DNA from: Sphaerodactylus townsendi | Lineage: Eukaryota | Assembly (NCBI RefSeq): GCF_021028975.2 | Contig: NC_059425.1 | Span: forward strand, 23,994,001-24,058,000 | Reading direction: 5' to 3' | Length of the DNA stretch: 64,000 bases | In this document: positions 1 through 64,000 of the stretch, one piece after another | Layout of the letters: each line of letters starts with the position of its first letter | Numbering within the stretch: the first letter of the stretch is position 1 | Notes under the pieces: model-generated | What the model saw: only the letters and a program-made list of their open reading frames with translations | Database searches by the model: none | What the model was told of the DNA's origin: nothing | Made by a program: the position numbers and the translations under genes

Positions 1-257
1 TTGCAGCTCTGTGCCAAATTTAAGTTCTCAATTCAGATGCAAGAGAAGTTTTTTTTTTTAATTATAAAACATTTACAAAATAATTCATGTGGAGAAAATG
101 GATAGTTACTTTCACTTTCTAGGAAACAACCCTGTTGGTAGAGAATTGGTACTTTATAAACCACAGTAATGGGAGAACCAGCATGGTGCAACAGTTTGAG
201 CGTCAGTCTACATCTACAAGTTGGTTTATGCAGTTGCTTGGGAACACAGTAGAGTTT

Positions 258-405
258 GGGGTGCTGCGTGGTTTCCAGGCTGTATGGCCGTGTTCTAGCA
301 GCATTCTCTCCTGACGTTTCGCCTGCATCTGTGGCTGGCATCTTCAGAGGATCTCAGACACCACACAGCACCCCAGTGATTCCGGCCGTGAAAGCCTTTG
401 ACAGT
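258..405 (-). mobile_element. Short Penelope-like (PLE-derived) retroelement insert
   Basis: Inverted termini GGGGTGCTGCGTGGT / ACCACACAGCACCCC plus a short tail; flanked by 12-bp direct repeat ACAGTAGAGTTT (246-257, 406-417); contains a hammerhead core. Confidence 0.75.
309..351 (-). ncRNA. Minimal type-I hammerhead ribozyme motif
   Basis: Minus strand UCCU-CUGAAGA-U-GCC(agccacagaugca)GGC-GAAA-CG-UC-AGGA: core boxes, stem I UCCU/AGGA, stem II GCC/GGC, GUC cleavage triplet, vestigial palindromic stem III (ACGU). Confidence 0.7.
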
Positions 406-730
406 ACAGTAGAGTTTACTTCTGAGAAAGTTTTATGAATGAGGACCAGGCAATAAGTAAGGTTTTCAACCTCTAGGTGGGGCCTGGAGATCTACTGAAA
501 CTGTATGAGGATCAGGTTATAAAAGCCTCATTTGCAAAGCAGGTATGACTTGCTGGAGTTTCTTCAACAAGCAAGTGAAGCTCATACAGCCTTATTCCCT
601 CATCTGCAATATGAGGTTAATAATACCAGTGCATCTTACATGGCTGTTGAAAGGAGTGTGAAGTGTGTAGAACACTATACCCTTCAAGCAATATTATTCA
701 CAATATGAGAGAAGGCCACGCATCCAGTAG

Positions 731-1024
731 GAGCCAGCATGGTGTAGTGGTTAAGAGCAGCTGAATTCTAATCTGGAGAACCAGGTTTGATTCCCCACTC
801 CTTCACCTGAGTGGCAGAGGCTTATCTGGTGAATCAGGTGTGTTTCCACACTCCTACATTCCTGCTGGGTGACCTTGACCTAGTCACAGTTCTCTCTGAA
901 TTCTCCCAGCCCCACCTACCTCACAAGGTGTCTGTTGTGGGAAGAGGAAGGGAAAGGAACTTGTAAGCCACTTTGAATCTCCTTGCAGGAGAGAAAGGGG
1001 GAATATAAATCCAAACTCTTCTTC
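731..1024 (+). mobile_element. Squam3-type tRNA-derived SINE
   Basis: A-box TGGTGTAGTGG, B-box GGTTTGATTCC, MIR-like core GGGTGACCTTG, L2-like tail, (CTT)n end. Confidence 0.85.
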
Positions 1025-1219
1025 AGTATAATTGGAGGATATTAAAGATATTAATTTATAGTGTGCACTACAGGTGGTGTGGTCCAGTAATGGGGCAAAA
1101 GTTTAAAGCTGCATGATGAACAACCATGGTCTTCTTTCAATCCTGTCAGTGTGACAGACAAGAACCAAACAGCCTTCATATTACATGGACCTAGCTAGAG
1201 ATGAATTTGTTATACGTAC

Positions 1220-1357
1220 CTTGAATGCTTAGGTAAGTAACTTCAGGAATAGCTGTGAAAGGGAGGCCTGAATGTAAGAGGGAATATAGTGTGATATAAC
1301 AGCCTATGGGTTGGTATTTCAGAAGAAAACGATGACTCTTTGTTAAGCATTTCAAGG
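1220..1357 (-). CDS. Candidate TSACC-like coding exon of a gene divergent from CCT3 (partial gene)
   Basis: AG acceptor 1359-1358, donor AAG|GTACGT at 1220/1219; 138-nt phase 1-1 open exon encoding LKCLTKSHRFLLKYQPIGCYITLYSLLHSGLPFTAIPEVTYLSIQ, similar to recalled TSACC [9 protein letters not shown]...PPATFLNIQ; syntenic position. Confidence 0.5.
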
Positions 1358-1513
1358 CTATTATGGAGATACAGATGTAGACAAGCAGTCCAGGCACTAA
1401 GAAAACCGACCCAGAAAAGACAAAAATGTAGTAAGTAGGCTAGGAATAGTCTTAAGATGGTATGGGTAGAAAGCTCCAGAAGAATGTTCTGCATCTATAC
1501 TAAAATTACTCAC

Positions 1514-1523
1514 TGCTTTGCAT
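1514..1523 (-). CDS. Candidate first coding exon portion (ATG CAA AGC A) of the TSACC-like gene
   Basis: ATG at 1523-1521 preceded by an in-frame stop; donor GTGAGT at 1513-1508 in phase 1, splicing in frame to 1357 across a 156-nt GT-AG intron. Confidence 0.35.
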
Positions 1524-1873
1524 AAAAGTTCTGGTCACCAGAGATTGGATGAGCCCTTCCCCCTTTCACTTGCTGGACAACTCTTTATTCAAACAATGAT
1601 TTTTCAACCTTCCAGCTGGCGTCCTTCGTTTGGCTGAAGGAACACCAGGAAAAGGCCCAGTTTGGCTATCAAGTGTATGTTCAACTGTATAGATAACCTT
1701 CCCGTCTATCTATGAATCTATAAGCCCTATCTCTATATATGGTCTTATGCACAGATATAAACTATTAGAATCTATTCCTCAGATTATGCTGACAGAATAG
1801 GGACTCGCTGCATAACGGACGCTTTTAATAATTGACTTTTGCACCGCTAAGCACGTGTTGAGAAAACAGCCGC

Positions 1874-1984
1874 CTACTGTTCCCATAATGCCTAGCAATA
1901 CTAGAGGTGTAAGTCCGGCCTGAGCCAGGACTTCAATTCCCATGATGCCCTTAGGCAGATAAGACTACAAATTCCATGATGCCT
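1874..1984 (+). promoter_or_regulatory. Three ZNF143/Staf (SBS) plus ACTACA-type motifs
   Basis: CTACTGTTCCCATAATGCCT (1874), GACTTCAATTCCCATGATGCCCT (1929), GACTACAAATTCCATGATGCCT (1963). Confidence 0.75.
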
Positions 1985-2079
1985 ATTCTTGGGCTTGGTG
2001 AGACTCCGCAGTTCCTTCGTTGTCCCCCAAAACTCGCCTTTGGGGTGTTGCTGGTCAGACCCAGAGTGGACCAAGTGTT

Positions 2080-2620
2080 GAAGCGACCGTCGATGCCAAG
2101 GTTTCCCACCTCCATCCATCCAACCGCTGACTAAAGAGTTATGCGCGTGCGCTGTTCTCCAACCGCCGCTTTTAAAACCTTTGCGCAGGCGCAGTGGGTT
2201 TCACTACGCCTCGTTCGGCTCTGCCGCACGCATGCGTTCAGAGGAGTGGCCACGCAAGCGCGCTGCTTCGTCCCTCTAAAGCGGCTCTGCACGCGCTGGA
2301 GTGAATAAGGAGGGGCGGAGAAAAGAACAGCCAGCAAAGTCTCGTCCGTTGTCTTGTCAACCAATCTTGCTTGACGAAAGTGGGCGGTACTCTCGTGACA
2401 GAGACTACTTCTCTATTGGTCAAAGAGGCCGCAGTGGCCGCGGTGATTGGCGGCCGCCCCTGAGAGGCAGTTTAGGCTGTCCGGGAGCGGTGAAGCGGCG
2501 CTTTTCTCTCCCTCCCTCTCTCTCCTCCAGAAGGTTCCTTGCCGGTTTAGTTGCTCGCCTCGTCGCGGAGATGCTGGGCCCGCGCCCCGTCCTCGTGCTC
2601 AGTGAGTTGGTTGAGGGTGG
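2080..2620. promoter_or_regulatory. CpG-island, probably bidirectional, promoter of CCT3
   Basis: CpG-rich; NRF1-like TGCGCGTGCGC (~2142), TGCGCAGGCGCA (2182), GCACGCATGCG (~2226); CCAAT at 2361 and ATTGG at ~2415 and ~2446; pyrimidine-tract start at 2501. Confidence 0.8.
2571..2601 (+). CDS. CCT3: CCT3 exon 1 (MLGPRPVLVL)
   Basis: ATG 2571, donor GTGAGT at 2602. Confidence 0.95.
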
Positions 2621-5600
2621 GGCGGGAAGAAGGACTTTCTCTCTCGTTTGGGGGGCCCCCAAATAGCCCTTCTCCCCCGCCCTAAAAGACCCCCCAACAT
2701 TCCCCCTCCTAAAGCCTCTCTTCCAGTTCCCATCAATGCCCAGGTACACCCTCGTCCCCTCTCGAGTGGGGGGATTATTGGGAGCCCCTCCTGATCCCCC
2801 TCAATAAGCACCCTTTTGCAGTCCCTTGGGAGGATTTTGCTCCGCGTTCCCTGCACCCCGTGTGTCCCCCCTGCGCAAACTGATCTTCATTGCCCCCCTC
2901 CCCCATATTGTATTCCACATCATCCCCAGACTTTTTGCTCCCCTCCCCACGTGTGCATATGGGGAACCCCGCCCTGATTTCCCCCTTTCCAGCTAAATAT
3001 TCCCTGTCATGATCATTTTCGGTTATTTCAACCAAGTGCGTGTCGAGAACTTCTGTGCAGGGTTTGGTGTCTTTTCATCCTTTTCCCTCCTAGCTGACAA
3101 CCCCAGTTGTGTCCTTCTGGGGAGCAGCTAGTGATTTTCTTCTGTCGAGATCTCTCACAGTTTCCTTCCTCTTGCTTGTCTCCCTGCCCTCACCCACTGG
3201 CGGGCCTGTGAGTTCATCTTCTCCTTTGTGCTGTGCCCCTTGCCTTTTATGCACAGCCCCCCTCCATACTTACCTCCATTCAAGCCCCTTTTATGTTTCC
3301 GTGTTTCATTGTGTTCCACAATGATTTTCTCTATAATCTCATCCTACCTTTTGTGTCCACACCACCAACAAGTGTGGGTACTCCACTCTACCTCCACCCC
3401 CCATCACCTTCTTGTATCATGTCTGTTTGGGATCCCCACCCTACCAAAAGAATCATTCTTCCCATATTAAAATCTATTCACTCCTTCCAAAGTTATCATA
3501 GGACCATAAAGTGTTTCCTATTGTTTTTCAGTTTTATTTTAAAAATGTCCAGAACACTACAGAAATAACAAGGCTATGAGTCCTGCCCCAAAATATTTTT
3601 CCATTGCCTCTGGCAGTTGCCTCTGTATGTCTCCTCAATGGGAGAGCTTGCCTATTTTGTTTTGCTTGACTTCACGTACTTCCCTTGAGTATTGCATTAC
3701 TCCCGAGTCTCTGTGCCATTTTGAGTCCGCCTTCCTTCCATTCATAAAAAAGAAACTGGAGTGAGATTTGATGCAACAGTAGATTTATCCAGCACAGGAA
3801 GTCACCTGATATGGATGTGGATCCCTGGCACATGTGTGCGGCAGATAACGGGTTGTCAAAATGCTAGTGGGGCAGAGGCGAAGAGCTGAATTGGGCCAAG
3901 TGGCATTTGTTAACGTATGTGTGAGAGAGGGAAGAGTAGAGCCTGAACGCAGCTTTCTGGCGTGCCATAATGTCTCTGTTGCAGGCATAGACTTTGTGAG
4001 ATAATTGGGTACCTCTCCATTGACAGACCAGTAGATTTCTTTTGGCCAGTCTCAAAATGTAGATGTGCTTTGGGAAAGGATAAGAGAAAAGCAGAAAACT
4101 GAAATTAGTCAGTGATGGCTTTCCTGATATAGTCTCTCTCTTTCCTAACTGCTTGCTGGAGAAGGGTTGCTCTTTAAAGGCTCTTAAACAATAGTCTTTT
4201 GTTCAGTAAGAATGTTAAGTCTTTTTTGGAGAAAGTGTGCGCTCTGCAGCGAAAGGAGATTTTTTCAAATGCACGGGTTTTCATTTTTTTATGGAAGGTA
4301 TGTGAAGGTGCCCCATGTTCTCTAGAGCTACCCAGTGTCAGGAAGCTCTCTGGGTGGTTTGTGGCCAGTCACCCTTTCTTGTTCTAACTATTTCATAAAG
4401 TTGTTGTGAGGATAAAATGAAAGGAAAATCCTATATGCCATCCTGGGGGGAAGGGGGGGAGGAAGGTCGGGTAACAAGTGTCACATACCTAAACATTACT
4501 GAGTGCACATCTACTTACCATACCGATTTGTCAAAAGAGACTCTATTGCATTATTGAGCAATTCATCAGCTGGCCATATAATGGGGCGACAGTTCAGTAG
4601 ATTGGCAGTTTATTGTGATGGGTTGTGAAAGATGGTGACAAGCCAACACTTTTACTCCTGCTGCATCCTACTGAGCATACCCTTAGGAGCACAATAGGGG
4701 AAAAATTGAGATCTGCAGTAGAAGGGGGAATAGACAGAAATGACTGCCCTCTCCCAAAGTTGGAAGTGCCCTGAAGTCTTGGGAGCTGCATATCTGGATT
4801 TAGTGGCTTGTCTTTGTTTAGAAAAACAAAACTTTGCAACAAATGTTGTTCCAGTAGTAATTTGTACTGTTGTATCCTCGGTGTACATAAATAAGCAACC
4901 CAGACAGCTTCTCCTTCCAAGGAATTTAGGATCTAGCTTTCAAAATCTGGCCATGGGGCAAGGAGGTATTAGAGCAACCATGGAAGCAAAGAATGGATGT
5001 GACCCAAGGCAATTATACGTACTGCTGTTTTGTTGCAAGTGGTGGGAACAAATGGGGATAAGGTGTAAAGACTATCAGGAGAAATTTAAATCAACTGCTT
5101 GTACTGTGTTTTTTATTCTTTATCTGTTTTAGGTCAGAACACAAAACGTGAGACTGGCAGGAAAGTCCAGGCTGGAAACATTAATGCTGCTAAGGTATGC
5201 TTTCTTGATATGAAACATATTGCAGTTGTGGCTAGGAGATAAATGCGGTTTGTCTGTTTGTCTGCCAGTTGCAGTATAAAAACTGATCTGTAGCCAGACT
5301 ACTAATAAGCAGTGAGTTGGAATCTACAGATCTTTTCTGCTAATGGTGCTGCTTACCATTGAAACAAAGTAAGAATATAAAAACAAACCACAGGACAAAA
5401 ACAGCATTGAAATTGTCCATTAAACATTTTAAAAGTTGGTAAGATACAACATGGAGTTTGAAAGCCTAAAAGAGAATAAAATGAGCCCTGGACAAGCCTG
5501 AAAAAAAAGGGGGGGGGGCATTCCAGAGACAATCTGCCACCACAGAAAGTGCCCAGTCTCTAGTTGCCATCTGTCTCATCTCGGGGGGGGGGGGGTGGCT

Positions 5601-8600
5601 GTAGCAAGCAGAGCATGAGAGGCAGATTTTAAGTGGCAGTCTGGATAGTAAGGGAGGAGATGGTCCTGCAGGAATCTGTGCCTGGCATGTCTGAATACGA
5701 GAGGTGGCTGGCAGCTACAAGGGGTGGATAGAAGAGAAAATTTGACATGGAGGGAAAATTTGTTTTAACTGTGAATTGAGGGCTTGTGAAGAAGAGGTTT
5801 GTTCCCCTTGCAGACCATTATTAGTTTTTTCTTAAACTCTGTGTTTTTTTTCCAGACTATAGCTGATATTATTAGAACATGTCTGGGACCAAGAGCCATG
5901 ATGAAAGTGAGAAATTCGTTTTTCCTTCCTTGGATTTTTAAAACTCATGATAAAAATATACCATGAGTATAGTTGTGCTTTTGATTTGACTGACACGTTT
6001 CTTGGAAGCTAACAAAAATACTCTTAAATCTCTGACACAGATGCTGTTGGACCCCATGGGTGGGATCGTCATGACCAACGACGGCAATGCTATCCTAAGA
6101 GAAGTAAGTTGACGTCATTCTGACACCAGGTACTTGATGTCTTAGTTTGGCTGAAAGCATGGAAGAGCTAGCGTGATACAGTGGTTAAGAGCAGCAAACT
6201 CTAATCGGAGAACCAGGTGTGATTCCCCACTCCTCCACATGAAGCCTGCTGGGTGAGCTTGGGCTAGGCACAGTTCTTTCTGAACTCTCTCAGCCTCATC
6301 GACCTCACAAGGTGTCTGTTGTGGGGAGGGGAAGGAGTTTGTGAGCCATCATGAGACGACTTACAATAGAGAAAAACAGGATATAAATCTGAATTCTTCT
6401 GTTCTAAAATTTGTAAATTAGTAGTCTCCGCTAAATAGTGCTTGAGACTGGAGAAACAAATTAGGATGCCTCAACTATAAGCTTGCTTAACAGCCTCCCT
6501 ACGCTGCCGAAAAGCCCTCTGTAGGTGGTGGAGCGTCAAGGCAGCAGCACCATCCCCGCCCACCTGGGCCTCTGGATTGAACTGCTCAGCTTCCTAGCAC
6601 TACATTCATGCGACTGACATCTACTGACTTTCTTACTGCTTTTCCAAATAGACCCCCCCCCCAAAAAAAACCCCTGCATTCATCTAGTTCATACTGTTGC
6701 TCTGAGCCTCACTGCCTCAATACCCAGCCATTGTATTGATCTTTCCTCGCATTCTCATATATTAGTGTTCCTTCAGTCTGGGGCATTCTACTGGCTGCAC
6801 CACCTTGTCCTCCCCCTAAGTTTGACAGTTAGTCTTGCCCAGAATTGGGTTTCACTCATCTTCACCGGATGGCCAAAATGGAAGATACGAGGGAAAACTA
6901 GCTATTAGGTATTAGGTAAACAATACTGTTTATAACACAAACATCTGAGAATATTTTTGAGAGCAGAGATCTCATGCTGTAACTGAAAATGTTTATCTCA
7001 GCGGTAAATGGTCTTTAAGCTTTAACAGAATTATTTACAAAGGTATATTTTGAAGTTTTGGAACAAGTCACTCTGTTGTAAAGATCTATGCCCTGCATTT
7101 TGACCAGTTGATCTCTGGGGTGGCTTATAACAGATCAGAACAAAACAAGATGGCTTCAGATGGAATGTGGTTCCTGGCTCACCTCTGTGCAGTTAAGCAG
7201 TTGAAAAAGATGCAGATGAATATAAAACCTTCCTTCCCTCTCCGTGGTGTTCTGACTACTGCTATTGTTCTTACGCAGTGAACCTAGGGAACTATCCCCT
7301 CTTGAAGTTTGCCACCAAGCTTTTCCTGTTGGTTATCTCCCACTCTTCCTTCATAGAATACAACAAACATATGATACTTCCAGCAGTGTTTGGGCCAGGT
7401 CCTGTAGCTTCAGCTTTTGAATCTAAATATACACCTTCTACTTCCTCCAGCTCAAAATTGGCCCCATTCAAACCTTTAGCGCATTTCAAGAGGTTCCAGT
7501 TGAGCTTTGGGAAGCAGACATGATCCAGAACTTAGAGCCTATGCTTCCTTCATTCTTACAGATTCAGGTCCAGCATCCAGCTGCCAAGTCCATGATTGAA
7601 ATCAGCCGCACTCAGGATGAAGAAGTGGGCGACGGGACCACATCTGTCATTATTCTTGGTAAGATCGCTTTGTGCCTGGGTACAGTTGGTGGCCACACGA
7701 CTGGTGTTTCTAAAACCAGAGGTAACCTTGCTCTGGAGTAAAAGTGCGGCTGCTCCCTTGGATGCTACGGGTTGGGTGTCATCTCCTTCAGGAGGGAGAC
7801 CATTAGGACTCTTCTGCTGCATACCCTGCTGAAATGAGTGGGAGAATCCGAAGAACATGTGTAGCTTCCATTCATTTCAGTGGGGCTCAACGAGGGAGTC
7901 TGCCTTAGTGGATTAGGTTTGTTTAGTTTGTAAGCTGCTTTTCTACACAAACATTCCCAATGTGGTTTATGTAAAAATAAACTAATTAAAGCATAAATTG
8001 AACAGCTTGTAAGAGCTTTATGAATGGCACTGGATCTAGACATAGTGGAGGATGCCTCTCTTTCCCCTGATGTTCTAGGCCAGGGGTAGGGAACCTTTAA
8101 CACTCAAAGAGCCATTTGGACCCATTTTCCATGGGAAAAGAAAACACTTGGAGCCGCAAATAATTTTTGACATTTAAAATAAAGATAACACTATATATAT
8201 TGGGGGTTTTTAACCTTTTACTCAGCTCATTCTGAGAAGCGCATGGATGCGTCCGCCCTGCTGCCTGCAGGGCGGGCAAGGATGGGGCCAGCGGCTCAGC
8301 CTCGCCTGCTGCCGGGAAAGCGCCCACCCTGCTCGAACAGGGCAGGCGAGAGGGGAAGCCAGCGGCGTGGCCCAGCCGGCTGCGGGCCATTGGTGCGCCT
8401 GCCCTGCTGCCTCCAGGGCGGGCAAGGATGAAGCCGGTGGCTCAGCCTCGCCGGCCACCGGGAAAGCACCCACCCCGCTCCAACGGGGCGGGCGAGAGGG
8501 GAAGCCCGCGGCTAGGCCCAGCCGACCGCGGGCAGTTGGTGCGCCCGCCCTGCTGCCTGCAGGGCGGGCAAGGATGGGGCCGGCGGCTCGGCTCGTGGAG

Positions 8601-11600
8601 CCGCAGTGCAAGGGCAGAAGCGCATGCGGCTCTCGAGCCGCAGGTTCCCTACCCCTGTTCTAGGCAGTGGAAGCCTGAGGCAGGGGTTACACCCCATGTT
8701 GATTAGTTTGGGGGTAGAGGCACTTGCGTGTTCGTGAACCAATTCAGGAGTCATCTCTCCTTGAAATAAGGCCGATATTGGCTAGCGAAGTGGAGATGCC
8801 ATAGACTCCTCATGGGGCAGACCAGAAAAGGAAGCGACCTGTTGATCTAGAGCAGCTCTTTGTGCCTTGGGCCACAAGGAGTGCTGCTGTCTATTCTTCC
8901 TGTTCTGTGGCCAGAAGTTCTGAAATCTTAGCTGCCCTTTCCACTCCAGCTGGGTAAAAGGCAGTGGGGAACAGACTAGGGGACTGAAAGCACAATCTAC
9001 TTTAAAATACCTGCAGTTCAGAAGTGTTTGTGTTGTGGTGATGCAAGTGTAACACAGTATAGGCAATAGTTCTGTTTTCCTGACTTCTGCTTGCTGTTTA
9101 GCTGGAGAGATGCTGGCAGTGGCAGAGCACTTCTTGGAGCAGCAGATGCACCCGACAGTCATAATTGGGGCATACCGTAAAGCACTGGATGACATGATCA
9201 GTGCCCTGAAAAAAATCAGGTGAGTAGGATGGCCCTAAGTGGGAGAGGGGGAGCACAGTGGGTGTGTGAATTGTGAAGTGCTGGCTGCATCTCTGGACAT
9301 GCTGTGGGGGATATGATGTGGGAAGTGAATCTTATAGAAGGGAAGTCATGCCAGAGGTATAACACTTGAGTTAGTACTAAGATACTTCTCTATTGGATCT
9401 GCATGTTAGAATATTTATTTATTCATTCATTTATTAGATTTCATAGACTGCCTCATCCCCGGAGGACTCTAGGCATTTCACAACACAAAACTAAAGAGCA
9501 GTCGATAAATAACTTAAATTAACTCTAAAAACATTAAAATCAGTATGCAGCATAACATCCCCATATTAGCGGCACCCGGTCTTAAGGCTGGGAGGGACTG
9601 GCAGCACCCCAGATGGAATTAATATAGAGCACTGCCAGAGATGACGCTACGACAGGGCCTCACAAGGGGGCAGAGTACAGACTACAGAATACAGACTCTA
9701 GCTTTGTGACAGAGCATGCCATTTCCAAGTCCAGATTCGTGATAGCAGAGCTAGGAAAAACCTTATCTCGCTTCCGTTCAGAACAAAGAACTGGACTAGA
9801 TGGACTGATGGTTAGGCAACATAAGGAAGCTTCATAGGTTCGGGAGAGACTGTAGAGCCAAGTCTCCATTCCCAGCATCTCCCAGTTAAACGATCTTAGG
9901 TTCCAGTTATGGGAAAGATTTTTCCCTGCTTGACGACTTAGAGAAGATCTCCCAGTTGAAGTAGATAGCATTGGTCTAGATGAGTCAATGACGGGACTAG
10001 GATAACATTACAAATTGAAATGGATTTTAAACCCATCAAATTGCTACAGCTTCCAGCTCAGGTAGGTGCCTGAAGCAGCTTTAGGGATTTCTGACAAAGA
10101 ACTCTTAATGCTTTCAAACTGAGGATCCATAGGGAGAGCCAGGACTATTTTTTGTGATGATATCGAGTTCTCCCAAGTCCGAATCCTTGTGCACTGGCCT
10201 ACCCTGCTTAGCCAGAAAAAAAGAGCAGAACCTGATGAACAAAACTGGGATGTGTCCAGTTGTTGGAGAAAACTAATGGATATTGGCACGAACTTTTATG
10301 AGTACTGGAACTTTTTTTAACCAAAACACTATGGGGACCTGTGATGGCTAATTTGTTTCCAACATTTACAGTTGCTATATTGTTGTTCCAAAGTCATCTA
10401 TTCAGCGGATTAGGAAGGTGAATAGCAGTTAATGTTTGTTTGTTTTTTGTCTTCTGGTTTGTGTGCCTCACGTGGCTTCCACAGCACTCCAGTCGAAGTC
10501 AACAACCGTGAAGCCATGCTTAAAATAATCAACAGCGCCATCAACACCAAGGTGATCAGTCGCTGGTCAGACCTGGCCTGCAACATTGCCCTGGATGCCG
10601 TCAGGACTGTGGAGCTTGAGGAGAACGGCAGGAAAGAAATTGACATCAAGAAATATGCCAAAGTAGAAAAGGTGCAAAGGAGACCTGTGTGTGTTTGTGT
10701 TACTTTAGCAAGGTGGTGCTTACTGTTGGTTGATGTGGGCAGAAGGGATTTGGGAATAGATGACATTTCCTTATTTCTGGTTTCCTCAGTATGTAGAAAA
10801 GGAGGTGTTCGTGTTTAGCTCATAGTTTGTTAGATTGGAAGAGCTTTTTTTTAAGGCAAGGAACTCTCGCATCCTTCCTTTCTCTCTGATATTTCTGCTA
10901 ACAAATACATTCTTCTCTGGAAAGATTCAGCACTTTGGCCCCACCAGATCATACTTTGGAGGAAGGTGTATTTAATTACTATTTTTCAGTATCTTTAAAT
11001 AGTTTATATAAGAAGGAGCCTAATAAAAGTTGGGGAGAGATTTGTGGCTGCATCTGTGTCTAGGCCCAGTAGGCATCTTTCGTCCCCTGGGTTGATTTCC
11101 TCCTGCCTATCAGAAGATGAGGCTCAGTACTGCTTCTAGGCCTGGAGAGGACTTAGCTCAGTTGCCTTATGACACAAACATCCAGGATCACTGAGTTGTT
11201 TAAGGCTTAATAGTGCCTTTTGCTTATTCCAGATTTTATGTTGGTCATGTGACTAGTTCACACGTTTCATTCAGGCTAACAATTAAGTATCACCAATCAA
11301 GTAAGTCAGGCACTCATAGTGATACTGATGAAGACTTCGAAAAATGCTGGATGCGTTTCTTCACTGATTTCACTGAAAAAATTAAGTGACTTTTCTACTA
11401 CAAGAATTTATGAATGAGTTGATGATTTGTAATATAATGAAATTTGACTGAATTGACAGTTTGAAGATAAAACTCTGGTATTTGGTATGGATATGCTAAA
11501 TGAGATAGTCCAACTTAATTGTTAGGATAGTATATATTGATGACAACCTTATGGGGTTTATGTATTGTGATACTTACAATTGATAAAAGTTCATTAAAAA

Positions 11601-14600
11601 ATACAAATTTCTGTTGATGTTTACAGCCTGAATGCAGCGTGTGAACTGTTGGATATTTGGATGTTATAGACGTCGCATTCATTGTTGATTGTAATTTAGG
11701 TCATGTGACTAGGCCATGAAGGAAACTCATTTGCACATCTCCCATACTCCTTTGCCTTGCTACAAAAACTGAATGACTCCTGGCCTCTTAATCCCCCAGA
11801 TTCCTGGTGGCATTATTGAGGAGTCGTGTGTCCTACGTGGGGTCATGCTTAATAAAGATATCACTCACCCTCGCATGCGTCGCACCATCAAGAACCCTCG
11901 CATTATCTTGTTGGACTGCTCTTTGGAGTACAAGAAAGGAGAGAGTCAGGTATGTCTGCTGGAAAAATTGAGATTCATCAGGAATCGTCCACAGAGGTTC
12001 AAGTATGACTTGGGAACCGCATGGATCAGAAGCTTGTTTTGTATTTTAACTGGGGGAGATTACCCAGGAGTAAATTGTTACTTCTTTATGTAACCAGTTC
12101 AGCAACCTCCCATTTATTTCTGAGGTAGGGCTAGGGCCCCAGTGGTGGCGAACCTGTGGCACTCCAGATGTCCATGAACATCTGGAGTGCCATAGGTTCG
12201 CCACCATGGGGCTAGGCAAATAACTTCTGTTCTTGGTTCTTCCCAGTGGGAGAAAACACACAGCCCATGCCCACTGCAGTTCAAAGCAACAGGGCTTTTG
12301 GGAGCTCCAGCTTTGTGAACTTCCCAGGCATGCAGCTCAACCGGGACACTTGCTTTTATCTCCCACCACTTGGAGAACTTTCATCTTTTAAGTTGGCAGC
12401 AGTGCCAGCTTGTTGCACAGAGGCAACAATTATTCAGGCTAGCAACAAAAAGGAATGGAAGAAGCTTCTGTTGAAAAGATGCTTCAAAAAGAAGTCTATA
12501 AACTTGCCTTTCTAAAAACAAACAGAAAAGCTAAGCTTCTTAAGAAGCTGGACTTGGTCAGGACCGTTGGCATTCTTTTCATGCAGACGGACATTGAAAT
12601 CACCCGCGAGGAGGACTTTGCCCGCATCCTGCAGATGGAGGAGGAATTCGTTCAGCAGATTTGTGAGCACCTGATCAGAGTCAAGCCAGATCTCATCATC
12701 ACAGAAAAGGGCATCTCAGGTAAGCGTCCTGCCTACTCTGGAGGTATATATGAATGGGGCTACAAAACCTCTAACTTGTATGAGTGTCTGTGGTGCTTAA
12801 TGGGCTTTTCTCTTGACTTCAGACTTGGCCCAGCACTTTCTGATGAGAGCCAACATCACCGCCATCCGCCGAGTGAGAAAAACAGACAACAACAGGATTG
12901 CAAGGTGAGGCGAACTTGAGTTGCTGCTGGAACCCCTTTGACATTTTTGTAGTGTCATTCCTGAGGTGCTTTTGCATCTCTTGCATTTCATTCATTTGCA
13001 CTGGATTGATAAGAGGGCAGCTGATATAACCAGGGCAGAACAGGAGGGTGAAGAGTGCCAGATTTCCCATTTTCTCCCGTGTCTGTCAGCTGTCTAAATG
13101 AAATCTTCAGACTGATTGCTGCTTGGGCAAGTGTTTTTTAACTGTGGAGGAGTTTGGGAAGCATGATAGAGAGCCCAACAGAAACTTCTTAAAGCTTTCC
13201 TTCTGATGCCAGCTATTGAGGAAGAGCTGGCTGATGGTTTCAAAAACTCTATTGGAATTTCTGCAGTTATAAGCCAAAGAAGCCTCGTTGCCTAACGTAA
13301 CTGTAAATATTTCTGGAACTCGGCAGAGCAAGGAAATTGACAACCTGACAAGGAAATGGATTTTCAAAGTCATAAGAACATAAGAACTAGCCTGCTGGAT
13401 CAGACCAGAGTCCATCTAGTCCAGCACTCTGCTACTTGCAGTGGCCACCAGGTGCCTTTGGGAGCTCACGTGCAGGATGTGAAAGCAATGGCCTGCTGCT
13501 GCTGCTGCTCCTGAGCACCTGGTCTGCTAAGGCATTTGCAATCTGAGATCAAGGAGGATCAAGATTGGTAGCCATAGATTGACTTCTCCATAAATCTGTC
13601 CAAGCCCCTTTTAAAGCTAGCCAGGTTAGTGGCCATCACCACCTCCTGTGGCAGCATATTCCAAACACCAATCACACGTTGTGTGAAGAAGTGTTTCCTT
13701 TTATTAGTCCTAATTCTTCCCCCCAGCATTTTCAATGAATGCCCCCTGGTTCTAGTATTGTGAGAAAGAGAGAAAAAATTTTCTCTGTCAACATTTTCTA
13801 CCTCATGCATAATTTTATAGACTTCAATCATATCCCCCCTCAGACATCTCCTCTCCAAACTAAAGAGTCCCAAACGCTGCAGCCTCTCCTCATAAGGAAG
13901 GTGCTCCTTCAATCATCCTCGTTGCCCTTCTCTGCACTTTTTCTATTTCTTCGATATCCTTTTTGAGATGTGGCGACCAGAACTGAACACAGTACTCCAA
14001 GTGCGGTCGCACCACGGCTTTATATAAGGGCATGGCAATCCTTGCAGTTTTATTATCAACTCCTTTCCTAATTATCCCCAGCATAGAGTTTGCCTTTTTC
14101 ACAGCTTCCATGCATTGAGTTGACATTCCCATGGAACTATCAACTGAGACGCCCAAATCCCTTTCCTGGTCTGTGACTGATAGCACTGACCCCTGTAGCG
14201 TGTATGTGAAGTTTGGATTTTTTGCCCCTATGTGCATCACTTTGCATTTTGCTACATTGAACTGCATTTGCCATTTCTTAGCCCACTCACCTAATTTATC
14301 AAGGTCCACTTGGAGCTCTTCGCAATCCTTTGTGGTTCTCACCACCCTACATAATTTGGTATCATCTGCAAACTTGGCCACCACGCTACCCACCCCTACT
14401 TCCAGATCATTTATGAATAAGTTAAAGAGCAGTGGTCCCAAAACGGATCCTTGGGGGACACCACTCCCTACATCTCTCCATTGTGAGAACTTCCCATTTA
14501 CACCCACTTTTTGCTTCCTGTTTCTTAACCAGTTTTTAATCCATAGGAGGACTTCCCCTCTTATTCCTTCATTGCTGAGTTTTCTCTGGTGAGGAGACTA

Positions 14601-17600
14601 GCACTTCCATCTTTAGAATTGATCATTAGTGGTACCTTAGTGACAAAGTCTGTCTTTCAAGAAAGGAGTCTGTGTGTGTCCAGAATTGTAATTCTGTTGC
14701 TTCCAGGTTCAAACAGACCCTCAGCATGGGGGGGTGGGTCTTTTGTGTGGCAGGGCCTGCGGAGCTCGTATCGTCAGCCGTCCAGAAGAGTTGCGTGAAG
14801 AGGATGTGGGCACTGGGGCAGGGCTTTTTGAAGTGAAGAAAATCGGAGATGAATACTTCACCTTCATCATTGATTGCAAGGAGCCCAAGGCCTGCACCAT
14901 TATGCTTCGGGGTGCCAGCAAAGAGATCCTAGCAGTAAGTAAACTACAGGCTTTAGCCTTTTGAAAAATGAAATTTCTGGGGAAAGGTGGGTAATGGATT
15001 TTGACTGAGAGTGGGGGTGTTTTGGAGTTCTGATTTTAAAAGCATCCCCAAATCTGAGGGGGGCCTATCTTTGAATTAAAAAAATTAAAAACTAGTTCAG
15101 TGCTCTGTCCTATTTCAGGACGGCGTCCAGTACCTAAAGAAGTACTTTTCATGCAGCTGATAGGTCATGACATAGTTTAATTTTGAAAGGATTTGAAGAC
15201 GCATTGCATCTTTAACACCCAAAAAGTTTCTTTGGAACTGTTAATTAAGGAATAAAGGCTACCTGCCTTCAGTAGAGTCCAATTCCTAATTGGAAGAAGG
15301 CATTTGAAAAGGAAATAGTAGCTTAGTGGTAGATCATGTGTATTATATACTGAAGGGCCCAATTTCAGACCCTGTTTTATCCAATTAAGTGGTCTCAAGT
15401 AGCGGTTGAGGGGGTGTCTTACCCTGAAGCAATGGGAGGGACAGTACTGAGCTAGCTAGGTCAGGGGTAGGGAACCTGCGGCTCTCCAGATGTTCAGGAA
15501 CTACAATTCCCATCAGCCCCTACCAGCATGGCCAATTGGCCATGCTGACAGAGGCTGATGGGAATTGTAGTTCCTGAACATCTGGAGAGCCGCAGGTTCC
15601 CTACCCCTGACCTAGGTCAACTAGTTCTCTGACAATATATAAGCTAGCTTCACGTCCTCCTAAGAAACAATAAGAGGGCACTGACTCCTGCAGGGACCTA
15701 GCAGCTTCCTTTGGGTATGGGTGATATCTGTGATCACTCAGGCACTCCCACTACAGATTTGCATCCAGTGCTGAAGGGTGGGCAGAACTACCAGGAAGAG
15801 CCTGGTTGGAAGGTAACAAGGACAGAGCTGTGATTTATGCAGTGTAGCCAGCTTCCTCTGTGGGTAGGTAGACTTGATTTCATTAGTTAATATCTTGCAG
15901 CATGCTAGTAATTCTTTGAGCGTTTCCGTAGCTTGCTGTACCTTGTCCGTCCATGGTGCAAACTCTTTGCTCAAACCCTCCCTTCTTACAGGAGGTGGAG
16001 CGCAATCTCCACGATGCCATGCAAGTTTGCCGCAACGTCATGATAGACCCCCAGCTGGTGCCGGGAGGTGGTGCTTCCGAGATGGCCGTCGCTCATTACT
16101 TGACAGAGAAGTCAAAGGTCATGACTGGAGTGGAACAATGGCCCTACCGAGCTGCTGCCCAAGCCCTAGAAGTCATTCCTAGGACACTTATTCAGAACTG
16201 CGGTGCTAGCACCATTCGTGCACTCACTTCGCTACGGGTAAGGACCATGTTCGTGCTGCTCCACTATGGCTGCTGCTCTAATGTTCATACTTGGTGGGGC
16301 TGGCATGCCTGTCAGTCAACTCACTGGGTTTAAGTGTTTCAAATAGTCCTGGCTAGCCTGATCTTGTCAGATCTCAGAAGCTAAGCAGGGGGTCAGTCCT
16401 TTCAAGTATTTGGATGGGCGACCTCCAAGAGAGAACCAGGGTCATAATACGGAGGCAGGCAATGGCAAATCAACGCTGAATGTCTCTTGTCTTGAAAACC
16501 CTATGGGGGTCACTTAAGTCAGCTGTGACTTGATGGCAAAAAAAGTCAGGGTGGCAGCCAAAGAGAACAGTTTAGTGAATTGTTCACTTGTCTAACACTG
16601 GTCAGTTAATTTTTCATCATTACAGTTAACTGATTTGGTTTAGCCATTGCACCTACTGATAACCAAACTATGCTTCTTTTCTGGTAGATCATTTTAAAAT
16701 AATATCTGACAGTATTTGGTCAGTTAGATAGCAGGTACTCATTTGAACAGCAGTTTGCCAAGCCTTCTTTGACCAAATTTCTCTCCTTAGTGTATAAATA
16801 CAAACCGAACTAAATCTTAGCCTTTCAGTCACTCTTCCTGCTGCTGTTTGATGGATGTCTAAAATGGTCCCTGCGATGCCCACTCTTATTGCTTTACAAA
16901 TAAGTGTAATAGGTTCAAAATAATGTCTATTTATTCCTTTCTCTATATATATTCTGCTGTCACCAGGAATCTAATTCCCCACCCCTTTATTCTTTCATCT
17001 GAAGAAGTGTGTCCAAGGTTTAAAGCAGTTCAAAGGGCTATGTGGTCCTGAGGAAATTACTAGTGTGAGAATCCTGGTTACTTTTCACAAATTAAAACTT
17101 TATTTAAATATGTTCTGTAGCTTAAAAGTTTCAAAAAATAATTTACAATAAGTAAAACAAACTGAGGCAACAACTTCTGCTGAGGTGATGTTCACTTTAC
17201 ATCAGTCCGTTCTCTCCTTTTCATCTCTGAGACCATCATAGGATCTAACTCCTTTTCTGGCCTCTTAAAGGCCTGTTCCACATGGGCCAGAAAGACTGGC
17301 ATGGGGCCCGTAAAAACGCCGTTGTGGGGGGAACTTTGCACCGCTGCTGAAGCACAGCTGCAGCGGCATCCCCCCCCCCCCAACAACGGCATTTTTGTGA
17401 CTTGCTAGTTGAGCAAGTCTTTTTGAAAGCGGCATCTTCCCGCTAGCCCCATGCAAAGAACACTGGCGTGAGGGCATCGCTTTTAGGCACTGCCTATTGG
17501 TTTTGTTTTCCTACCTTTTCTTCCTTCCAGCTCTGGAGGGCGGGAGGGACATGCCCATGCTGAGTTGGAGGGCAGCGTGTGCATGTCCCTCCCGCCCTCT

Positions 17601-19867
17601 GGAGCTTCGGAGTGAAGAAAGGGTAGGAAAACAAAACAGACCGGAGGTGTCTCCGTGCAGAGCTGCCTCTGCTGCCTGCTGCTGCTTTGGGGCCACCCAC
17701 ACGGGCCCGTGCAAATGGTTCTGTGGCTTCACCGGCATGAATTATGCCGGTGGCCAGCTGCTTCTTCCGCCAGTGGGGAACAGGCCAAAGTTTCTACACA
17801 TTCTGACTCCGTTTAGTTCAGACTGACTCCCTGTCAGTCTCCAACAAAGACTGCTGTATCTGTCCCAAGTTATACACACGCTCTCTCACACACTCAGTCC
17901 TAGCTCAGACTGACACTCTCAAGTTCTGTACAAACTCTGATTTAGCTTAGCTCACACTGACCCTGTCAGTCTCCAGCACAGTCTGCTGTCTCTCCCCGAT
18001 TCACATGCACTCTCTGATTCTCTCTCAGTTCAGCACAGATTCTACTCAGTCACTCTCCAGTGTAAACCAATCACCACGCTCTTTCACCCCACTTTCCTAC
18101 TACAACTTACCTCTCAGTTTAAAGAAGCACACACATAATTTAAAATGTTATGTCCCTCCGTGCTAAGTACTGTCCATGGGATAGCCATGACAAGGGGGGA
18201 AGGGGGGGGGGAGAAATGAGAGTTACAGTGTGGATCTTAAGAACCCAGTTTCATTTTCAAAGCAAGCTGAGTGGGAGCAGAAGATGATTGAATGGGGTCC
18301 TTAAATTACCATACAGCTAGCATCTGATATTTTCTGTGTTTTGGAGGCAGGGGTGGGGGTGGGGGGATTGTTGGGCTTGAGCCGTCAGTGGAAATCAGCC
18401 CTTCTGGCATCTTAACATTCATTGCTTTCAACTCCTTACAGGCAAAACACACCCAGGAAGGCAGTCAGACCTGGGGGGTAAATGGGGAGACTGGAGCCTT
18501 GGTGGACATGAAAGAGCTGGGTATATGGGAGCCTTTGTCAGTCAAACTGCAGACGTACAAGACAGCTGTGGAGGTAAGGATATGCTGGAAGCATGAGGCT
18601 GTTGGGACTCTGGTAGAACCTGTGGCCAAGAGGGAGAAGATGTCAGTGTTGTCTTATTTTTCTCCAGTGCAATGTCAGTTCCTCTTTTTTTTAAAAAAAA
18701 ACAAACCCCTCCAACATCCTTCCTGTGTCTTCTTGTATTCTGAGGAAAGTGGGAGTGTTCTGTCCGAGAGGGGGCATCCAGGCTGGGCTACTTCTCCCAC
18801 TAAGAAAGCGGGGCAGTTCATGAGCCATGTTTGTGATTCCAGCCAAGGGGAGGAAGGTGCTCCCTGGTCTTGTTTTTCTCTGCAGTTAGACTATTTATGT
18901 TCTCTTTCAGGTTTGGTACCTTCTGCCATTCTAGTTTTTCTGATACAGCTACTTGCTTGCGCACCCACTCTCTTTCTGTGTAGCTAATAAACATGAGGAG
19001 CAAATACAGTATAACGTAGAATGGAAAGAAAGAAGTATTTGAACCGAACCATAGCTTTGATTCAAAATCCATAGAATTAAGCAAGGATCTAGCTCTCATG
19101 GAGTGGGAAGACCATTTGGAAGCAACAGCAGAGAGACAGAAGTGAACTAGGGAAACCAGAGTTCAGTTCACTTTCCTGCTGTGAAGCTTCCAGGTCCAAT
19201 TCTGTCCCTTGGTTAAACCTCCCTCCCAGTGTTGTAAAATGTGGCAGTGGAGTCAGTTTGTTAGATATGTATAGAGATCCACAAAATTGTTCCCCCCTAC
19301 CATTTTATTCTCCTAACAGGGCAGCTGTTAGACTAAGGCAGAGTCAGACTACCCTGTTTCCCTGAAAATAAGTCAGGGTCTGACATTAATTTTTGCTCCC
19401 AAAGATGTGTTAGGGCTTATTTTCAGGGGATGTCTTATTTTTTCCCATGATTTTGCGCCCCCCACATGACCAGATCAGCCACGTCGGGGAATCTGTAACT
19501 AGGGCTTATTTTTGGAGTAGGGCTTATAATTCAAGCATCCTCCAAAAATCCTGAAAAATCATGCTAGGGCTTATTTTCGGGGAAACAGAGTAGTAGGTTA
19601 GACTAAGGCAGAGTGACGGCCACAAGGTCACCCAGCCGGCTTCCACAGCATGAGGATTTGAGCCTTACAAACCCAGTCAGGGGATTGGAGTGGGATTTGT
19701 CTCTGCAAAATTCTCCTTTTGATCATTACCCCTTCCTTATTGTTCTTCCCCCTTCCATGCAGACTGCTGTCCTCCTCCTGCGTATTGATGACATTGTTTC
19801 GGGGCACAAGAAGAAAGGAGATGATCAAAATAAGCCGTCTGCAGCCCCAGAAGCAGCCCAAGACTAA
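2571..19867 (+). CDS. CCT3: T-complex protein 1 subunit gamma (CCT-gamma), 14 coding exons, 545 aa
   Basis: Exons 2571-2601, 5133-5194, 5856-5906, 6041-6103, 7562-7658, 9102-9219, 10485-10671, 11800-11949, 12587-12719, 12823-12904, 14754-14934, 15992-16237, 18442-18573, 19763-19867; all introns GT-AG; total 1638 nt, open; chaperonin motifs TNDGNAIL, GDGTTSV, VPGGGASE. Confidence 0.98.
5133..5194 (+). CDS. CCT3: CCT3 exon 2 (SQNTKRETGRKVQAGNINAAK)
   Basis: AG/GT boundaries, in frame. Confidence 0.96.
5856..5906 (+). CDS. CCT3: CCT3 exon 3 (TIADIIRTCLGPRAMMK)
   Basis: AG/GT boundaries, in frame. Confidence 0.96.
6041..6103 (+). CDS. CCT3: CCT3 exon 4 (MLLDPMGGIVMTNDGNAILRE)
   Basis: AG/GT boundaries, in frame. 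Confidence 0.96.
6165..6405 (+). mobile_element. Squam3-type SINE, shorter variant without the internal insertion
   Basis: GTGGTTAAGAGC head, core, L2-like tail. Confidence 0.8.
7562..7658 (+). CDS. CCT3: CCT3 exon 5 (IQVQHPAAK...GDGTTSVIIL)
   Basis: AG/GT boundaries, in frame. Confidence 0.96.
8081..8657 (+). mobile_element. Non-autonomous hAT transposon with GC-rich internal tandem units
   Basis: TIR CAGGGGTAGGGAACCT; 8-bp TSD TTCTAGGC (8073-8080, 8658-8665); 146-bp period (8255, 8401, 8547). Confidence 0.92.
9102..9219 (+). CDS. CCT3: CCT3 exon 6
   Basis: GEMLAVAEHFLEQQMHPTVIIGAYRKALDDMISALKKI; AG/GT boundaries. Confidence 0.96.
10485..10671 (+). CDS. CCT3: CCT3 exon 7
   Basis: TPVEVNNREAML...IDIKKYAKVEK; AG/GT boundaries (donor GTGCAA). 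Confidence 0.95.
11800..11949 (+). CDS. CCT3: CCT3 exon 8
   Basis: IPGGIIEESCVLRG...LEYKKGESQ. Confidence 0.96.
12140..12209. mobile_element. Collapsed palindromic hAT MITE
   Basis: TIR CAGTGGTGGCGAACC / GGTTCGCCACCATGG; core CTCCAGATGT...ACATCTGGAG; GGCTAGG flanks. Confidence 0.8.
12587..12719 (+). CDS. CCT3: CCT3 exon 9
   Basis: TDIEITREEDFARILQMEEE...TEKGIS. Confidence 0.96.
12823..12904 (+). CDS. CCT3: CCT3 exon 10
   Basis: DLAQHFLMRANITAIRRVRKTDNNRIA. Confidence 0.96.
13371..14590 (-). mobile_element. CR1 LINE, 5'-truncated, frameshifted RT C-terminus plus 3'UTR
   Basis: ORFs 13890-14507 (GVPQGSVLGPLLF, FADD) and 13559-13912 (YEERLQRLGLFSLE); (TTCTTATG)n tail. Confidence 0.95.
14754..14934 (+). 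CDS. CCT3: CCT3 exon 11
   Basis: ACGARIVSRPEELREEDVG...LRGASKEILA. Confidence 0.96.
15462..15609. mobile_element. Full palindromic hAT MITE (148 bp)
   Basis: Near-perfect palindrome centred on GGCCAATTGGCC; TIR CAGGGGTAGGGAACCTGCGGCT; TSD AGCTAGGT/ACCTAGGT. Confidence 0.92.
15992..16237 (+). CDS. CCT3: CCT3 exon 12
   Basis: EVERNLHDAMQV...IRALTSLR. Confidence 0.96.
16345..16544 (+). mobile_element. 5S rRNA-derived SINE with RTE/Bov-B-like tail (5S-Sauria-like)
   Basis: GCCTGATCTTGTCAGATCTCAGAAGCTAAGCAGGG...AGTATTTGGATGGGCGACC matches the 5S internal promoter region; tail GGCAATGGCAAA...GACTTGATGGCA(A)n. Confidence 0.85.
17270..17786. mobile_element. PIF/Harbinger-like MITE
   Basis: TIR GGCCTGTTCC / GGAACAGGCC with short A-rich TSD. 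Confidence 0.6.
18442..18573 (+). CDS. CCT3: CCT3 exon 13
   Basis: AKHTQEGSQTWGVNGETG...QTYKTAVE. Confidence 0.96.
19352..19590. mobile_element. Tc1/mariner (Tigger-like) MITE
   Basis: TIR CCCTGTTTCCCTGAAAATAAG / CTTATTTTCGGGGAAACAGAG; TA TSD. Confidence 0.8.
19763..19867 (+). CDS. CCT3: CCT3 exon 14 (coding part)
   Basis: TAVLLLRIDDIVSGHKKKGDDQNKPSAAPEAAQD*. Confidence 0.96.
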   Translation, partial: TAVLLLRIDDIVSGHKKKGDDQNKPSAAPEAAQD

Positions 19868-20120
19868 CTCTGCAGGTTTAGGAAGCCTCTAAGGGAAAGC
19901 CACGCACCTTGGATTGCAGGATATGGAAGCAACCTGAACCACGTTCCAACTGCTGCTTTCCTTCTCCACTCTCAGTTCAGGTGCAGTCAGAGTCCAAGTT
20001 TGTTCAAAGTTGGCCAGGGAAAAGCGGGATTGCTGACCATGTGTGAGCTCCCCCTGTTCTGTTAAGGAGACACTGACGCTTTATTTAAGGTATATACTGT
20101 AGCTTCTTCGTGGCTTTGAT

Positions 20121-20126
20121 AATAAA
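20121..20126 (+). terminator. CCT3: CCT3 polyadenylation signal
   Basis: AATAAA about 250 nt after the stop, T/GT-rich downstream. Confidence 0.75.
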
Positions 20127-20847
20127 AACGTCACTTCACGTTCATGGCTTAGATCTAATTCATTTACCCTATAACTCCATCGTGTTTTTTCTCCTTGGGT
20201 GAGCTGAAGTACAGCTATGGTTAGGGTCATTTGCTATACTGCAGCAGTAAATGCAGGTTTGTAACAAGATACTGCAGCCCTTAGGGGATTATGTTCAGTC
20301 ATTGGTTATCTGTACGATGCAACTGTTTGCAAACATCTGACCCATACATTCACTTGTTGCTATATGCTTTTCAAAGCGTTCAGGCACATATTATCTCAGG
20401 GGTCCCTGAGTCTGTTGAGCCTGTGGGAATTTTGAGAACAGATGGCGAGTGCCACAGTAGAAGGGCGGCTACTAAGTAGGTGGGGCCAATCTAAATCCTC
20501 CAATTGCAAAACTAAAGGATTGCACCAATTCTAGGAGGTTCTAAGCCCAGTCTCCTCCTCTGATGGAGGCAGTTGTTTCCAAATGGGTGCCCTCTCTGCA
20601 GTCACAGAGGTGACGCTCTTTTCTTTTTTTGACCCATCTCTTGTAGTGGAGGAAACTGACTGTAAGCTTTGGGGAAGAAGCAACTGGGTGCTTGGAAACG
20701 TATAGATACTCACGGGCACCATATTGAGGATCACTGCATTGTCTTGTCATGCAATTCAGTATCTATGCTTTAAAAATGCATTGGATGCCCAAAGCTAAAC
20801 TATGTAATAGATACAAAGGGGCTCAAATCAGGGCAGTGAGCACCTTC

Positions 20848-21182
20848 CAGTGGCGTAGTGGCTAAGAGCAGCAGTGGCGTAGTGGCTAAGAGCAGGGGCT
20901 GAGAGCAGGTGCACTCTGATCTGGTGGAACCGAGTTTGATTCCCTGCTCTGCCGCTTGAGTTGTGGAGGCTTATCTGGGGAATTCAGATTAGCCTGTACA
21001 CTTCCACACACGCCAGCTGGGTGACCTTGGGCTAGTCACAGCTTCTCGGAGCTCTCTCAGCCTCACCCACCTCACAGGGTGTTTGTTGTGAGGGGGGAAG
21101 GGCAAGGAGATTGTAAGCCCCTTTGAGTCTCCTACAGGAGAGAAAGAGGGGATATAAATCCAAACTCTTCTTCTTCTTCTTC
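20848..21182 (+). mobile_element. Squam3-type SINE with tandem-duplicated 5' head
   Basis: (CAGTGGCGTAGTGGCTAAGAGCAG)x2, B-box, core, (CTT)n tail. Confidence 0.85.
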
Positions 21183-22089
21183 CCCCATGTTGCCATCTCC
21201 CTCTACAGGTCCCTTCATATCAAATTTACCTGCTTTTGTGGGTTGTCAAGCTGAAAACACAGTCAATGCCAATCAAAATTCCTAAGCTCTTAAAATTACT
21301 ATTATGAACAAAGGACTAAACACACGTGCTTACAAACTTAAAATCAATATAAAAGGAAAAGTAATGGAACTGACGGCAGTCGTGGTGAGGAAGCAATTAT
21401 TTTAACACTCTTGACATACAAGGCTTGTTACATGTACAGGGCAGCTGTGTAGTGCCTTGTTTATTGAGAAACCCAAGACTGGTTGGCACAAAGTGGGGGG
21501 AATCCTTATGATGCTCTGTGCCCATCTCCAGTACAGCTCAAGGGGAAAACTTTAAGATTGGTGCCTGCTGCCTTGAGCCGCTTAAACTAAAAGGTGTCTT
21601 ATAGAGTCAAAGGGAGACAGCTTTTGAGGATTTGAATTTGTCTTCAGCCACAAGAGATGAAATATGTACTCTGACTTCTATCTTTATCGTGCCTGTTTCC
21701 ATAGAGTTGGAAACACACTTGGGTATTTGGAGAATAGTTCTAAGAAACTTGGATTGTACCCGCTGCACAGCTGCAAAACAAGAAGCTGGTGGTCCCAAGC
21801 GAGAGCCACACAGAAGCTCTGCTTGTGTCTTTACTTGAAACAGGAATGTAGCATGTGTGTCCCCTCCCTGGAGTACAGTTATTCCTTTGTGTCTTGGGAA
21901 AGGTGGCTGAAGAATTTGGAAAGGCCTTTGTTTACCAGACTATATGATCACACACTTCATCCTGTCTCCTAAAAGAGATTCCTTTGGTTTATAATGTGCT
22001 ACTGTATTTAAATATTAGCTGGTTAAAAGATTACCAACTTCAGTGCTGCCAGTGCAATGAAAGTCCTCTTTTCTTCTTTAAGAAACATA

Positions 22090-22860
22090 CAGCTGGGAAG
22101 GGATCTCATCTAGTCCACCCCCCTGCACAAAACATGAAATTCACAACTATCTTCCCTCCCATAAACTCCTCCAGTTCCCCCTGCTTTATGCCCAGAAGAA
22201 TTAAAAAAAAAACCCTCCTTGTTCTCTTTCCCAGAGAAAAATACCTTCCTGACCCCAAAGTGGCAATCAGCATTACCCTGGCCATATAAGAAAAGGCCAT
22301 GACAGCCGAGCACTGACTCATCCCTTCCTGTCCTCCCTCACATGATTTGCCTAAGTTCACAGAATCAGCCTTGCTGTCAGATGGCCATCTTGCCTCTGCT
22401 TAAAACACCTCCAAAGGAGAATCCCAACACCTCCCGAGGAAGCCTGTTCCACTGAGGAACCGCTCTGTCAGGAAGTTCTTCCTAATATTTAGCTGACAAC
22501 TGTTTTGATTTCATTTCAACCCATCGGTTTTGGTCTGACCTTCTGGGGCAACAGAAAACAACTCAGCACTATTCCCTAGATGACAGCCCTTCAGGTGCTT
22601 GAAGGTGGCCATCACATCATCTCTCAGTTCCTTCAATCTTTCCTCACAGGGCTTGATCTCTAGACTCCCTCACCATCTTTGTTGCCTTCTGGACACATTC
22701 CAAATTGTCACTATCCTTAAACTGTGGTGGCAAAACAATGCAGTACTCCAAATGGGGTAAAGCAATGCCCTCATTTTACATAATATGGCCACGATGGTTC
22801 TGTGGATGCCACCCAGAATTGCTCTTGTAGCTACCACACGCTGAAACAACTGTAAAATGA
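22090..22860 (-). mobile_element. Old CR1 LINE 3' fragment
   Basis: Similar to the CR1 at 35318-36800 (GGAAGTTCTTCCTAAT, GCAACAGAAAACAA, GTACTCCAAATGGGG). Confidence 0.7.
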
Positions 22861-23751
22861 GGCCAAACTGAAACACACCACCAGCAGACCAAACAACCTT
22901 GAGCCAAGGGACTTTGTATCATTCAACAGTTTTTAAAAACTATGCTACTGTGCTGCACACATACAAAGTTGCACATGTAAGTGCTAGCTGATGGGTTTGA
23001 ATTGTGCTTAACATGGTTTTTGCCCTGGAGTTTACCTATTTTCAGCACTGAACATGCCTGTACAGGCTGGAATATTAATATGTCCTTAGCTATGCTTTCA
23101 CAACAGGATCTAAGCTACGGCATTCACTGTGATTTGTAGCATGGCTTAGATTAAAGGAGTGTCCATTTCTAAAGCACAAACCTATTTAATCAACTCTTAT
23201 TATAATATCCACCTGCCCGCCCACCCCCTCTTTCTTATTATAATTTAGAGTGCTATTGAGAGGAGAGAGCTGAGTTCCTTGAGTTATAAACATCCATTTT
23301 GAAATATATTACTGGCGTCATAGAATTTGGAATGTTTTAGTGGTACATCAAAAAGTTCTTAGTTGTGTTTTAAAATTTGTGTTTAAATGTTTTACAGGAT
23401 TTTATACAATATTGTTACATAAAAGTTGTTAGCTGCCTGAGCCTGGCCTGTGCTGGGAAAGGGTGGGATATTCAATTGAATAAAGTAAAAATAAAACAAA
23501 ACAAGCTCTCACACTTTCAATTGACCTCTTGTATTACAAATTTAAGAGTTGAGGTGAGGTAAGTGGGTGTGCTGCCCTGTCTGGAAAACTGATCATACCC
23601 CAACAACAATCCTTAAGATTAGGCTTATCATCTTGTGATGGGAGCTTCGCTGAAAGAATGACAGCTTGTTTTTGAACCAGACAAATTGTGGTTAAACATT
23701 AAACGTTGGTAAGCCGCAGCTTCCACCCACCAATCCAGCTCTGCAGATAAA

Positions 23752-24049
23752 AAGAAGAGAAGAGTTTGGATTTATACCTCACCTTTCTCTCCTGTAAGGA
23801 GACTCAAGGTGGCTTACAAGCTCCTTTCCCTTCCTCTCCCCACAACAGACACCTGGTGAGGTGGGTGGGGCTGAGAGTTTTGTGAGAACTGTGACTAGCC
23901 CAAGGTCACCCAACAGGAATGTAGGAGTGCGGAAACACATCTGGTTCACCAGATAAGCCTCTGCCACTCAGGTGGAGGAGTGGGGAATCAAACCTGGTTC
24001 TCCAGATTAGAATCCACCTGCTTTTAACCACTACACCACGCCGGCTCTC
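23752..24049 (-). mobile_element. Squam3-type SINE
   Basis: Reverse complement of the 731-1024 type. Confidence 0.87.
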
Positions 24050-24501
24050 AAGAATAAATAAAATCCTGTAGCACCTTATAAAAACTGTTCCCAGATAAAC
24101 TTCTGGACTAGAATCCACTTCTTCAACCACAATGAGTAGACTTCAATATGCCGTCATACCGTACTTCACTGCCATAAAGTGGATTTTCACAAGCACTCAA
24201 ATCATGATGCATCTATTGCTGTAAGCTTGGAAGGGTGCTGAAATGGAATGAAGACTGATTTAAAGAAGTAGGTGATAATTTATGAACCAAAATGACATTA
24301 AGTCTATAAGTTTCTTATACAAGTAAAAGACGCTCAATATAGACAATTGGGACAGTGATGAGAAAGGATTGGTAACGGTGCTGGGTCTCTGACAAAGATC
24401 CCAGCAAATGGGCAGACTCCTGGGAAAGCAGATATTCTTCAGATAGCTGGGGGCGGGCAGGGACTCTTAACTTAAACTCAGATCCTGCACAAGGGTACAT
24501 A

Positions 24502-24953
24502 CAGGGGTCTCCAATGTGGGGACCATAGTGCCCACTAGGTGTTTTTGAAGCTAGGGAAGACCAGGAAGGTCTTTTGCCTAACAAGGCTTCTGATTGACCA
24601 CTGCACTGCTGTGTTATTTTTTAAATGTTGCTTTAAAAGCAGCTGAGGGGAAGCCCGCGGTGCGGCCCAGCTGGCCACGGGCAATTGGTGCGCCCGCCCT
24701 GCTGCCTACAGGGCGGGCAAGGATGAAGCCGGCGGCTCGGCCTACCAGCCACTGGGAAAACACCTGCCCTGCTCCAATGGGGCAGACAAGAGGGGAAGCC
24801 CGTGGCGCAGCCCAGCCGGCTGTGGGCAGTTGGTGCACCTGCCCTGCTGCCTGCAGGCGGGCAAGGATGGGGCCAGCGGCTCGGCTCGTGGAGCCTCAGT
24901 GCAAGGGCAGAAGAGCCGCATGCGGCTCTCGAGCCGCAGGTTCCCTACCCCTG
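24502..24953 (+). mobile_element. Chimeric hAT MITE (left end of one family, right end of the 8081 family)
   Basis: 24502-24644 resembles the 40660-40960 family; 24645-24953 matches the 8081 family through TIR GGTTCCCTACCCCTG; no TSD. Confidence 0.7.
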
Positions 24954-24964
24954 CTCTACAGCAT

Positions 24965-25450
24965 CCTCCCCTGGCTCCTGAAGAGCTGGAGAAAGTGTCC
25001 AAAAGGGCTACCAAGATGACTTAGGATCAAGGTGAAAAAGTCTTTCCTAGGAGGAAAAACAAGTCTGGGTCTTTTCATTTTAGAAAAAAAGATGATGGGG
25101 CCGGGGGTAAGATATGATAAAGATTTATAAAATTCTGCATGGGGTGGAAAAAGTGGAGTCAGAGACTCTTTTCACCTTTCCCATAACACTATAACTAGGC
25201 AGCATCCCATAAAGTTAACAAGCAATAGATTCAGGAGTGACACAATCCTGCTTTACGCAACCAGTGTAATAAATTGTGGAGTTCATTGTCAGTGGAAATA
25301 GTGGTGGTCACAAGTACGGCTTTAAAAGGGAATCAGATGAATGGAGGAGAGGTGTATCAAAAGCTACTAGGAACGGTGAGTAAAGGGAACCTCCACATCC
25401 AGAGGCAGCAGATCTTTGAAACCCAGTACCAGTTCAGAAGGCAACATCAG
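24965..25450 (+). mobile_element. Degraded CR1 3' fragment
   Basis: GAGCTGGAGAAAGTGTCC...GATATGATAAAGATTTATAAAAT...CATAACACTATAACTAGG. Confidence 0.65.
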
Positions 25451-25519
25451 AAAAAGTTCTCCTGCTGGTGTCACAAGATTCTCAGCGAGTGTTTTGCCTC
25501 CATCACTCTATAAGCTCAG

Positions 25520-25900
25520 CTAGCTACGCTGGTCGCCTGTCCAGCCCGGAAGGATTCAAATAAACCCTAATAATTCGACTCGCTTCAACTCTCTCTGAAC
25601 TCCGTGCAGCGGCCCCATGACGAGGCGCATGCCCCTTTAAGGGGTGGGAGGGAAATGCCTTGCCCTTTTAAGAAAGAACCGGAATGATCAGTTGCCGAAT
25701 CATGTGGCTGGCCGAAGAATTGCTACATTGAAATCAACATGCTGGTTGAACGAAGGTGGGCTTTGCTGCCTCTCCTGTGGTTGGTGGGCAGCTTGGCGGG
25801 GAGTCCGGAGGGTTACAGGAGGAAGGTAGGTTGGAAGTCACAGGCGGCTTTCTGGACTCCAGAAGGTACCCCTTCGTGTCCTGCTAAGATTTATCTGTTT
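25520..25900 (+). promoter_or_regulatory. GLMP: GLMP promoter / first-exon CpG-enriched region with M-box-like TCATGTG
   Basis: CpG enrichment; GCGCATGC at 25625; TCATGTG at 25700-25706. Confidence 0.55.
25739..25825 (+). CDS. GLMP: GLMP exon 1 (signal peptide MLVERRWALLPLLWLVGSLAGSPEGYRRK)
   Basis: ATG in CAACATGC context; donor AAG|GTAGGT. Confidence 0.85.
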
Positions 25901-28900
25901 AAAATAGTCATCGGCGTATAGTTTCAACTATAGTCTGTTCTGTACCTAATGCTTTTAAAAAAATTGCTGCTGGGACTTACACGTGCCTGCCTGCTATGCA
26001 GTCTGGCCTAGGGAAGCTGAATCCTCAGTGTGTTGAATGAAAATGGGGATTGGAGAGAAAGAAAGGCACTCTGTGTATGATCAGAGGCACGCGCTTCTTT
26101 TCCTCTGTTAGTCCAGCTGAGGGACTGTAATCTCGCCGCAAGCGTCATGCGCAACAGCAGGCCTGCGGGGTGGGGGAGAAGAAACAGAGACCAAAATAAT
26201 TGGGAGTTGAAGAAGAAAGTGCATTGGTCTTGGGGTGGAGAGATCTGGTTGAAAATCCCAGTGTGTCCCAAAGCTTTGTGAGTTGTGTGGCAGTTCAGAA
26301 TGTGGACTGAGGTCTAGGGGGCTGCCAGTTTTCAGCTTGCTGTGCTCGAACTTCTCCCCAGCTTCATCAGCAATATGAGGCTAGTAGTTCTGGATTTTTA
26401 TATGTTCTGTAGTATCATGCAGCATCTGGTTTTACTGCTTTTATGGTCTCAGCCAATATTGCTCCCTCCCCCCACGACACACACACAATAGTGATAAACT
26501 CTGGTGCCTTTTGAAATCTGTTTTGCATTTTGCCCCATCTATAATTAGGGTTGCCAACCTCTAGGTGGGTCCTGGAGATCAGGAATTACGGCAGATTTCC
26601 GGAGTTCCCCTAGAGGAAATGGCTGCTTTGGAGAATGGCATCTACTCCATCACAACCCTACTGTGCCCCTCCCCCATCCCAGATTCTGTCCTCCCCAATT
26701 TCGACCCTAAATTTGCAGGAAGTTTGGCTGGGCAGCCCTGTGATCTAGTCCAATTCAGTCTGCAAGAAGCACTTTGTCCCCCTTTAAAATTCTACAAGAT
26801 TCACAATCAGGCCCTGATAAAACTTTCGCTTTCTCTTTCCTTCCGCTTTTTAGAAACTGAGCATCCAGCTTGGCACAGCATTCGGTGGAACTGTAAAGCT
26901 TGCTTGCCTCTCTTGGTTATATTTTAATTGGTCCTAATCAAAGATCATGGGGGCTACTTGCTGTCTTTGCACCCATGTCCGTGGTCTGCTTATAATGCTG
27001 AAAGCGTTCTATAATTCTGTTGTAATTAGATGTCCATGGGCCAGTCGTCATCTTTTCCTAGGAGGGAAAATAGGGTGACAGTCTAATAAAGGCAAGGAGA
27101 TATGACTTAAGAACAACGCCTGGCTCCCATTTTTTCAGGGTGAGATTTCGTGCGAGTCCCCAGTCTGAGACTCAGTTCTGACAAAGTTCTGAGGTTTAGC
27201 CCAACTCTAGTGCAATTCCACGTATGCTCTGGTCTTGTGTGGGCCTCCTGTGTAGAATATTCCAACTTGGGTCTCACCCGAGGGTTTTTGGCTCTGTGAT
27301 TTTGCCTCCTTCCATGTAGAGGAAAATGCAAAGCCTGGACCAAGCTTTTATCTGTATTTATTTAGTATTTGCAATGAACACCTTTCATTAATCCTCCTTG
27401 AAATTCACCTTGATCTAACCTTAAAGCCTTGCACCTTAAGGGGCCACCTAGTTTGCCTATAATATATGGATGACCTCCCCTGTTCCTGTTTGATATTTTT
27501 GAGACAATCTGTTTCAAAAACAAGCTCAGCGTCACAGATACAGCAAAAAACATAGAGGATGTTGTGGTACACATAATCAGAACAAACCTGACCTCAGGTA
27601 AGCTTGCCGAAGAGCCCCAGAACAGAATAGACTTGAAGGGCAGTAAGAAGAAGAGGGCAGAGTGGCAACAATTATATGGCTTTGTGTAGATTAGAAGCTG
27701 TCTAACCCATTATCAGTAGTTGCAATGTTTTGAGGCCCAGGTACAGCCAAATGTCTGAGAATTGCAAGAATGTCAAACTTCGCAGAAGTGAAGTTATGAT
27801 ACAAAGGTGGGAATAATTGGTTGATGGTCAAAAGATATTCATGGGTATGAGAAGCCTGTAATCACTGTTTTTAAATAGACTTTGCCAAGATAAAAAGTAG
27901 TGAAAATGAACTAACTTTTAAATATATTCTGTAAGGTTATTTTAAGTGTGGTGTATGGTATTTGAAGTTATGAGATGAGTCAGCCAAGAACGTGCGCACT
28001 TATCAAGTGCAACAGTTAGCTATTGTTGGGAGATTATTTTAAAAATCCTATCAATGGAGGAAGCTATACTGATTGGGAGCATCTTCTCAAATGGGACTCT
28101 TTATCTGTGATCTGCTTATTTTGGGGGTTAGAAATCTTTGTGGACTCATGTAGTTGTTCTCCTTTAATTATATATATAATAAGGATGGATGATAGTCTAT
28201 GTTGTGGATGTAGTCTATGTTAAGAACAAAATGCCCATCTCGCTGGGGATAAAATGTAGGCAACTGGGGGAAGGCAATGGTAGATCACCCCATAAATGTA
28301 GTCTACCTAGTTAACATCATTATGTGATGTCTCCTTATGGGTCACTAATGACTTGGTGCTTTTACAGGGGGCTACCTTTACCTAAGAATGCAATAATTGT
28401 GCTTTAATAAGCAAGCTTGGAATAGAAGCAGAGAGTCTCTCATAGTATTTACTTGTGCACTATACCCAGAACGAACCTACAATTTTACTGAGGTGAATCT
28501 CTGCCTAGGAGTTAAATTATCTGGTATAGGAAAGCTACAACTTTAGAAGTTTAGGATTTCTTAGGTACACACCTGTACCAGAATCAGACCTGGCCAGACT
28601 CACTCAGAACATCCAAAAAACTCAACCCAGAATTTCATGTTCACTGTGTCTTCACAAGGTACACAGTTTTAATTTGAGAAATTCACTGCCATGAGTTGTG
28701 GTAATAACCACTAACTTGGATGGCTTTTGAGGGAGTCAGAGAGATCTATCCAGAGGTGGGATCCAGCAGGTTCTCACCAGTTCCTGAGAGTGGGTTACTA
28801 ATTATTTGTGTGTGCCGAGAAGGGGTTACTAATTGGGTCCGCTTTTCCATCTCCACGCCCTTGCCTCCCCGAGAAGCATACTGCCTTTGATCGTGAAGGT

Positions 28901-31900
28901 TCCATACAGCAATTGCGACTAATAATGTAACTCGCTGAACTGGGTTAATCCCTTTCAGGTACTGCAATTCATTGATTCATTGATTCGTACCTTTTATCTC
29001 ACCAGTCTCTATCAAAGAACCTGTGTGTTTCACCATTGCTGTGTTCAGATTTGTGAGTTGAGGCATTTTCTATAATGTGATGATGATTTAGAAATGACCT
29101 GGTGCAAAAAAAATTTGGGGGGGTCGTGGTGGGGTGGCTGCCCATGGGGGGGCATCCAACTCAGGTTTTGCCCAGGGCTCAGGTTTGCCTAGGTACGCCT
29201 CTGCCCCCTTTGCTGAGGGTGGGGGGGCTGGTGAGGGAACCTGTTACTAACATTTTTGGATCCCACCACTGGATCTATCCACAGTCATTAGCCGTTATGG
29301 CTAAATGGGAAGCCTCCACATTTAGAAGCTCTAAGTACTAAATGAAGGGACAAACTGTAGGAGAGAGATGTTGTTGCGGGGGTCCTGACAGGGTTTCTCT
29401 GGAGGCATCTAGTTGGCTACTAGTGCAGATGCTGGTCATGATGGACCATTGCCCTGATCCAGCAGGGCTTTGCTATTCGGTCGTGTTTAGTTTATTCACC
29501 CCACTTCTTCCTTTGAGGCTGCTGGTGACAGTGAAACAAATCTGACTGTTCCCTGTGAACTCGAATCCAAGTTTGTGATAATACCAGCGGAATTACTCAT
29601 TTGCAGTGAGGCGGGCTTGTTTTTTATGTGCTCTGCCCAAGAAAAAAATTCTCCTTGGTAACTTGCCAAGGGATGAACGTTCCTTGTTTTCTGCACTAAG
29701 CTGGTTTTGTTTTTCTCTGAGGAAGAAGTAGAAACGCTTATGTGGGCACTTTTCTTGGGAACTACAGAGAGCGTGGGTGTCAGCTGGTTTGCTTTGTCTA
29801 CAAAGGCTTTGATGCAAATAAAACCATTAAAAAACTTGTAAATCTTTAACTGATCCAAAGTAATGTCAGTTTCCTCTTGCGAGTGAACCACTTCTTGTTC
29901 CCTGAAAAAGCACCTGAAAAAACAGCTACCAGGACTTCAGACCCCGACTTTCAGTTCAGAAAACTGTGTCCCTAATTCTAGAAACATGGTGACACCATTG
30001 GAAGACGTTCTGCACATGCTCAGGGACACTTTTTAAATTCTGCACACAGTCTTGGTGTGAAATGGGTGGTAAAAAATCTTGGGGGGTTGGTCAGGCGAAT
30101 AGATCCAACTCTCACAGATCAATATTCTCCAAGGAGTCTTAGCTGGGTGTTATATAAGGGCTGGGTGCTATAATGTTCTCACGCGCCGGTCAGAAGTAGA
30201 TACGTTTAATTATTTACATTTATTCCCACCCCAGGGCAGGTTACAATAAAAACCATACAAAATCTAATCCATGAGTAGTCAAATCACGATATAACCCTAA
30301 AACGATCTAAAATCTCAAACACCCCACCCACCCACAAAAAATTGAGGGGTGTTTGGACATCTGGGGGGGGGGGCTCCCAATGGGGGGGAAATCAGCCAAA
30401 TGCCTGGAAGAAGAGGATGGTCTTTGCCAAGTGCTAAAACTCCAAGAGAGTGGGCACCTGGTGAACCTCTGGAGGGAGGGCATCCCAAAGTGTAGGGGCC
30501 ACTATCGAGAAGGCCCTCATCCCCGCCCCCCAGTACCTCTGAATGGGAGGGCAGCCATGCCCACCTCCCACTCTGACCTCAGTGTCCGGGCAAGAATATA
30601 TGGGCGGATTCACTCTTTCAGGTACCCAGGTGTTAATAATATGAATAATAACATGAACGTTCTCAGGTGTTAATGATATGAATTTCTCCACTTCTCTTTT
30701 GATGCCAGAGAAGCCAGTCGCTTGCGGTGTGGATGCCATTGCAGTAATTATATATTTTCTTTGTCTGTCCATCAAATTTCATTTAGCATTCTAATGATTC
30801 TGGGTGGGGGGAAAAACTTATACACTCTCTCCACAGTACGTGTGACGTTATAATCCTTTGTAATGTCACTCCTTGTCACCTCCTTTCTCCTAAAATAAAA
30901 AGGCAGCAGATGCGAGACCGTTGTAAAGAATGTATTGTCCCGATTGGGCTCACTTGTGCTGATCATTTCTTGGCCTAGTTCAGGGTGCTGGTATTGGTTT
31001 TTAAGCCCTACATAGCTTAGCGCCAAGATATTTGAGTGATCCAAAGTCTGTGTGTTCTCTTCGATTTTTTTCTGTAAGATTGGAAAGCATCCCGGTCAGA
31101 GCTTTTTAAACTGTGCTTTAAGGTGTTTTTTCAACAGGGTTTTTCTCAGTCTGTCCCCTGTCCCCCCCCCCCCAAAAAAAACCACACACATTGGTTCTGT
31201 TCAGGTTACCACTAGTTCCTGTTTCATTATTGTGTTAAACTTATTACATATTTTTATAGTATTGATGTCCTTAATTTTTAATGTTACATAAACATAAAGG
31301 ATAGAATTACTGTTTTAACACTGTGGGTACTGTAGAGTGAGGACAGGTTTTCCACATCACCATCAACAACCTGTTCTCAGCAAAATTGCCCCCCTGCAAC
31401 CCACCTGAAAGAGAAGTCAATGTAACTAGCCAGGGTCTGGCTTGTTATGCTGGAAGTGGGAGTTCTACTTTGTGCAACTGAATTAAACTTTTGCATGAAT
31501 GTCTTTTTTTTTTAGGTCTCCATGGAATACAACCCTGGGTTAAACAGCTCCTCTCATAACCTCTTGCATGTCTGGGCTGTGGGCCACAATGATACAATCC
31601 ATTATGTATGGAGCACCATTGGGGCACCCACAGTGTTGCTGGTGTACACGGGAAGCCAGAACAGCACCCTTCATGTGAACTGGACCAAGCTTTTCTCCCC
31701 CTCTCCCTATGGAGCCATCTACGTTGAACCCGCTGACAGTGTCTTGTATTCCACAGCAGTGATCTTTGCAAAGGTGGGTTCCAAGAGAGTCTGAGGATCG
31801 CCAACCTACTTGAGCCTGCGAGCTCTTCTGGAATTTTGAGAGGGTAGTGGGTGCCATTAACAAAATGGCTGCCATGAGGAGGAGGTAGAAACAGATTTTG

Positions 31901-34520
31901 CTTTGAGGAAGAGATGCAATTTGGTTTTGGTTTCCAAAGCAAGGGAGGGCTTGCTCCCAGTGTGGTGCGGGAAGAGGCTGACAAATCCCCAGGTGTAAAT
32001 CTGGGCCTGTGTGTAAACTGAACACACATGAGCACTCCCAGTGAGCTTTGCTGGTTAATCAGATGGTAAAGAGGGGATCTACAGCTCCCTGTTTTCTTCC
32101 ATTTGTTTCAAGCCCCTTTCCATTCTGGACTTCCAAGCAGGGGCATACCATCCATGGGGACATGGGGTAACCCATGTGTGTGACGTAACCCATGTCCCCA
32201 GACGCACATAGTCCTGGGTGCCGGCACCAGCTCCAGGCGGTAGACCTGGACGCCTGCATCACCTCTGAGCAGAAGACCTGGATGAGCTCCAGGTAGTACA
32301 CCTCAGTGCTGGCACAAACTCCAGGCAGCAGACCTAGATGCTGGCACAGGCTTCAGGCAGTAGACCTGGGCTCTGGACGGTTGACCTGGGGAGATGTGGA
32401 AAATTCAGATTTTGTCTCCAGGCTCCAGTTTTCCTAGATACGCCTCTGCCGCCAAGATTCAGGCTGGAGAAACATCTTAGGGCCAATTGGCCATGCTGGC
32501 AGGGGCTGATGGGAATTGTAATCCATAACATCTGTAGTGCCAAAGGTTCGCCACCACTGTCTTAGGGCTTCCAGCTCCAAGTTGGAAATTCTTGGGGATT
32601 TGGGAGTGGAGTCTGGGAGAGGCAGGGTTTGGGAGGGGAGGGGCCTCAGCTGGCTGCAATGCGATGGATTTAGGCAAAACATCAAGGCACCAAGACAGTT
32701 TTATCATTGTTATATCAGTCATCCTCACAACCGCTCTGTAAGAAAGGCCCTCTTTACAATTATTATCTTGCTGATAGGATTGACTGAGAGGCTGAGTTGG
32801 GGAAACAGTTGACATAAGGATACCTAGAGAGGTAATGATTGATGGGAGAGCTGAACCAGGGGCATCCCGGCTCATTGTCCCCTTTTTACAATATTTCTGT
32901 GCTAGTATACAGATATGCTGCATCAACAAGCAGCCGACTTTGTGATCTTCTTGATATTCCATTGTGTGCAAAATGTGGGGTCAAACGATAACTACAAAGG
33001 ATCCCTTGTGGGCTGTTTTGAGACTTAGGAGATGGGGCAAAATCTGACCCTATGCATTTCCTAGCAGACTCAATTCAAGGTGCTGGTATTGACCTTTAAG
33101 ACCCTAATAACTCGGGCCATTAAAGGCAGCCTTTTCCTATATGAGATGACTCATTCACTCCAGTCATCTCTTGAGTGAGACCCAGGCCCTGCAGGACTTG
33201 GTCCAATTCCACAGGGCCCGTAAGACTGAGATGTTCTGCCAGGCTTACGGCTGGGGCTGTGACCCTTTACATCTCAGTTGACCTTCATATCCCCCTCTCT
33301 CTTGTGTGTTAGTATCTTTAATTGTTTTTTTATTCCTTTCCCCTTCTTTTTCTCCTTCCCTCCTTCTCCAGGACCCCCATCAATGTACTATTAAGGGTGC
33401 CGCTTGAATTTTTACAGTTGGAATTGTGAAGTAATAGGATTTTAATTATTGTAGAGATTCTTAACATTCATGTTTGAACTGTGATGCGAGCCACTCTGTG
33501 GCTGACCATGACCGGGAAAAGGTAACATACAAATCCAATAAAAGAAATAAATTGGAGGCCCTCCTGCGGTTGCCACTCCATCTGAGACTAGAGGGGTGAC
33601 AACCCAAGAACAGGGACCAAAACTTTGGAACTCCTTCCCATGGAGATTCATCTGTCTTCCTCTGTCAGTGTCTTCTGCCAGTTGATGAAGATTTTTTTTT
33701 TATTTAGTTGGGCTTTCCCCCAATAATTGCTGTTGGCCTCCTCCCTGGTTCGGTGTTGTAGGCTTATGTATTTTTATTGAATCATTGTAAATGCTGTTTT
33801 AATACTCAAACGATTTAATGCTTTCATATTTGCTGCCTTAGAGACCTAATTGGGTGGAAAGGCGGCTTAAAAACATCTCAAATGATAATAAAGGTGTTGA
33901 TGTCTGATGAGGGTGAGAAAAAAACTTATTTTTTCGTACGAAAAAAACTACTATTTTTCGTAGATTCCTTTTGGTTCATCTTGTGAAGGTATGGGGTAAA
34001 TCCCCTATAGCAGAGTAGCACAATATTCTCACATTAATTCACAAGCAAAGTGCTTCGCAAGGCAAAGCGAAGAAAAGTGTCTCATAGTCCTCAGTATATA
34101 TCAGTGATGGCGAACCTTTTCGAGACCGAGTGCCCAAATTTCAACTCAAAACCCACTTATTTGTCGCAAAGTGCCAACACGGCAATGTAACCCGAATACT
34201 GAGGTTTTAGTTTAGAAAAAACGGTTGGCTCCGAGGCATTCGTTACTTGGGAGTAAACTTGGTGGTAGTCGGTGACTTTGCTTTGAAGCAACCGTGCAAC
34301 TATTCCAATGGGTGAATCACGACCCTAGGAGGGATTACTCTGAAGCAAGCCCCATTGCCAGCAACTGAGCTTACTCCCAGGCAAAGGATTGCACTTTAGT
34401 TCTTCGCATGAAAATCAGTGGGGTTTAACAGCGTTTTACAGGGTTACCTACACTGCTTCCCCAAAACTAGGTCTTAGGTTTAATGCTAATATCCAAGCCC
34501 AGAGACCCAGGCCAGCCTAG

Positions 34521-34552
<32 letters not shown>

Positions 34553-37500
34553 AGAACTCTTTTTGCGTGTGCCCACAGAGAGGGCTCTGAGTGCCACCTC
34601 TGGCACCCATGCCATAGGTTCGCCACCACTGGTATATATCCTCAGTATATATATATATGCAGCCTTATATCTGGTTTACTGGCCTATCACAGTTCTTTAC
34701 CAATCAATCCCAGAATGACTCTGTGTCAGGTGTTACCTGTCAGTTAGCTGTCAGTTAGATTTTGATGATCAGACAGATGTTACATCAGTGCTCTGACAAT
34801 CTTCATCCAATGCAGGTTAGCAACTGGATTGTGGAAAAAGCTGTACATTCATGGGTTTCTCATCTGAACATTTCTAGGTGTTTGAGTACAACGGTGTCAA
34901 CACGTCCAATCTCCTCAAGGTGCCTGCAGATCAGTTCTACCCCACCTATGATTTGGCCAATTTTACATGGGAAAGCCTTGATGGCAAGATGAACGAGACC
35001 ATGCTGACAGCTACATTTCAGGGTGCTGCCTCAAGCCCCCATGGAGCCTTTGGGAATGGCAGTATATCCTTTGAGGTAAATAGCAGGGCAATTGAGTGTT
35101 TCTTAAGCAGCAGGAAAGAAACTGAGCAGAACAGAGGATGAGAAATGATGGGTTGGTTAGGAGAAGGTGGATGTAGGGGACTGAGAGGCAGAGTATCTGA
35201 AAGGAGAGGAAATATCTGTTCCTATAAGCCTGAAATTATGGGCAGGGCTTGGAGGAATTTCGGAAACTGGAGGGGGCTAGAGTTCCCTGTAGTTGGCCAA
35301 TGAAGCCTTCTTCCTGACTTAGAATCATAGAGTTGGAAGAGACCACAAGGGCCATCAAGTCCAACCCCCTGCAATGCTGGAATACACAATCAGAGCATTC
35401 TTGAGAGATGGCCATCCAGCTTCTGTTCAAAAATCTCCAAAGAAGGAGACTCCACCACACTCCAAGGTAGTGTATTCCACTGTTGAACAGCCCTTTCTAT
35501 CAGGAAGTTCTTCCTAATGTTTAGGTGGAATCTCTTTTTTTCACCTTGAATCCATACCTTGTCTCTATCTCTGGAGCAGCAGAAAACAAACTTGCTCCAT
35601 CTTCAACATCACATCCCTTCAAATATTTAAACATGGCTATCATATCACCTCTTAACCTTCTCTTCACCAAACTAAACATACCCAGCTCCCTAAGACCCTC
35701 CTTGTAGGGCATGGAATGCAGACCTTTTAAGAACATAAGAACAAGCCAGCTGGATCAGACCAGAGTCCATCTAGTCCAGCTCTCTGCTACTCGCAGTGGC
35801 CCACCAGGTGCCTTTGGGAGCTCACATGCAGGATGTGAAAGGAACGGCCTTCTGCGGCTGTTGCTCCCGATCACCTGGTCTGTTAAGGCATTTGCAATCT
35901 CAGATCAAGAGGATCAAGATTGGTAGCCATAAATCGACTTCTCCTCCATAAATCTGTCCAAGCCCCTTTTAAAGCTATTCAGGTTAGTGGCCATCACCAC
36001 CTCCTGTGGCAGCATATTCCAAACACCAATCACACGTTGCGTGAAGAAGTGTTTCCTTTTATTAGTCCTAATTCTTCCCCCCAGCATTTTCAATGAATGC
36101 CCCCTGGTTCTAGTACTGTGAGAAAGAGAGAAAAATTTCTCTCTGTCAACATTTTCTACTCCATGCATAATTTTATAGACTTCAATCATATCCCCCCTCA
36201 GCCGTCTCCTCTCCAAACTAAAAAGTCCCAAACGCTGCAGCCTCTCCTCATAGGGAAGGTGCTCCAGTCCCTCAATCATCCTTGTTGCCCTTCTCTGCAC
36301 TTTTTCTATCTCCTTTTGCCATTTTGGTCACCCTCCTCTGGACCCATTCCATTCCAATATCCTTCTTGAATTGCGTTGTCCAGAACTGGACACAGTAGTG
36401 CAGGTGAGGTCTGACCAATGCAGAATAGAGTGGTACTATTGCATCCCTTGGTCTAGACACTATACTCCTATTGATGTAGCCCAGAATTGCACTGGCTTTC
36501 TTGGCTGCCGCATCACACCGCTGTCTCACGTTCAGGTCTACTCCCAGATCCATTTCACATGTACTGTTGTCAAGTCAGGTGTCACTCATCCTATATGTGT
36601 GCATTTCATTTTTTTCTGCCTAAACGTAGTATCTTACATTTATCTCTGTAGAAATTAATTTTGTTAGTTTTAGCCCAGCTCTCTAAGCTGTCCAGGTCCG
36701 TTTGAATTCTGACCCTGTCCTCTGGGGTATTAGCTACCCCTCCTAATTTGGTGTCATCTGCAAAATTGATTAGCATGCTGTCTATTCCATCATTACCACT
36801 GGATAACTTCTCATCCCTCATCACAGGTAGCAGAAGCAAAGACATAAGTGAGGAACTAACTTGCCAAATTATCTTCCAACATTGATGTAATCCTTCCCAT
36901 CTTCAGGTGACGGCTTATGAAGAGAGCAGTCGTGACACCCAACTCCCCCATCTCCTCCACACAGCCAACTGCTCCAAGGTCAACTTTGTCGTGAATGGGG
37001 TGCCACCACGGGGTAACCACTCCCACTTTGCTCTGGAAATCATCACAGTGGAAGAGGGAGGGGAGCACAAGCGCATGGACTCTATCCGCTCCATTGATGA
37101 TGAGTATACCCCAACAATATTTGAGGTACAGTGTAGGCTTGTTGTTGGAATTCTTTCAATACCAGGGACTCGAGACCTGGGGCACCCTTTTAAACAAGTA
37201 TAATGTGCCTTTAGCCAAAAAATTAGATTTGGCTCCATGCACCTGAGATTATGGAAAGGTGTTTCTGGGGTATGGCAATTGGGGCTAGGCACAGTGATTT
37301 TCAAACAAGCGTCAGCCTTTGTGTAGAACTTAACTATTGGATAAGGAGCTAGCTCAGGGGTCTGCAACCTGCAGCTCTCCAGATGTTCATGGACTACAAT
37401 TCCCATCAGCCCCTGCCAGCATGGGATTTGTAGTCCATGAACATCTGGAGAGCCGCAGGTTGCAGACCCCTGAGTTAGAGCAAAGTTGCCTTCTAACATG

Positions 37501-40500
37501 TTTTTTTGTGATGGGTTAAAGCAGAGTTTGGCTAATAGAATTTCGACAGAATTCTGGGCATGCCAAGTGGTGCAAATGATTTTTTAAAAACATTGAAAGT
37601 TTTTATCCTACTCTCCTCCACAGAACTTGTGATTATGGTTCTCCCTATCCCTGTTTTTATATCCAAATCCAAATCCAAAACCTTTATTAGGCATAAAACC
37701 AGTGCCAAGAATTTCAAATACAATAAAAAGATCATTATTGCTCAACTTTCAGTACACAGAGTAAAAATCTAGCAACAGCTTCTGAGATTTCAACATTAGA
37801 ATTATTTAGAAGCTTAGGCTGTTTTTATATTTGCAACAGTTCTGTGTTGAAGGTTAGGTGGTGAGTGGCCCCTCAATGAACCTTGAGTGGAGATTTCAAT
37901 CTGGGTCTATGTGTGAATTAATTCCTCACATCTTCCTGGGTCATCTTTATGTTGAATATCCGCTGGGTCCTAATGCCTGCTTTCCCCATCCTCCCGATTC
38001 CCTGGGAGTGTTTTAAAACCTTATTTAAGTTCCACTCCAATCAAAATGATTATTATCTGTCCCGGGAAACATAGCACTTTGATAAAATAGCATTTATATT
38101 GTTTTGGACACCTATTATCAAGACTTCCCTTTTTGTAAAGTTTCCCTGCCATTTTCTTTCCCACAGCAGGGGCAGGAAAGAAAATGGAGCACGCAGCTTT
38201 ATAAAAAAAGGATGTCTTAATAACAGGCATCTGGAACAATATAAATGCTAGTTTATCACAGTGCTATGTTTTCCAGTATAGATAATTGATTCAATGGAAG
38301 TGAACTTAAATAAGGTTTTAAAATGCTGTCAGAGAATCGGGCCACTTTACAGTGCTGCCACATGTTGCTCCGACTTCCGCCTGAGCATGCGCGACCTCAC
38401 TTAGTTCTTTTTGTTGAGCAGAGTGTACATAGTCCTATTCCAACAGTCTTAACCACTATACCACACGGCTTTCCTCAGATAAAATTCTAGCCCATTCTGC
38501 CCAGTCACTGATGAGAGATTAACCCATTCACACCTTTAATTGCTTTAGTTAATGTGATGTCTAGGCTATGATTGACTTGCTTTAGAGGCAGTGTGGTGTG
38601 GTGGTTATACTATCAGGCTAGGATCTGGGAGACCCACGTTCAAATCCTGGTTTTGCCATAACATTTGCTTGGCAATGGTGGGCAAGCCACTCGCTCTCAG
38701 ATGAACCTGCACCACTGGGCTGTTGTGATAAAATGGAGGAAGGGTTCAATGCATAAACTGCTCTGAGTTCTTTAAAAGAAAGTTCTGATTTAAAAAATAT
38801 TCTGAGTAAGTTAGTGATATAACATCTGTCCCTGTTGTCACCTGAGAAAAGAACCCGATTAGGTGGTCTGGAAAAAATGTGGTTCCTGCGCTCTTCCTCC
38901 AACTTTCTGTTTTAGTACCCAAGAGGAGACGCAAGAGATGTAGATCAGTGGTTCTCAACCTTCCTAATGCCACGACCCTTTAATACAGTTCCTTATGTTG
39001 TGGTGACCCCCCAATTCTAACATTTATCCATTTTACAGATGGAGAACACTGATGCAGAGAATCTTAGGCGACCCCTGTGAAAGGGTCGTTCGACCCCCAA
39101 AGGGGTCGCGACCCACAGGTTGAGAACCACTGCTGTAGACACTGCTACGATTCATATGTTTGACTCAAATTTTTAGCCTGGATTTGGAATGTCGGCAACT
39201 AGCAAAGCTAACAACTGATTTAAAAAGTTCAAATCCACCAACTTTGTGCTGTGCTAGTCTTCTATCAGGATTGTTCCAAGCTTAAAGAAAATAATCCTGC
39301 AAGTTTTAAACTGACCATAAACAGATGATGGGGTGAGGGGAGTAGTTCTGAAGAAAAAGGCATACCCTGGGTTTAGATATGTGCATTCATTGCAGGAATC
39401 TTCATATTAAAAGAGGCATTTTCTTCTTCTCTTAGAGGAGAGAAGACCTCTTCTGAGTGGGTACTTCTCATTTTCAGCCTTACCATTAGTTTTTAGAAGA
39501 TTTCTTCTATTTGGTTGGTCTAACTGACTGAGGTTGCAGTCAGTGGTGGGATTCAGCCCATTCATACTTGGTAGAACCAGTAGCTACTTTTTTGTCTAGT
39601 TTGGAGAACCAGTTGTAATCCCACCACTGAGTCCCACCACCAGAAGTTCGGAACCGGTTGTTAAATTATTTGAATCCCACCACTGGTTGCAGTCCTTTGC
39701 ATGCAATACTTAGATGCCAATAGGACCTGGACATTTTGAAGTAAAGAAAAAGGTTTGCATGCAAATCTAGTTTTTTTTATGTAGGGAAGCATTAAAGGTG
39801 CCATGAAGCACCGTTGTCCTCTCTGGGCTCTTTTCCCCAATTCCCAGAATTCTTTGCAGTGTCCAGGCTTCCATTGAAAGAGCTTTTCAGCTGAAAACAT
39901 AACGCAAGGATTTTCTAAAGAAAGAAATCTTTCAGAAAAATCACTGGCCTTGGAGAGATTGTTGTTGAAAGAGTTACATAGCGGCCACCCATATTTCTTC
40001 TGTCCAATTTGATAGCTGCCCCCTTTCTCACCTCACTCTCCAACAGATGGCGCAACTGGTTTCTGTGCCCCACAATCACAGCACCATGACCAGTTTCCTC
40101 CAATGGAAGACGACAGCATACAGGTCCCAGCATGCTGAGCGGGCGGACAGCATCCATTGCCAGTATTACCAGTTGCAGACAAACTGCATCGTTCCCAGGT
40201 CTAGCATAGCCCATGCCTACTTTCTGGAGGACCTTGAGAGTCACTATGGTGTAGCTGCCATCAATATTTCCTTTGGCAGTGAGGACAGCAAAGCCTATGA
40301 AGAGGGACGCTACTTGAGCTGGTGAGAGGTTATCTTTGAATTGCTGGGTGGTGTTTTTTGTGTGTGTATATGACATCTTAAAAAGCACCTGCTGGGATCC
40401 AGAACTACGGCATGAGTGGTTCAGATCTCACGGAAGGTCATACGCAACCGCTCAGGGGAAGCAGTCAGCAATAGACATTAACAGAAAGTTCAGCTTCTGT

Positions 40501-41264
40501 TAAGGAAGTATAAGATTTTGAGTTTCGTTTATATGTTTAAGGTGGAGAGAGAAAGTTCATGCTAGGCCTAAGTGTGTTTATGACAGTAAATAGAGTCAAA
40601 AAGGCCCTAACTTGATGTGTATTATAATCAACACTATCAATCTACTTGGTATTCTAGAGCAGGGCTTTCCAACTTTCTCAAGCCTGCAGGCACATTTGAA
40701 ATCCTGACATGGCGTGGTGGGCACTGCAACAACATGGGTACTGCAGGAGGCACAGGGAGCCACAAAATGATTACCACAGAGTAACTTCAGTGGCAAAGTG
40801 TAGATCCTTCTGCTGAGGTGGCAACAGCAGTGAAAGCAACATCTGTGCAGCCAATCAGAAGCCTTGCTGGGCTAAAGCTCTACTTGGCACCATGCACTTT
40901 CTAAACACACCTGATAGGTGCAAAAATGGGTGCTGGCAGACACTGAGTTAGGGAGCCCTGTTCTAAATAGTTGCATCTTGGCAATGGGGGAGACTTTGGG
41001 GAGGGAAGGGAGCAACAGCTACAAATGGATCATCACTAATTAAGGTTTCTCCTCTCACTCTCCCCTCTCTCCCCCAACACTGCCATCCCTTGTAGGTCTG
41101 CCCTGATTGGATTTGGTGAACCACCAAAGGACACTTTTTCCACCTTGGTGATTGCCATCCTTGCTGTGGGACTGGGGACTCCAGTGGTGCTGCTGGTTGC
41201 AGGGAGCATCACTGCATTAGTTACACGAAGGAAACGGTATTCTGAATATGAACCAATCAACTGA
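25739..41264 (+). CDS. GLMP: Glycosylated lysosomal membrane protein (NCU-G1/C1orf85), 6 exons, 401 aa
   Basis: Exons 25739-25825, 31516-31773, 34878-35075, 36907-37125, 40047-40321, 41096-41264 (1206 nt, open); signal peptide, many NxS/T sites, SIDDEYTP motif, C-terminal TM helix and YEPI sorting motif. Confidence 0.96.
28235..28383 (+). mobile_element. Sauria-SINE-like 3' fragment
   Basis: GGGGAAGGCAATGG...ACAGGGGGCTACCTTTACC tail. Confidence 0.6.
28751..29271. mobile_element. hAT non-autonomous element inserted in a CR1 3' fragment
   Basis: TIR CAG(A/T)GGTGGGATCC; TSD GATCTATC (28743-28750, 29272-29279). Confidence 0.85.
30215..30640 (-). mobile_element. L2 LINE 3' fragment
   Basis: Minus ORF 30434-30775 ends RAFSIVAPTLWDALP, like the L2 ORF2 end; (TAAA)-type tail. 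Confidence 0.65.
31516..31773 (+). CDS. GLMP: GLMP exon 2
   Basis: VSMEYNPG...NLLHVWAVGHNDTIHYVWS...STAVIFAK. Confidence 0.95.
32138..32449. mobile_element. Degraded DNA transposon with internal ~30-bp imperfect repeats
   Basis: TIR-like CAGGGGCATA / TACGCCTCTG; repeats CCAGGCAGTAGACCTGG. Confidence 0.45.
32481..32559. mobile_element. Right half of palindromic hAT MITE
   Basis: GGCCAATTGGCC...GGTTCGCCACCACTG; TCTTAGGG on both sides. Confidence 0.8.
34102..34631 (+). mobile_element. hAT non-autonomous element (TIR CAGTGATGGCGAACCT)
   Basis: TSD GTATATAT; internal (TG)n; second copy at 44430-44938. Confidence 0.92.
34878..35075 (+). CDS. GLMP: GLMP exon 3
   Basis: VFEYNGVN...YPTYDLANFTW...NGSISFE. 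Confidence 0.95.
35318..36800 (-). mobile_element. Older CR1 LINE fragment interrupted by a younger CR1
   Basis: ORF fragments LINFADDTKLGG, LVRPHLHYCVQFW, LRELGMFSL; (ATTCTA)-type tail at 35318. Confidence 0.88.
35729..36311 (-). mobile_element. Young CR1 LINE 3' end (nested)
   Basis: Very similar to 13371-13950; TSD CCTTTT (35723-35728, 36312-36317). Confidence 0.92.
36907..37125 (+). CDS. GLMP: GLMP exon 4
   Basis: VTAYEESSRD...LLHTAN...PRGNHSHFALE...SIDDEYTPTIFE. Confidence 0.96.
37355..37472. mobile_element. Palindromic hAT MITE (TIR CAGGGGTCTGCAACCTGC)
   Basis: Shares its core with 15462-15609; central deletion. Confidence 0.88.
38946..39132 (+). mobile_element. SPIN (URR1-like) hAT MITE
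   Basis: CAGTGGTTCTCAACCTTCCTAATGCC...GGCGACCCCTGTGAAAGGGTCGTTCGACCCCCAAAGGGGTCGCGACCCACAGGTTGAGAACCACTG; TSD ATGTAGAT/CTGTAGAC. Confidence 0.9.
39541..39685. mobile_element. hAT MITE (TIR CAGTGGTGGGATTC)
   Basis: TSD GTTGCAGT; extra internal TIR copies at ~39617-39641. Confidence 0.88.
40047..40321 (+). CDS. GLMP: GLMP exon 5
   Basis: MAQLVSV...FLQWKTTAY...AINISFG...RYLSW. Confidence 0.95.
40660..40960. mobile_element. Old hAT (Charlie-like) MITE
   Basis: CAGGGCTTTCC / GGGAGCCCTG ends; TSD TTCTAGAG/TTCTAAAT. Confidence 0.65.
41096..41264 (+). CDS. GLMP: GLMP exon 6 (TM and cytosolic tail)
   Basis: SALIGFGEPPKDTFSTLVIAILAVGLGTPVVLLVAGSITALVTRRKRYSEYEPIN*. Confidence 0.96.
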
Positions 41265-43143
41265 TCATTGCGAAACCAGAGGCCGACAGTTTGTCCCGGA
41301 CTGTGAGACCAAACTAACCTCAGACTCTTTTCTGGTGTTTGTTCCAAAGGGAAGCTGCTATTGGGGCGAGTTATTTACTACAGGGTTGCCTCATGGTGGC
41401 ATCACTGATCTCAGAAGAGAGACTTTTCATATGCTTTGGTACCCTTAACAAGACTTATGGCGCTATTTCGGGGTGGGGATGGGAGTTACTTTCATGTCCA
41501 GACATGCGGCTTGTTGTGAACTGAGGAAAAGAGCATATTTAACAGTTCAGCTACTTCGGACAACCATTTCTTTACAATGTTTGCTTCTAGTGCTCAAGCA
41601 ATACTTGAAAATGATGCACCACTTAATGTGTTCCTTTGGGATACACAGGGCACTGTTTTCAGTTTGTGCGTGACTTCGGTTCTACGTTCAGTGTGTCCAA
41701 AACAGTTCTGTGGTTTGTTTTTTTGTCTTGGGTGTGTTTTAAATTAGGTATGCTGGACAGGTTGAATTTACTTTCCTGTCTCCAGATATCTCAAGAAATT
41801 TTGGGGCTGAGGAAAGCTGGATTTTATGGGGCTCTGTTCCCAGTTTGCACAGACATTCAGTTAAAAATGTTTACTTTTTTTTTTGGCCTGTTCAAGGAAA
41901 TTTTTACCCTAAAAGCAGGCTGGTGGATTTTTTTCAATTTTATTTATTTTATTTTATTAAATTTGATACCACTCCCTACCCCAACCAAGGGGTATTTTCT
42001 ATTCTCAAAAGCTGGCTTGGAAATGATTCCTTTCTTTAGATTTCAGCTGTATTTTCAATCAACATTAGACCTCTCCTTTACCGGCTCCCCCTCAAAAAAA
42101 TGTTCCCTTATGTCTTTAAAAGAAAATTTTGTCTTAATGCAGGGAGGATATTCATGCAAAACTGCTAATATTGTTGATTCTTCTGCTGTAAAATGCTTCA
42201 TTTGGCTGACTACCAGCATCTCCAAATGAGGCTCCCGTGAAGCTCTTCTCCTTTGAAGATGGAGGCATGGCAGCAGTTTCCGTAGATATAAATGACTTTT
42301 TAAAGCAATGTTTTAATTCTTTTTTTTTCAGTGGTATTACTGTCAAAATTGCTGGAACCTTGGTCAGGGAATGGAAACTAGCTTTTTAATTTTTTTGGTA
42401 TTTTTAATAGAAAAAGGCTTACTGTATCACAGTAGTTTTGTTTACAGGCTGCTGCCTTCTAAAGACAGACAAAATTGCACTATAAAGTTACACATCTTTT
42501 TTTTCTCGTAGAGGTTAGTTTCCTCTGCCCCACAAAATATACTGGTTTATTAATGCCCTTCACTCTGAGCAAAAAGGCTGGTTTGTTCCATTTGGCCTTC
42601 CTAGTTGTCTCCTGAGCTGGTAGAGGGCTGAATTGGGGCTTGTGCTAAGGTCAGGTAAAACCTTTCAGCCTTGGTGGGAGTCGAGTAATTCCTAGTTTGT
42701 TGTTGGTGTTGGCCATTTTGTTTTACTCCCAGAGGGATACTTCTCAGCATTGACGAGCTGTGATGTAGGACCTGTGATACTTGTGCCAGATGCCTGCACA
42801 TGGGCATGTTTCATGGATCCTGACCCATTAGAAGACTTCCCAGCCATTTTGGTTCTTAGCTTTGTCCTTGGTGGAACAGCATGTTCTTCACTAGCCCTGC
42901 TTCTCAGCCTTAGTGTATCTGAGGCCAGAAGGTACCTGATTACATGAAGTCTTCCATTGAGATGTGGACTTAAACTGAACAGGTGTAACTTGCGGGGAGG
43001 GGGGGCTTTCAGGATGAGTGAATTTGTGGTTTCTGCTCTGCACAGCATTGAAATGTCATCAAACCAGTGCTTTTATTTTCTGTGGTTTTTGGAAGGGGGA
43101 GGCTCGGGTTATGTTTGTCTCCCGTTTTATCTGTCTTGGACCA

Positions 43144-43149
43144 ATTAAA
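43144..43149 (+). terminator. GLMP: Probable GLMP polyadenylation signal
   Basis: ATTAAA followed by a T/GT-rich tract after ~1.9 kb of TE-poor 3'UTR. Confidence 0.45.
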
Positions 43150-43213
43150 GAAGTTTATTATTTTTTTTCATACTGTTTTCCTTCAGTTGCTGTGTGCTGG
43201 AGTTTAGTTAATG

Positions 43214-43399
43214 CAGCGGTTCTCAACCTGGGGGTAGGGACCCCTTTGGGGATCGAACGATCCTTTCACAGGGGTCGCCTAAGACTCTCTGCATCAGTGT
43301 TCTCCATCTGTAAAATGGATAAATGTTAGGATTGGGGGTCACCACAACATGAGAAACTGTTTTAAAGGCTCACGGCATTAGGAAGGTTGAGAACCACTG
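43214..43399 (-). mobile_element. SPIN (URR1-like) hAT MITE
   Basis: Reverse complement of 38946-39132; perfect TSD AGTTAATG. Confidence 0.9.
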
Positions 43400-43419
43400 A
43401 GTTAATGGAAGTGAAATGT

Positions 43420-43705
43420 GCTGTGGGAAAGCTTAGGCTCTATGAGAAATTGTGTAAAGAGAGAACGATTTGGATATATCTCCCTAGAAGTGAAATTGAC
43501 TAAACTGAAATTATCATATTTTGGCCACATTATGAGAAGACAGGATCATATTGGGAAAAGTTAAAGGAAATGGGAAAAGAGGAATGCCCAGTATAAGATG
43601 GGTTGACTCAATGAAGGAAGCCACGGTCCTCAGTTTGCAAGACCTGAGTAAGTAATAGAAGCTTTTGAGGTCATTCATGCATAGACTTGACAGGCTTAAC
43701 TGAAC
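43420..43705 (+). mobile_element. RTE/Bov-B-like LINE 3' fragment
   Basis: Encodes KLKLSYFGHIMRR...KRGMPSIRWVDS, the RTE ORF C-terminal motif. Confidence 0.7.
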
Positions 43706-43762
43706 CTTCCTCCAGAATTGATTCATTCTCATCACTACTGCCCCGTTTCTGTCACTCTTTTC

Positions 43763-44058
43763 AGCAGCTGGTGGTGTGCTTAAGAGCAGGTGTATTCTAA
43801 TCTGGAGAACCAGATTTGATTCCCCACTCCTCCACCTGAGTGGCAGAGGCTTATCTGGTGAACCAGATGTGTTTCCACACTCCTACATTCCCTCCTGGGT
43901 GACCTTGGGCTAGTCACAGTTCTGTCTGAACTCTCTCAGTCCCACCCACCTCACAAGGTGTCTGTTGTGGGAAGAGGAAGGGAAAGGAGCTTGTAAGCCA
44001 CCTTGAGTCTCCTTGCAGGAGAGAAAGGGGGGATATAAATCCAAACTCTTCTTCTTCT
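43763..44058 (+). mobile_element. Squam3-type SINE
   Basis: Similar to 731-1024; (CTT)n tail. Confidence 0.87.
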
Positions 44059-44429
44059 AATAGGTAGACTGCCTTTGAACATAAACGTTCCATACAGGCA
44101 CCAGGGATGATAGCTAACCATATAAGTTTGTCAAGTCCTTTTTTTACCCATAGAAGTCAGTCTTCTGATGGCAAATTCTTTAAGACAGTTATGCTTACTA
44201 TTTAGTACTTCTGTCGTCTGTCCTGACCCTATTGTCCATCAATTGCAATGGGTCTACCATAAGAAGAGAAAACATTCTCTCTCATTTCCTTCTTACCATT
44301 TTTGTTTTCATAAAACTCTTTCATGGCCCTGCTCTTCAGCTAGTTGTACACCTTGGCCTCTCTGCTGCATTTGCAGGAAATTGCAGGCTACATACAGTTC
44401 TGAGAAAAGGTATCCACTATGTCATATGT

Positions 44430-44938
44430 CAGTGGTGGCAAACCTTTGGCACGGGTGCCAGAGGTTGCACTCAGAGCCCTCTCTTTGGGCACGCACAAAC
44501 AGAGTGCCCCCCCCCCCATCTAGGCTGGCCTGGGCCACTGGGCTTGATTATTAGCATTAAACCTAAGACCTCGTTTTGGGGAAGCAGTGTACGTAACCCT
44601 GTTAAGCGCTGTTAAACCCCATTGATTTTCATGCAAAGAACTAAAGCGCAATCCTTTACCTGGGAGCAAGCTTGATTGCTGGCAACGGGGCTTGATTCTG
44701 AGTAAACCCTCCTAGGGTCGTGATTCACCCATTGGAAGAGTTGCATGGTTGCTTCAAAGCAAAGCCACCGACTACCACCAAGCTTACTCCCGAGTAATGC
44801 ATGCCTTAGAGCCAACCGTTTTTTCTAAACTAAACCCCCAGTATTCAGGTTAAATTGCCATATTGGCACTTTGCGATAAATAAGTGGGTCCTGGGTTCCC
44901 ATTTGGGCACTTGGTCTCAAAAAGGTTCGCCATCACTG
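44430..44938 (-). mobile_element. hAT non-autonomous element, copy of the 34102 family
   Basis: TSD TCATATGT on both sides; TIRs intact. Confidence 0.92.
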
Positions 44939-45619
44939 TCATATGTGTTGGGCATGCCTTTAGTTAAAAATTCTTACCAACAGGGCTCCACACTGTACCC
45001 TTTTCTGTAGCAACCTTGGCTGTCATTTGGGGAAATAAAAATGCAGGAGAACGAGACAGAAACTTCCTGATCTGGTGGCAGAATTGCAGGCTCTTGCTGC
45101 CTTAGATGTTTGCTAATTGGTGAAACTGTTTCAGACCTATCAGGAAGGTGTTACTTTCTGGTTTTGCAAGAATGTAGGAAGTGGGAGAGCTTAAAGGTGT
45201 GTCACACAGGAAGGCTGTGCTAGGAGAAAACTGCAGTTGAAAATGTGAAAAAAAGCGGGGAGGGTGGATTTGTGTTGTCTTTCCCACATCAGAGGGCAAG
45301 TTACTTTCCTTGAAGGGAAGCATATGCAAGGGAAGCAATCTAAAAAGAAAAAGCAACTGCCTGTCTTACAGTGGCTTGGTTTATGCTATCTTCAGCCTGT
45401 TTTATGTTGCTTGGTAATGGTGCCTTTGTTCCAGCAGGCCCAACTAGACATCATAGGGGATATTCTTGCAGGATGCAAAGGTGGGGAGGTGGGGCAATAC
45501 TTTTTTTTATTGAAAACAGAGCCTGTGGGGGAGAATAGCAAAGCCCCTCCCCCTTGCCCTACCTAAATTGGAATGCTGGAGCTAAGGGGCAGAATTTTAC
45601 TGTCTAGTTCAAAGCAGCC

Positions 45620-45756
45620 TTTATTTTAACAAACCACCCCAATCACAGATACACAGGCAGACAAACCTACTTCTATATTATCTTTATTCCACCCTTCATT
45701 TGCTTCTTAACTTAAATTGACTGACAATCAAGAATAACACAGATTATATTTTTATT
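45620..45756 (-). terminator. TMEM79: Cluster of three AATAAA signals, probable TMEM79 3' end
   Basis: TTTATT on + at 45620, 45683 and 45751. Confidence 0.5.
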
Positions 45757-46261
45757 ATTTTCAGCCAGAATTGAATCTCAAAGCAGTACACACAATTTAA
45801 ATATATATACACACACACGACAGTAAAACTCAGTACAAATGTTCTTGGACAAGGGACAGAAAGGTGCCTGTCTATGGGTTACTCTTTCTCTCTGATGCCT
45901 TCTGTCTGGGGGTGGGGGGAGCTGCAGCTGAAACTAGCCAGCATACAAGGCTGTCTGGCTACCAGAATGTGCTCCCCTTCCAGTCTGAAACAGAGGAAAA
46001 GAACCCATCCTTCCATGGGAAAACTCTCCCCTCAGGAAATGTAGACTCAAAAGGAACTATAGGACAAAGGACAATACTCTTGTCAAAAATGCAACCCGAA
46101 GTGGCAATCTAATGCTACTATGTCTTTGTAGGCAGACAACTGTGCTTATCCCCATTATTTTAGGTAGCAAGACAGGTGCTTTTTTTGGAGCAGCAAGCTA
46201 TCCTTCGCTCACTGAGCTCATTCTGCAAAAAGTTATCTGAAGTACAAGCAAGCCAATACAT

Positions 46262-46559
46262 CAGTGTTTCCCAACTTTTTCAACATCACGGTACCCTTGA
46301 CCTCACTCTTCATATCTCACGGTACCCCTGCCATCCCCCCACCTTCCCCTCCCAGGGTGAAGGGAAGCACTGGGGTGGTGGTGCGGGAATTGGCTGCTGA
46401 CCTTTCGGCAGGCCTTGCCTCCTGGGCTAGCTCCATGTCCTTGCTAGCGCCAGTGGGAGACACCACAAAAGTGAGGGGGGCCGGTAGTGTTGCCGCGGTA
46501 CCCCTGGGACATGCTCACAGCACCCCAAGGTACCACGGAACCCTGGTTGGGAATCGCTG
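46262..46559. mobile_element. hAT (Charlie-like) MITE
   Basis: TIR CAGTGTTTCCCAAC / GTTGGGAATCGCTG; TSD CAATACAT/CAATACGT. Confidence 0.85.
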
Positions 46560-47220
46560 CAATACGTCAATTCAAAGCAAGGGAGATAAGGAGCAACCTT
46601 AACATGGGAAGAGAAGATGCTTTTTTTGTGACCTGCAGCAGTAGCTGAGGAAAAAGCCTCAAGGGAACGATGCCCAGTTGGGAAAAAAACAGCACTGGAC
46701 TAAGCTGACAACTGGTCTAATTCAGCAGTAGGGACTGCCTTCTTTATAACAAATTTAACTTGCATGGGGCAAGGACAGGGTACATATGATTGGCTCAGGC
46801 TACTGCCACAAAACACCCTCTTTCAAATTTCAAAATCTTGGAAGAGGCAATATAGTTCAGTCCCCATTTCACTCTGGGTCTGATGCAGTTTGGTCTGTGT
46901 TAGAAAGATGTTCCTTGTTAAGGCATCACACTTTATTAAGCCTTGTAGAGGGACATCGTTTGCTAGGGCTGACAACAGCAACTTGGGAAATTCCTAGAGG
47001 TTTGGGGGAGCTGGACGGGGAGGGCAGAATGTGCAGCCTGGATGCAATACCATAGGAGTTGCTCTCCAAAGATCCTGTTTCCTCCAGAGAAGCTGATTAT
47101 TGTAGTCTGGAGGTCTCCTGGAATCCTTGAAGAAGTTCAGGGCCCATCTTGACACTGATAGCCCTACAACTTACTTCCCCCCATTTGTAAGGACAGATTT
47201 ATATATGGCTCCCTCACCTG

Positions 47221-47410
47221 TTTTGTCATCTAGTTGCAACTGACAAGGTGGTCCCTTAGGATTTCAAGGCAAGAGACATTCAGAGTTGGTTTGCCATTGC
47301 CTACCTCTGCATAGCAACTCGTCTTCCCTGGTAGTCTCCTGTTCAAGTGCTAACCAGGGCTGACTCCGCTTACTTCTGAGATTTGATGGGATTGGGCTGT
47401 TCAGGTCCAG
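47221..47410 (-). mobile_element. 5S-derived SINE (5S-Sauria-like)
   Basis: Reverse-complement homolog of 16345-16544. Confidence 0.8.
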
Positions 47411-47677
47411 GTCACAGTCCCCACCATTACAGTTAAACCATTTTATAAAAGCAGAGATATATGGGCATTTCAACTAACAGCAGAGAAGTTTCCTATTTTG
47501 AGGCCCAGCCAGAGTTTACCTCTTGTGTTGGAGAATGTCCTCATTGTTGGCATATCTTAGCCTACGCCCTCTACCAAATTAACACTTCTGAGGAAGTCCC
47601 TCACCTGTTTAACCCATCAGTCATTATGTTTATGTCTCCTTCACCTCAGAATCTGTTTTTTTCTGGCCAATGTTGCT

Positions 47678-47894
47678 TCACCCCCAGTATCTAGGCCTGG
47701 AGCCTTCCAACTGCCTCTCCTTCTCCAATGGCGTCTCTGCACTGTTGTCTCCTATGGCAAACATACTCTCTGGGTCCACGAGAAACATGCTGTAGAGGTT
47801 GAATAGAAGCATGGCGACAAGGGGCAGGAACGTTAAGCCAAAGCCAAACCCCCGGAAAGAACGGCCCATGGCATAAGCTAGCCAGTACAGAAGC
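47678..47894 (-). CDS. TMEM79: TMEM79 last coding exon
   Basis: [17 protein letters not shown]...RPRYWG*. Confidence 0.95.
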
Positions 47895-50800
47895 CTGAGG
47901 GGGAAAAAAGAATGAAGATAGGGAGATGGTCAAAAATATGACAGAGAACTCCATAATAGACCTTTCCTCCAAGAAGAACTTTAATCCATTTTAGTGATGC
48001 CAGTGGAGGGTGGGGGTGTTAACCAAATGAGTAATCTTGAGGCAGCAAATGAAGGGTATAGATCATTAAAAGGGAAATAAGATTTTTGCTACACATTAAA
48101 AACCCATCATAGTGGTAAAGTTATGCCGGTCATCCCAACTGCCAAGACCTCAGTTCTTTGAAGAGCAAAAATATTTTGAGGAAATATTTGAGGGAGCAGC
48201 TGTTACTCCTTGGAGTTATTTGGACGTTTGTGGATAGAGTCTTCACAGATCCTACTAAACACCAGAAATATTACAGATCTTTGTGGCAGCTTAGCCAGCC
48301 TGGTTGTTTCTCCAGAGATAAATAGACCAGTGTGTGAAAAGGGGTTTGGTTGGTAAATGAAAGATAACAAAATACAAGCTATCTCCCCACAAACCTGTAG
48401 AATTATCACAGACCCTGCTTCCAGAATATTAAAGAAGAAGAGTTTGGATTTATACTGCCTTTCTCTCTTGTAAGGAGACTGAAGGTGGCTTACAAACTTT
48501 CCCTTTCTCTACCCACAACAGACACTTTGTGAGGTAGGTGGGGCTGAGAGAGTTCTGAGAGAACGGTGACTAGGCCAAGGTCACCCAGCAGGTTTTATGT
48601 ACAGGAGAGGAAAATCAAAACCAGTTCTCCAGAATAGAGTCCACTGCTCTTAACCACCATACAATGATGGGACTTTTTATATTCTTTCTTCACAATACCA
48701 CTTAGCGTGGTATAGAAGAGGAGTTTAGATTTATACCCCACTTTTCTCAACCATAAGGAGTCTCAAAGCAGCTTACAAACTCCTTCCCTTTGCCTCTCCA
48801 CACTTTGTGAAGCAGGTGGGGCTGAGACACTGAGAGAACTGTGTGGTAGTTAGAGTTCTGGGCTAGGATTTAGGAGATGCAGTTTGCATTCCAACTCCAA
48901 CATGAAACTTACTGGGTGACTAAGCCAATTCTAAGCCTAACCTGTGTCACAAAACAAGAGAACAATGTTTGAATGAGCTACTTTGGGTCATTGCGGGTGA
49001 GGAAAGAAGCATATAAATTAAATAACTAAACACTGGCTACGCTTCATAATGCATCAGACAGACACTTCCACACTTCCTCCACTGTGATGATCTTGATTAA
49101 ACTCTTTCCTGTATCAATACATTTCCCCAGCTACCCAAATTAAGCTAGCCATCAGCTAGGCTGTTGTGGGTTTTCTAGACTGTGTGGCCATGGTCTGGTA
49201 GTTTTAGCTCCTAATGTTTTGCCCTCCTCTATGGCTGATATTTTGAGAGGCATGCAACAGGACGATGTGTTTTTGTCTGTGGCACAGGAGAGAACTAACA
49301 CTGCCAGACCAGGGCCACCCAGCCCAGAAAACCCACAACAGCCTGTTGAGTCTGGCTGTGAAAGCTTTTGACAATATACCACCTGGGAGAATTCCCCAAG
49401 ACAGCCATGGTTGCAGAAGGATGCTGGCAGGACAGCTTCTCTTACCGTGAAATGGCAAAAAGGGCTGTCAGCAGAGGAATGAGCTTGAGGCCTTCCTGAG
49501 GCAGGTAAGTGGAGAGAACGGCGATGTTGAAGAAATACAGGATGAAGAGGTGGACCGACTGGGACACATAGTGGCGGTGGATCTCAACTTCCCGCCGCAG
49601 CTCCCCAAAGGGCTGTAGAGAGGAAAAGCACAGGCGGGACAAGCCGTATACAACCATGCCTGGAGTGGAAAGGAAGGCCAAAAGAGAGCACATCTGAACA
49701 TCAACGCGTGTTTTTTTTCTAGCAGACACCAATCCTGTGCCAGTGGTGATATAAACTGCGCCCTAAGGGCCAAACTAGACAAAGACAGTTTTTCATAAGT
49801 TGGGTGTGGATTCCCCAACCAGGCTTTCAAACATTTAACACTTCTGGAAACCCATTGGCCAAGTTCGCAGGATCCCAATTGGGAGCAGAACTGTAGCATG
49901 ATCGCACAGGGATTTTGGCCTCCCCTTCACAATTCTCCCAGTTGGGAGTACTATTAGACCAGGGGTAGGGAACCTGCGGCTCAAGAGCCGCATGCGGCTC
50001 TTCTGTCCTTGCACTGTGGTTCCACGAGCCAAGCTGCTGGCTTCATCCTTGCATGCCCTACAGGCAGCAGGGCGGGCACACCAATTGCCCGCGGCCTACT
50101 GGGCTTCCCCTCTCGCCCGCCCCATTGGAGCTGGGCGGGCGCTTTCCTGGTGGCCAGCAAGGCCAAGCCACTGGCCCCATCCTTGCCCGCCCTGCAGGCA
50201 GCAGGGCGGGCGGTATCCATGCGCTTCTCAGAATGCGTGGAGTAAAAGGTAAAAAAAACCCAAAATATACAGTGTTATCTTTATTTTAAATGTCAAAAAT
50301 TATTTGCGGCTCCAAGTGTTTTCTTTTCCCGTGGAAAACGGGTCCAAATGGCTCTTTGAGTGTTAAAAGGTTCCCTACCCCTGTATTAGACCTACTGGGA
50401 AACTGTACATGTTGGGAAAACAGCACAGGGGAGGCTGAAGCCACTTCCCCCCTCCTCTGTGGTCACGATCCCATCAGTATGACGTTTGGTTGATGGCCTG
50501 AAAGTCAGGTCAGAAAACCCTCACCCAACTGACGAAAAACTGTCCAATTCGGCTCTAAAGAAAGATGGATTCAGGAACCTGAATAAATAACACAAGCCTG
50601 TGTTACTTTGCTTTTCAAATATTTTCCAGCTGTACCAAGCTACCAGGTGCAGTCCAGTTTTCTATTTCTACCTTTGGGGGATACCTTTTTTCATTTTTTA
50701 AAAGCTAATTACTAGACATGTCATTCTTCAGGGGTCAGTTCCATCCCCAAGGACCCAGAGAGTTCAGTCTCAGAGTTGTCAAGACAAATGTTTCCATGTG

Positions 50801-53204
50801 ATTCACTCACTTGTCTCTAATGTCTTACACTGTATTTTTATCACTTTGGGAGCCATACTTTAGCTGAAGAGAAAGTTATAGAATATAATAAACATTTCTG
50901 AAGTTCATTGGAAGGTAGCAGCCAGTTCTGGCACCTGTCTCTATTGCAGCATTTCTGAAGGGTAATCAGGCTGGTTATACACCACCTAATTGTTTTCACA
51001 AAAGGCAACAAGTTATACAGCTTTACAGTAAGTTAGATCTCTAATTGAGATACTTGGATCCTCTCAACCTCATTCTTCACAGGGGTGTTATGAAACCAAC
51101 AGTCTCTGAGCTCCTTGCGGGAGGGAAGGAGGCAGATCCATGGAGGCGTATTCTGTATGAAACAATATTTGGTCATTGCCGGAAGCATATTTTATTATGA
51201 CATCTTGCTTTTGCCCTTCTTCCAAAGAGCTCAGAGTAGCAAACCCAGCTCTCCCGCTTCTTATGCTCATGACACCCTGCACAGTAGGTTGCAGGAAGTT
51301 AGTAATAGAGTTGTGTGTACCGGAGAAAAGTGGGGAAGAAATATTTTAAAGAAACAAAAGCAAGATTTTTCAGTGAGCTACACGGCAGAGTAGGAATTTC
51401 CTGCTCCTGTTCTACCACTGTCCCAGACACGGCCTCATCTTTCATTGTTTACAGGCAAGCTCTCTACACTCCATACTACATGCTGAAGATTTAAGAAGGA
51501 GAATACCTTTAAAACAACTCACATGTTTCCCCTCCCCTTGTGGTGTGTGTGTGTCCTGCTTCCCTAGCCTTCACAATGTTTCTGACAGATCTACTTAACA
51601 GTACTCCAAACACCGATTGCAGTCATCTGGCCCTGTTCTTTCCTACAGTGTTCAAGGTTAACCTTCTAAACTTCTTCCAACTGCAGTCTGATATATCTTC
51701 AGGTTCTTTAAAGAAGGAAAATCTATTTTAACAAAAGATGTAAAACGCAAATGGGGACAGATGGAACTGTGATGTGTTTGCAACTGGCCAATCAGTGCTG
51801 TGCAAAGCCGGCTTCTGCTGCAAACTGACAGAACAGGTTTTCCCAAAACTCAATACAGTGGAACAGGTGTGCTTCCAAAGCTTCTGGACTGTCCTAGACA
51901 ATGTATATTTCTAAACCACACAAGAGTCTCAACAGGAAAGCGAAAATGTCCTTAAAAATATCAGAAGGAAGCAGACATCATGACCAGCACAAGCTTCCTC
52001 CCTGCATAAATGCAGACTCCAGAACTGGCCACAGAATTCCACACTGAGAATCTCCTCTTTCTTCTCCCCGCCCCCAATAAAAGCAAGGTTCTAGCCTTTA
52101 CGAGTACAAACAATAGACAAGTAAAATATAAGAGAGGAGGTGAGCCAGTGTGGGCCCTACACTTTTTCCCCTCCCCAAAACAAGCGGGAAATGAATACAT
52201 TGTGCAAAACAAATGGATCGTTAAAAATGTATTTATACAATCAATAAAGACTGCAGAATATAGCTTGCTGCAAATGCATGAGGAGATGAAGCCTGGGATT
52301 CTCCCACAATACTTTGTTTATGAGCTCCTACCAGGGACATCTAACTGGTTACTACTTGTAGACAGGATGCTGAACTAGTGATGTTGCTAGGAAATTCTTT
52401 GTCCCTTTCTTACAACCATCCTCATGCTAAAAAGACACAAACCATAAAGTTTTGCTCACCTATGATGATTGGGAAAGAAGCAAACACCCCACAGCGAAGC
52501 GTGTAAACCAAACGGGCACTCATGGAAGACATCAGAGGTGCATCAAAGGGCAGGAAGACGTATGCGCCATAAATCAGGCAAGGGAAAATTATTGTGGCGC
52601 CAATCATGGATGCCACAGCTTTAAGATTGGCAGAGTTACAGTTGCGGCACTGTAGGCACTGCACCCTCTCAGAGAATGACTTGGCTCGGTCTCCATCACA
52701 GCTTGGCAAGTCATCGAACTGTGTGGAATACCCACGAGCGATGAAGTTCTGCTTCTCGGGGTCACCTTTCTCCTTTTCGCAGCGCACAATTTCCTCTTCG
52801 TATTCCTGTTTCCTCTTCTTTTCGTCCCCTGTTGGGGTGCGTTGGATGCAACAAGGGTCAATGGGGACGAAGACATGAGCTGCCACTTCAGGCATCCCAT
52901 TGCTATCCCCATCTTCCTCACTGGTGGTGACAGCTTTGGGAAAGACTTCATCCACAACAGACCCCTTATTGGCATCTTCTCTGCTCCCCTCCGGATTAGG
53001 CCTCATGTCACTCTCAGATACTTCAGGCACTGGAGCCTTACAAGCGGAACTGTGACAGCCATCACTCCACCGTAGGGTAGCCTCCGGATCCTCAGAACTC
53101 TGCTCGTGAGGGTAGCTTTGGTTCACCTTGTCCCGTGGCAATTCGTTCCCCAAAACCACCAATGCCACCTCCTCAGAAAGGATAACAGAGGTGGTAGCTG
53201 CCAT
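47678..53204 (-). CDS. TMEM79: Transmembrane protein 79 (mattrin), 3 coding exons, 391 aa
   Basis: Exons 53204-52460, 49659-49446, 47894-47678 (1176 nt, open, GT-AG introns); motifs [59 protein letters not shown]. Confidence 0.96.
48432..48842 (-). mobile_element. Two adjacent Squam3-type SINE copies (one partial)
   Basis: AAGAAGAAGAGTTTGGATTTATA tail at 48432 and a similar tail at ~48715. Confidence 0.75.
49159..49377. mobile_element. Degenerate Penelope-derived insert
   Basis: Inverted ends GGCTGTTGTGGGTTTTCT / AGAAAACCCACAACAGCC plus GTGAAAGCTTTTGACAATA tail, as at 258-405. Confidence 0.65.
49446..49659 (-). CDS. TMEM79: TMEM79 middle coding exon
   Basis: [19 protein letters not shown]...[10 protein letters not shown]; 214 nt. 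Confidence 0.95.
49960..50383 (-). mobile_element. hAT element, copy of the 8081 family with one fewer internal unit
   Basis: TIR CAGGGGTAGGGAACCT; TSD TATTAGAC. Confidence 0.92.
52460..53204 (-). CDS. TMEM79: TMEM79 first coding exon
   Basis: [12 protein letters not shown]...FASFPIII; donor G|GTGAG at 52460/52459. Confidence 0.93.
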
Positions 53205-55315
53205 TTTGGGTCTCCAACCCTTTCAGAGCAATCCAAACTCTGGCAACCCCTGGTACTGCAAAGGTTTATCAAGCTAGATGTCCATGACTGCAATTTCTTC
53301 TTAGCTCACGAACAAAATATCTCAGTGGAGATTTGGGAAGGAGAGGTGGTCATCTGTGGAAAGTTTAGGCTGTGGGCCATCTCATTGTCTCTAGAGTGGA
53401 AAGTACACAAAAGATTTAAAGACGTGCACACATAAGATGATTTCATAAACATTCGGTAAACTGAGACTCCGAGTCAAGACAACATTGTTGCTTACAAGGA
53501 AATCACAAGGTCAATTTTACAGGAGTTTATAAAGGAATGAATAAAAGGAGTTCTAGTCCATGGTTTATCTTTGAGAGAGATATCAAACATCAAGCTTGGA
53601 GGGGAAGGGATGTAATCTGACCTGGACTTTGATCCTGATTTCAACTGTTGAAAGGAATGAGCTCTGGTTACTGTAGAGCTACTGCCTGGCCAGAAACCAG
53701 AACCAAATTTAACCTGAACGTTTCCTTCTTGGCCTGCTGCCAGGTTTGAAAAATGTGTATCCTGGGGGGGACGGGCTTTAGCCAAGCCACCCAAAAGTCT
53801 CTTGCTCCTTTAAAGCAACCCGACACATTCTCCCTTCCCCTTTATTCCTGGAACTTCTCCCCAAATGTAGCCCTATTCCCATCTCTCTTCTTTTCAAATC
53901 CTCATAATTAATTCATTTTGTAAAGTTGTTGTGCTGGATCTAGATTGACTTTTTCACAGGCAAAAGGACTTCAACCTGCAGAGTACAATGTTATTGTTTC
54001 ATCCCTCCTGCAACAGCCCAAAATCTTCCTCTCATCCTTTTTCTGGGAAGATTTTGGATGCTTTTTGAGCTGCTGTGGGAGAGAGGAAATGAGAACATCA
54101 CACACTGCAGGCGGAAGTCTGCCTTGATTCCTTAGTCCTCATCCCCAGACCTGAAATTCCATTCCACCAATTTGTCATCAATGAAAATAAGATGTTTGTG
54201 GCACTCCTGTTCTTATACCAAAAAAAACCTGCTCGCTTCTCCCTTAGATCCAATGCACTGCTGAAGCCTTTAACCTGCCATAGCTGATTCTCCATTGAAT
54301 TAAGAGCCAAGATAGTGTTTGTCCAATATAGAAAAGCATACTTACCTGATGCTTTCCTAACCTATCACCCTCCAAAAGAGAACTCAGCCTCTGCAAGGTG
54401 TTAAACTGCAGCCATGCATTTGTCAACTGGTGCCTTAATGTCCATGCACCTGAGCACATCAGCCCTGGAGACAAGATGCAGCCACTCAGACAGAGATTTC
54501 ACTTGCAAAAATGCTGAGGAGGGAACTGAGCCCTGAAGCAGTGACAGTAATTTGCACTCACAAGGATTAAACAAAGCATCTCCCAAAGACAAAATACAAA
54601 CAAGAACAGCAATTTGCTAACAACAGGTAACAAAAAAACAGGAACGCTGCTTGGTAAATAAGGGTAGTTGTAGCTTATAAAGTATTTACTATTGCACATA
54701 TTCATATTTGTTCTCTATTGCACATATTGCACTATTGCACATATTCATATTGTTCATATTGTTACCCCCTTTCCTCCCCCAATCCCATTTATTTTCTTCA
54801 AAGTCACACCTGTCAGATTGGGGGGGGGGGCAGGACCTGTCTTTTAAAATCTGTAACCCCACCCCTCCCAGTTTCAGTGAAAAATGCAGGCTATAAAGTA
54901 AATAAATAAGTAATTTGTGGGGGGTGGGGGTGGGAAAGCACCACACATACACAGATACTAAAGATCAGATAGTCCAGGCGCATGCACTTTTATAGGACAT
55001 CACCACAGCCAGCACAAACTTCAACTTGTAAATTCACTTCAACCCTGATATCTAATTCCGGATTGCTGACCAATAACTAAACCATACTCCGCCAATTCAA
55101 ATAGAGTGCCCAACAAAGTTACGCTTCCTTAACCTTGGTCTGCTGTGAAGTCTGAACTGATGCCTACAACTACAACAGCCTTGTGTAAAGTAAGTCGATA
55201 CTGAGAGCTGAAAAGTGCCCCATAGTTCATTGCAGAACAGAGATTCAAATGAGGTACATACTTGTCAATCTATATCGTCCCCACGTCCCTAGTGGAATGC
55301 TGCTACAATTCTAAG

Positions 55316-55607
55316 GAAGAGGAGGAATTGTTGTTTGGATTTATATCCCACCCTTTCTCTCCTGTAAGGATACTCAAGATGGCTTACAAGCTCCTTTCCC
55401 TTCCTCTCCCCGCAACAAAGTGGGTGAGGCTGAGAGAGTTCTGGAGAACTGTGACTGGCCCAAGGTCACCCAGCAGGAATGCAGGAGTGCGGAAACACAT
55501 CTGGTTCACCAGATAAGCCCCCACCACTCAGGGGGAGGAGTGGGGAATCAAACCCAGTTCTCCAGATTAGAATCCACCTACTCTTAACCACTACACCATG
55601 CTGGCTC
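55316..55607 (-). mobile_element. Squam3-type SINE
   Basis: Homologous to 23752-24049. Confidence 0.85.
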
Positions 55608-55994
55608 ACTAAATGCAGTTTCCTGGAAGTAAGCCCCATTAAATAAAATGGGTCCTATTTCTAGGTAAACCAGCTTTTGGGCTGCTCCCTTTAGCACCAA
55701 CATGAAGAATGTAAGAGGGAAAATAGTTTAGATCTAAGAAAAAAAGAGAGACAGGATTTTCACAGGGATAGGTAAATTAGAGTGAAAATGCTGAGTCTTC
55801 CCATTCCAGCCCTGTTAAATGATGTTCAAATTTGCCCCGAGAGAAAGACTATGGAGGAGGGCATCAAGACTATATTGTTTGAAGGCTTTCCCAGCTGGAA
55901 TCAACTGGTTGTTGTGGGTTTTCTGTGTTATCTTGCTGTGACATACTTCTGGAGATGCCAGCCACGGATGCAGGCAATAACTATCAGACTATGG

Positions 55995-56075
55995 CCGTGG
56001 TGGCGAGCCTATGGCACTCCAGATGTTCATGGACTACAATTCCCATCAGCCCCTGCCAGCATGGTCAATTGGCCA
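55995..56075. mobile_element. Left half of palindromic hAT MITE inside a degenerate Penelope-derived insert (55903-56112)
   Basis: CCGTGGTGGCGAGCCTATGGCACTCCAGATGTTCATGGACTACAATTCCC...CAATTGGCC. Confidence 0.78.
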
Positions 56076-57207
56076 TTATGGCCACACAGCCTGGGAACCC
56101 CACAACAGCCAATGTCAAGACTGTTGCTACAGTCTCAGTCTGGGGACCCTCTATGTTTGGGAGTTCCTAGAGTCACTGTGCTAGAACTTAAAACCAGGAC
56201 AGGCTTTTACCCTGTCCCCTTAAAACCTACCTGAAAATGGCCACCTCTCTATAGCCCCCAAACTGTGAGGGCATTCTGTGATGTTCGGAGGAGCCCTGGC
56301 ACAAAAATAACACATTCCTGCACTAAACCTTGGCATAATTTACAATAACAACAACAATACTGATTCCTGGCCAATGAGTTAAAACCAGATTTTTGGCACA
56401 TAGTAGCATAAAGGATGATTACACGGAAAAAAGCTAAATCCGCAAGGGGGAAAGGCAAGACTACGTAATCCACTTCAATAGGGTCCCTTTGATCATTTTA
56501 CAGTTCCACCCTATCAAAAGTCCCACACGTAGACATGAGACCATCAGGCGTAAAAAGGAGAGCAAGAAAGAAATCGCCGCAATCAGGAAAGTGTTTGAAG
56601 CCGGTTTAGAACAGGAGGCAAATCATAAAGGCAGAAGTGAATTTACAGGGAAGAACAACCTCCAAAAACTTCACAGAAAAAGAAAGAAAATGGATCTTAC
56701 CCAGGCAGAGATACGCATACATAAACTCACCAGGCCACACACCCTTCGCCCTGTTACCTGCTCCACCCAACCCACCTTCCCCTCTTTGAAACTCACTTTT
56801 TAACCTGAGGAAACAAAACTGAGCTTGCTCCCGATTGCTAGGAAGTAAATCCGGTTGCTGAAGGTCTGCTTCTGCTGGGAACTGTAATGCGTATTGTAAT
56901 GCTTCCCCTGTGCTTTCCCTTGGACTTTCAAACCAGTCTAACCAGCCCAGGTGGGGCTTGCGTAAAAGGACAGGAGGGCTGGCTGGCTGGCTTAGACCCA
57001 CCCTCCAGCACCTTGAGGCGGGCCAAAACGGTTTCTTTAAAAATACGTCAACTGAAAAATGTAGCTGTATTCACCCACATATAGTAAAAAAAAAAATTAA
57101 CAGCAGAACTAGTTTACTCAGATACTTGGTTAAATCAAGATAAGAAAGAATGGTGTTACGACACTGTAAAGGCCCAACAATGATTACAGCATTCATGGCC
57201 TTCAATT

Positions 57208-57499
57208 GAAGAAGAAGAATTTTGATTTATACCCTGGCTTTTTCTCCTGTAAGGAGACTCAAGGCAGTTTAAAACGCCTTCCCTTTCCCTCTCCACAACA
57301 GACACCTTGAGAGATAGGTGGGGCAGAGAGTTCTGAAGGACTGTGACAAGCCCAAGGTCACCCAACAGGAATGTAGGAGTGGGGAAACAGATCTGGTTCA
57401 CCAGATAAGACTATGCTGCTCATGTGGAGGAGTGGGGAATCAAACCCAGTTCTCCAGATTAGAGTTCACCAGCTCTTCACCACTACATCATGCTGGCTC
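57208..57499 (-). mobile_element. Squam3-type SINE
   Basis: Homologous to the other copies. Confidence 0.85.
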
Positions 57500-57621
57500 T
57501 GTTTCCATAAAACTTGGAAAGGGGAGGGGAAATTGATTTTAAAAACTCAGCTGCCATAAACTCATCCGGTCTTTCATAATCCTACAATATGTCATTCCAA
57601 AATGCAAAACAGGTGGATAAG

Positions 57622-57735
57622 CAAGCCAGTCTTCCTTTCGGTTTACACACACTACACACAAGCCAGTCTTCCTTTCGGTTTTTACACACACACACACACA
57701 TGCACGCACGCACGCACGCACGCACGCACACACAT
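57622..57735. repeat. Direct repeat CAAGCCAGTCTTCCTTTCGGTTT x2 plus (CA)n/(GCAC)n microsatellite
   Basis: Seen directly. Confidence 0.85.
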
Positions 57736-57869
57736 TTAGAAAAAAGGGAAACGTAAAAGGGAAACATCTTTTTAAACTTGAGCTCCATCTGTCTCTGTTT
57801 TTGTCCCTGGTAAACGACCGTTCCTATTTTTTGTCTTTGAGGGAATAGCTTGTTACATTTTAATTTGGA

Positions 57870-59040
57870 TTTATTTTTATTTACATTACTGGTAGTCAGC
57901 TGGTCTCATTGGGGCTCAAGGCAGATTACAGAATATCAATTAAATCGGCAGAATGTTGCGTCCAATAGACAATGCAATAAGAATTGGCTTGTAAAAAAAA
58001 GTCTGGAACCAACCAAAGATCGAAAACAGTGGTTAGACATAGCATAAGTATTAGCCTGACACACATTAAACAATACAAAAAGAAACCCACATACAGCAAC
58101 AGATACAAGCTACACACAGTATACTCTATGTTGTATTCTCTATAATTGTATACTCTACAATCCCTAACCCTTTCCCCCCAAGCTGCTTTCAGAATTGTTT
58201 TCTTACACAATAGCTCTACTTTCTGCACAAAATTTTTGTTTTGCATTGTTTTTTGGAAAGCCATAGAGGTAGGAACCTTCCTGACCTCAACAGGCAAATA
58301 ATTCCATAAAATAGGAGCCACACCAGAGAAGGCACATGAATGGGTGGTAGGGTTGCCAGGCCCCCCACCAGCCAGAAGCAGAGGGTGGGGAATGGGAGCG
58401 TTGCCAGATCCAGGTTGGAAAATTACGAAAGGTTTGTGGATGAATCCTGGGGAGGACAGGGGTCTCAGTTAGGTCCAATGGCATTGAGTCCATTCTCCAA
58501 AGCATCTACTGTGTCCAGGGGAATTGATGAGCTGTGATTTTGGGGGATCCCCATGTCCCACTGGACATTGGCACCCCTAAAAGACAGTTGTTGATTTTGT
58601 CCAGTTGCAGGGTGGTACCTGCAAAGTGAGTGAAGATGTCATGGTGGAACATTGGGGACTGACTGGCCCCACAGGGACCAAAGGCATAAAGGGGTTGTAT
58701 GTGATAGCCAGTACCTTAAATTGCACCTGGTGATGGATGGGCAACCAATGGAGCAACTGCAGAATGAAAGTGAGGTATGCTCTGTCTGGCTCCTGATAAC
58801 AGCTGAGCTGCAGCATTCTGCACAAACTGCAGTCTCTGAATTGACTTGTGGGAGAGCCCTTGGCAGAGAGGATTACAGTAGTCTAGTCTCAATGTTACCA
58901 TGGTATGGTAACTCAGGTAGCCAGATCATCCATATCAAGGTAGGGGGCCATCTTGCAGGCTAGATTTAGTTAGAAAAAGTGTTCTTTGCAGCTATATTAA
59001 TTCCTCCAGCAGTAGTGTTGGATCCAGAATGACCCCAAGG
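57870..59040 (-). mobile_element. Degraded L2 fragment split by a TAGGGTTGCC-TIR MITE (58348-58578)
   Basis: Minus ORFs VTLRLDYCN, LQFVQNAAAQLL, LHWLPI, APILWNYLP. Confidence 0.72.
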
Positions 59041-59346
59041 CTCTTAGAATCATAAGAGTTGTAAAATACCACAAGGGCCATCAAGTCCAGCCCCCTGCCA
59101 TGCAGGAATACAAATCAGACAGATCAGATGAATCCTATCAGATGTGGAGAGTATAATGTCTTTCAAGGCCTCCATAATCTTGATCAACACTATCTCTGTT
59201 CTGGTATTCATGGCTTTTCAAGTCTATGTGCTTACAGTGTGGGGGCAATTTTGCGCCCCCCATGTGACCAGATTAGTTGCGCCCGGGAACAGGGGTTACC
59301 CCTTGTCCCGGACAGATACGCCACTGCTTTTAATTGTGACATTCTA

Positions 59347-59545
59347 CCCAGTTTCCCTGAATATAAAACATCCCCTGAAAATAAGCCGTAGTAGAGGTTT
59401 TGCTGAAGTGCGAAATATAAGGCATCCCCCAGAAGTAAGACGAACAGAACACAGAAAAATAAGACATCCCCTGAAAATAAGACATAGCGCATCTTTGGGA
59501 GCAAAAATTAATATACGATCCTGTCTTATTTTCGGGGAAGCACGG
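59347..59545. mobile_element. Tigger-like MITE, relative of 19352-19590
   Basis: TIR CTTATTTTCGGGGAAGCACGG; TA TSD; internal CCCCTGAAAATAAG repeats. Confidence 0.78.
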
Positions 59546-61463
59546 TAGCAAGGTAAACCTTTTATTCTAACTTCAGCCACAGCCATTTGTACCTGTAAGC
59601 AGTGAAGTATTCTGTGCTTGCAGTTTTATGACATCTTTGAGTTTGCAGCTGGGCTCTAACTCACAGACAAATGGCTGTTCCTATGGCTGATTTATTGGGT
59701 GCATTCTCAGATGGAAGGCACGTTTCCACACGCACCAGTGAAGAATTGGCCATCTCCATATATTGCCATATGTTTATTCATTTACTACACCAGTGTCCTG
59801 GCCGTTATTGGTTTAAAAGCAAGGAGTGGTTTGTTCTTTAGGTGGAAGATATGCTAGAAAAATGTAATTGTTCTTATCAGTAAATCAAAACAGCAGCTGC
59901 AGCATGGGAAATAGCCACCTCTGCACTATGAGACACATAGCCATCTGTCCTTTATGTCCATGTGCACTAAAGAAAAAAGCCCTTCATTCCCAATTGGAAG
60001 ATTTAATTTCTAGAAACCCTGGAGAAGGAGCTGACCTCTAGAGCATGATAACATTAGCAGTTTCACACAATGAAGTTTTTAAGCTGCTTTGAATTGCCTT
60101 TGGATGATAGAACAGAAATATATTAATAAATGAATCCAAAAGGCCCAAGCAGGAATTGTGATTTATCAGGGCATATAGGGTTGTCAGTTCTGAGCTGGGA
60201 ATAACTGAATATTTTGCAGGGGGTGGGGGCGGGGAGCCTAAGAAGGAAAGGGTTTGGGGAGGGACATCAATGGAGTATAATACCATGGTGTCCACCTTCC
60301 AAAGTGGCCATTTTCACTTGGAAATCAGTTGCAATAGTGGGAGATTTCCAGCCACCGACTAGAGGCTGGTAACCCTAGAGACGGAGATTGGGAAATGGGA
60401 TTTTCCTGGTAAACAGAGACACTGAGTTAGGTATGGGAACTATATATTTAACAGGTAGCCGGAGACTCTTCCTGTACTGTTACTGGCAGTGAAGAACAGA
60501 GAACTTTGCCCAGCATTTGTTTCTCCAGTGATCCACAGCAGAGTCCTTTTTAGTGTTCAATGAAGACCTCTTTTTCCCTTTTCACAAATGGAGGATATAA
60601 GGACATAAACTCTGCTGGGTTAAGCCAGCTGTCCATTTAATCCACCATCTTGTTTGTCAGGTCCTATTCCAGTTGTTGGCAGAGATGCTAAGAGTTTCTG
60701 GAGGCAAAAAAAGTTTACATTCCAGAGTGCTTGTCCTGTAGCTTCCAGTAGCTGCCTGAGTACTTGCTTGTCTACATTTGTAATACCTATTCAACCTGTA
60801 CATTTGCAAACTGTAATAAAATCATGAGTGGAGGGGTCCATTGCAATCCCCTCTAGCAGGAAACACGCGCTAGGCAGGGAGCAAATTCCCACCACAGAAG
60901 CATGCACAACACTATTTCATTGGTTTATGTTTCTCTATATCTCTGTGATAAGCTTGGCAGGAGAAATATTGACTACAGTGTCCTACTGTTCTATCAATAT
61001 TTGTTTTGCAGAATTGTACTTTGCCTGAAGTGGAGATAGGTTTGCATTGCAGACTTGAAACTACCCACTCCAGGAAGCAATGTTGTTTAGTGAGGTCACT
61101 CTCAGAGGGAATGTTCCAAGGACTTGGGAATTAAGAGGGTGTTCTGTCTGTCGTGCTGACCAATTCATTTGGTACTTATTTACATCCTGGTTTTTCCCCA
61201 AATTGGACTTAAAAGCAGCTTAGAATGTTGTTCTCCCCTCCTCCACTATCTCACAATAATTCTCTGAGGTAGGCCAGGCTGAGTGTTTGTGGTAGGCTCA
61301 AGGTTATCCAGTGAGTTTCCACGGTAGAACTGGGAATTTGAATCTGGGTCTTCCAGGAACCTAGTCTAACACTTTATCCAGTACTAGCTGCACTGACAAA
61401 CTAAAGCCATCCTCAGTTTTCCTTTTTCACTCAGACAAAGCTTTTGAGTATAGTGGTGGTACA

Positions 61464-61532
61464 TTGAAGTATTACATTAATTAATCTCTTGAAGTATTAC
61501 ATTAATTAATCTATTACATTAATTAATCTCTT
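61464..61532. repeat. AT-rich tandem duplication (TTGAAGTATTACATTAATTAATCTC) at the L2 5' junction
   Basis: Two near-complete units plus one partial unit. Confidence 0.85.
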
Positions 61533-61589
61533 GTTAGGTCCCCAGCGACACAAACTCTGGGATGACTTATTCAACAACAGGTGTGCATG

Positions 61590-63995
61590 TGGTCTTATCC
61601 TCTGTAGAAGAGTGCCGTGGTCTGACCACTATGTCCTGAAGGCTCGGATTGATGCTCCTATGCCCCCCCGTCTAGGTGACGGGCATATTTTAGCCCGCCC
61701 ACGGAGACTAATGGAACCAGAACGGTTCCAAAATGCTCTACGGGAACTCCCGCCCACTGGCGCTACTCTAGATGAGCTGGTAGAGAGCTGGGACACCAGG
61801 CTCTCTGAAGCCGTCAACGGTATCGCTCCAAAGCGTCCTCTCCGTACCCGCATCAACCCGGCTCCTTGGTACACCGAGGAGCTGAGGAAGATGAAAAGGG
61901 AACTGAGACGGCTTGAGCGAGGGTGGCGGCGGGTACTTGACGAGGGGTCAAGACACTCATATCGATCGTTTATGAAGTCCTATGAGAGTGCTGTGAAGGA
62001 GACGAAGCGGGCATATTTTGCTTCCGCTATTGAATCTGCTAGTTCGCGCCCAGCACAATTGTTTCGTGTAATTCGGACGTTGACGACCTCTTCGATAGGT
62101 CCAAAAGAGACTGATTTGGCATTAGACTGTGAGGCTTTTGCGAACTACTTCACACACAAAGTCCTGACCCTCCGCCAATCCCTCCCTGCCACTATTGATA
62201 CGGTATGTGAACTAGAGGCCCCTGGGCCGTCTTTGGGTCCTTTCTTGGACCACTTCAGCTTACTTGACCCAACGAATGTTGACAGGATCCTGGATGCTGT
62301 ACGATCTACCACTTGTCCTTTTGACCCGTGCCCTTCCTGGTTGGTGAAAGCCGGCAGGGAGGAGCTTCGGAGCCACCTGTTGGATATAGTCCCTTGAGCA
62401 AGGAGTTTTTCCTGGTCAGCTTAAAGAGGCAGTGGTCCACCCGCTCCTAAAAAGACCGCACTTAGATCCTGGAGATCCGGCCAATTACCGCCCAGTTTCC
62501 AATTTACCATTTTTGGGCAAGGTAATTGAGCGAGCGGTGGCTGCTCAGCTCCAGCGATTTCTGGATGACACAAACGTACTGGATCCCTTCCAGTCTGGCT
62601 TCCGCGCTGGTCATGGGACCGAGACGGTGCTGGTCACTGTTGTGGACGACCTCCGACTACACTTGGACAGAGGCGGTTCGGCGCTGTTGGTGTTGTTAGA
62701 TCTCACCGCAGCGTTCGATATGGTAGACCACGACCTTTTGGTCCACCGCCTCGCTGGTATCGGGGTTCGAGATTCAGCCTTAAATTGGCTGATCTCGTTC
62801 CTCCGAGATCGGGGACAGCAGGTGGCATCGGGGGGTGAGATCTCCAAGCGTCGCCCCATTATGTGTGGGGTGCCGCAAGGAGCGATACTCTCCCCGATGC
62901 TTTTTAATATCTACATGCACCCCCTGGCGAGTCTAGTTCGGAGTTTTGGGCTGCAGTGTCATCAATACGCTGATGACACCCAGCTCTTGTTCACAATGGA
63001 GGGCAGCCCGACCTCGGCCCCTGATGCTCTCCAGCGTTGTCTTGATGCTGTGGCTGGTTGGTTGAGTGCAAGTCGGCTGAAGCTGAATCCCACTAAGACG
63101 GAGGTCCTGTGGCTGGGCCGGGGGGAATGTCCAGTGGCCTTTGGCCTGCCTACCCTTCTTGGCGAGACGTTAAAATTAACTTTGTCTGCCAAGAGCCTGG
63201 GGGTGACTCTGGATCCATCTTTATCATTGGTGGTCCAGGTCACCCAGACAGCCCAGGCAGCTTTTTACCATCTGCGGCAGGCACGACAACTGGCCCCGTA
63301 TCTCTCCCGTTCTGATCTGGCCACTGTGATCCATGCCACGGTCACCTCTAGATTAGACTACTGTAACTTGCTCTACGCGGGCTTACCTTTGGCCATGATC
63401 CGGAAACTGAAACTCGTACAGAATGCGGCAGCCAGACTCCTTTCTGGAGCAACAGCAAGGGACCGGATTACTCCGGTCCTATACCAACTGCACTGGCCGA
63501 TCAAGTACCTGGGTCATGTTTAAAGTTTTGGTTTTGACCTTTAAAGCCATTCGCGGCCTTGGCCCTGCATATCTAAGGGACCGTCTCTCCCTATATCGCC
63601 CTTCTAGGCCCCTCCGTTCATCGGAGGTGGACCTACTGGTGATCCCTGGCCCCAAGGTGATCCGGCTGGCCTCTACAAGGGCCAGGGCTTTTACGGCTCT
63701 GGCCCCTACCTGGTGGAACAGGCTTCCAGGTGAGATCAGGGCCCTGCGGGATTTACAAAGTTTCCGCAGGGCCTGTAAAACGGACCTGTTCCGCCAGGCG
63801 TTTGGCCAGCCGGGATGTCAACTCCGCCATAAGAACATCTGGCCTCCCGTGGGTTCATAAAAAGGGGAATAGAATAGCTGAAGCCATCTCTAGTCTAATA
63901 TTTTATGTATTTTAATTAACTTATATATATGATGCTTTAACTTTTTATTTTGTTGGAAACTGCCCTGAGCCTTCGGGGAGGGCGGTATACAAATA
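61590..63995 (+). mobile_element. L2-clade LINE, 5'-truncated, young, two frameshifts in ORF2
   Basis: WSDH endonuclease end; RT motifs NYRPVSNLPFLGK, LDLTAAFD, GVPQGAILSP, YADD; C-terminal RAFTALAPTWWNRLP; frameshifts at ~62395 and ~63500; 3' tail GCCCTGAGCCTTCGGGGAGGGCGGTAT. Confidence 0.93.
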
Positions 63996-64000
63996 CAATT

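What the first reader, a model, noticed from the sequence alone, without database searches (positions are those of the whole stretch)
1220..1523. Candidate reptile orthologue of TSACC head-to-head with CCT3
Seen: the minus-strand exon ATG CAA AGC A|GTGAGT and a 138-nt phase 1-1 exon with canonical splice sites join into MQSTLKCLTKSHRFLLKYQPIGCYITLYSLLHSGLPFTAIPEVTYLSIQ. Established: human TSACC (TSSK6-activating co-chaperone, testis) is divergent from CCT3 at this position. From memory it contains [24 protein letters not shown], and the P-x3-YIxL and PxxT[FY]L[NS]IQ blocks recur here in the same order. Inference: a highly diverged, easily missed TSACC-like gene whose C-terminal exon lies left of the window.
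Basis: partly seen in the sequence, partly recalled or inferred. Interest (0 to 1): 0.75.

Follow-up and report, generated by a model that had tools for sequence, protein, structure and literature searches.

The report
Possible hidden gecko TSACC gene
Next to the CCT3 chaperonin gene of a gecko, at the spot where mammals keep the sperm co-chaperone gene TSACC, lies an unannotated exon-like stretch that likely (about even odds, no RNA or database support yet) belongs to a heavily diverged reptile copy of that gene.

Summary
The described sequence is there: minus-strand ATG at 1523, GT donor at 1513, a 156-nt intron and an open 138-nt phase 1-1 exon (1357-1220) with a strong donor. It faces away from CCT3 across a CpG island holding three ZNF143/THAP11-type sites. 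Published ChIP tables show such sites in the human and mouse CCT3/TSACC bidirectional promoter. I add a likely 120-nt ATG-bearing exon (1633-1514) and a donor at 2109.

Identity as TSACC is unproven. Pfam, which holds SSTK-IP, gave no hit. Three large protein searches and ESM Atlas found no credible relative, although the database holds this species' TMEM79 at 100% and four other geckos'. The 1357 acceptor is weaker than all 11 real acceptors I scored, and stronger in-frame acceptors lie inside the exon. The ATG region has an ~80%-identical copy elsewhere in the genome. No RNA run was available. The motif likeness rests on recall and is only about 15 bits by hand.

Verdict: functional diverged orthologue ~0.5, non-coding or chance ~0.28, decayed relic ~0.17. 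At best a new member of a known family.

The parts
1220..1357 (-). Candidate middle coding exon, 138 nt, phase 1-1, 45 full codons. Alternative in-frame 5' ends at 1396 (177 nt), 1267 (48 nt) and 1252 (33 nt).
   Evidence: only open frame of six; GC3 0.33 against 0.55 for TMEM79
1211..1219 (-). Strong 5' splice donor closing the exon. If unused, the frame stops after 9 more codons.
   Evidence: 9.3 bits, 49 of 6741 GT sites reach it; read-through
1358..1513 (-). Predicted 156-nt intron with a branch-point-like site and pyrimidine tract ahead of the 1396 AG
1514..1633 (-). Predicted 120-nt exon: strong acceptor at 1633, its only ATG at 1523 (weak context, T at -3), in-frame stop upstream of the ATG, 10 coding nt, donor GTGAGT
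   Evidence: 1409-1574 also aligns at ~80% to a second contig (table 8, record 31)
1873..1983 (+). Three tandem ZNF143/THAP11 SBS2-like sites, in predicted intron 1 of the candidate, on the CCT3 strand
   Evidence: 3 matches, 0.36 expected, 1 of 100 shuffles reach 3 (pattern chosen after seeing the sites); aligned; consensus in PMC3627581; no substitution listed in organism B in 1864-1984, a bin covered by one contig only
2101..2112 (-). Candidate donor (2109) of a non-coding first exon starting in the CpG island. Two ATGs just before it would open short upstream ORFs.
   Evidence: 7.7 bits, the only donor above 4 bits between 2600 and 1633; ATG list; use is inferred
1800..2600 (.). CpG island and shared promoter, with NRF1-like palindromes at 2142-2153 and 2182-2193
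   Evidence: CpG o/e 0.6-1.1; (NRF1 motif recalled)
2571..2601 (+). First coding exon of CCT3, the head-to-head partner; CCT3 continues to at least 18.6 kb
   Evidence: Cpn60_TCP1 hits on later exons; naming it CCT3 rather than another subunit rests on recalled sequence and on the GLMP-TMEM79 neighbours
731..1024 (.). Dispersed repeat (SINE-like) in the intron after the candidate exon; further repeat fragments at about 250-490
   Evidence: several 72-92% copies in the window; depth 1e6-1e7

Best explanation
The exon likely belongs to a fast-evolving gecko orthologue of TSACC, predicted to be transcribed away from CCT3 from their shared promoter and to encode a small spermatid co-chaperone. Shown: the head-to-head position, the CpG island with three ZNF143/THAP11-type sites, the splice-site-like sequences and the open frame. 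Inferred: a transcript starts near 2200-2300 on the minus strand, splices 2109 to 1633, 1513 to 1357 (or 1396, 1267) and 1219 to a last exon left of the window, and starts translation at 1523. Inferred from mammals only: the product would bind HSP70 and help HSP90 activate the kinase TSSK6 in elongating spermatids (PMC7401350, passage). It would be missing from annotations because the protein is short and too diverged for homology-based naming.
For: Same slot and same promoter element as human and mouse TSACC, with the SBS2 motif on the CCT3 strand in all three. In mouse the ZNF143 summit lies 530 bp from the Cct3 start and 234 bp inside the partner gene; here the sites lie about 590-700 bp before the CCT3 ATG, inside predicted intron 1. 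The full chain of strong acceptor, ATG, donor, open symmetric exon and strong donor occurs once in 128 kb of both strands (post-hoc thresholds). Only this frame of six is open. In organism B, 54 substitutions lie in 1063-3303. None of the 35 listed for that contig falls in 1063-1407, the longest gap among them; 3.3 are expected in 138 nt. Recalled, from no call: human TSACC has a non-coding first exon, an ATG exon ending in phase 1 and a 129-nt phase 1-1 middle exon, and the tyrosine of the first block is the 20th full codon of that exon in both species.
Against: Pfam: 0 families at E up to 10 (HMMER's filters drop most matches above about 0.1) for the four versions of the frame tried, though SSTK-IP is in the library. 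No relative among 5.8 billion proteins at 80-2000 aa or 31-102 aa. Among 1.84 billion representatives the one hit is a tandem-repeat protein. The same database returns TMEM79 from this species (100%), four other named geckos and many other squamates, so no annotated gecko protein close to this exon was found. Acceptor 1357 is weaker than 11 of 11 real ones; use of 1267 would drop the first motif block. The ATG context is weak, and the ATG and its donor sit in a stretch with an ~80% second copy. The conservation signal is incomplete: 19 of 54 substitutions and some gap letters are not listed, and for surely single-covered bases P(0) is only 0.1-0.2. By hand, against the recalled peptide, the best local match is about 15 bits and needs a 9-residue gap to join the blocks. 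GC3 is 0.33, no higher than the flanks.
Confidence: 0.5

Rival explanations
1. Non-coding or chance. The ZNF143 promoter of CCT3 fires in both directions, giving at most a spliced divergent non-coding RNA; the open frame and the two motif blocks are coincidence.
For: No protein record in any database, though this species' annotation is present. One SBS alone suffices for bidirectional transcription (PMC3082894, passage). The frame runs into both introns (82 codons). Looser chains occur 5 times in the window. Weak acceptor and ATG context; the ATG region is repeated elsewhere. The motif patterns were drawn after seeing the match.
Against: The slot is exactly the TSACC slot. The full chain is unique in the window. 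No listed substitution or indel in the exon in organism B (incomplete list). The recalled exon phase and register match would be coincidence too.
Confidence: 0.28
2. Decaying relic. The DNA descends from TSACC, but the gene no longer makes a working co-chaperone in this lineage, which explains the faint motifs, the weak acceptor and the lack of annotation.
For: TSACC is dispensable: called lost in 5 of 45 mammals, in 4 lineages (PMC9355568 supplement). Weak start and acceptor; no squamate protein found.
Against: The exon is still open, a multiple of three and bounded by a near-consensus donor, which long neutral decay would usually break; no listed change in organism B.
Confidence: 0.17
3. A lineage-specific small protein, unrelated to TSACC, that arose on the divergent transcript.
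For: An exon-like chain with no detectable homologue.
Against: Needs the recalled motif order and exon phase to be chance in a slot already known to carry a gene.
Confidence: 0.05

Closest known systems
Mammalian TSACC / SIP (C1orf182; Pfam PF15836 SSTK-IP, 124 positions)
   Same: Head-to-head with CCT3 across a ZNF143/SBS2 promoter. Recalled: exon layout with a short phase-1 ATG exon and a phase 1-1 middle exon, and two short motif blocks in the same order.
   Different: No Pfam or sequence hit. Recalled comparison: 10 instead of 34 coding nt in the ATG exon, 138 instead of 129 nt in the middle exon, blocks 9 residues further apart. C-terminal half, testis expression and binding partners not seen.
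ZNF143/THAP11 (SBS2) bidirectional promoters
   Same: CpG island, SBS2-like and NRF1-like motifs.
   Different: Three tandem copies here; two motifs are listed for the human peak, and one SBS2 for mouse. Binding not tested.
Divergent promoter-upstream non-coding RNAs (recalled class)
   Same: Antisense orientation, close to a housekeeping promoter, no annotated protein.
   Different: An ATG exon in phase with an open symmetric exon, and apparent conservation in a close relative.

Membership tests
TSACC / SSTK-IP (PF15836) | Scores on the PF15836 profile (cut-off 27 bits) | tested here: not met
   0 families for the 45-, 58-, 69- and 82-aa versions; the family is in the library. Only a fragment of about a third of the model could be offered.
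TSACC / SSTK-IP (PF15836) | Detectable sequence similarity to a known member | tested here: not met
   a 45-aa query needs about 35 bits in these libraries, so a distant orthologue would also be missed
TSACC / SSTK-IP (PF15836) | Head-to-head with CCT3 on a shared ZNF143-type promoter | tested here: met
TSACC / SSTK-IP (PF15836) | Exon phases and sizes like the mammalian gene | tested here: inconclusive
   Gecko side computed; human side recalled; four acceptors compete
TSACC / SSTK-IP (PF15836) | C-terminal coding exon | not testable with these tools
   No genome held. Nothing like it seen by eye in the three minus frames of 1-1219; the 106-aa ORF at 36-353 has no Pfam hit.
TSACC / SSTK-IP (PF15836) | Spliced, spermatid-specific expression | not testable with these tools
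   No RNA holder listed
TSACC / SSTK-IP (PF15836) | Reading frame under purifying selection | tested here: inconclusive
   One close relative at 2.4% divergence, partial list of differences
TSACC / SSTK-IP (PF15836) | Binds HSP70 and promotes HSP90-dependent TSSK6 activation | not tested
   Needs the full protein; mechanism read in a review passage

The most novel reading that the evidence does not exclude
TSACC is an amniote-age gene that survives in squamates but has diverged beyond Pfam and phmmer detection and is unannotated in geckos. The HSP70/HSP90 co-chaperone step that switches on TSSK6 in spermatids would then predate mammals, and a gene that looks mammal-restricted would be a case of homology-detection failure solved by synteny. 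This needs both that the gene is real and that turtle, crocodilian or bird orthologues are not already on record, which I could not check.
Probability: 0.3. Interest if true: 0.5.

Novelty: new member of a known kind. Interest (0 to 1): 0.33.

Why it matters
If real, it fills an annotation gap in geckos and dates the TSSK6-activating co-chaperone to the amniote ancestor, in line with the origin given for the TSSK kinases (PMC7401350). The few residues kept over about 310 million years (date recalled) would mark the functional core of a little-studied protein that acts on a kinase proposed as a male-contraceptive target. It adds no new mechanism. If false, it is ordinary antisense sequence beside a housekeeping promoter.

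Tried and rejected
No whole genome is held, so the region left of position 1 could not be searched.

RNA: no RNA holder listed. X1-X4 behave as genomic contigs, and the 15 joints shown (1358 more hidden) all lie in repeats. This is no evidence on expression.

Protein searches: the phmmer hit P0002 is rejected, being eight copies of a 31-aa repeat summed. The metagenome hit L001 is rejected: a 16-residue match with no DNA likeness. ESM Atlas gave no usable hit twice. PDB gave 0.

Rfam: 0 at gathering in 64 kb; two sub-threshold hits in 1-4000. No copy of 1030-2100 elsewhere in the window beyond two short matches of 31 and 18 nt, and no protein-level match, so the nature of the second copy of 1409-1574 stays open. 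Four look-ups of earlier findings returned nothing.

Literature: 10 searches. 'TSACC' occurs in 61 papers, 40 listed, none on reptiles by title. 'TSACC' with 'mammal-specific' gave 0; with 'CCT3' 2. Searches were swamped by off-topic papers. One apparent fish mention was a sample code. No hit for TSACC/C1orf182 in the held supplements of PMC4290089, PMC3082894 and PMC9834047 (some files unreadable), nor for TSACC in the text of PMC5554394 (its gene tables are not held). The primary paper (Jha 2010) and a placental novel-gene survey are not held. So I found no paper stating the range of TSACC outside mammals, and cannot say it is regarded as mammal-specific.

No structure or complex prediction was run: a 45-aa fragment without an alignment would not be informative. 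A direct alignment to a real TSACC sequence was not run, because no tool returned one.

Full report
Observation. On the minus strand an ATG at 1523 is followed by 10 coding bases and a GTGAGT donor, a 156-nt intron, and a 138-nt exon (1357-1220) that is open in phase 1-1 and ends at a near-consensus donor. This is the only frame of six without a stop over the exon, but it is open for 82 codons and so extends into both introns. With a recalled splice matrix the donors score 9.3 and 6.1 bits, inside the range of the 11 real donors I assigned by eye (3.8-11.5). The acceptor scores 4.3, below all 11 real acceptors (6.8-15.5). Three other in-frame acceptors compete: 1396, 1267 and 1252. Real exons in this window can also hold a stronger internal AG (12635 against 12587), so this weakens but does not exclude the 1357 site.

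Setting. The window carries a TCP-1 chaperonin gene on the plus strand from 2571, then GLMP (NCU-G1 hits), and TMEM79 on the minus strand. The TMEM79 exon is 100% identical to a record labelled Sphaerodactylus townsendi, so this is a gecko. Between the candidate and CCT3 lies a CpG island with NRF1-like palindromes and three tandem SBS2-like sites at 1873-1983 (consensus read in passages of PMC3627581). Supplementary tables of that paper list human CCT3/C1orf182 and mouse Cct3/1700021C14Rik as ZNF143-bound bidirectional promoters with the same motif on the CCT3 strand. In mouse the summit is 530 bp from the Cct3 start and 234 bp inside the partner gene. The aliases are recalled; a human interval labelled CCT3/TSACC overlaps the same peak (PMC10370073, one table row). 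The slot is therefore the TSACC slot, and the promoter element is shared.

Extended model. A strong acceptor at 1633 (9.2 bits) makes the ATG part of a 120-nt exon with no other ATG and an in-frame stop upstream. The only donor above 4 bits further up is at 2109 in the CpG island. That gives a non-coding exon, an ATG exon, a symmetric exon and a missing last exon. By recall this is the human layout, and the tyrosine of the first motif block is the 20th full codon of the middle exon in both. In the whole window, 49 donors are as strong as 1219; 12 close an open symmetric exon, 5 have an upstream ATG mini-exon, and 1 (this one) has the full chain. Markov controls give 0.42 per 64-kb strand and 0 of 12. 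The thresholds came from the candidate, so this is suggestive only.

Homology tests were negative. Pfam returned no family for four versions of the frame, although SSTK-IP is in the library. Word-based searches of 5.8 billion proteins found nothing at 80-2000 aa or 31-102 aa. phmmer on 1.84 billion representatives gave one repeat artefact. ESM Atlas and PDB gave nothing, and the one metagenome locus was chance. The control search retrieved TMEM79 from this species, four other named geckos and many squamates, so a close annotated gecko protein with this exon should have been found. A mammalian orthologue would not have been: by hand, against the recalled peptide, the best local match is only about 15 bits, and joining the two blocks needs a 9-residue gap.

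Conservation. Four public runs hold the stretch, none on record as RNA, and all behave as genomic contigs. One contig of organism B covers 1063-3303 with 54 substitutions and 14 gap letters. The 35 substitutions listed for it avoid 1063-1407, the longest gap among them; 3.3 would be expected in the exon (P about 0.04 if the list were complete). But 19 are not listed, and for surely single-covered bases P is 0.1-0.2. The SBS cluster lies in a bin covered by that contig alone and shows no change. Against the model, a second contig aligns to 1409-1574 at about 80%, and 4-12 contigs per run show the other letter at 1529, so the ATG and its donor sit in low-copy repeated sequence of unknown kind. 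The bin holding most of the 138-nt exon is close to single-copy depth.

Mechanism. Most likely (0.5) this is a diverged TSACC: transcribed away from CCT3, spliced as above, and making a short protein that in mammals binds HSP70 and helps HSP90 activate TSSK6 in elongating spermatids (review passage PMC7401350; preprint passages 10.1101/2024.01.08.574658; the primary paper is not held). Everything from transcription onward is inferred. The rivals are a non-coding divergent transcript or chance (0.28), since one SBS suffices for bidirectional firing (PMC3082894 passages); a decaying relic (0.17), since TSACC is called lost in 5 of 45 mammals (PMC9355568, one passage and 12 of 26 supplementary files); and an unrelated small gene (0.05).

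Membership and novelty. Synteny is met; profile and sequence similarity were tested on a fragment and not met; expression, the last exon and binding could not be tested. It should be filed as a candidate, not a member. Ten literature searches showed no paper on TSACC outside mammals among the listed results, but also none calling it mammal-specific. Database annotation in turtles, crocodilians or birds could not be checked. Supplements that I could not see may bear on this. If confirmed, it is a new member of a known family, of moderate interest as a case of homology-detection failure. Interest 0.33.

Noticed in passing
window 1873-1983 (+): Three tandem ZNF143/THAP11 SBS2-like sites upstream of CCT3, in the same orientation as the sites listed for human and mouse; no change listed in organism B.
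   Followed up: yes
window 1409-1574: Has an ~80%-identical copy on another contig, and several contigs overlap 1529: a low-copy repeat of unknown kind covering the candidate ATG and donor. No copy in the window.
   Followed up: partly
window 32337-32393 (-): The database TMEM79 'isoform X2' of this species ends in a 19-residue stretch matching here, between GLMP exons and about 15 kb beyond the usual last exon at 47.7-47.9 kb; possibly an annotation oddity or a distant alternative exon.
   Followed up: no
window 8214-8703, 24594-25021, 49958-50286: Three GC-rich related stretches giving long open frames on both strands, apparently copies of one repeat family.
   Followed up: no
window 61510-63520 (+); 13562-14597 and 35917-36902 (-): LINE reverse-transcriptase-like fragments, judged by eye from the translations.
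   Followed up: no
window 2115-2119 (-): Two ATGs just before the 2109 donor would give short upstream ORFs if spliced to 1633; one shares the frame of the main ATG and stops shortly before it.
   Followed up: partly

Follow-up and report, generated by a model that had tools for sequence, protein, structure and literature searches.

The coral CMITEs of Acropora (PMC2872659) are MITEs of ~100 bp in which the interior is more conserved than the TIRs, of which there are six families; one family shares the ends of an autonomous element, and cross-mobilization together with a role for the interior has been proposed. These are piggyBac-type elements with a TTAA target and CCYT ends, whereas the MITE described here, placed at 15462..15609 of the window (the whole 64-kb stretch of DNA analyzed), has an 8-bp target and CAG ends. 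In a further difference, PMC2872659 describes the CMITE interior neither as a full palindrome nor as a host-factor site and does not match the ends to several partners that each have a distinctive subterminal repeat. The orphan hATs of Anolis carolinensis (notably hAT-N1_AC and hAT-N4_AC; PMC3014272) resemble an autonomous family in the TIR alone. Of these, hAT-N1_AC measures 135 bp and has 57-bp TIRs, >1,000 copies and a TA-centered 8-bp target. End swaps by recombination are shown in the same paper for the hobo_AC families, and its available part holds no description of one core carrying the ends of several families. A third comparison is MLT1J (PMC3627581), a transposable element bearing the ACTACA-TCCCA motif, SBS2, as the MITE does; MLT1J is an LTR element with a full ZNF143 site and ZNF143/THAP11 binding in human cells, whereas the 15462 element is a DNA MITE with two inverted candidate sites. 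Conserved-core/variable-TIR MITEs (coral CMITEs) and orphan hATs (Anolis) are already known and stand as precedents. Similar hairpin elements probably occur in other lizards, snakes, and frogs, and the CORE-type SINEs, which keep a lasting central core and change their LINE partner by tail swap, are retrotransposons and a conceptual analogue only. The literature, searched apart from Repbase and Dfam, yielded no report in which a single hAT core bears several TIR-plus-repeat ends matched to different families, and none in which a hAT MITE carries a THAP11 site; hAT and MITE are absent as whole words from PMC6050309. The subfamilies are probably already catalogued in Repbase/Dfam.

The 15462 element is a non-coding palindrome of 148 nt with 74-nt arms that differ at 3 positions, and its hairpin (15462-15609) has a z of -23 against 200 shuffles. 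It lies within a TCP-1/CCT3-type gene, with TCP-1 exons on either side (12581-12721 and 15974-16246) and a likely intronic position, and is bounded by the TSD AGCTAGGT/ACCTAGGT, matched at 7/8 bases. The left end (15462..15484, + strand) is composed of a 16-nt TIR, a 2-nt spacer, and a GGCTC repeat and is termed type 1; the right end (15587..15609, - strand) has the same sequence. Over the copies in the window the TIR starts CAGGG or CAGTG in 6/8 arms, the other two being mutated, and fits YARNG with a length of ~16 bp, and TA is present at target-site positions 4-5 (nnnTAnnn) in 5/5 copies. Such 8-bp TA-centered target sites are the Buster pattern (PMC3499496). Short, non-coding, TIR-bounded, and multicopy (148 nt; five copies/64 kb), the element is classed by its structure as a non-autonomous Buster-type hAT MITE.

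The type-2 copy (37355..37472, 118 nt) lies in an intron of a GLMP/NCU-G1 gene with a TSD of 5/8; a 30-nt central deletion between two ATGG has left motifs at 37393 (+) and 37434 (-). The type-3 copy of 70 nt at 12140..12209, in a TCP-1 intron, has the center and both motifs deleted, and its TSD is uncertain (7/8, displaced 3 nt from the left end). Two further copies are single type-3 arms. The first (32483..32559, - strand) has a spacer 1 nt shorter and sits inside the perfect 8-bp TSD TCTTAGGG (8/8), and because a single arm is found between perfect target sites the second arm was likely lost following insertion. The other (55995..56076, + strand) carries the motif at 56033 and is followed by 5/8 target bases. 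One of the five copies is full length, two are centrally deleted, and two are single-arm, and a core profile search finds no sixth copy in the 64-kb window, the best non-copy match being the promoter unit at 1928-1946 (E 0.09). The density in the window is 78 copies per Mb (95% range 25-182).

Two longer non-autonomous hAT families, F1 and F3, reside in the window. F1 is represented by 8081..8657 (TSD 8/8), the 8657 end of which has a GGCTC array and is identical to the type-1 end, by an inverted copy at 49960..50383 (TSD 8/8), and by a partial copy bearing the GGCTC end at 24645..24953; inside the family, a 146-nt tandem unit rich in GC is seen at 8242-8563 and 24645-24888. F3 is represented by 34102..34631 (TSD 8/8), with a GGCAC array at the 34631 end that matches the type-3 end, and by an inverted copy at 44430..44938 (TSD 8/8) that is identical to it at 452/509 positions. 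Past the TSD of the 34102 element, 13 more left-flank bases (34089-34101) recur rightward at 34639-34651. In a comparison of TIRs only, F3 fits the hAT-HT1_AC TIR CAGTGATGGSSAACCT, the left end at 34102 and the right end at 44938 both starting CAGTGATGGCGAACCT. A pair of 186-187-nt elements (38946-39132 and 43214-43399; TSD 6/8 and 8/8) has the SPIN TIR and a GGGTC array, and hAT-HT1 and SPIN are both horizontally transferred families in Anolis (PMC3014272). Each family is enriched for its own pentamer: GGCTC occurs 19 times within 320 nt in F1 versus 0.6 expected (GGCAC 0), GGCAC 11 times within 256 nt in F3 versus 0.45 expected (GGCTC 2), and GGGTC 10 times within 256 nt in the SPIN-type pair versus 0.37 expected, with non-own pentamers near background in all three. 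A 298-nt hAT element at 46262-46559, with hAT-HT3-like ends and a TSD of 7/8, has its own repeat, GGTACC (four sites), which brings the GGNNC repeat series to four members. The pentamers are likely transposase (BED-domain) binding sites, because the comparable short subterminal repeats of Hermes bind the BED domain (PMC10368747), and F1 and F3 would likely depend on different transposases. Other repeats of the window include lone hAT-like ends at 24502 and 40660 that follow TA-centered sites, with no partner end found, a degenerate inverted repeat at 38052-38286 (83-nt arms, 82% complementary), and RVT_1 reverse-transcriptase fragments at 13890-14597 (-) and 62390-63523 (+). A SINE-like family, which we take to be Sauria-type, is frequent; this family and the resemblance of several ends to Anolis families make a lizard the likely host.

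Each MITE end runs from the TIR through two bases to a single partner pentamer at positions 19-23. The type-1 end is identical at 23/23 nt to 8657R, 24953R, and 49960L (15462..15484 has 0/23 mismatches to one F1 end), and the type-3 arms have 1-3/23 mismatches to whichever F3 end, 34631R or 44430L, fits better. Past position 23 the longer arms and the families are unrelated, with 14-19 mismatches per 22 nt, and the longest core-to-family match is 9 nt (E 1.0). Both MITE arms correspond to one partner end and not to its left and right pair; with the opposite partner end the 16-nt TIR alone is common, and 3-7 mismatches occur in positions 17-23. The sequence-only reading had placed five copies of one core here with three end types, equated the first end with that of the 8081/49960 family over 23 nt, matched the third to the 34102/44430 family, and held that these longer elements share no interior with the core, all of which is borne out. 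Types 1 and 2 have a common subterminal repeat, and no family with a type-2 end was found in the 64-kb window. The base at position 17 is T both in the type-3 arm with the short spacer (32537-32559) and in the F3 copy 44430 (44430-44452), and A in the type-3 arms 55995 and 12209 and in the F3 copy 34631. Two separate captures, from two F3 subfamilies, may possibly have occurred. The 20 bases printed for hAT-N1_AC equal the SPIN-type end at window position 39132 (PMC3014272). The hAT-N1_AC end CAGTGGTTCTCAACCTGTGG is not matched by the MITE, whose arms have 4-6 mismatches to the SPIN-type end in the first 16 bases. Inside, hAT-N1_AC presumably has the same core as the 15462 MITE.

Part of the element is present in 18/20 listed public runs with five organism codes. 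Contigs of four runs (X1, X7, X9, and X17) were aligned to the left arm and flank, the small-share runs X10-X14 being left out, and the 8,426 contigs aligned in X1 and 22,565 in X17 are not copy numbers. Run X1 possibly comes from the source itself and is then not independent evidence. The contig ends are a mixed, unphased consensus with an agreement of 0.38-0.65. Among the rows listed, loose ends pile up in X1 at 15462 (110 contigs), 15473 (105), 15480 (114), and 15500 (34), and in X17 at the same four places (208, 216, 217, and 89). The flank consensus at the 15462 pile ends TCTAGAC in both runs. The 15473 pile is the type-2 end, preceded by TCTAGAT, and the 15480 pile is a fourth end, CAGGGGTGTCCAACTCT, which is one base shorter and preceded by TTAGAC; because these target-site-like flanks adjoin, the type-2 and fourth ends likely transposed as such. 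The X17 pile at 15500 (89) is a type-3-like end with the one-base-shorter spacer seen at 32559. One X17 contig spans flank and end with 1 difference, and because it bridges the two, X17 carries the 15462 insertion. Both the type-1 and the fourth end are present in X7, and the X17 reading of the fourth end agrees over 16 bases with a TIR printed for a further Anolis family (PMC3014272). In X9 (the more distant organism D), where 1,185/1,987 contigs are <90% alike and the flank is uncovered, the outer core and the motif are unchanged, and the ends are of a GGCCC type with a different spacer. The center is asymmetric in organism D, with one half matching the 15462 arm and the other half shorter, an arrangement in keeping with fold-back as the source of the symmetric form. 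One near-identical core thus bears at least four end types in this lineage, and two of them match a resident family over the TIR and the first family-specific repeat. Elsewhere, Rfam gave 0 matches at the gathering score, phage BLAST gave no match, and exact-pattern scans of viral contigs, prokaryote genomes, and metagenomes found no element copy; the one metagenome match (L001) lacks both the MITE ends and the core and is put down to chance.

The MITE versions probably ride the transposases of the partner families, by whatever route the switching takes place, and the ends were likely acquired and not tuned by point mutation. As the route, we lean slightly toward capture of a new end followed by copying to the other arm. 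The gene-less palindromic MITE would borrow the transposase of each hAT family in turn; a new end would enter one arm through recombination or template switching within the first 23 bases, which are ~70-75% alike, and hairpin fold-back would then copy it to the opposite arm, and the versions fitting the currently active transposase would multiply. Capture would stop at position 23 because end-to-end homology stops there. In its favor, the MITE pentamer at positions 19-23 tracks the family that partners the TIR. The hairpin rearranges, since the 32483 copy lost an arm between intact target sites, and the arm losses in the window together with the asymmetric organism D form, as they are read here, show that such rearrangements happen. 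The sequence-only proposal of a cassette switching transposase partners by acquiring new TIRs holds as far as the core is joined to the ends of different families, and it is extended by the repeats, the fourth end, and the organism D ends. Acquisition itself is only likely, and counting against capture, a transposase family (Pfam) is absent among the 120 window ORFs of at least 95 aa, leaving no autonomous partner among these long ORFs. Hermes also counts against it: most of its activity is gone once the ends are symmetrized, and 100-200 bp of each end are required by several hATs (PMC10368747), whereas the 15462 MITE has two identical 23-bp ends in place of long asymmetric ones. Buster enzymes may differ from Hermes, or the core may help.

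Stepwise tuning, in which point mutations are selected toward the preferred end of a new transposase and are copied between arms with no captured DNA, is a less probable route, to which we give some weight. It draws on the closeness of the end types, which also speaks against capture: types 1-3 are only 3-8 bases apart in register with no gaps, so that a large family could feasibly pass from one to another by stepwise mutation under selection, and GGCTC, GGCAC, GGCCC, and GGGTC differ by single bases. The left end at 12140 has a type-1-like base at position 17 and looks intermediate, a private mutation being the other reading of that base, and the invariable end of the match at position 23 is a boundary that tuning predicts too. 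The 23/23 identity to F1 is harder to accommodate, as it includes TIR positions 8-11, which are variable between types that have one common pentamer. The fourth end would require an indel plus several base changes, and the loose ends (among the rows listed) pile at a few exact places.

There is little chance that no real switching occurs, with Buster transposases cross-mobilizing loosely and the end types being drifted subfamilies of one lineage, similar to other hAT ends only in the way that all hAT ends are alike. All ends do share CAG.GGT....AACCT and the target preference, and types 1 and 2 are only 3 positions apart, but the chance tests argue otherwise: of 200,000 hAT-like ends made by column shuffling, none reproduces the F1 end and 0.05% come within 1 of an F3 end. 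The TIR and the pentamer, moreover, change jointly, in step with the partner family. The cores differ less than the ends when types 2 and 3 are compared, with end versus core differences of 11/23 versus 0/47, 9/23 versus 2/46 (P 0.0005), and 10/23 versus 1/29 (P 0.0006). This is the CMITE-like pattern of an interior more conserved than the ends, and it is weaker or absent for type-1 pairs: between types 1 and 3 an excess of end over core differences is found in 4/8 arm pairs (P 0.006-0.03, the rest P 0.09-0.64), and between types 1 and 2 there is no such excess (P 0.2-1.0). Co-divergence of the MITE with F1 and F3 is ruled out, as F1 and F3 align over their tips alone, with otherwise no match at E 1, so that the shared core does not come from whole-element co-descent, the core being nearly unchanged while the families are unalignable.

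Each arm of the 15462 element contains a 13-mer, ACTACAATTCCCA, equal to a published THAP11-binding-site probe, located at 15500..15512 (+) and, inverted, at 15559..15571 (-), 46 nt from the first. The THAP11-DBD bound a probe equal to ACTACAATTCCCA in PMC3627581. The sequence-only reading had a motif in each intact arm; the exact 13-mer is present in 4/6 motif-bearing arms and ACTACAnnTCCCA in 5/6. The same reading had assigned the CCT3 promoter array to this motif class: three SBS/M4-like units are indeed found at 1873..1989 (+), ~600-700 bp upstream of the TCP-1 start and outside the MITE, but none has the exact 13-mer, the nearest having 1 mismatch at 1930. Its further suggestion that the element spreads the motif agrees, at the sequence level, with all 4 exact 13-mers of the window sitting in MITEs, and is tempered by the one copy that lacks it. 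In types 2 and 3 the motif is also preceded by GG, as in the human promoter motif (PMC1669715, PMC5006282), and RBPJ and Ikaros are reported on the TCCCA half too (PMC3627581, PMC5006282). The ZNF143 half is altered in the MITE, AGCC replacing ATGC, with the TTCCCA half of SBS1 kept. The motif spacings of 46, 36, and 16 nt were considered as a 10-nt periodicity and this was rejected, the 16 being explained by the ATGG microhomology deletion.

The candidate THAP11-type motif belongs to what is conserved in the core on the sequences compared. When organisms A/E are set against D, ACTACA and TCCCA are unchanged beside an altered spacer (15495-15499) and inner arm, a comparison biased by the alignment; the motif gap is 36 nt in organism D (X9 on 15500-15538) versus 46 at 15462, and the listed variant common to most runs falls at the free motif position 15507. 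The chances are about even that the motif has no function and is a relic left over from captured promoter-type DNA, kept only by the youth of the core or by block copying. Across four runs the outer core CTCCAGATGTT varies as little as the motif does, the 70-nt copy exists without the motif, and the ZNF143 half is degenerate, with 10-12/18 matches of the MITE arms to the SBS1 probe (scored on the probe sequence) and ATGC absent in 6/6 arms, versus 13/18 with ATGC kept in two promoter units, the third unit being left out of this scoring. A relic is less easily reconciled with the stability of ACTACA and TCCCA beside a varying spacer and inner arm, subject to the same alignment bias, or with the low chance of the motif per arm, ~2e-6 for the exact 13-mer and ~4e-5 for ACTACAnnTCCCA, uncorrected for the many known motifs. 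A helper role of THAP11/HCF-1 is possible but improbable. Any role in pairing the ends would more likely be that of THAP11 than of ZNF143, because ZNF143 is reported without a general looping function (bioRxiv 10.1101/2024.03.08.583987) and THAP11/Ronin assembles promoters (PMC10329844). Pairing of the ends by ZNF143 bound to both arms, one part of the sequence-only proposal, is unlikely in the extreme, for despite the TTCCCA half and the partial SBS1 match, the ATGC core is altered, the ZNF143-DBD did not recognize the 13-mer probe alone in gel shifts (PMC3627581), and the bioRxiv report denies ZNF143 a general looping function.

A more speculative reading, which we consider improbable, is that the core is a universal adaptor, in which two inverted THAP11/HCF-1 sites would replace the long asymmetric subterminal arrays, so that a 23-bp plug of TIR and one repeat would be enough to couple the core to each new Buster transposon; the parasite would outlive a succession of horizontally transferred hosts in different lizard lineages, and copies of a housekeeping-promoter motif would come to exceed its promoter sites by far. 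If the window is typical, MITE copies would far outnumber the ~520 human promoter sites (PMC5006282). A core replugged with TIR-plus-pentamer modules would form a natural series on how hAT transposases read ends, and with THAP11 bound to it, the element could also titrate a housekeeping regulator or redirect it; should neither apply, this is an ordinary abundant hAT MITE, probably in repeat libraries already. The element bears on how a fully symmetric 148-bp form spreads when a model hAT requires long asymmetric ends, and on how MITEs originate and how they persist past the extinction of a partner transposase.
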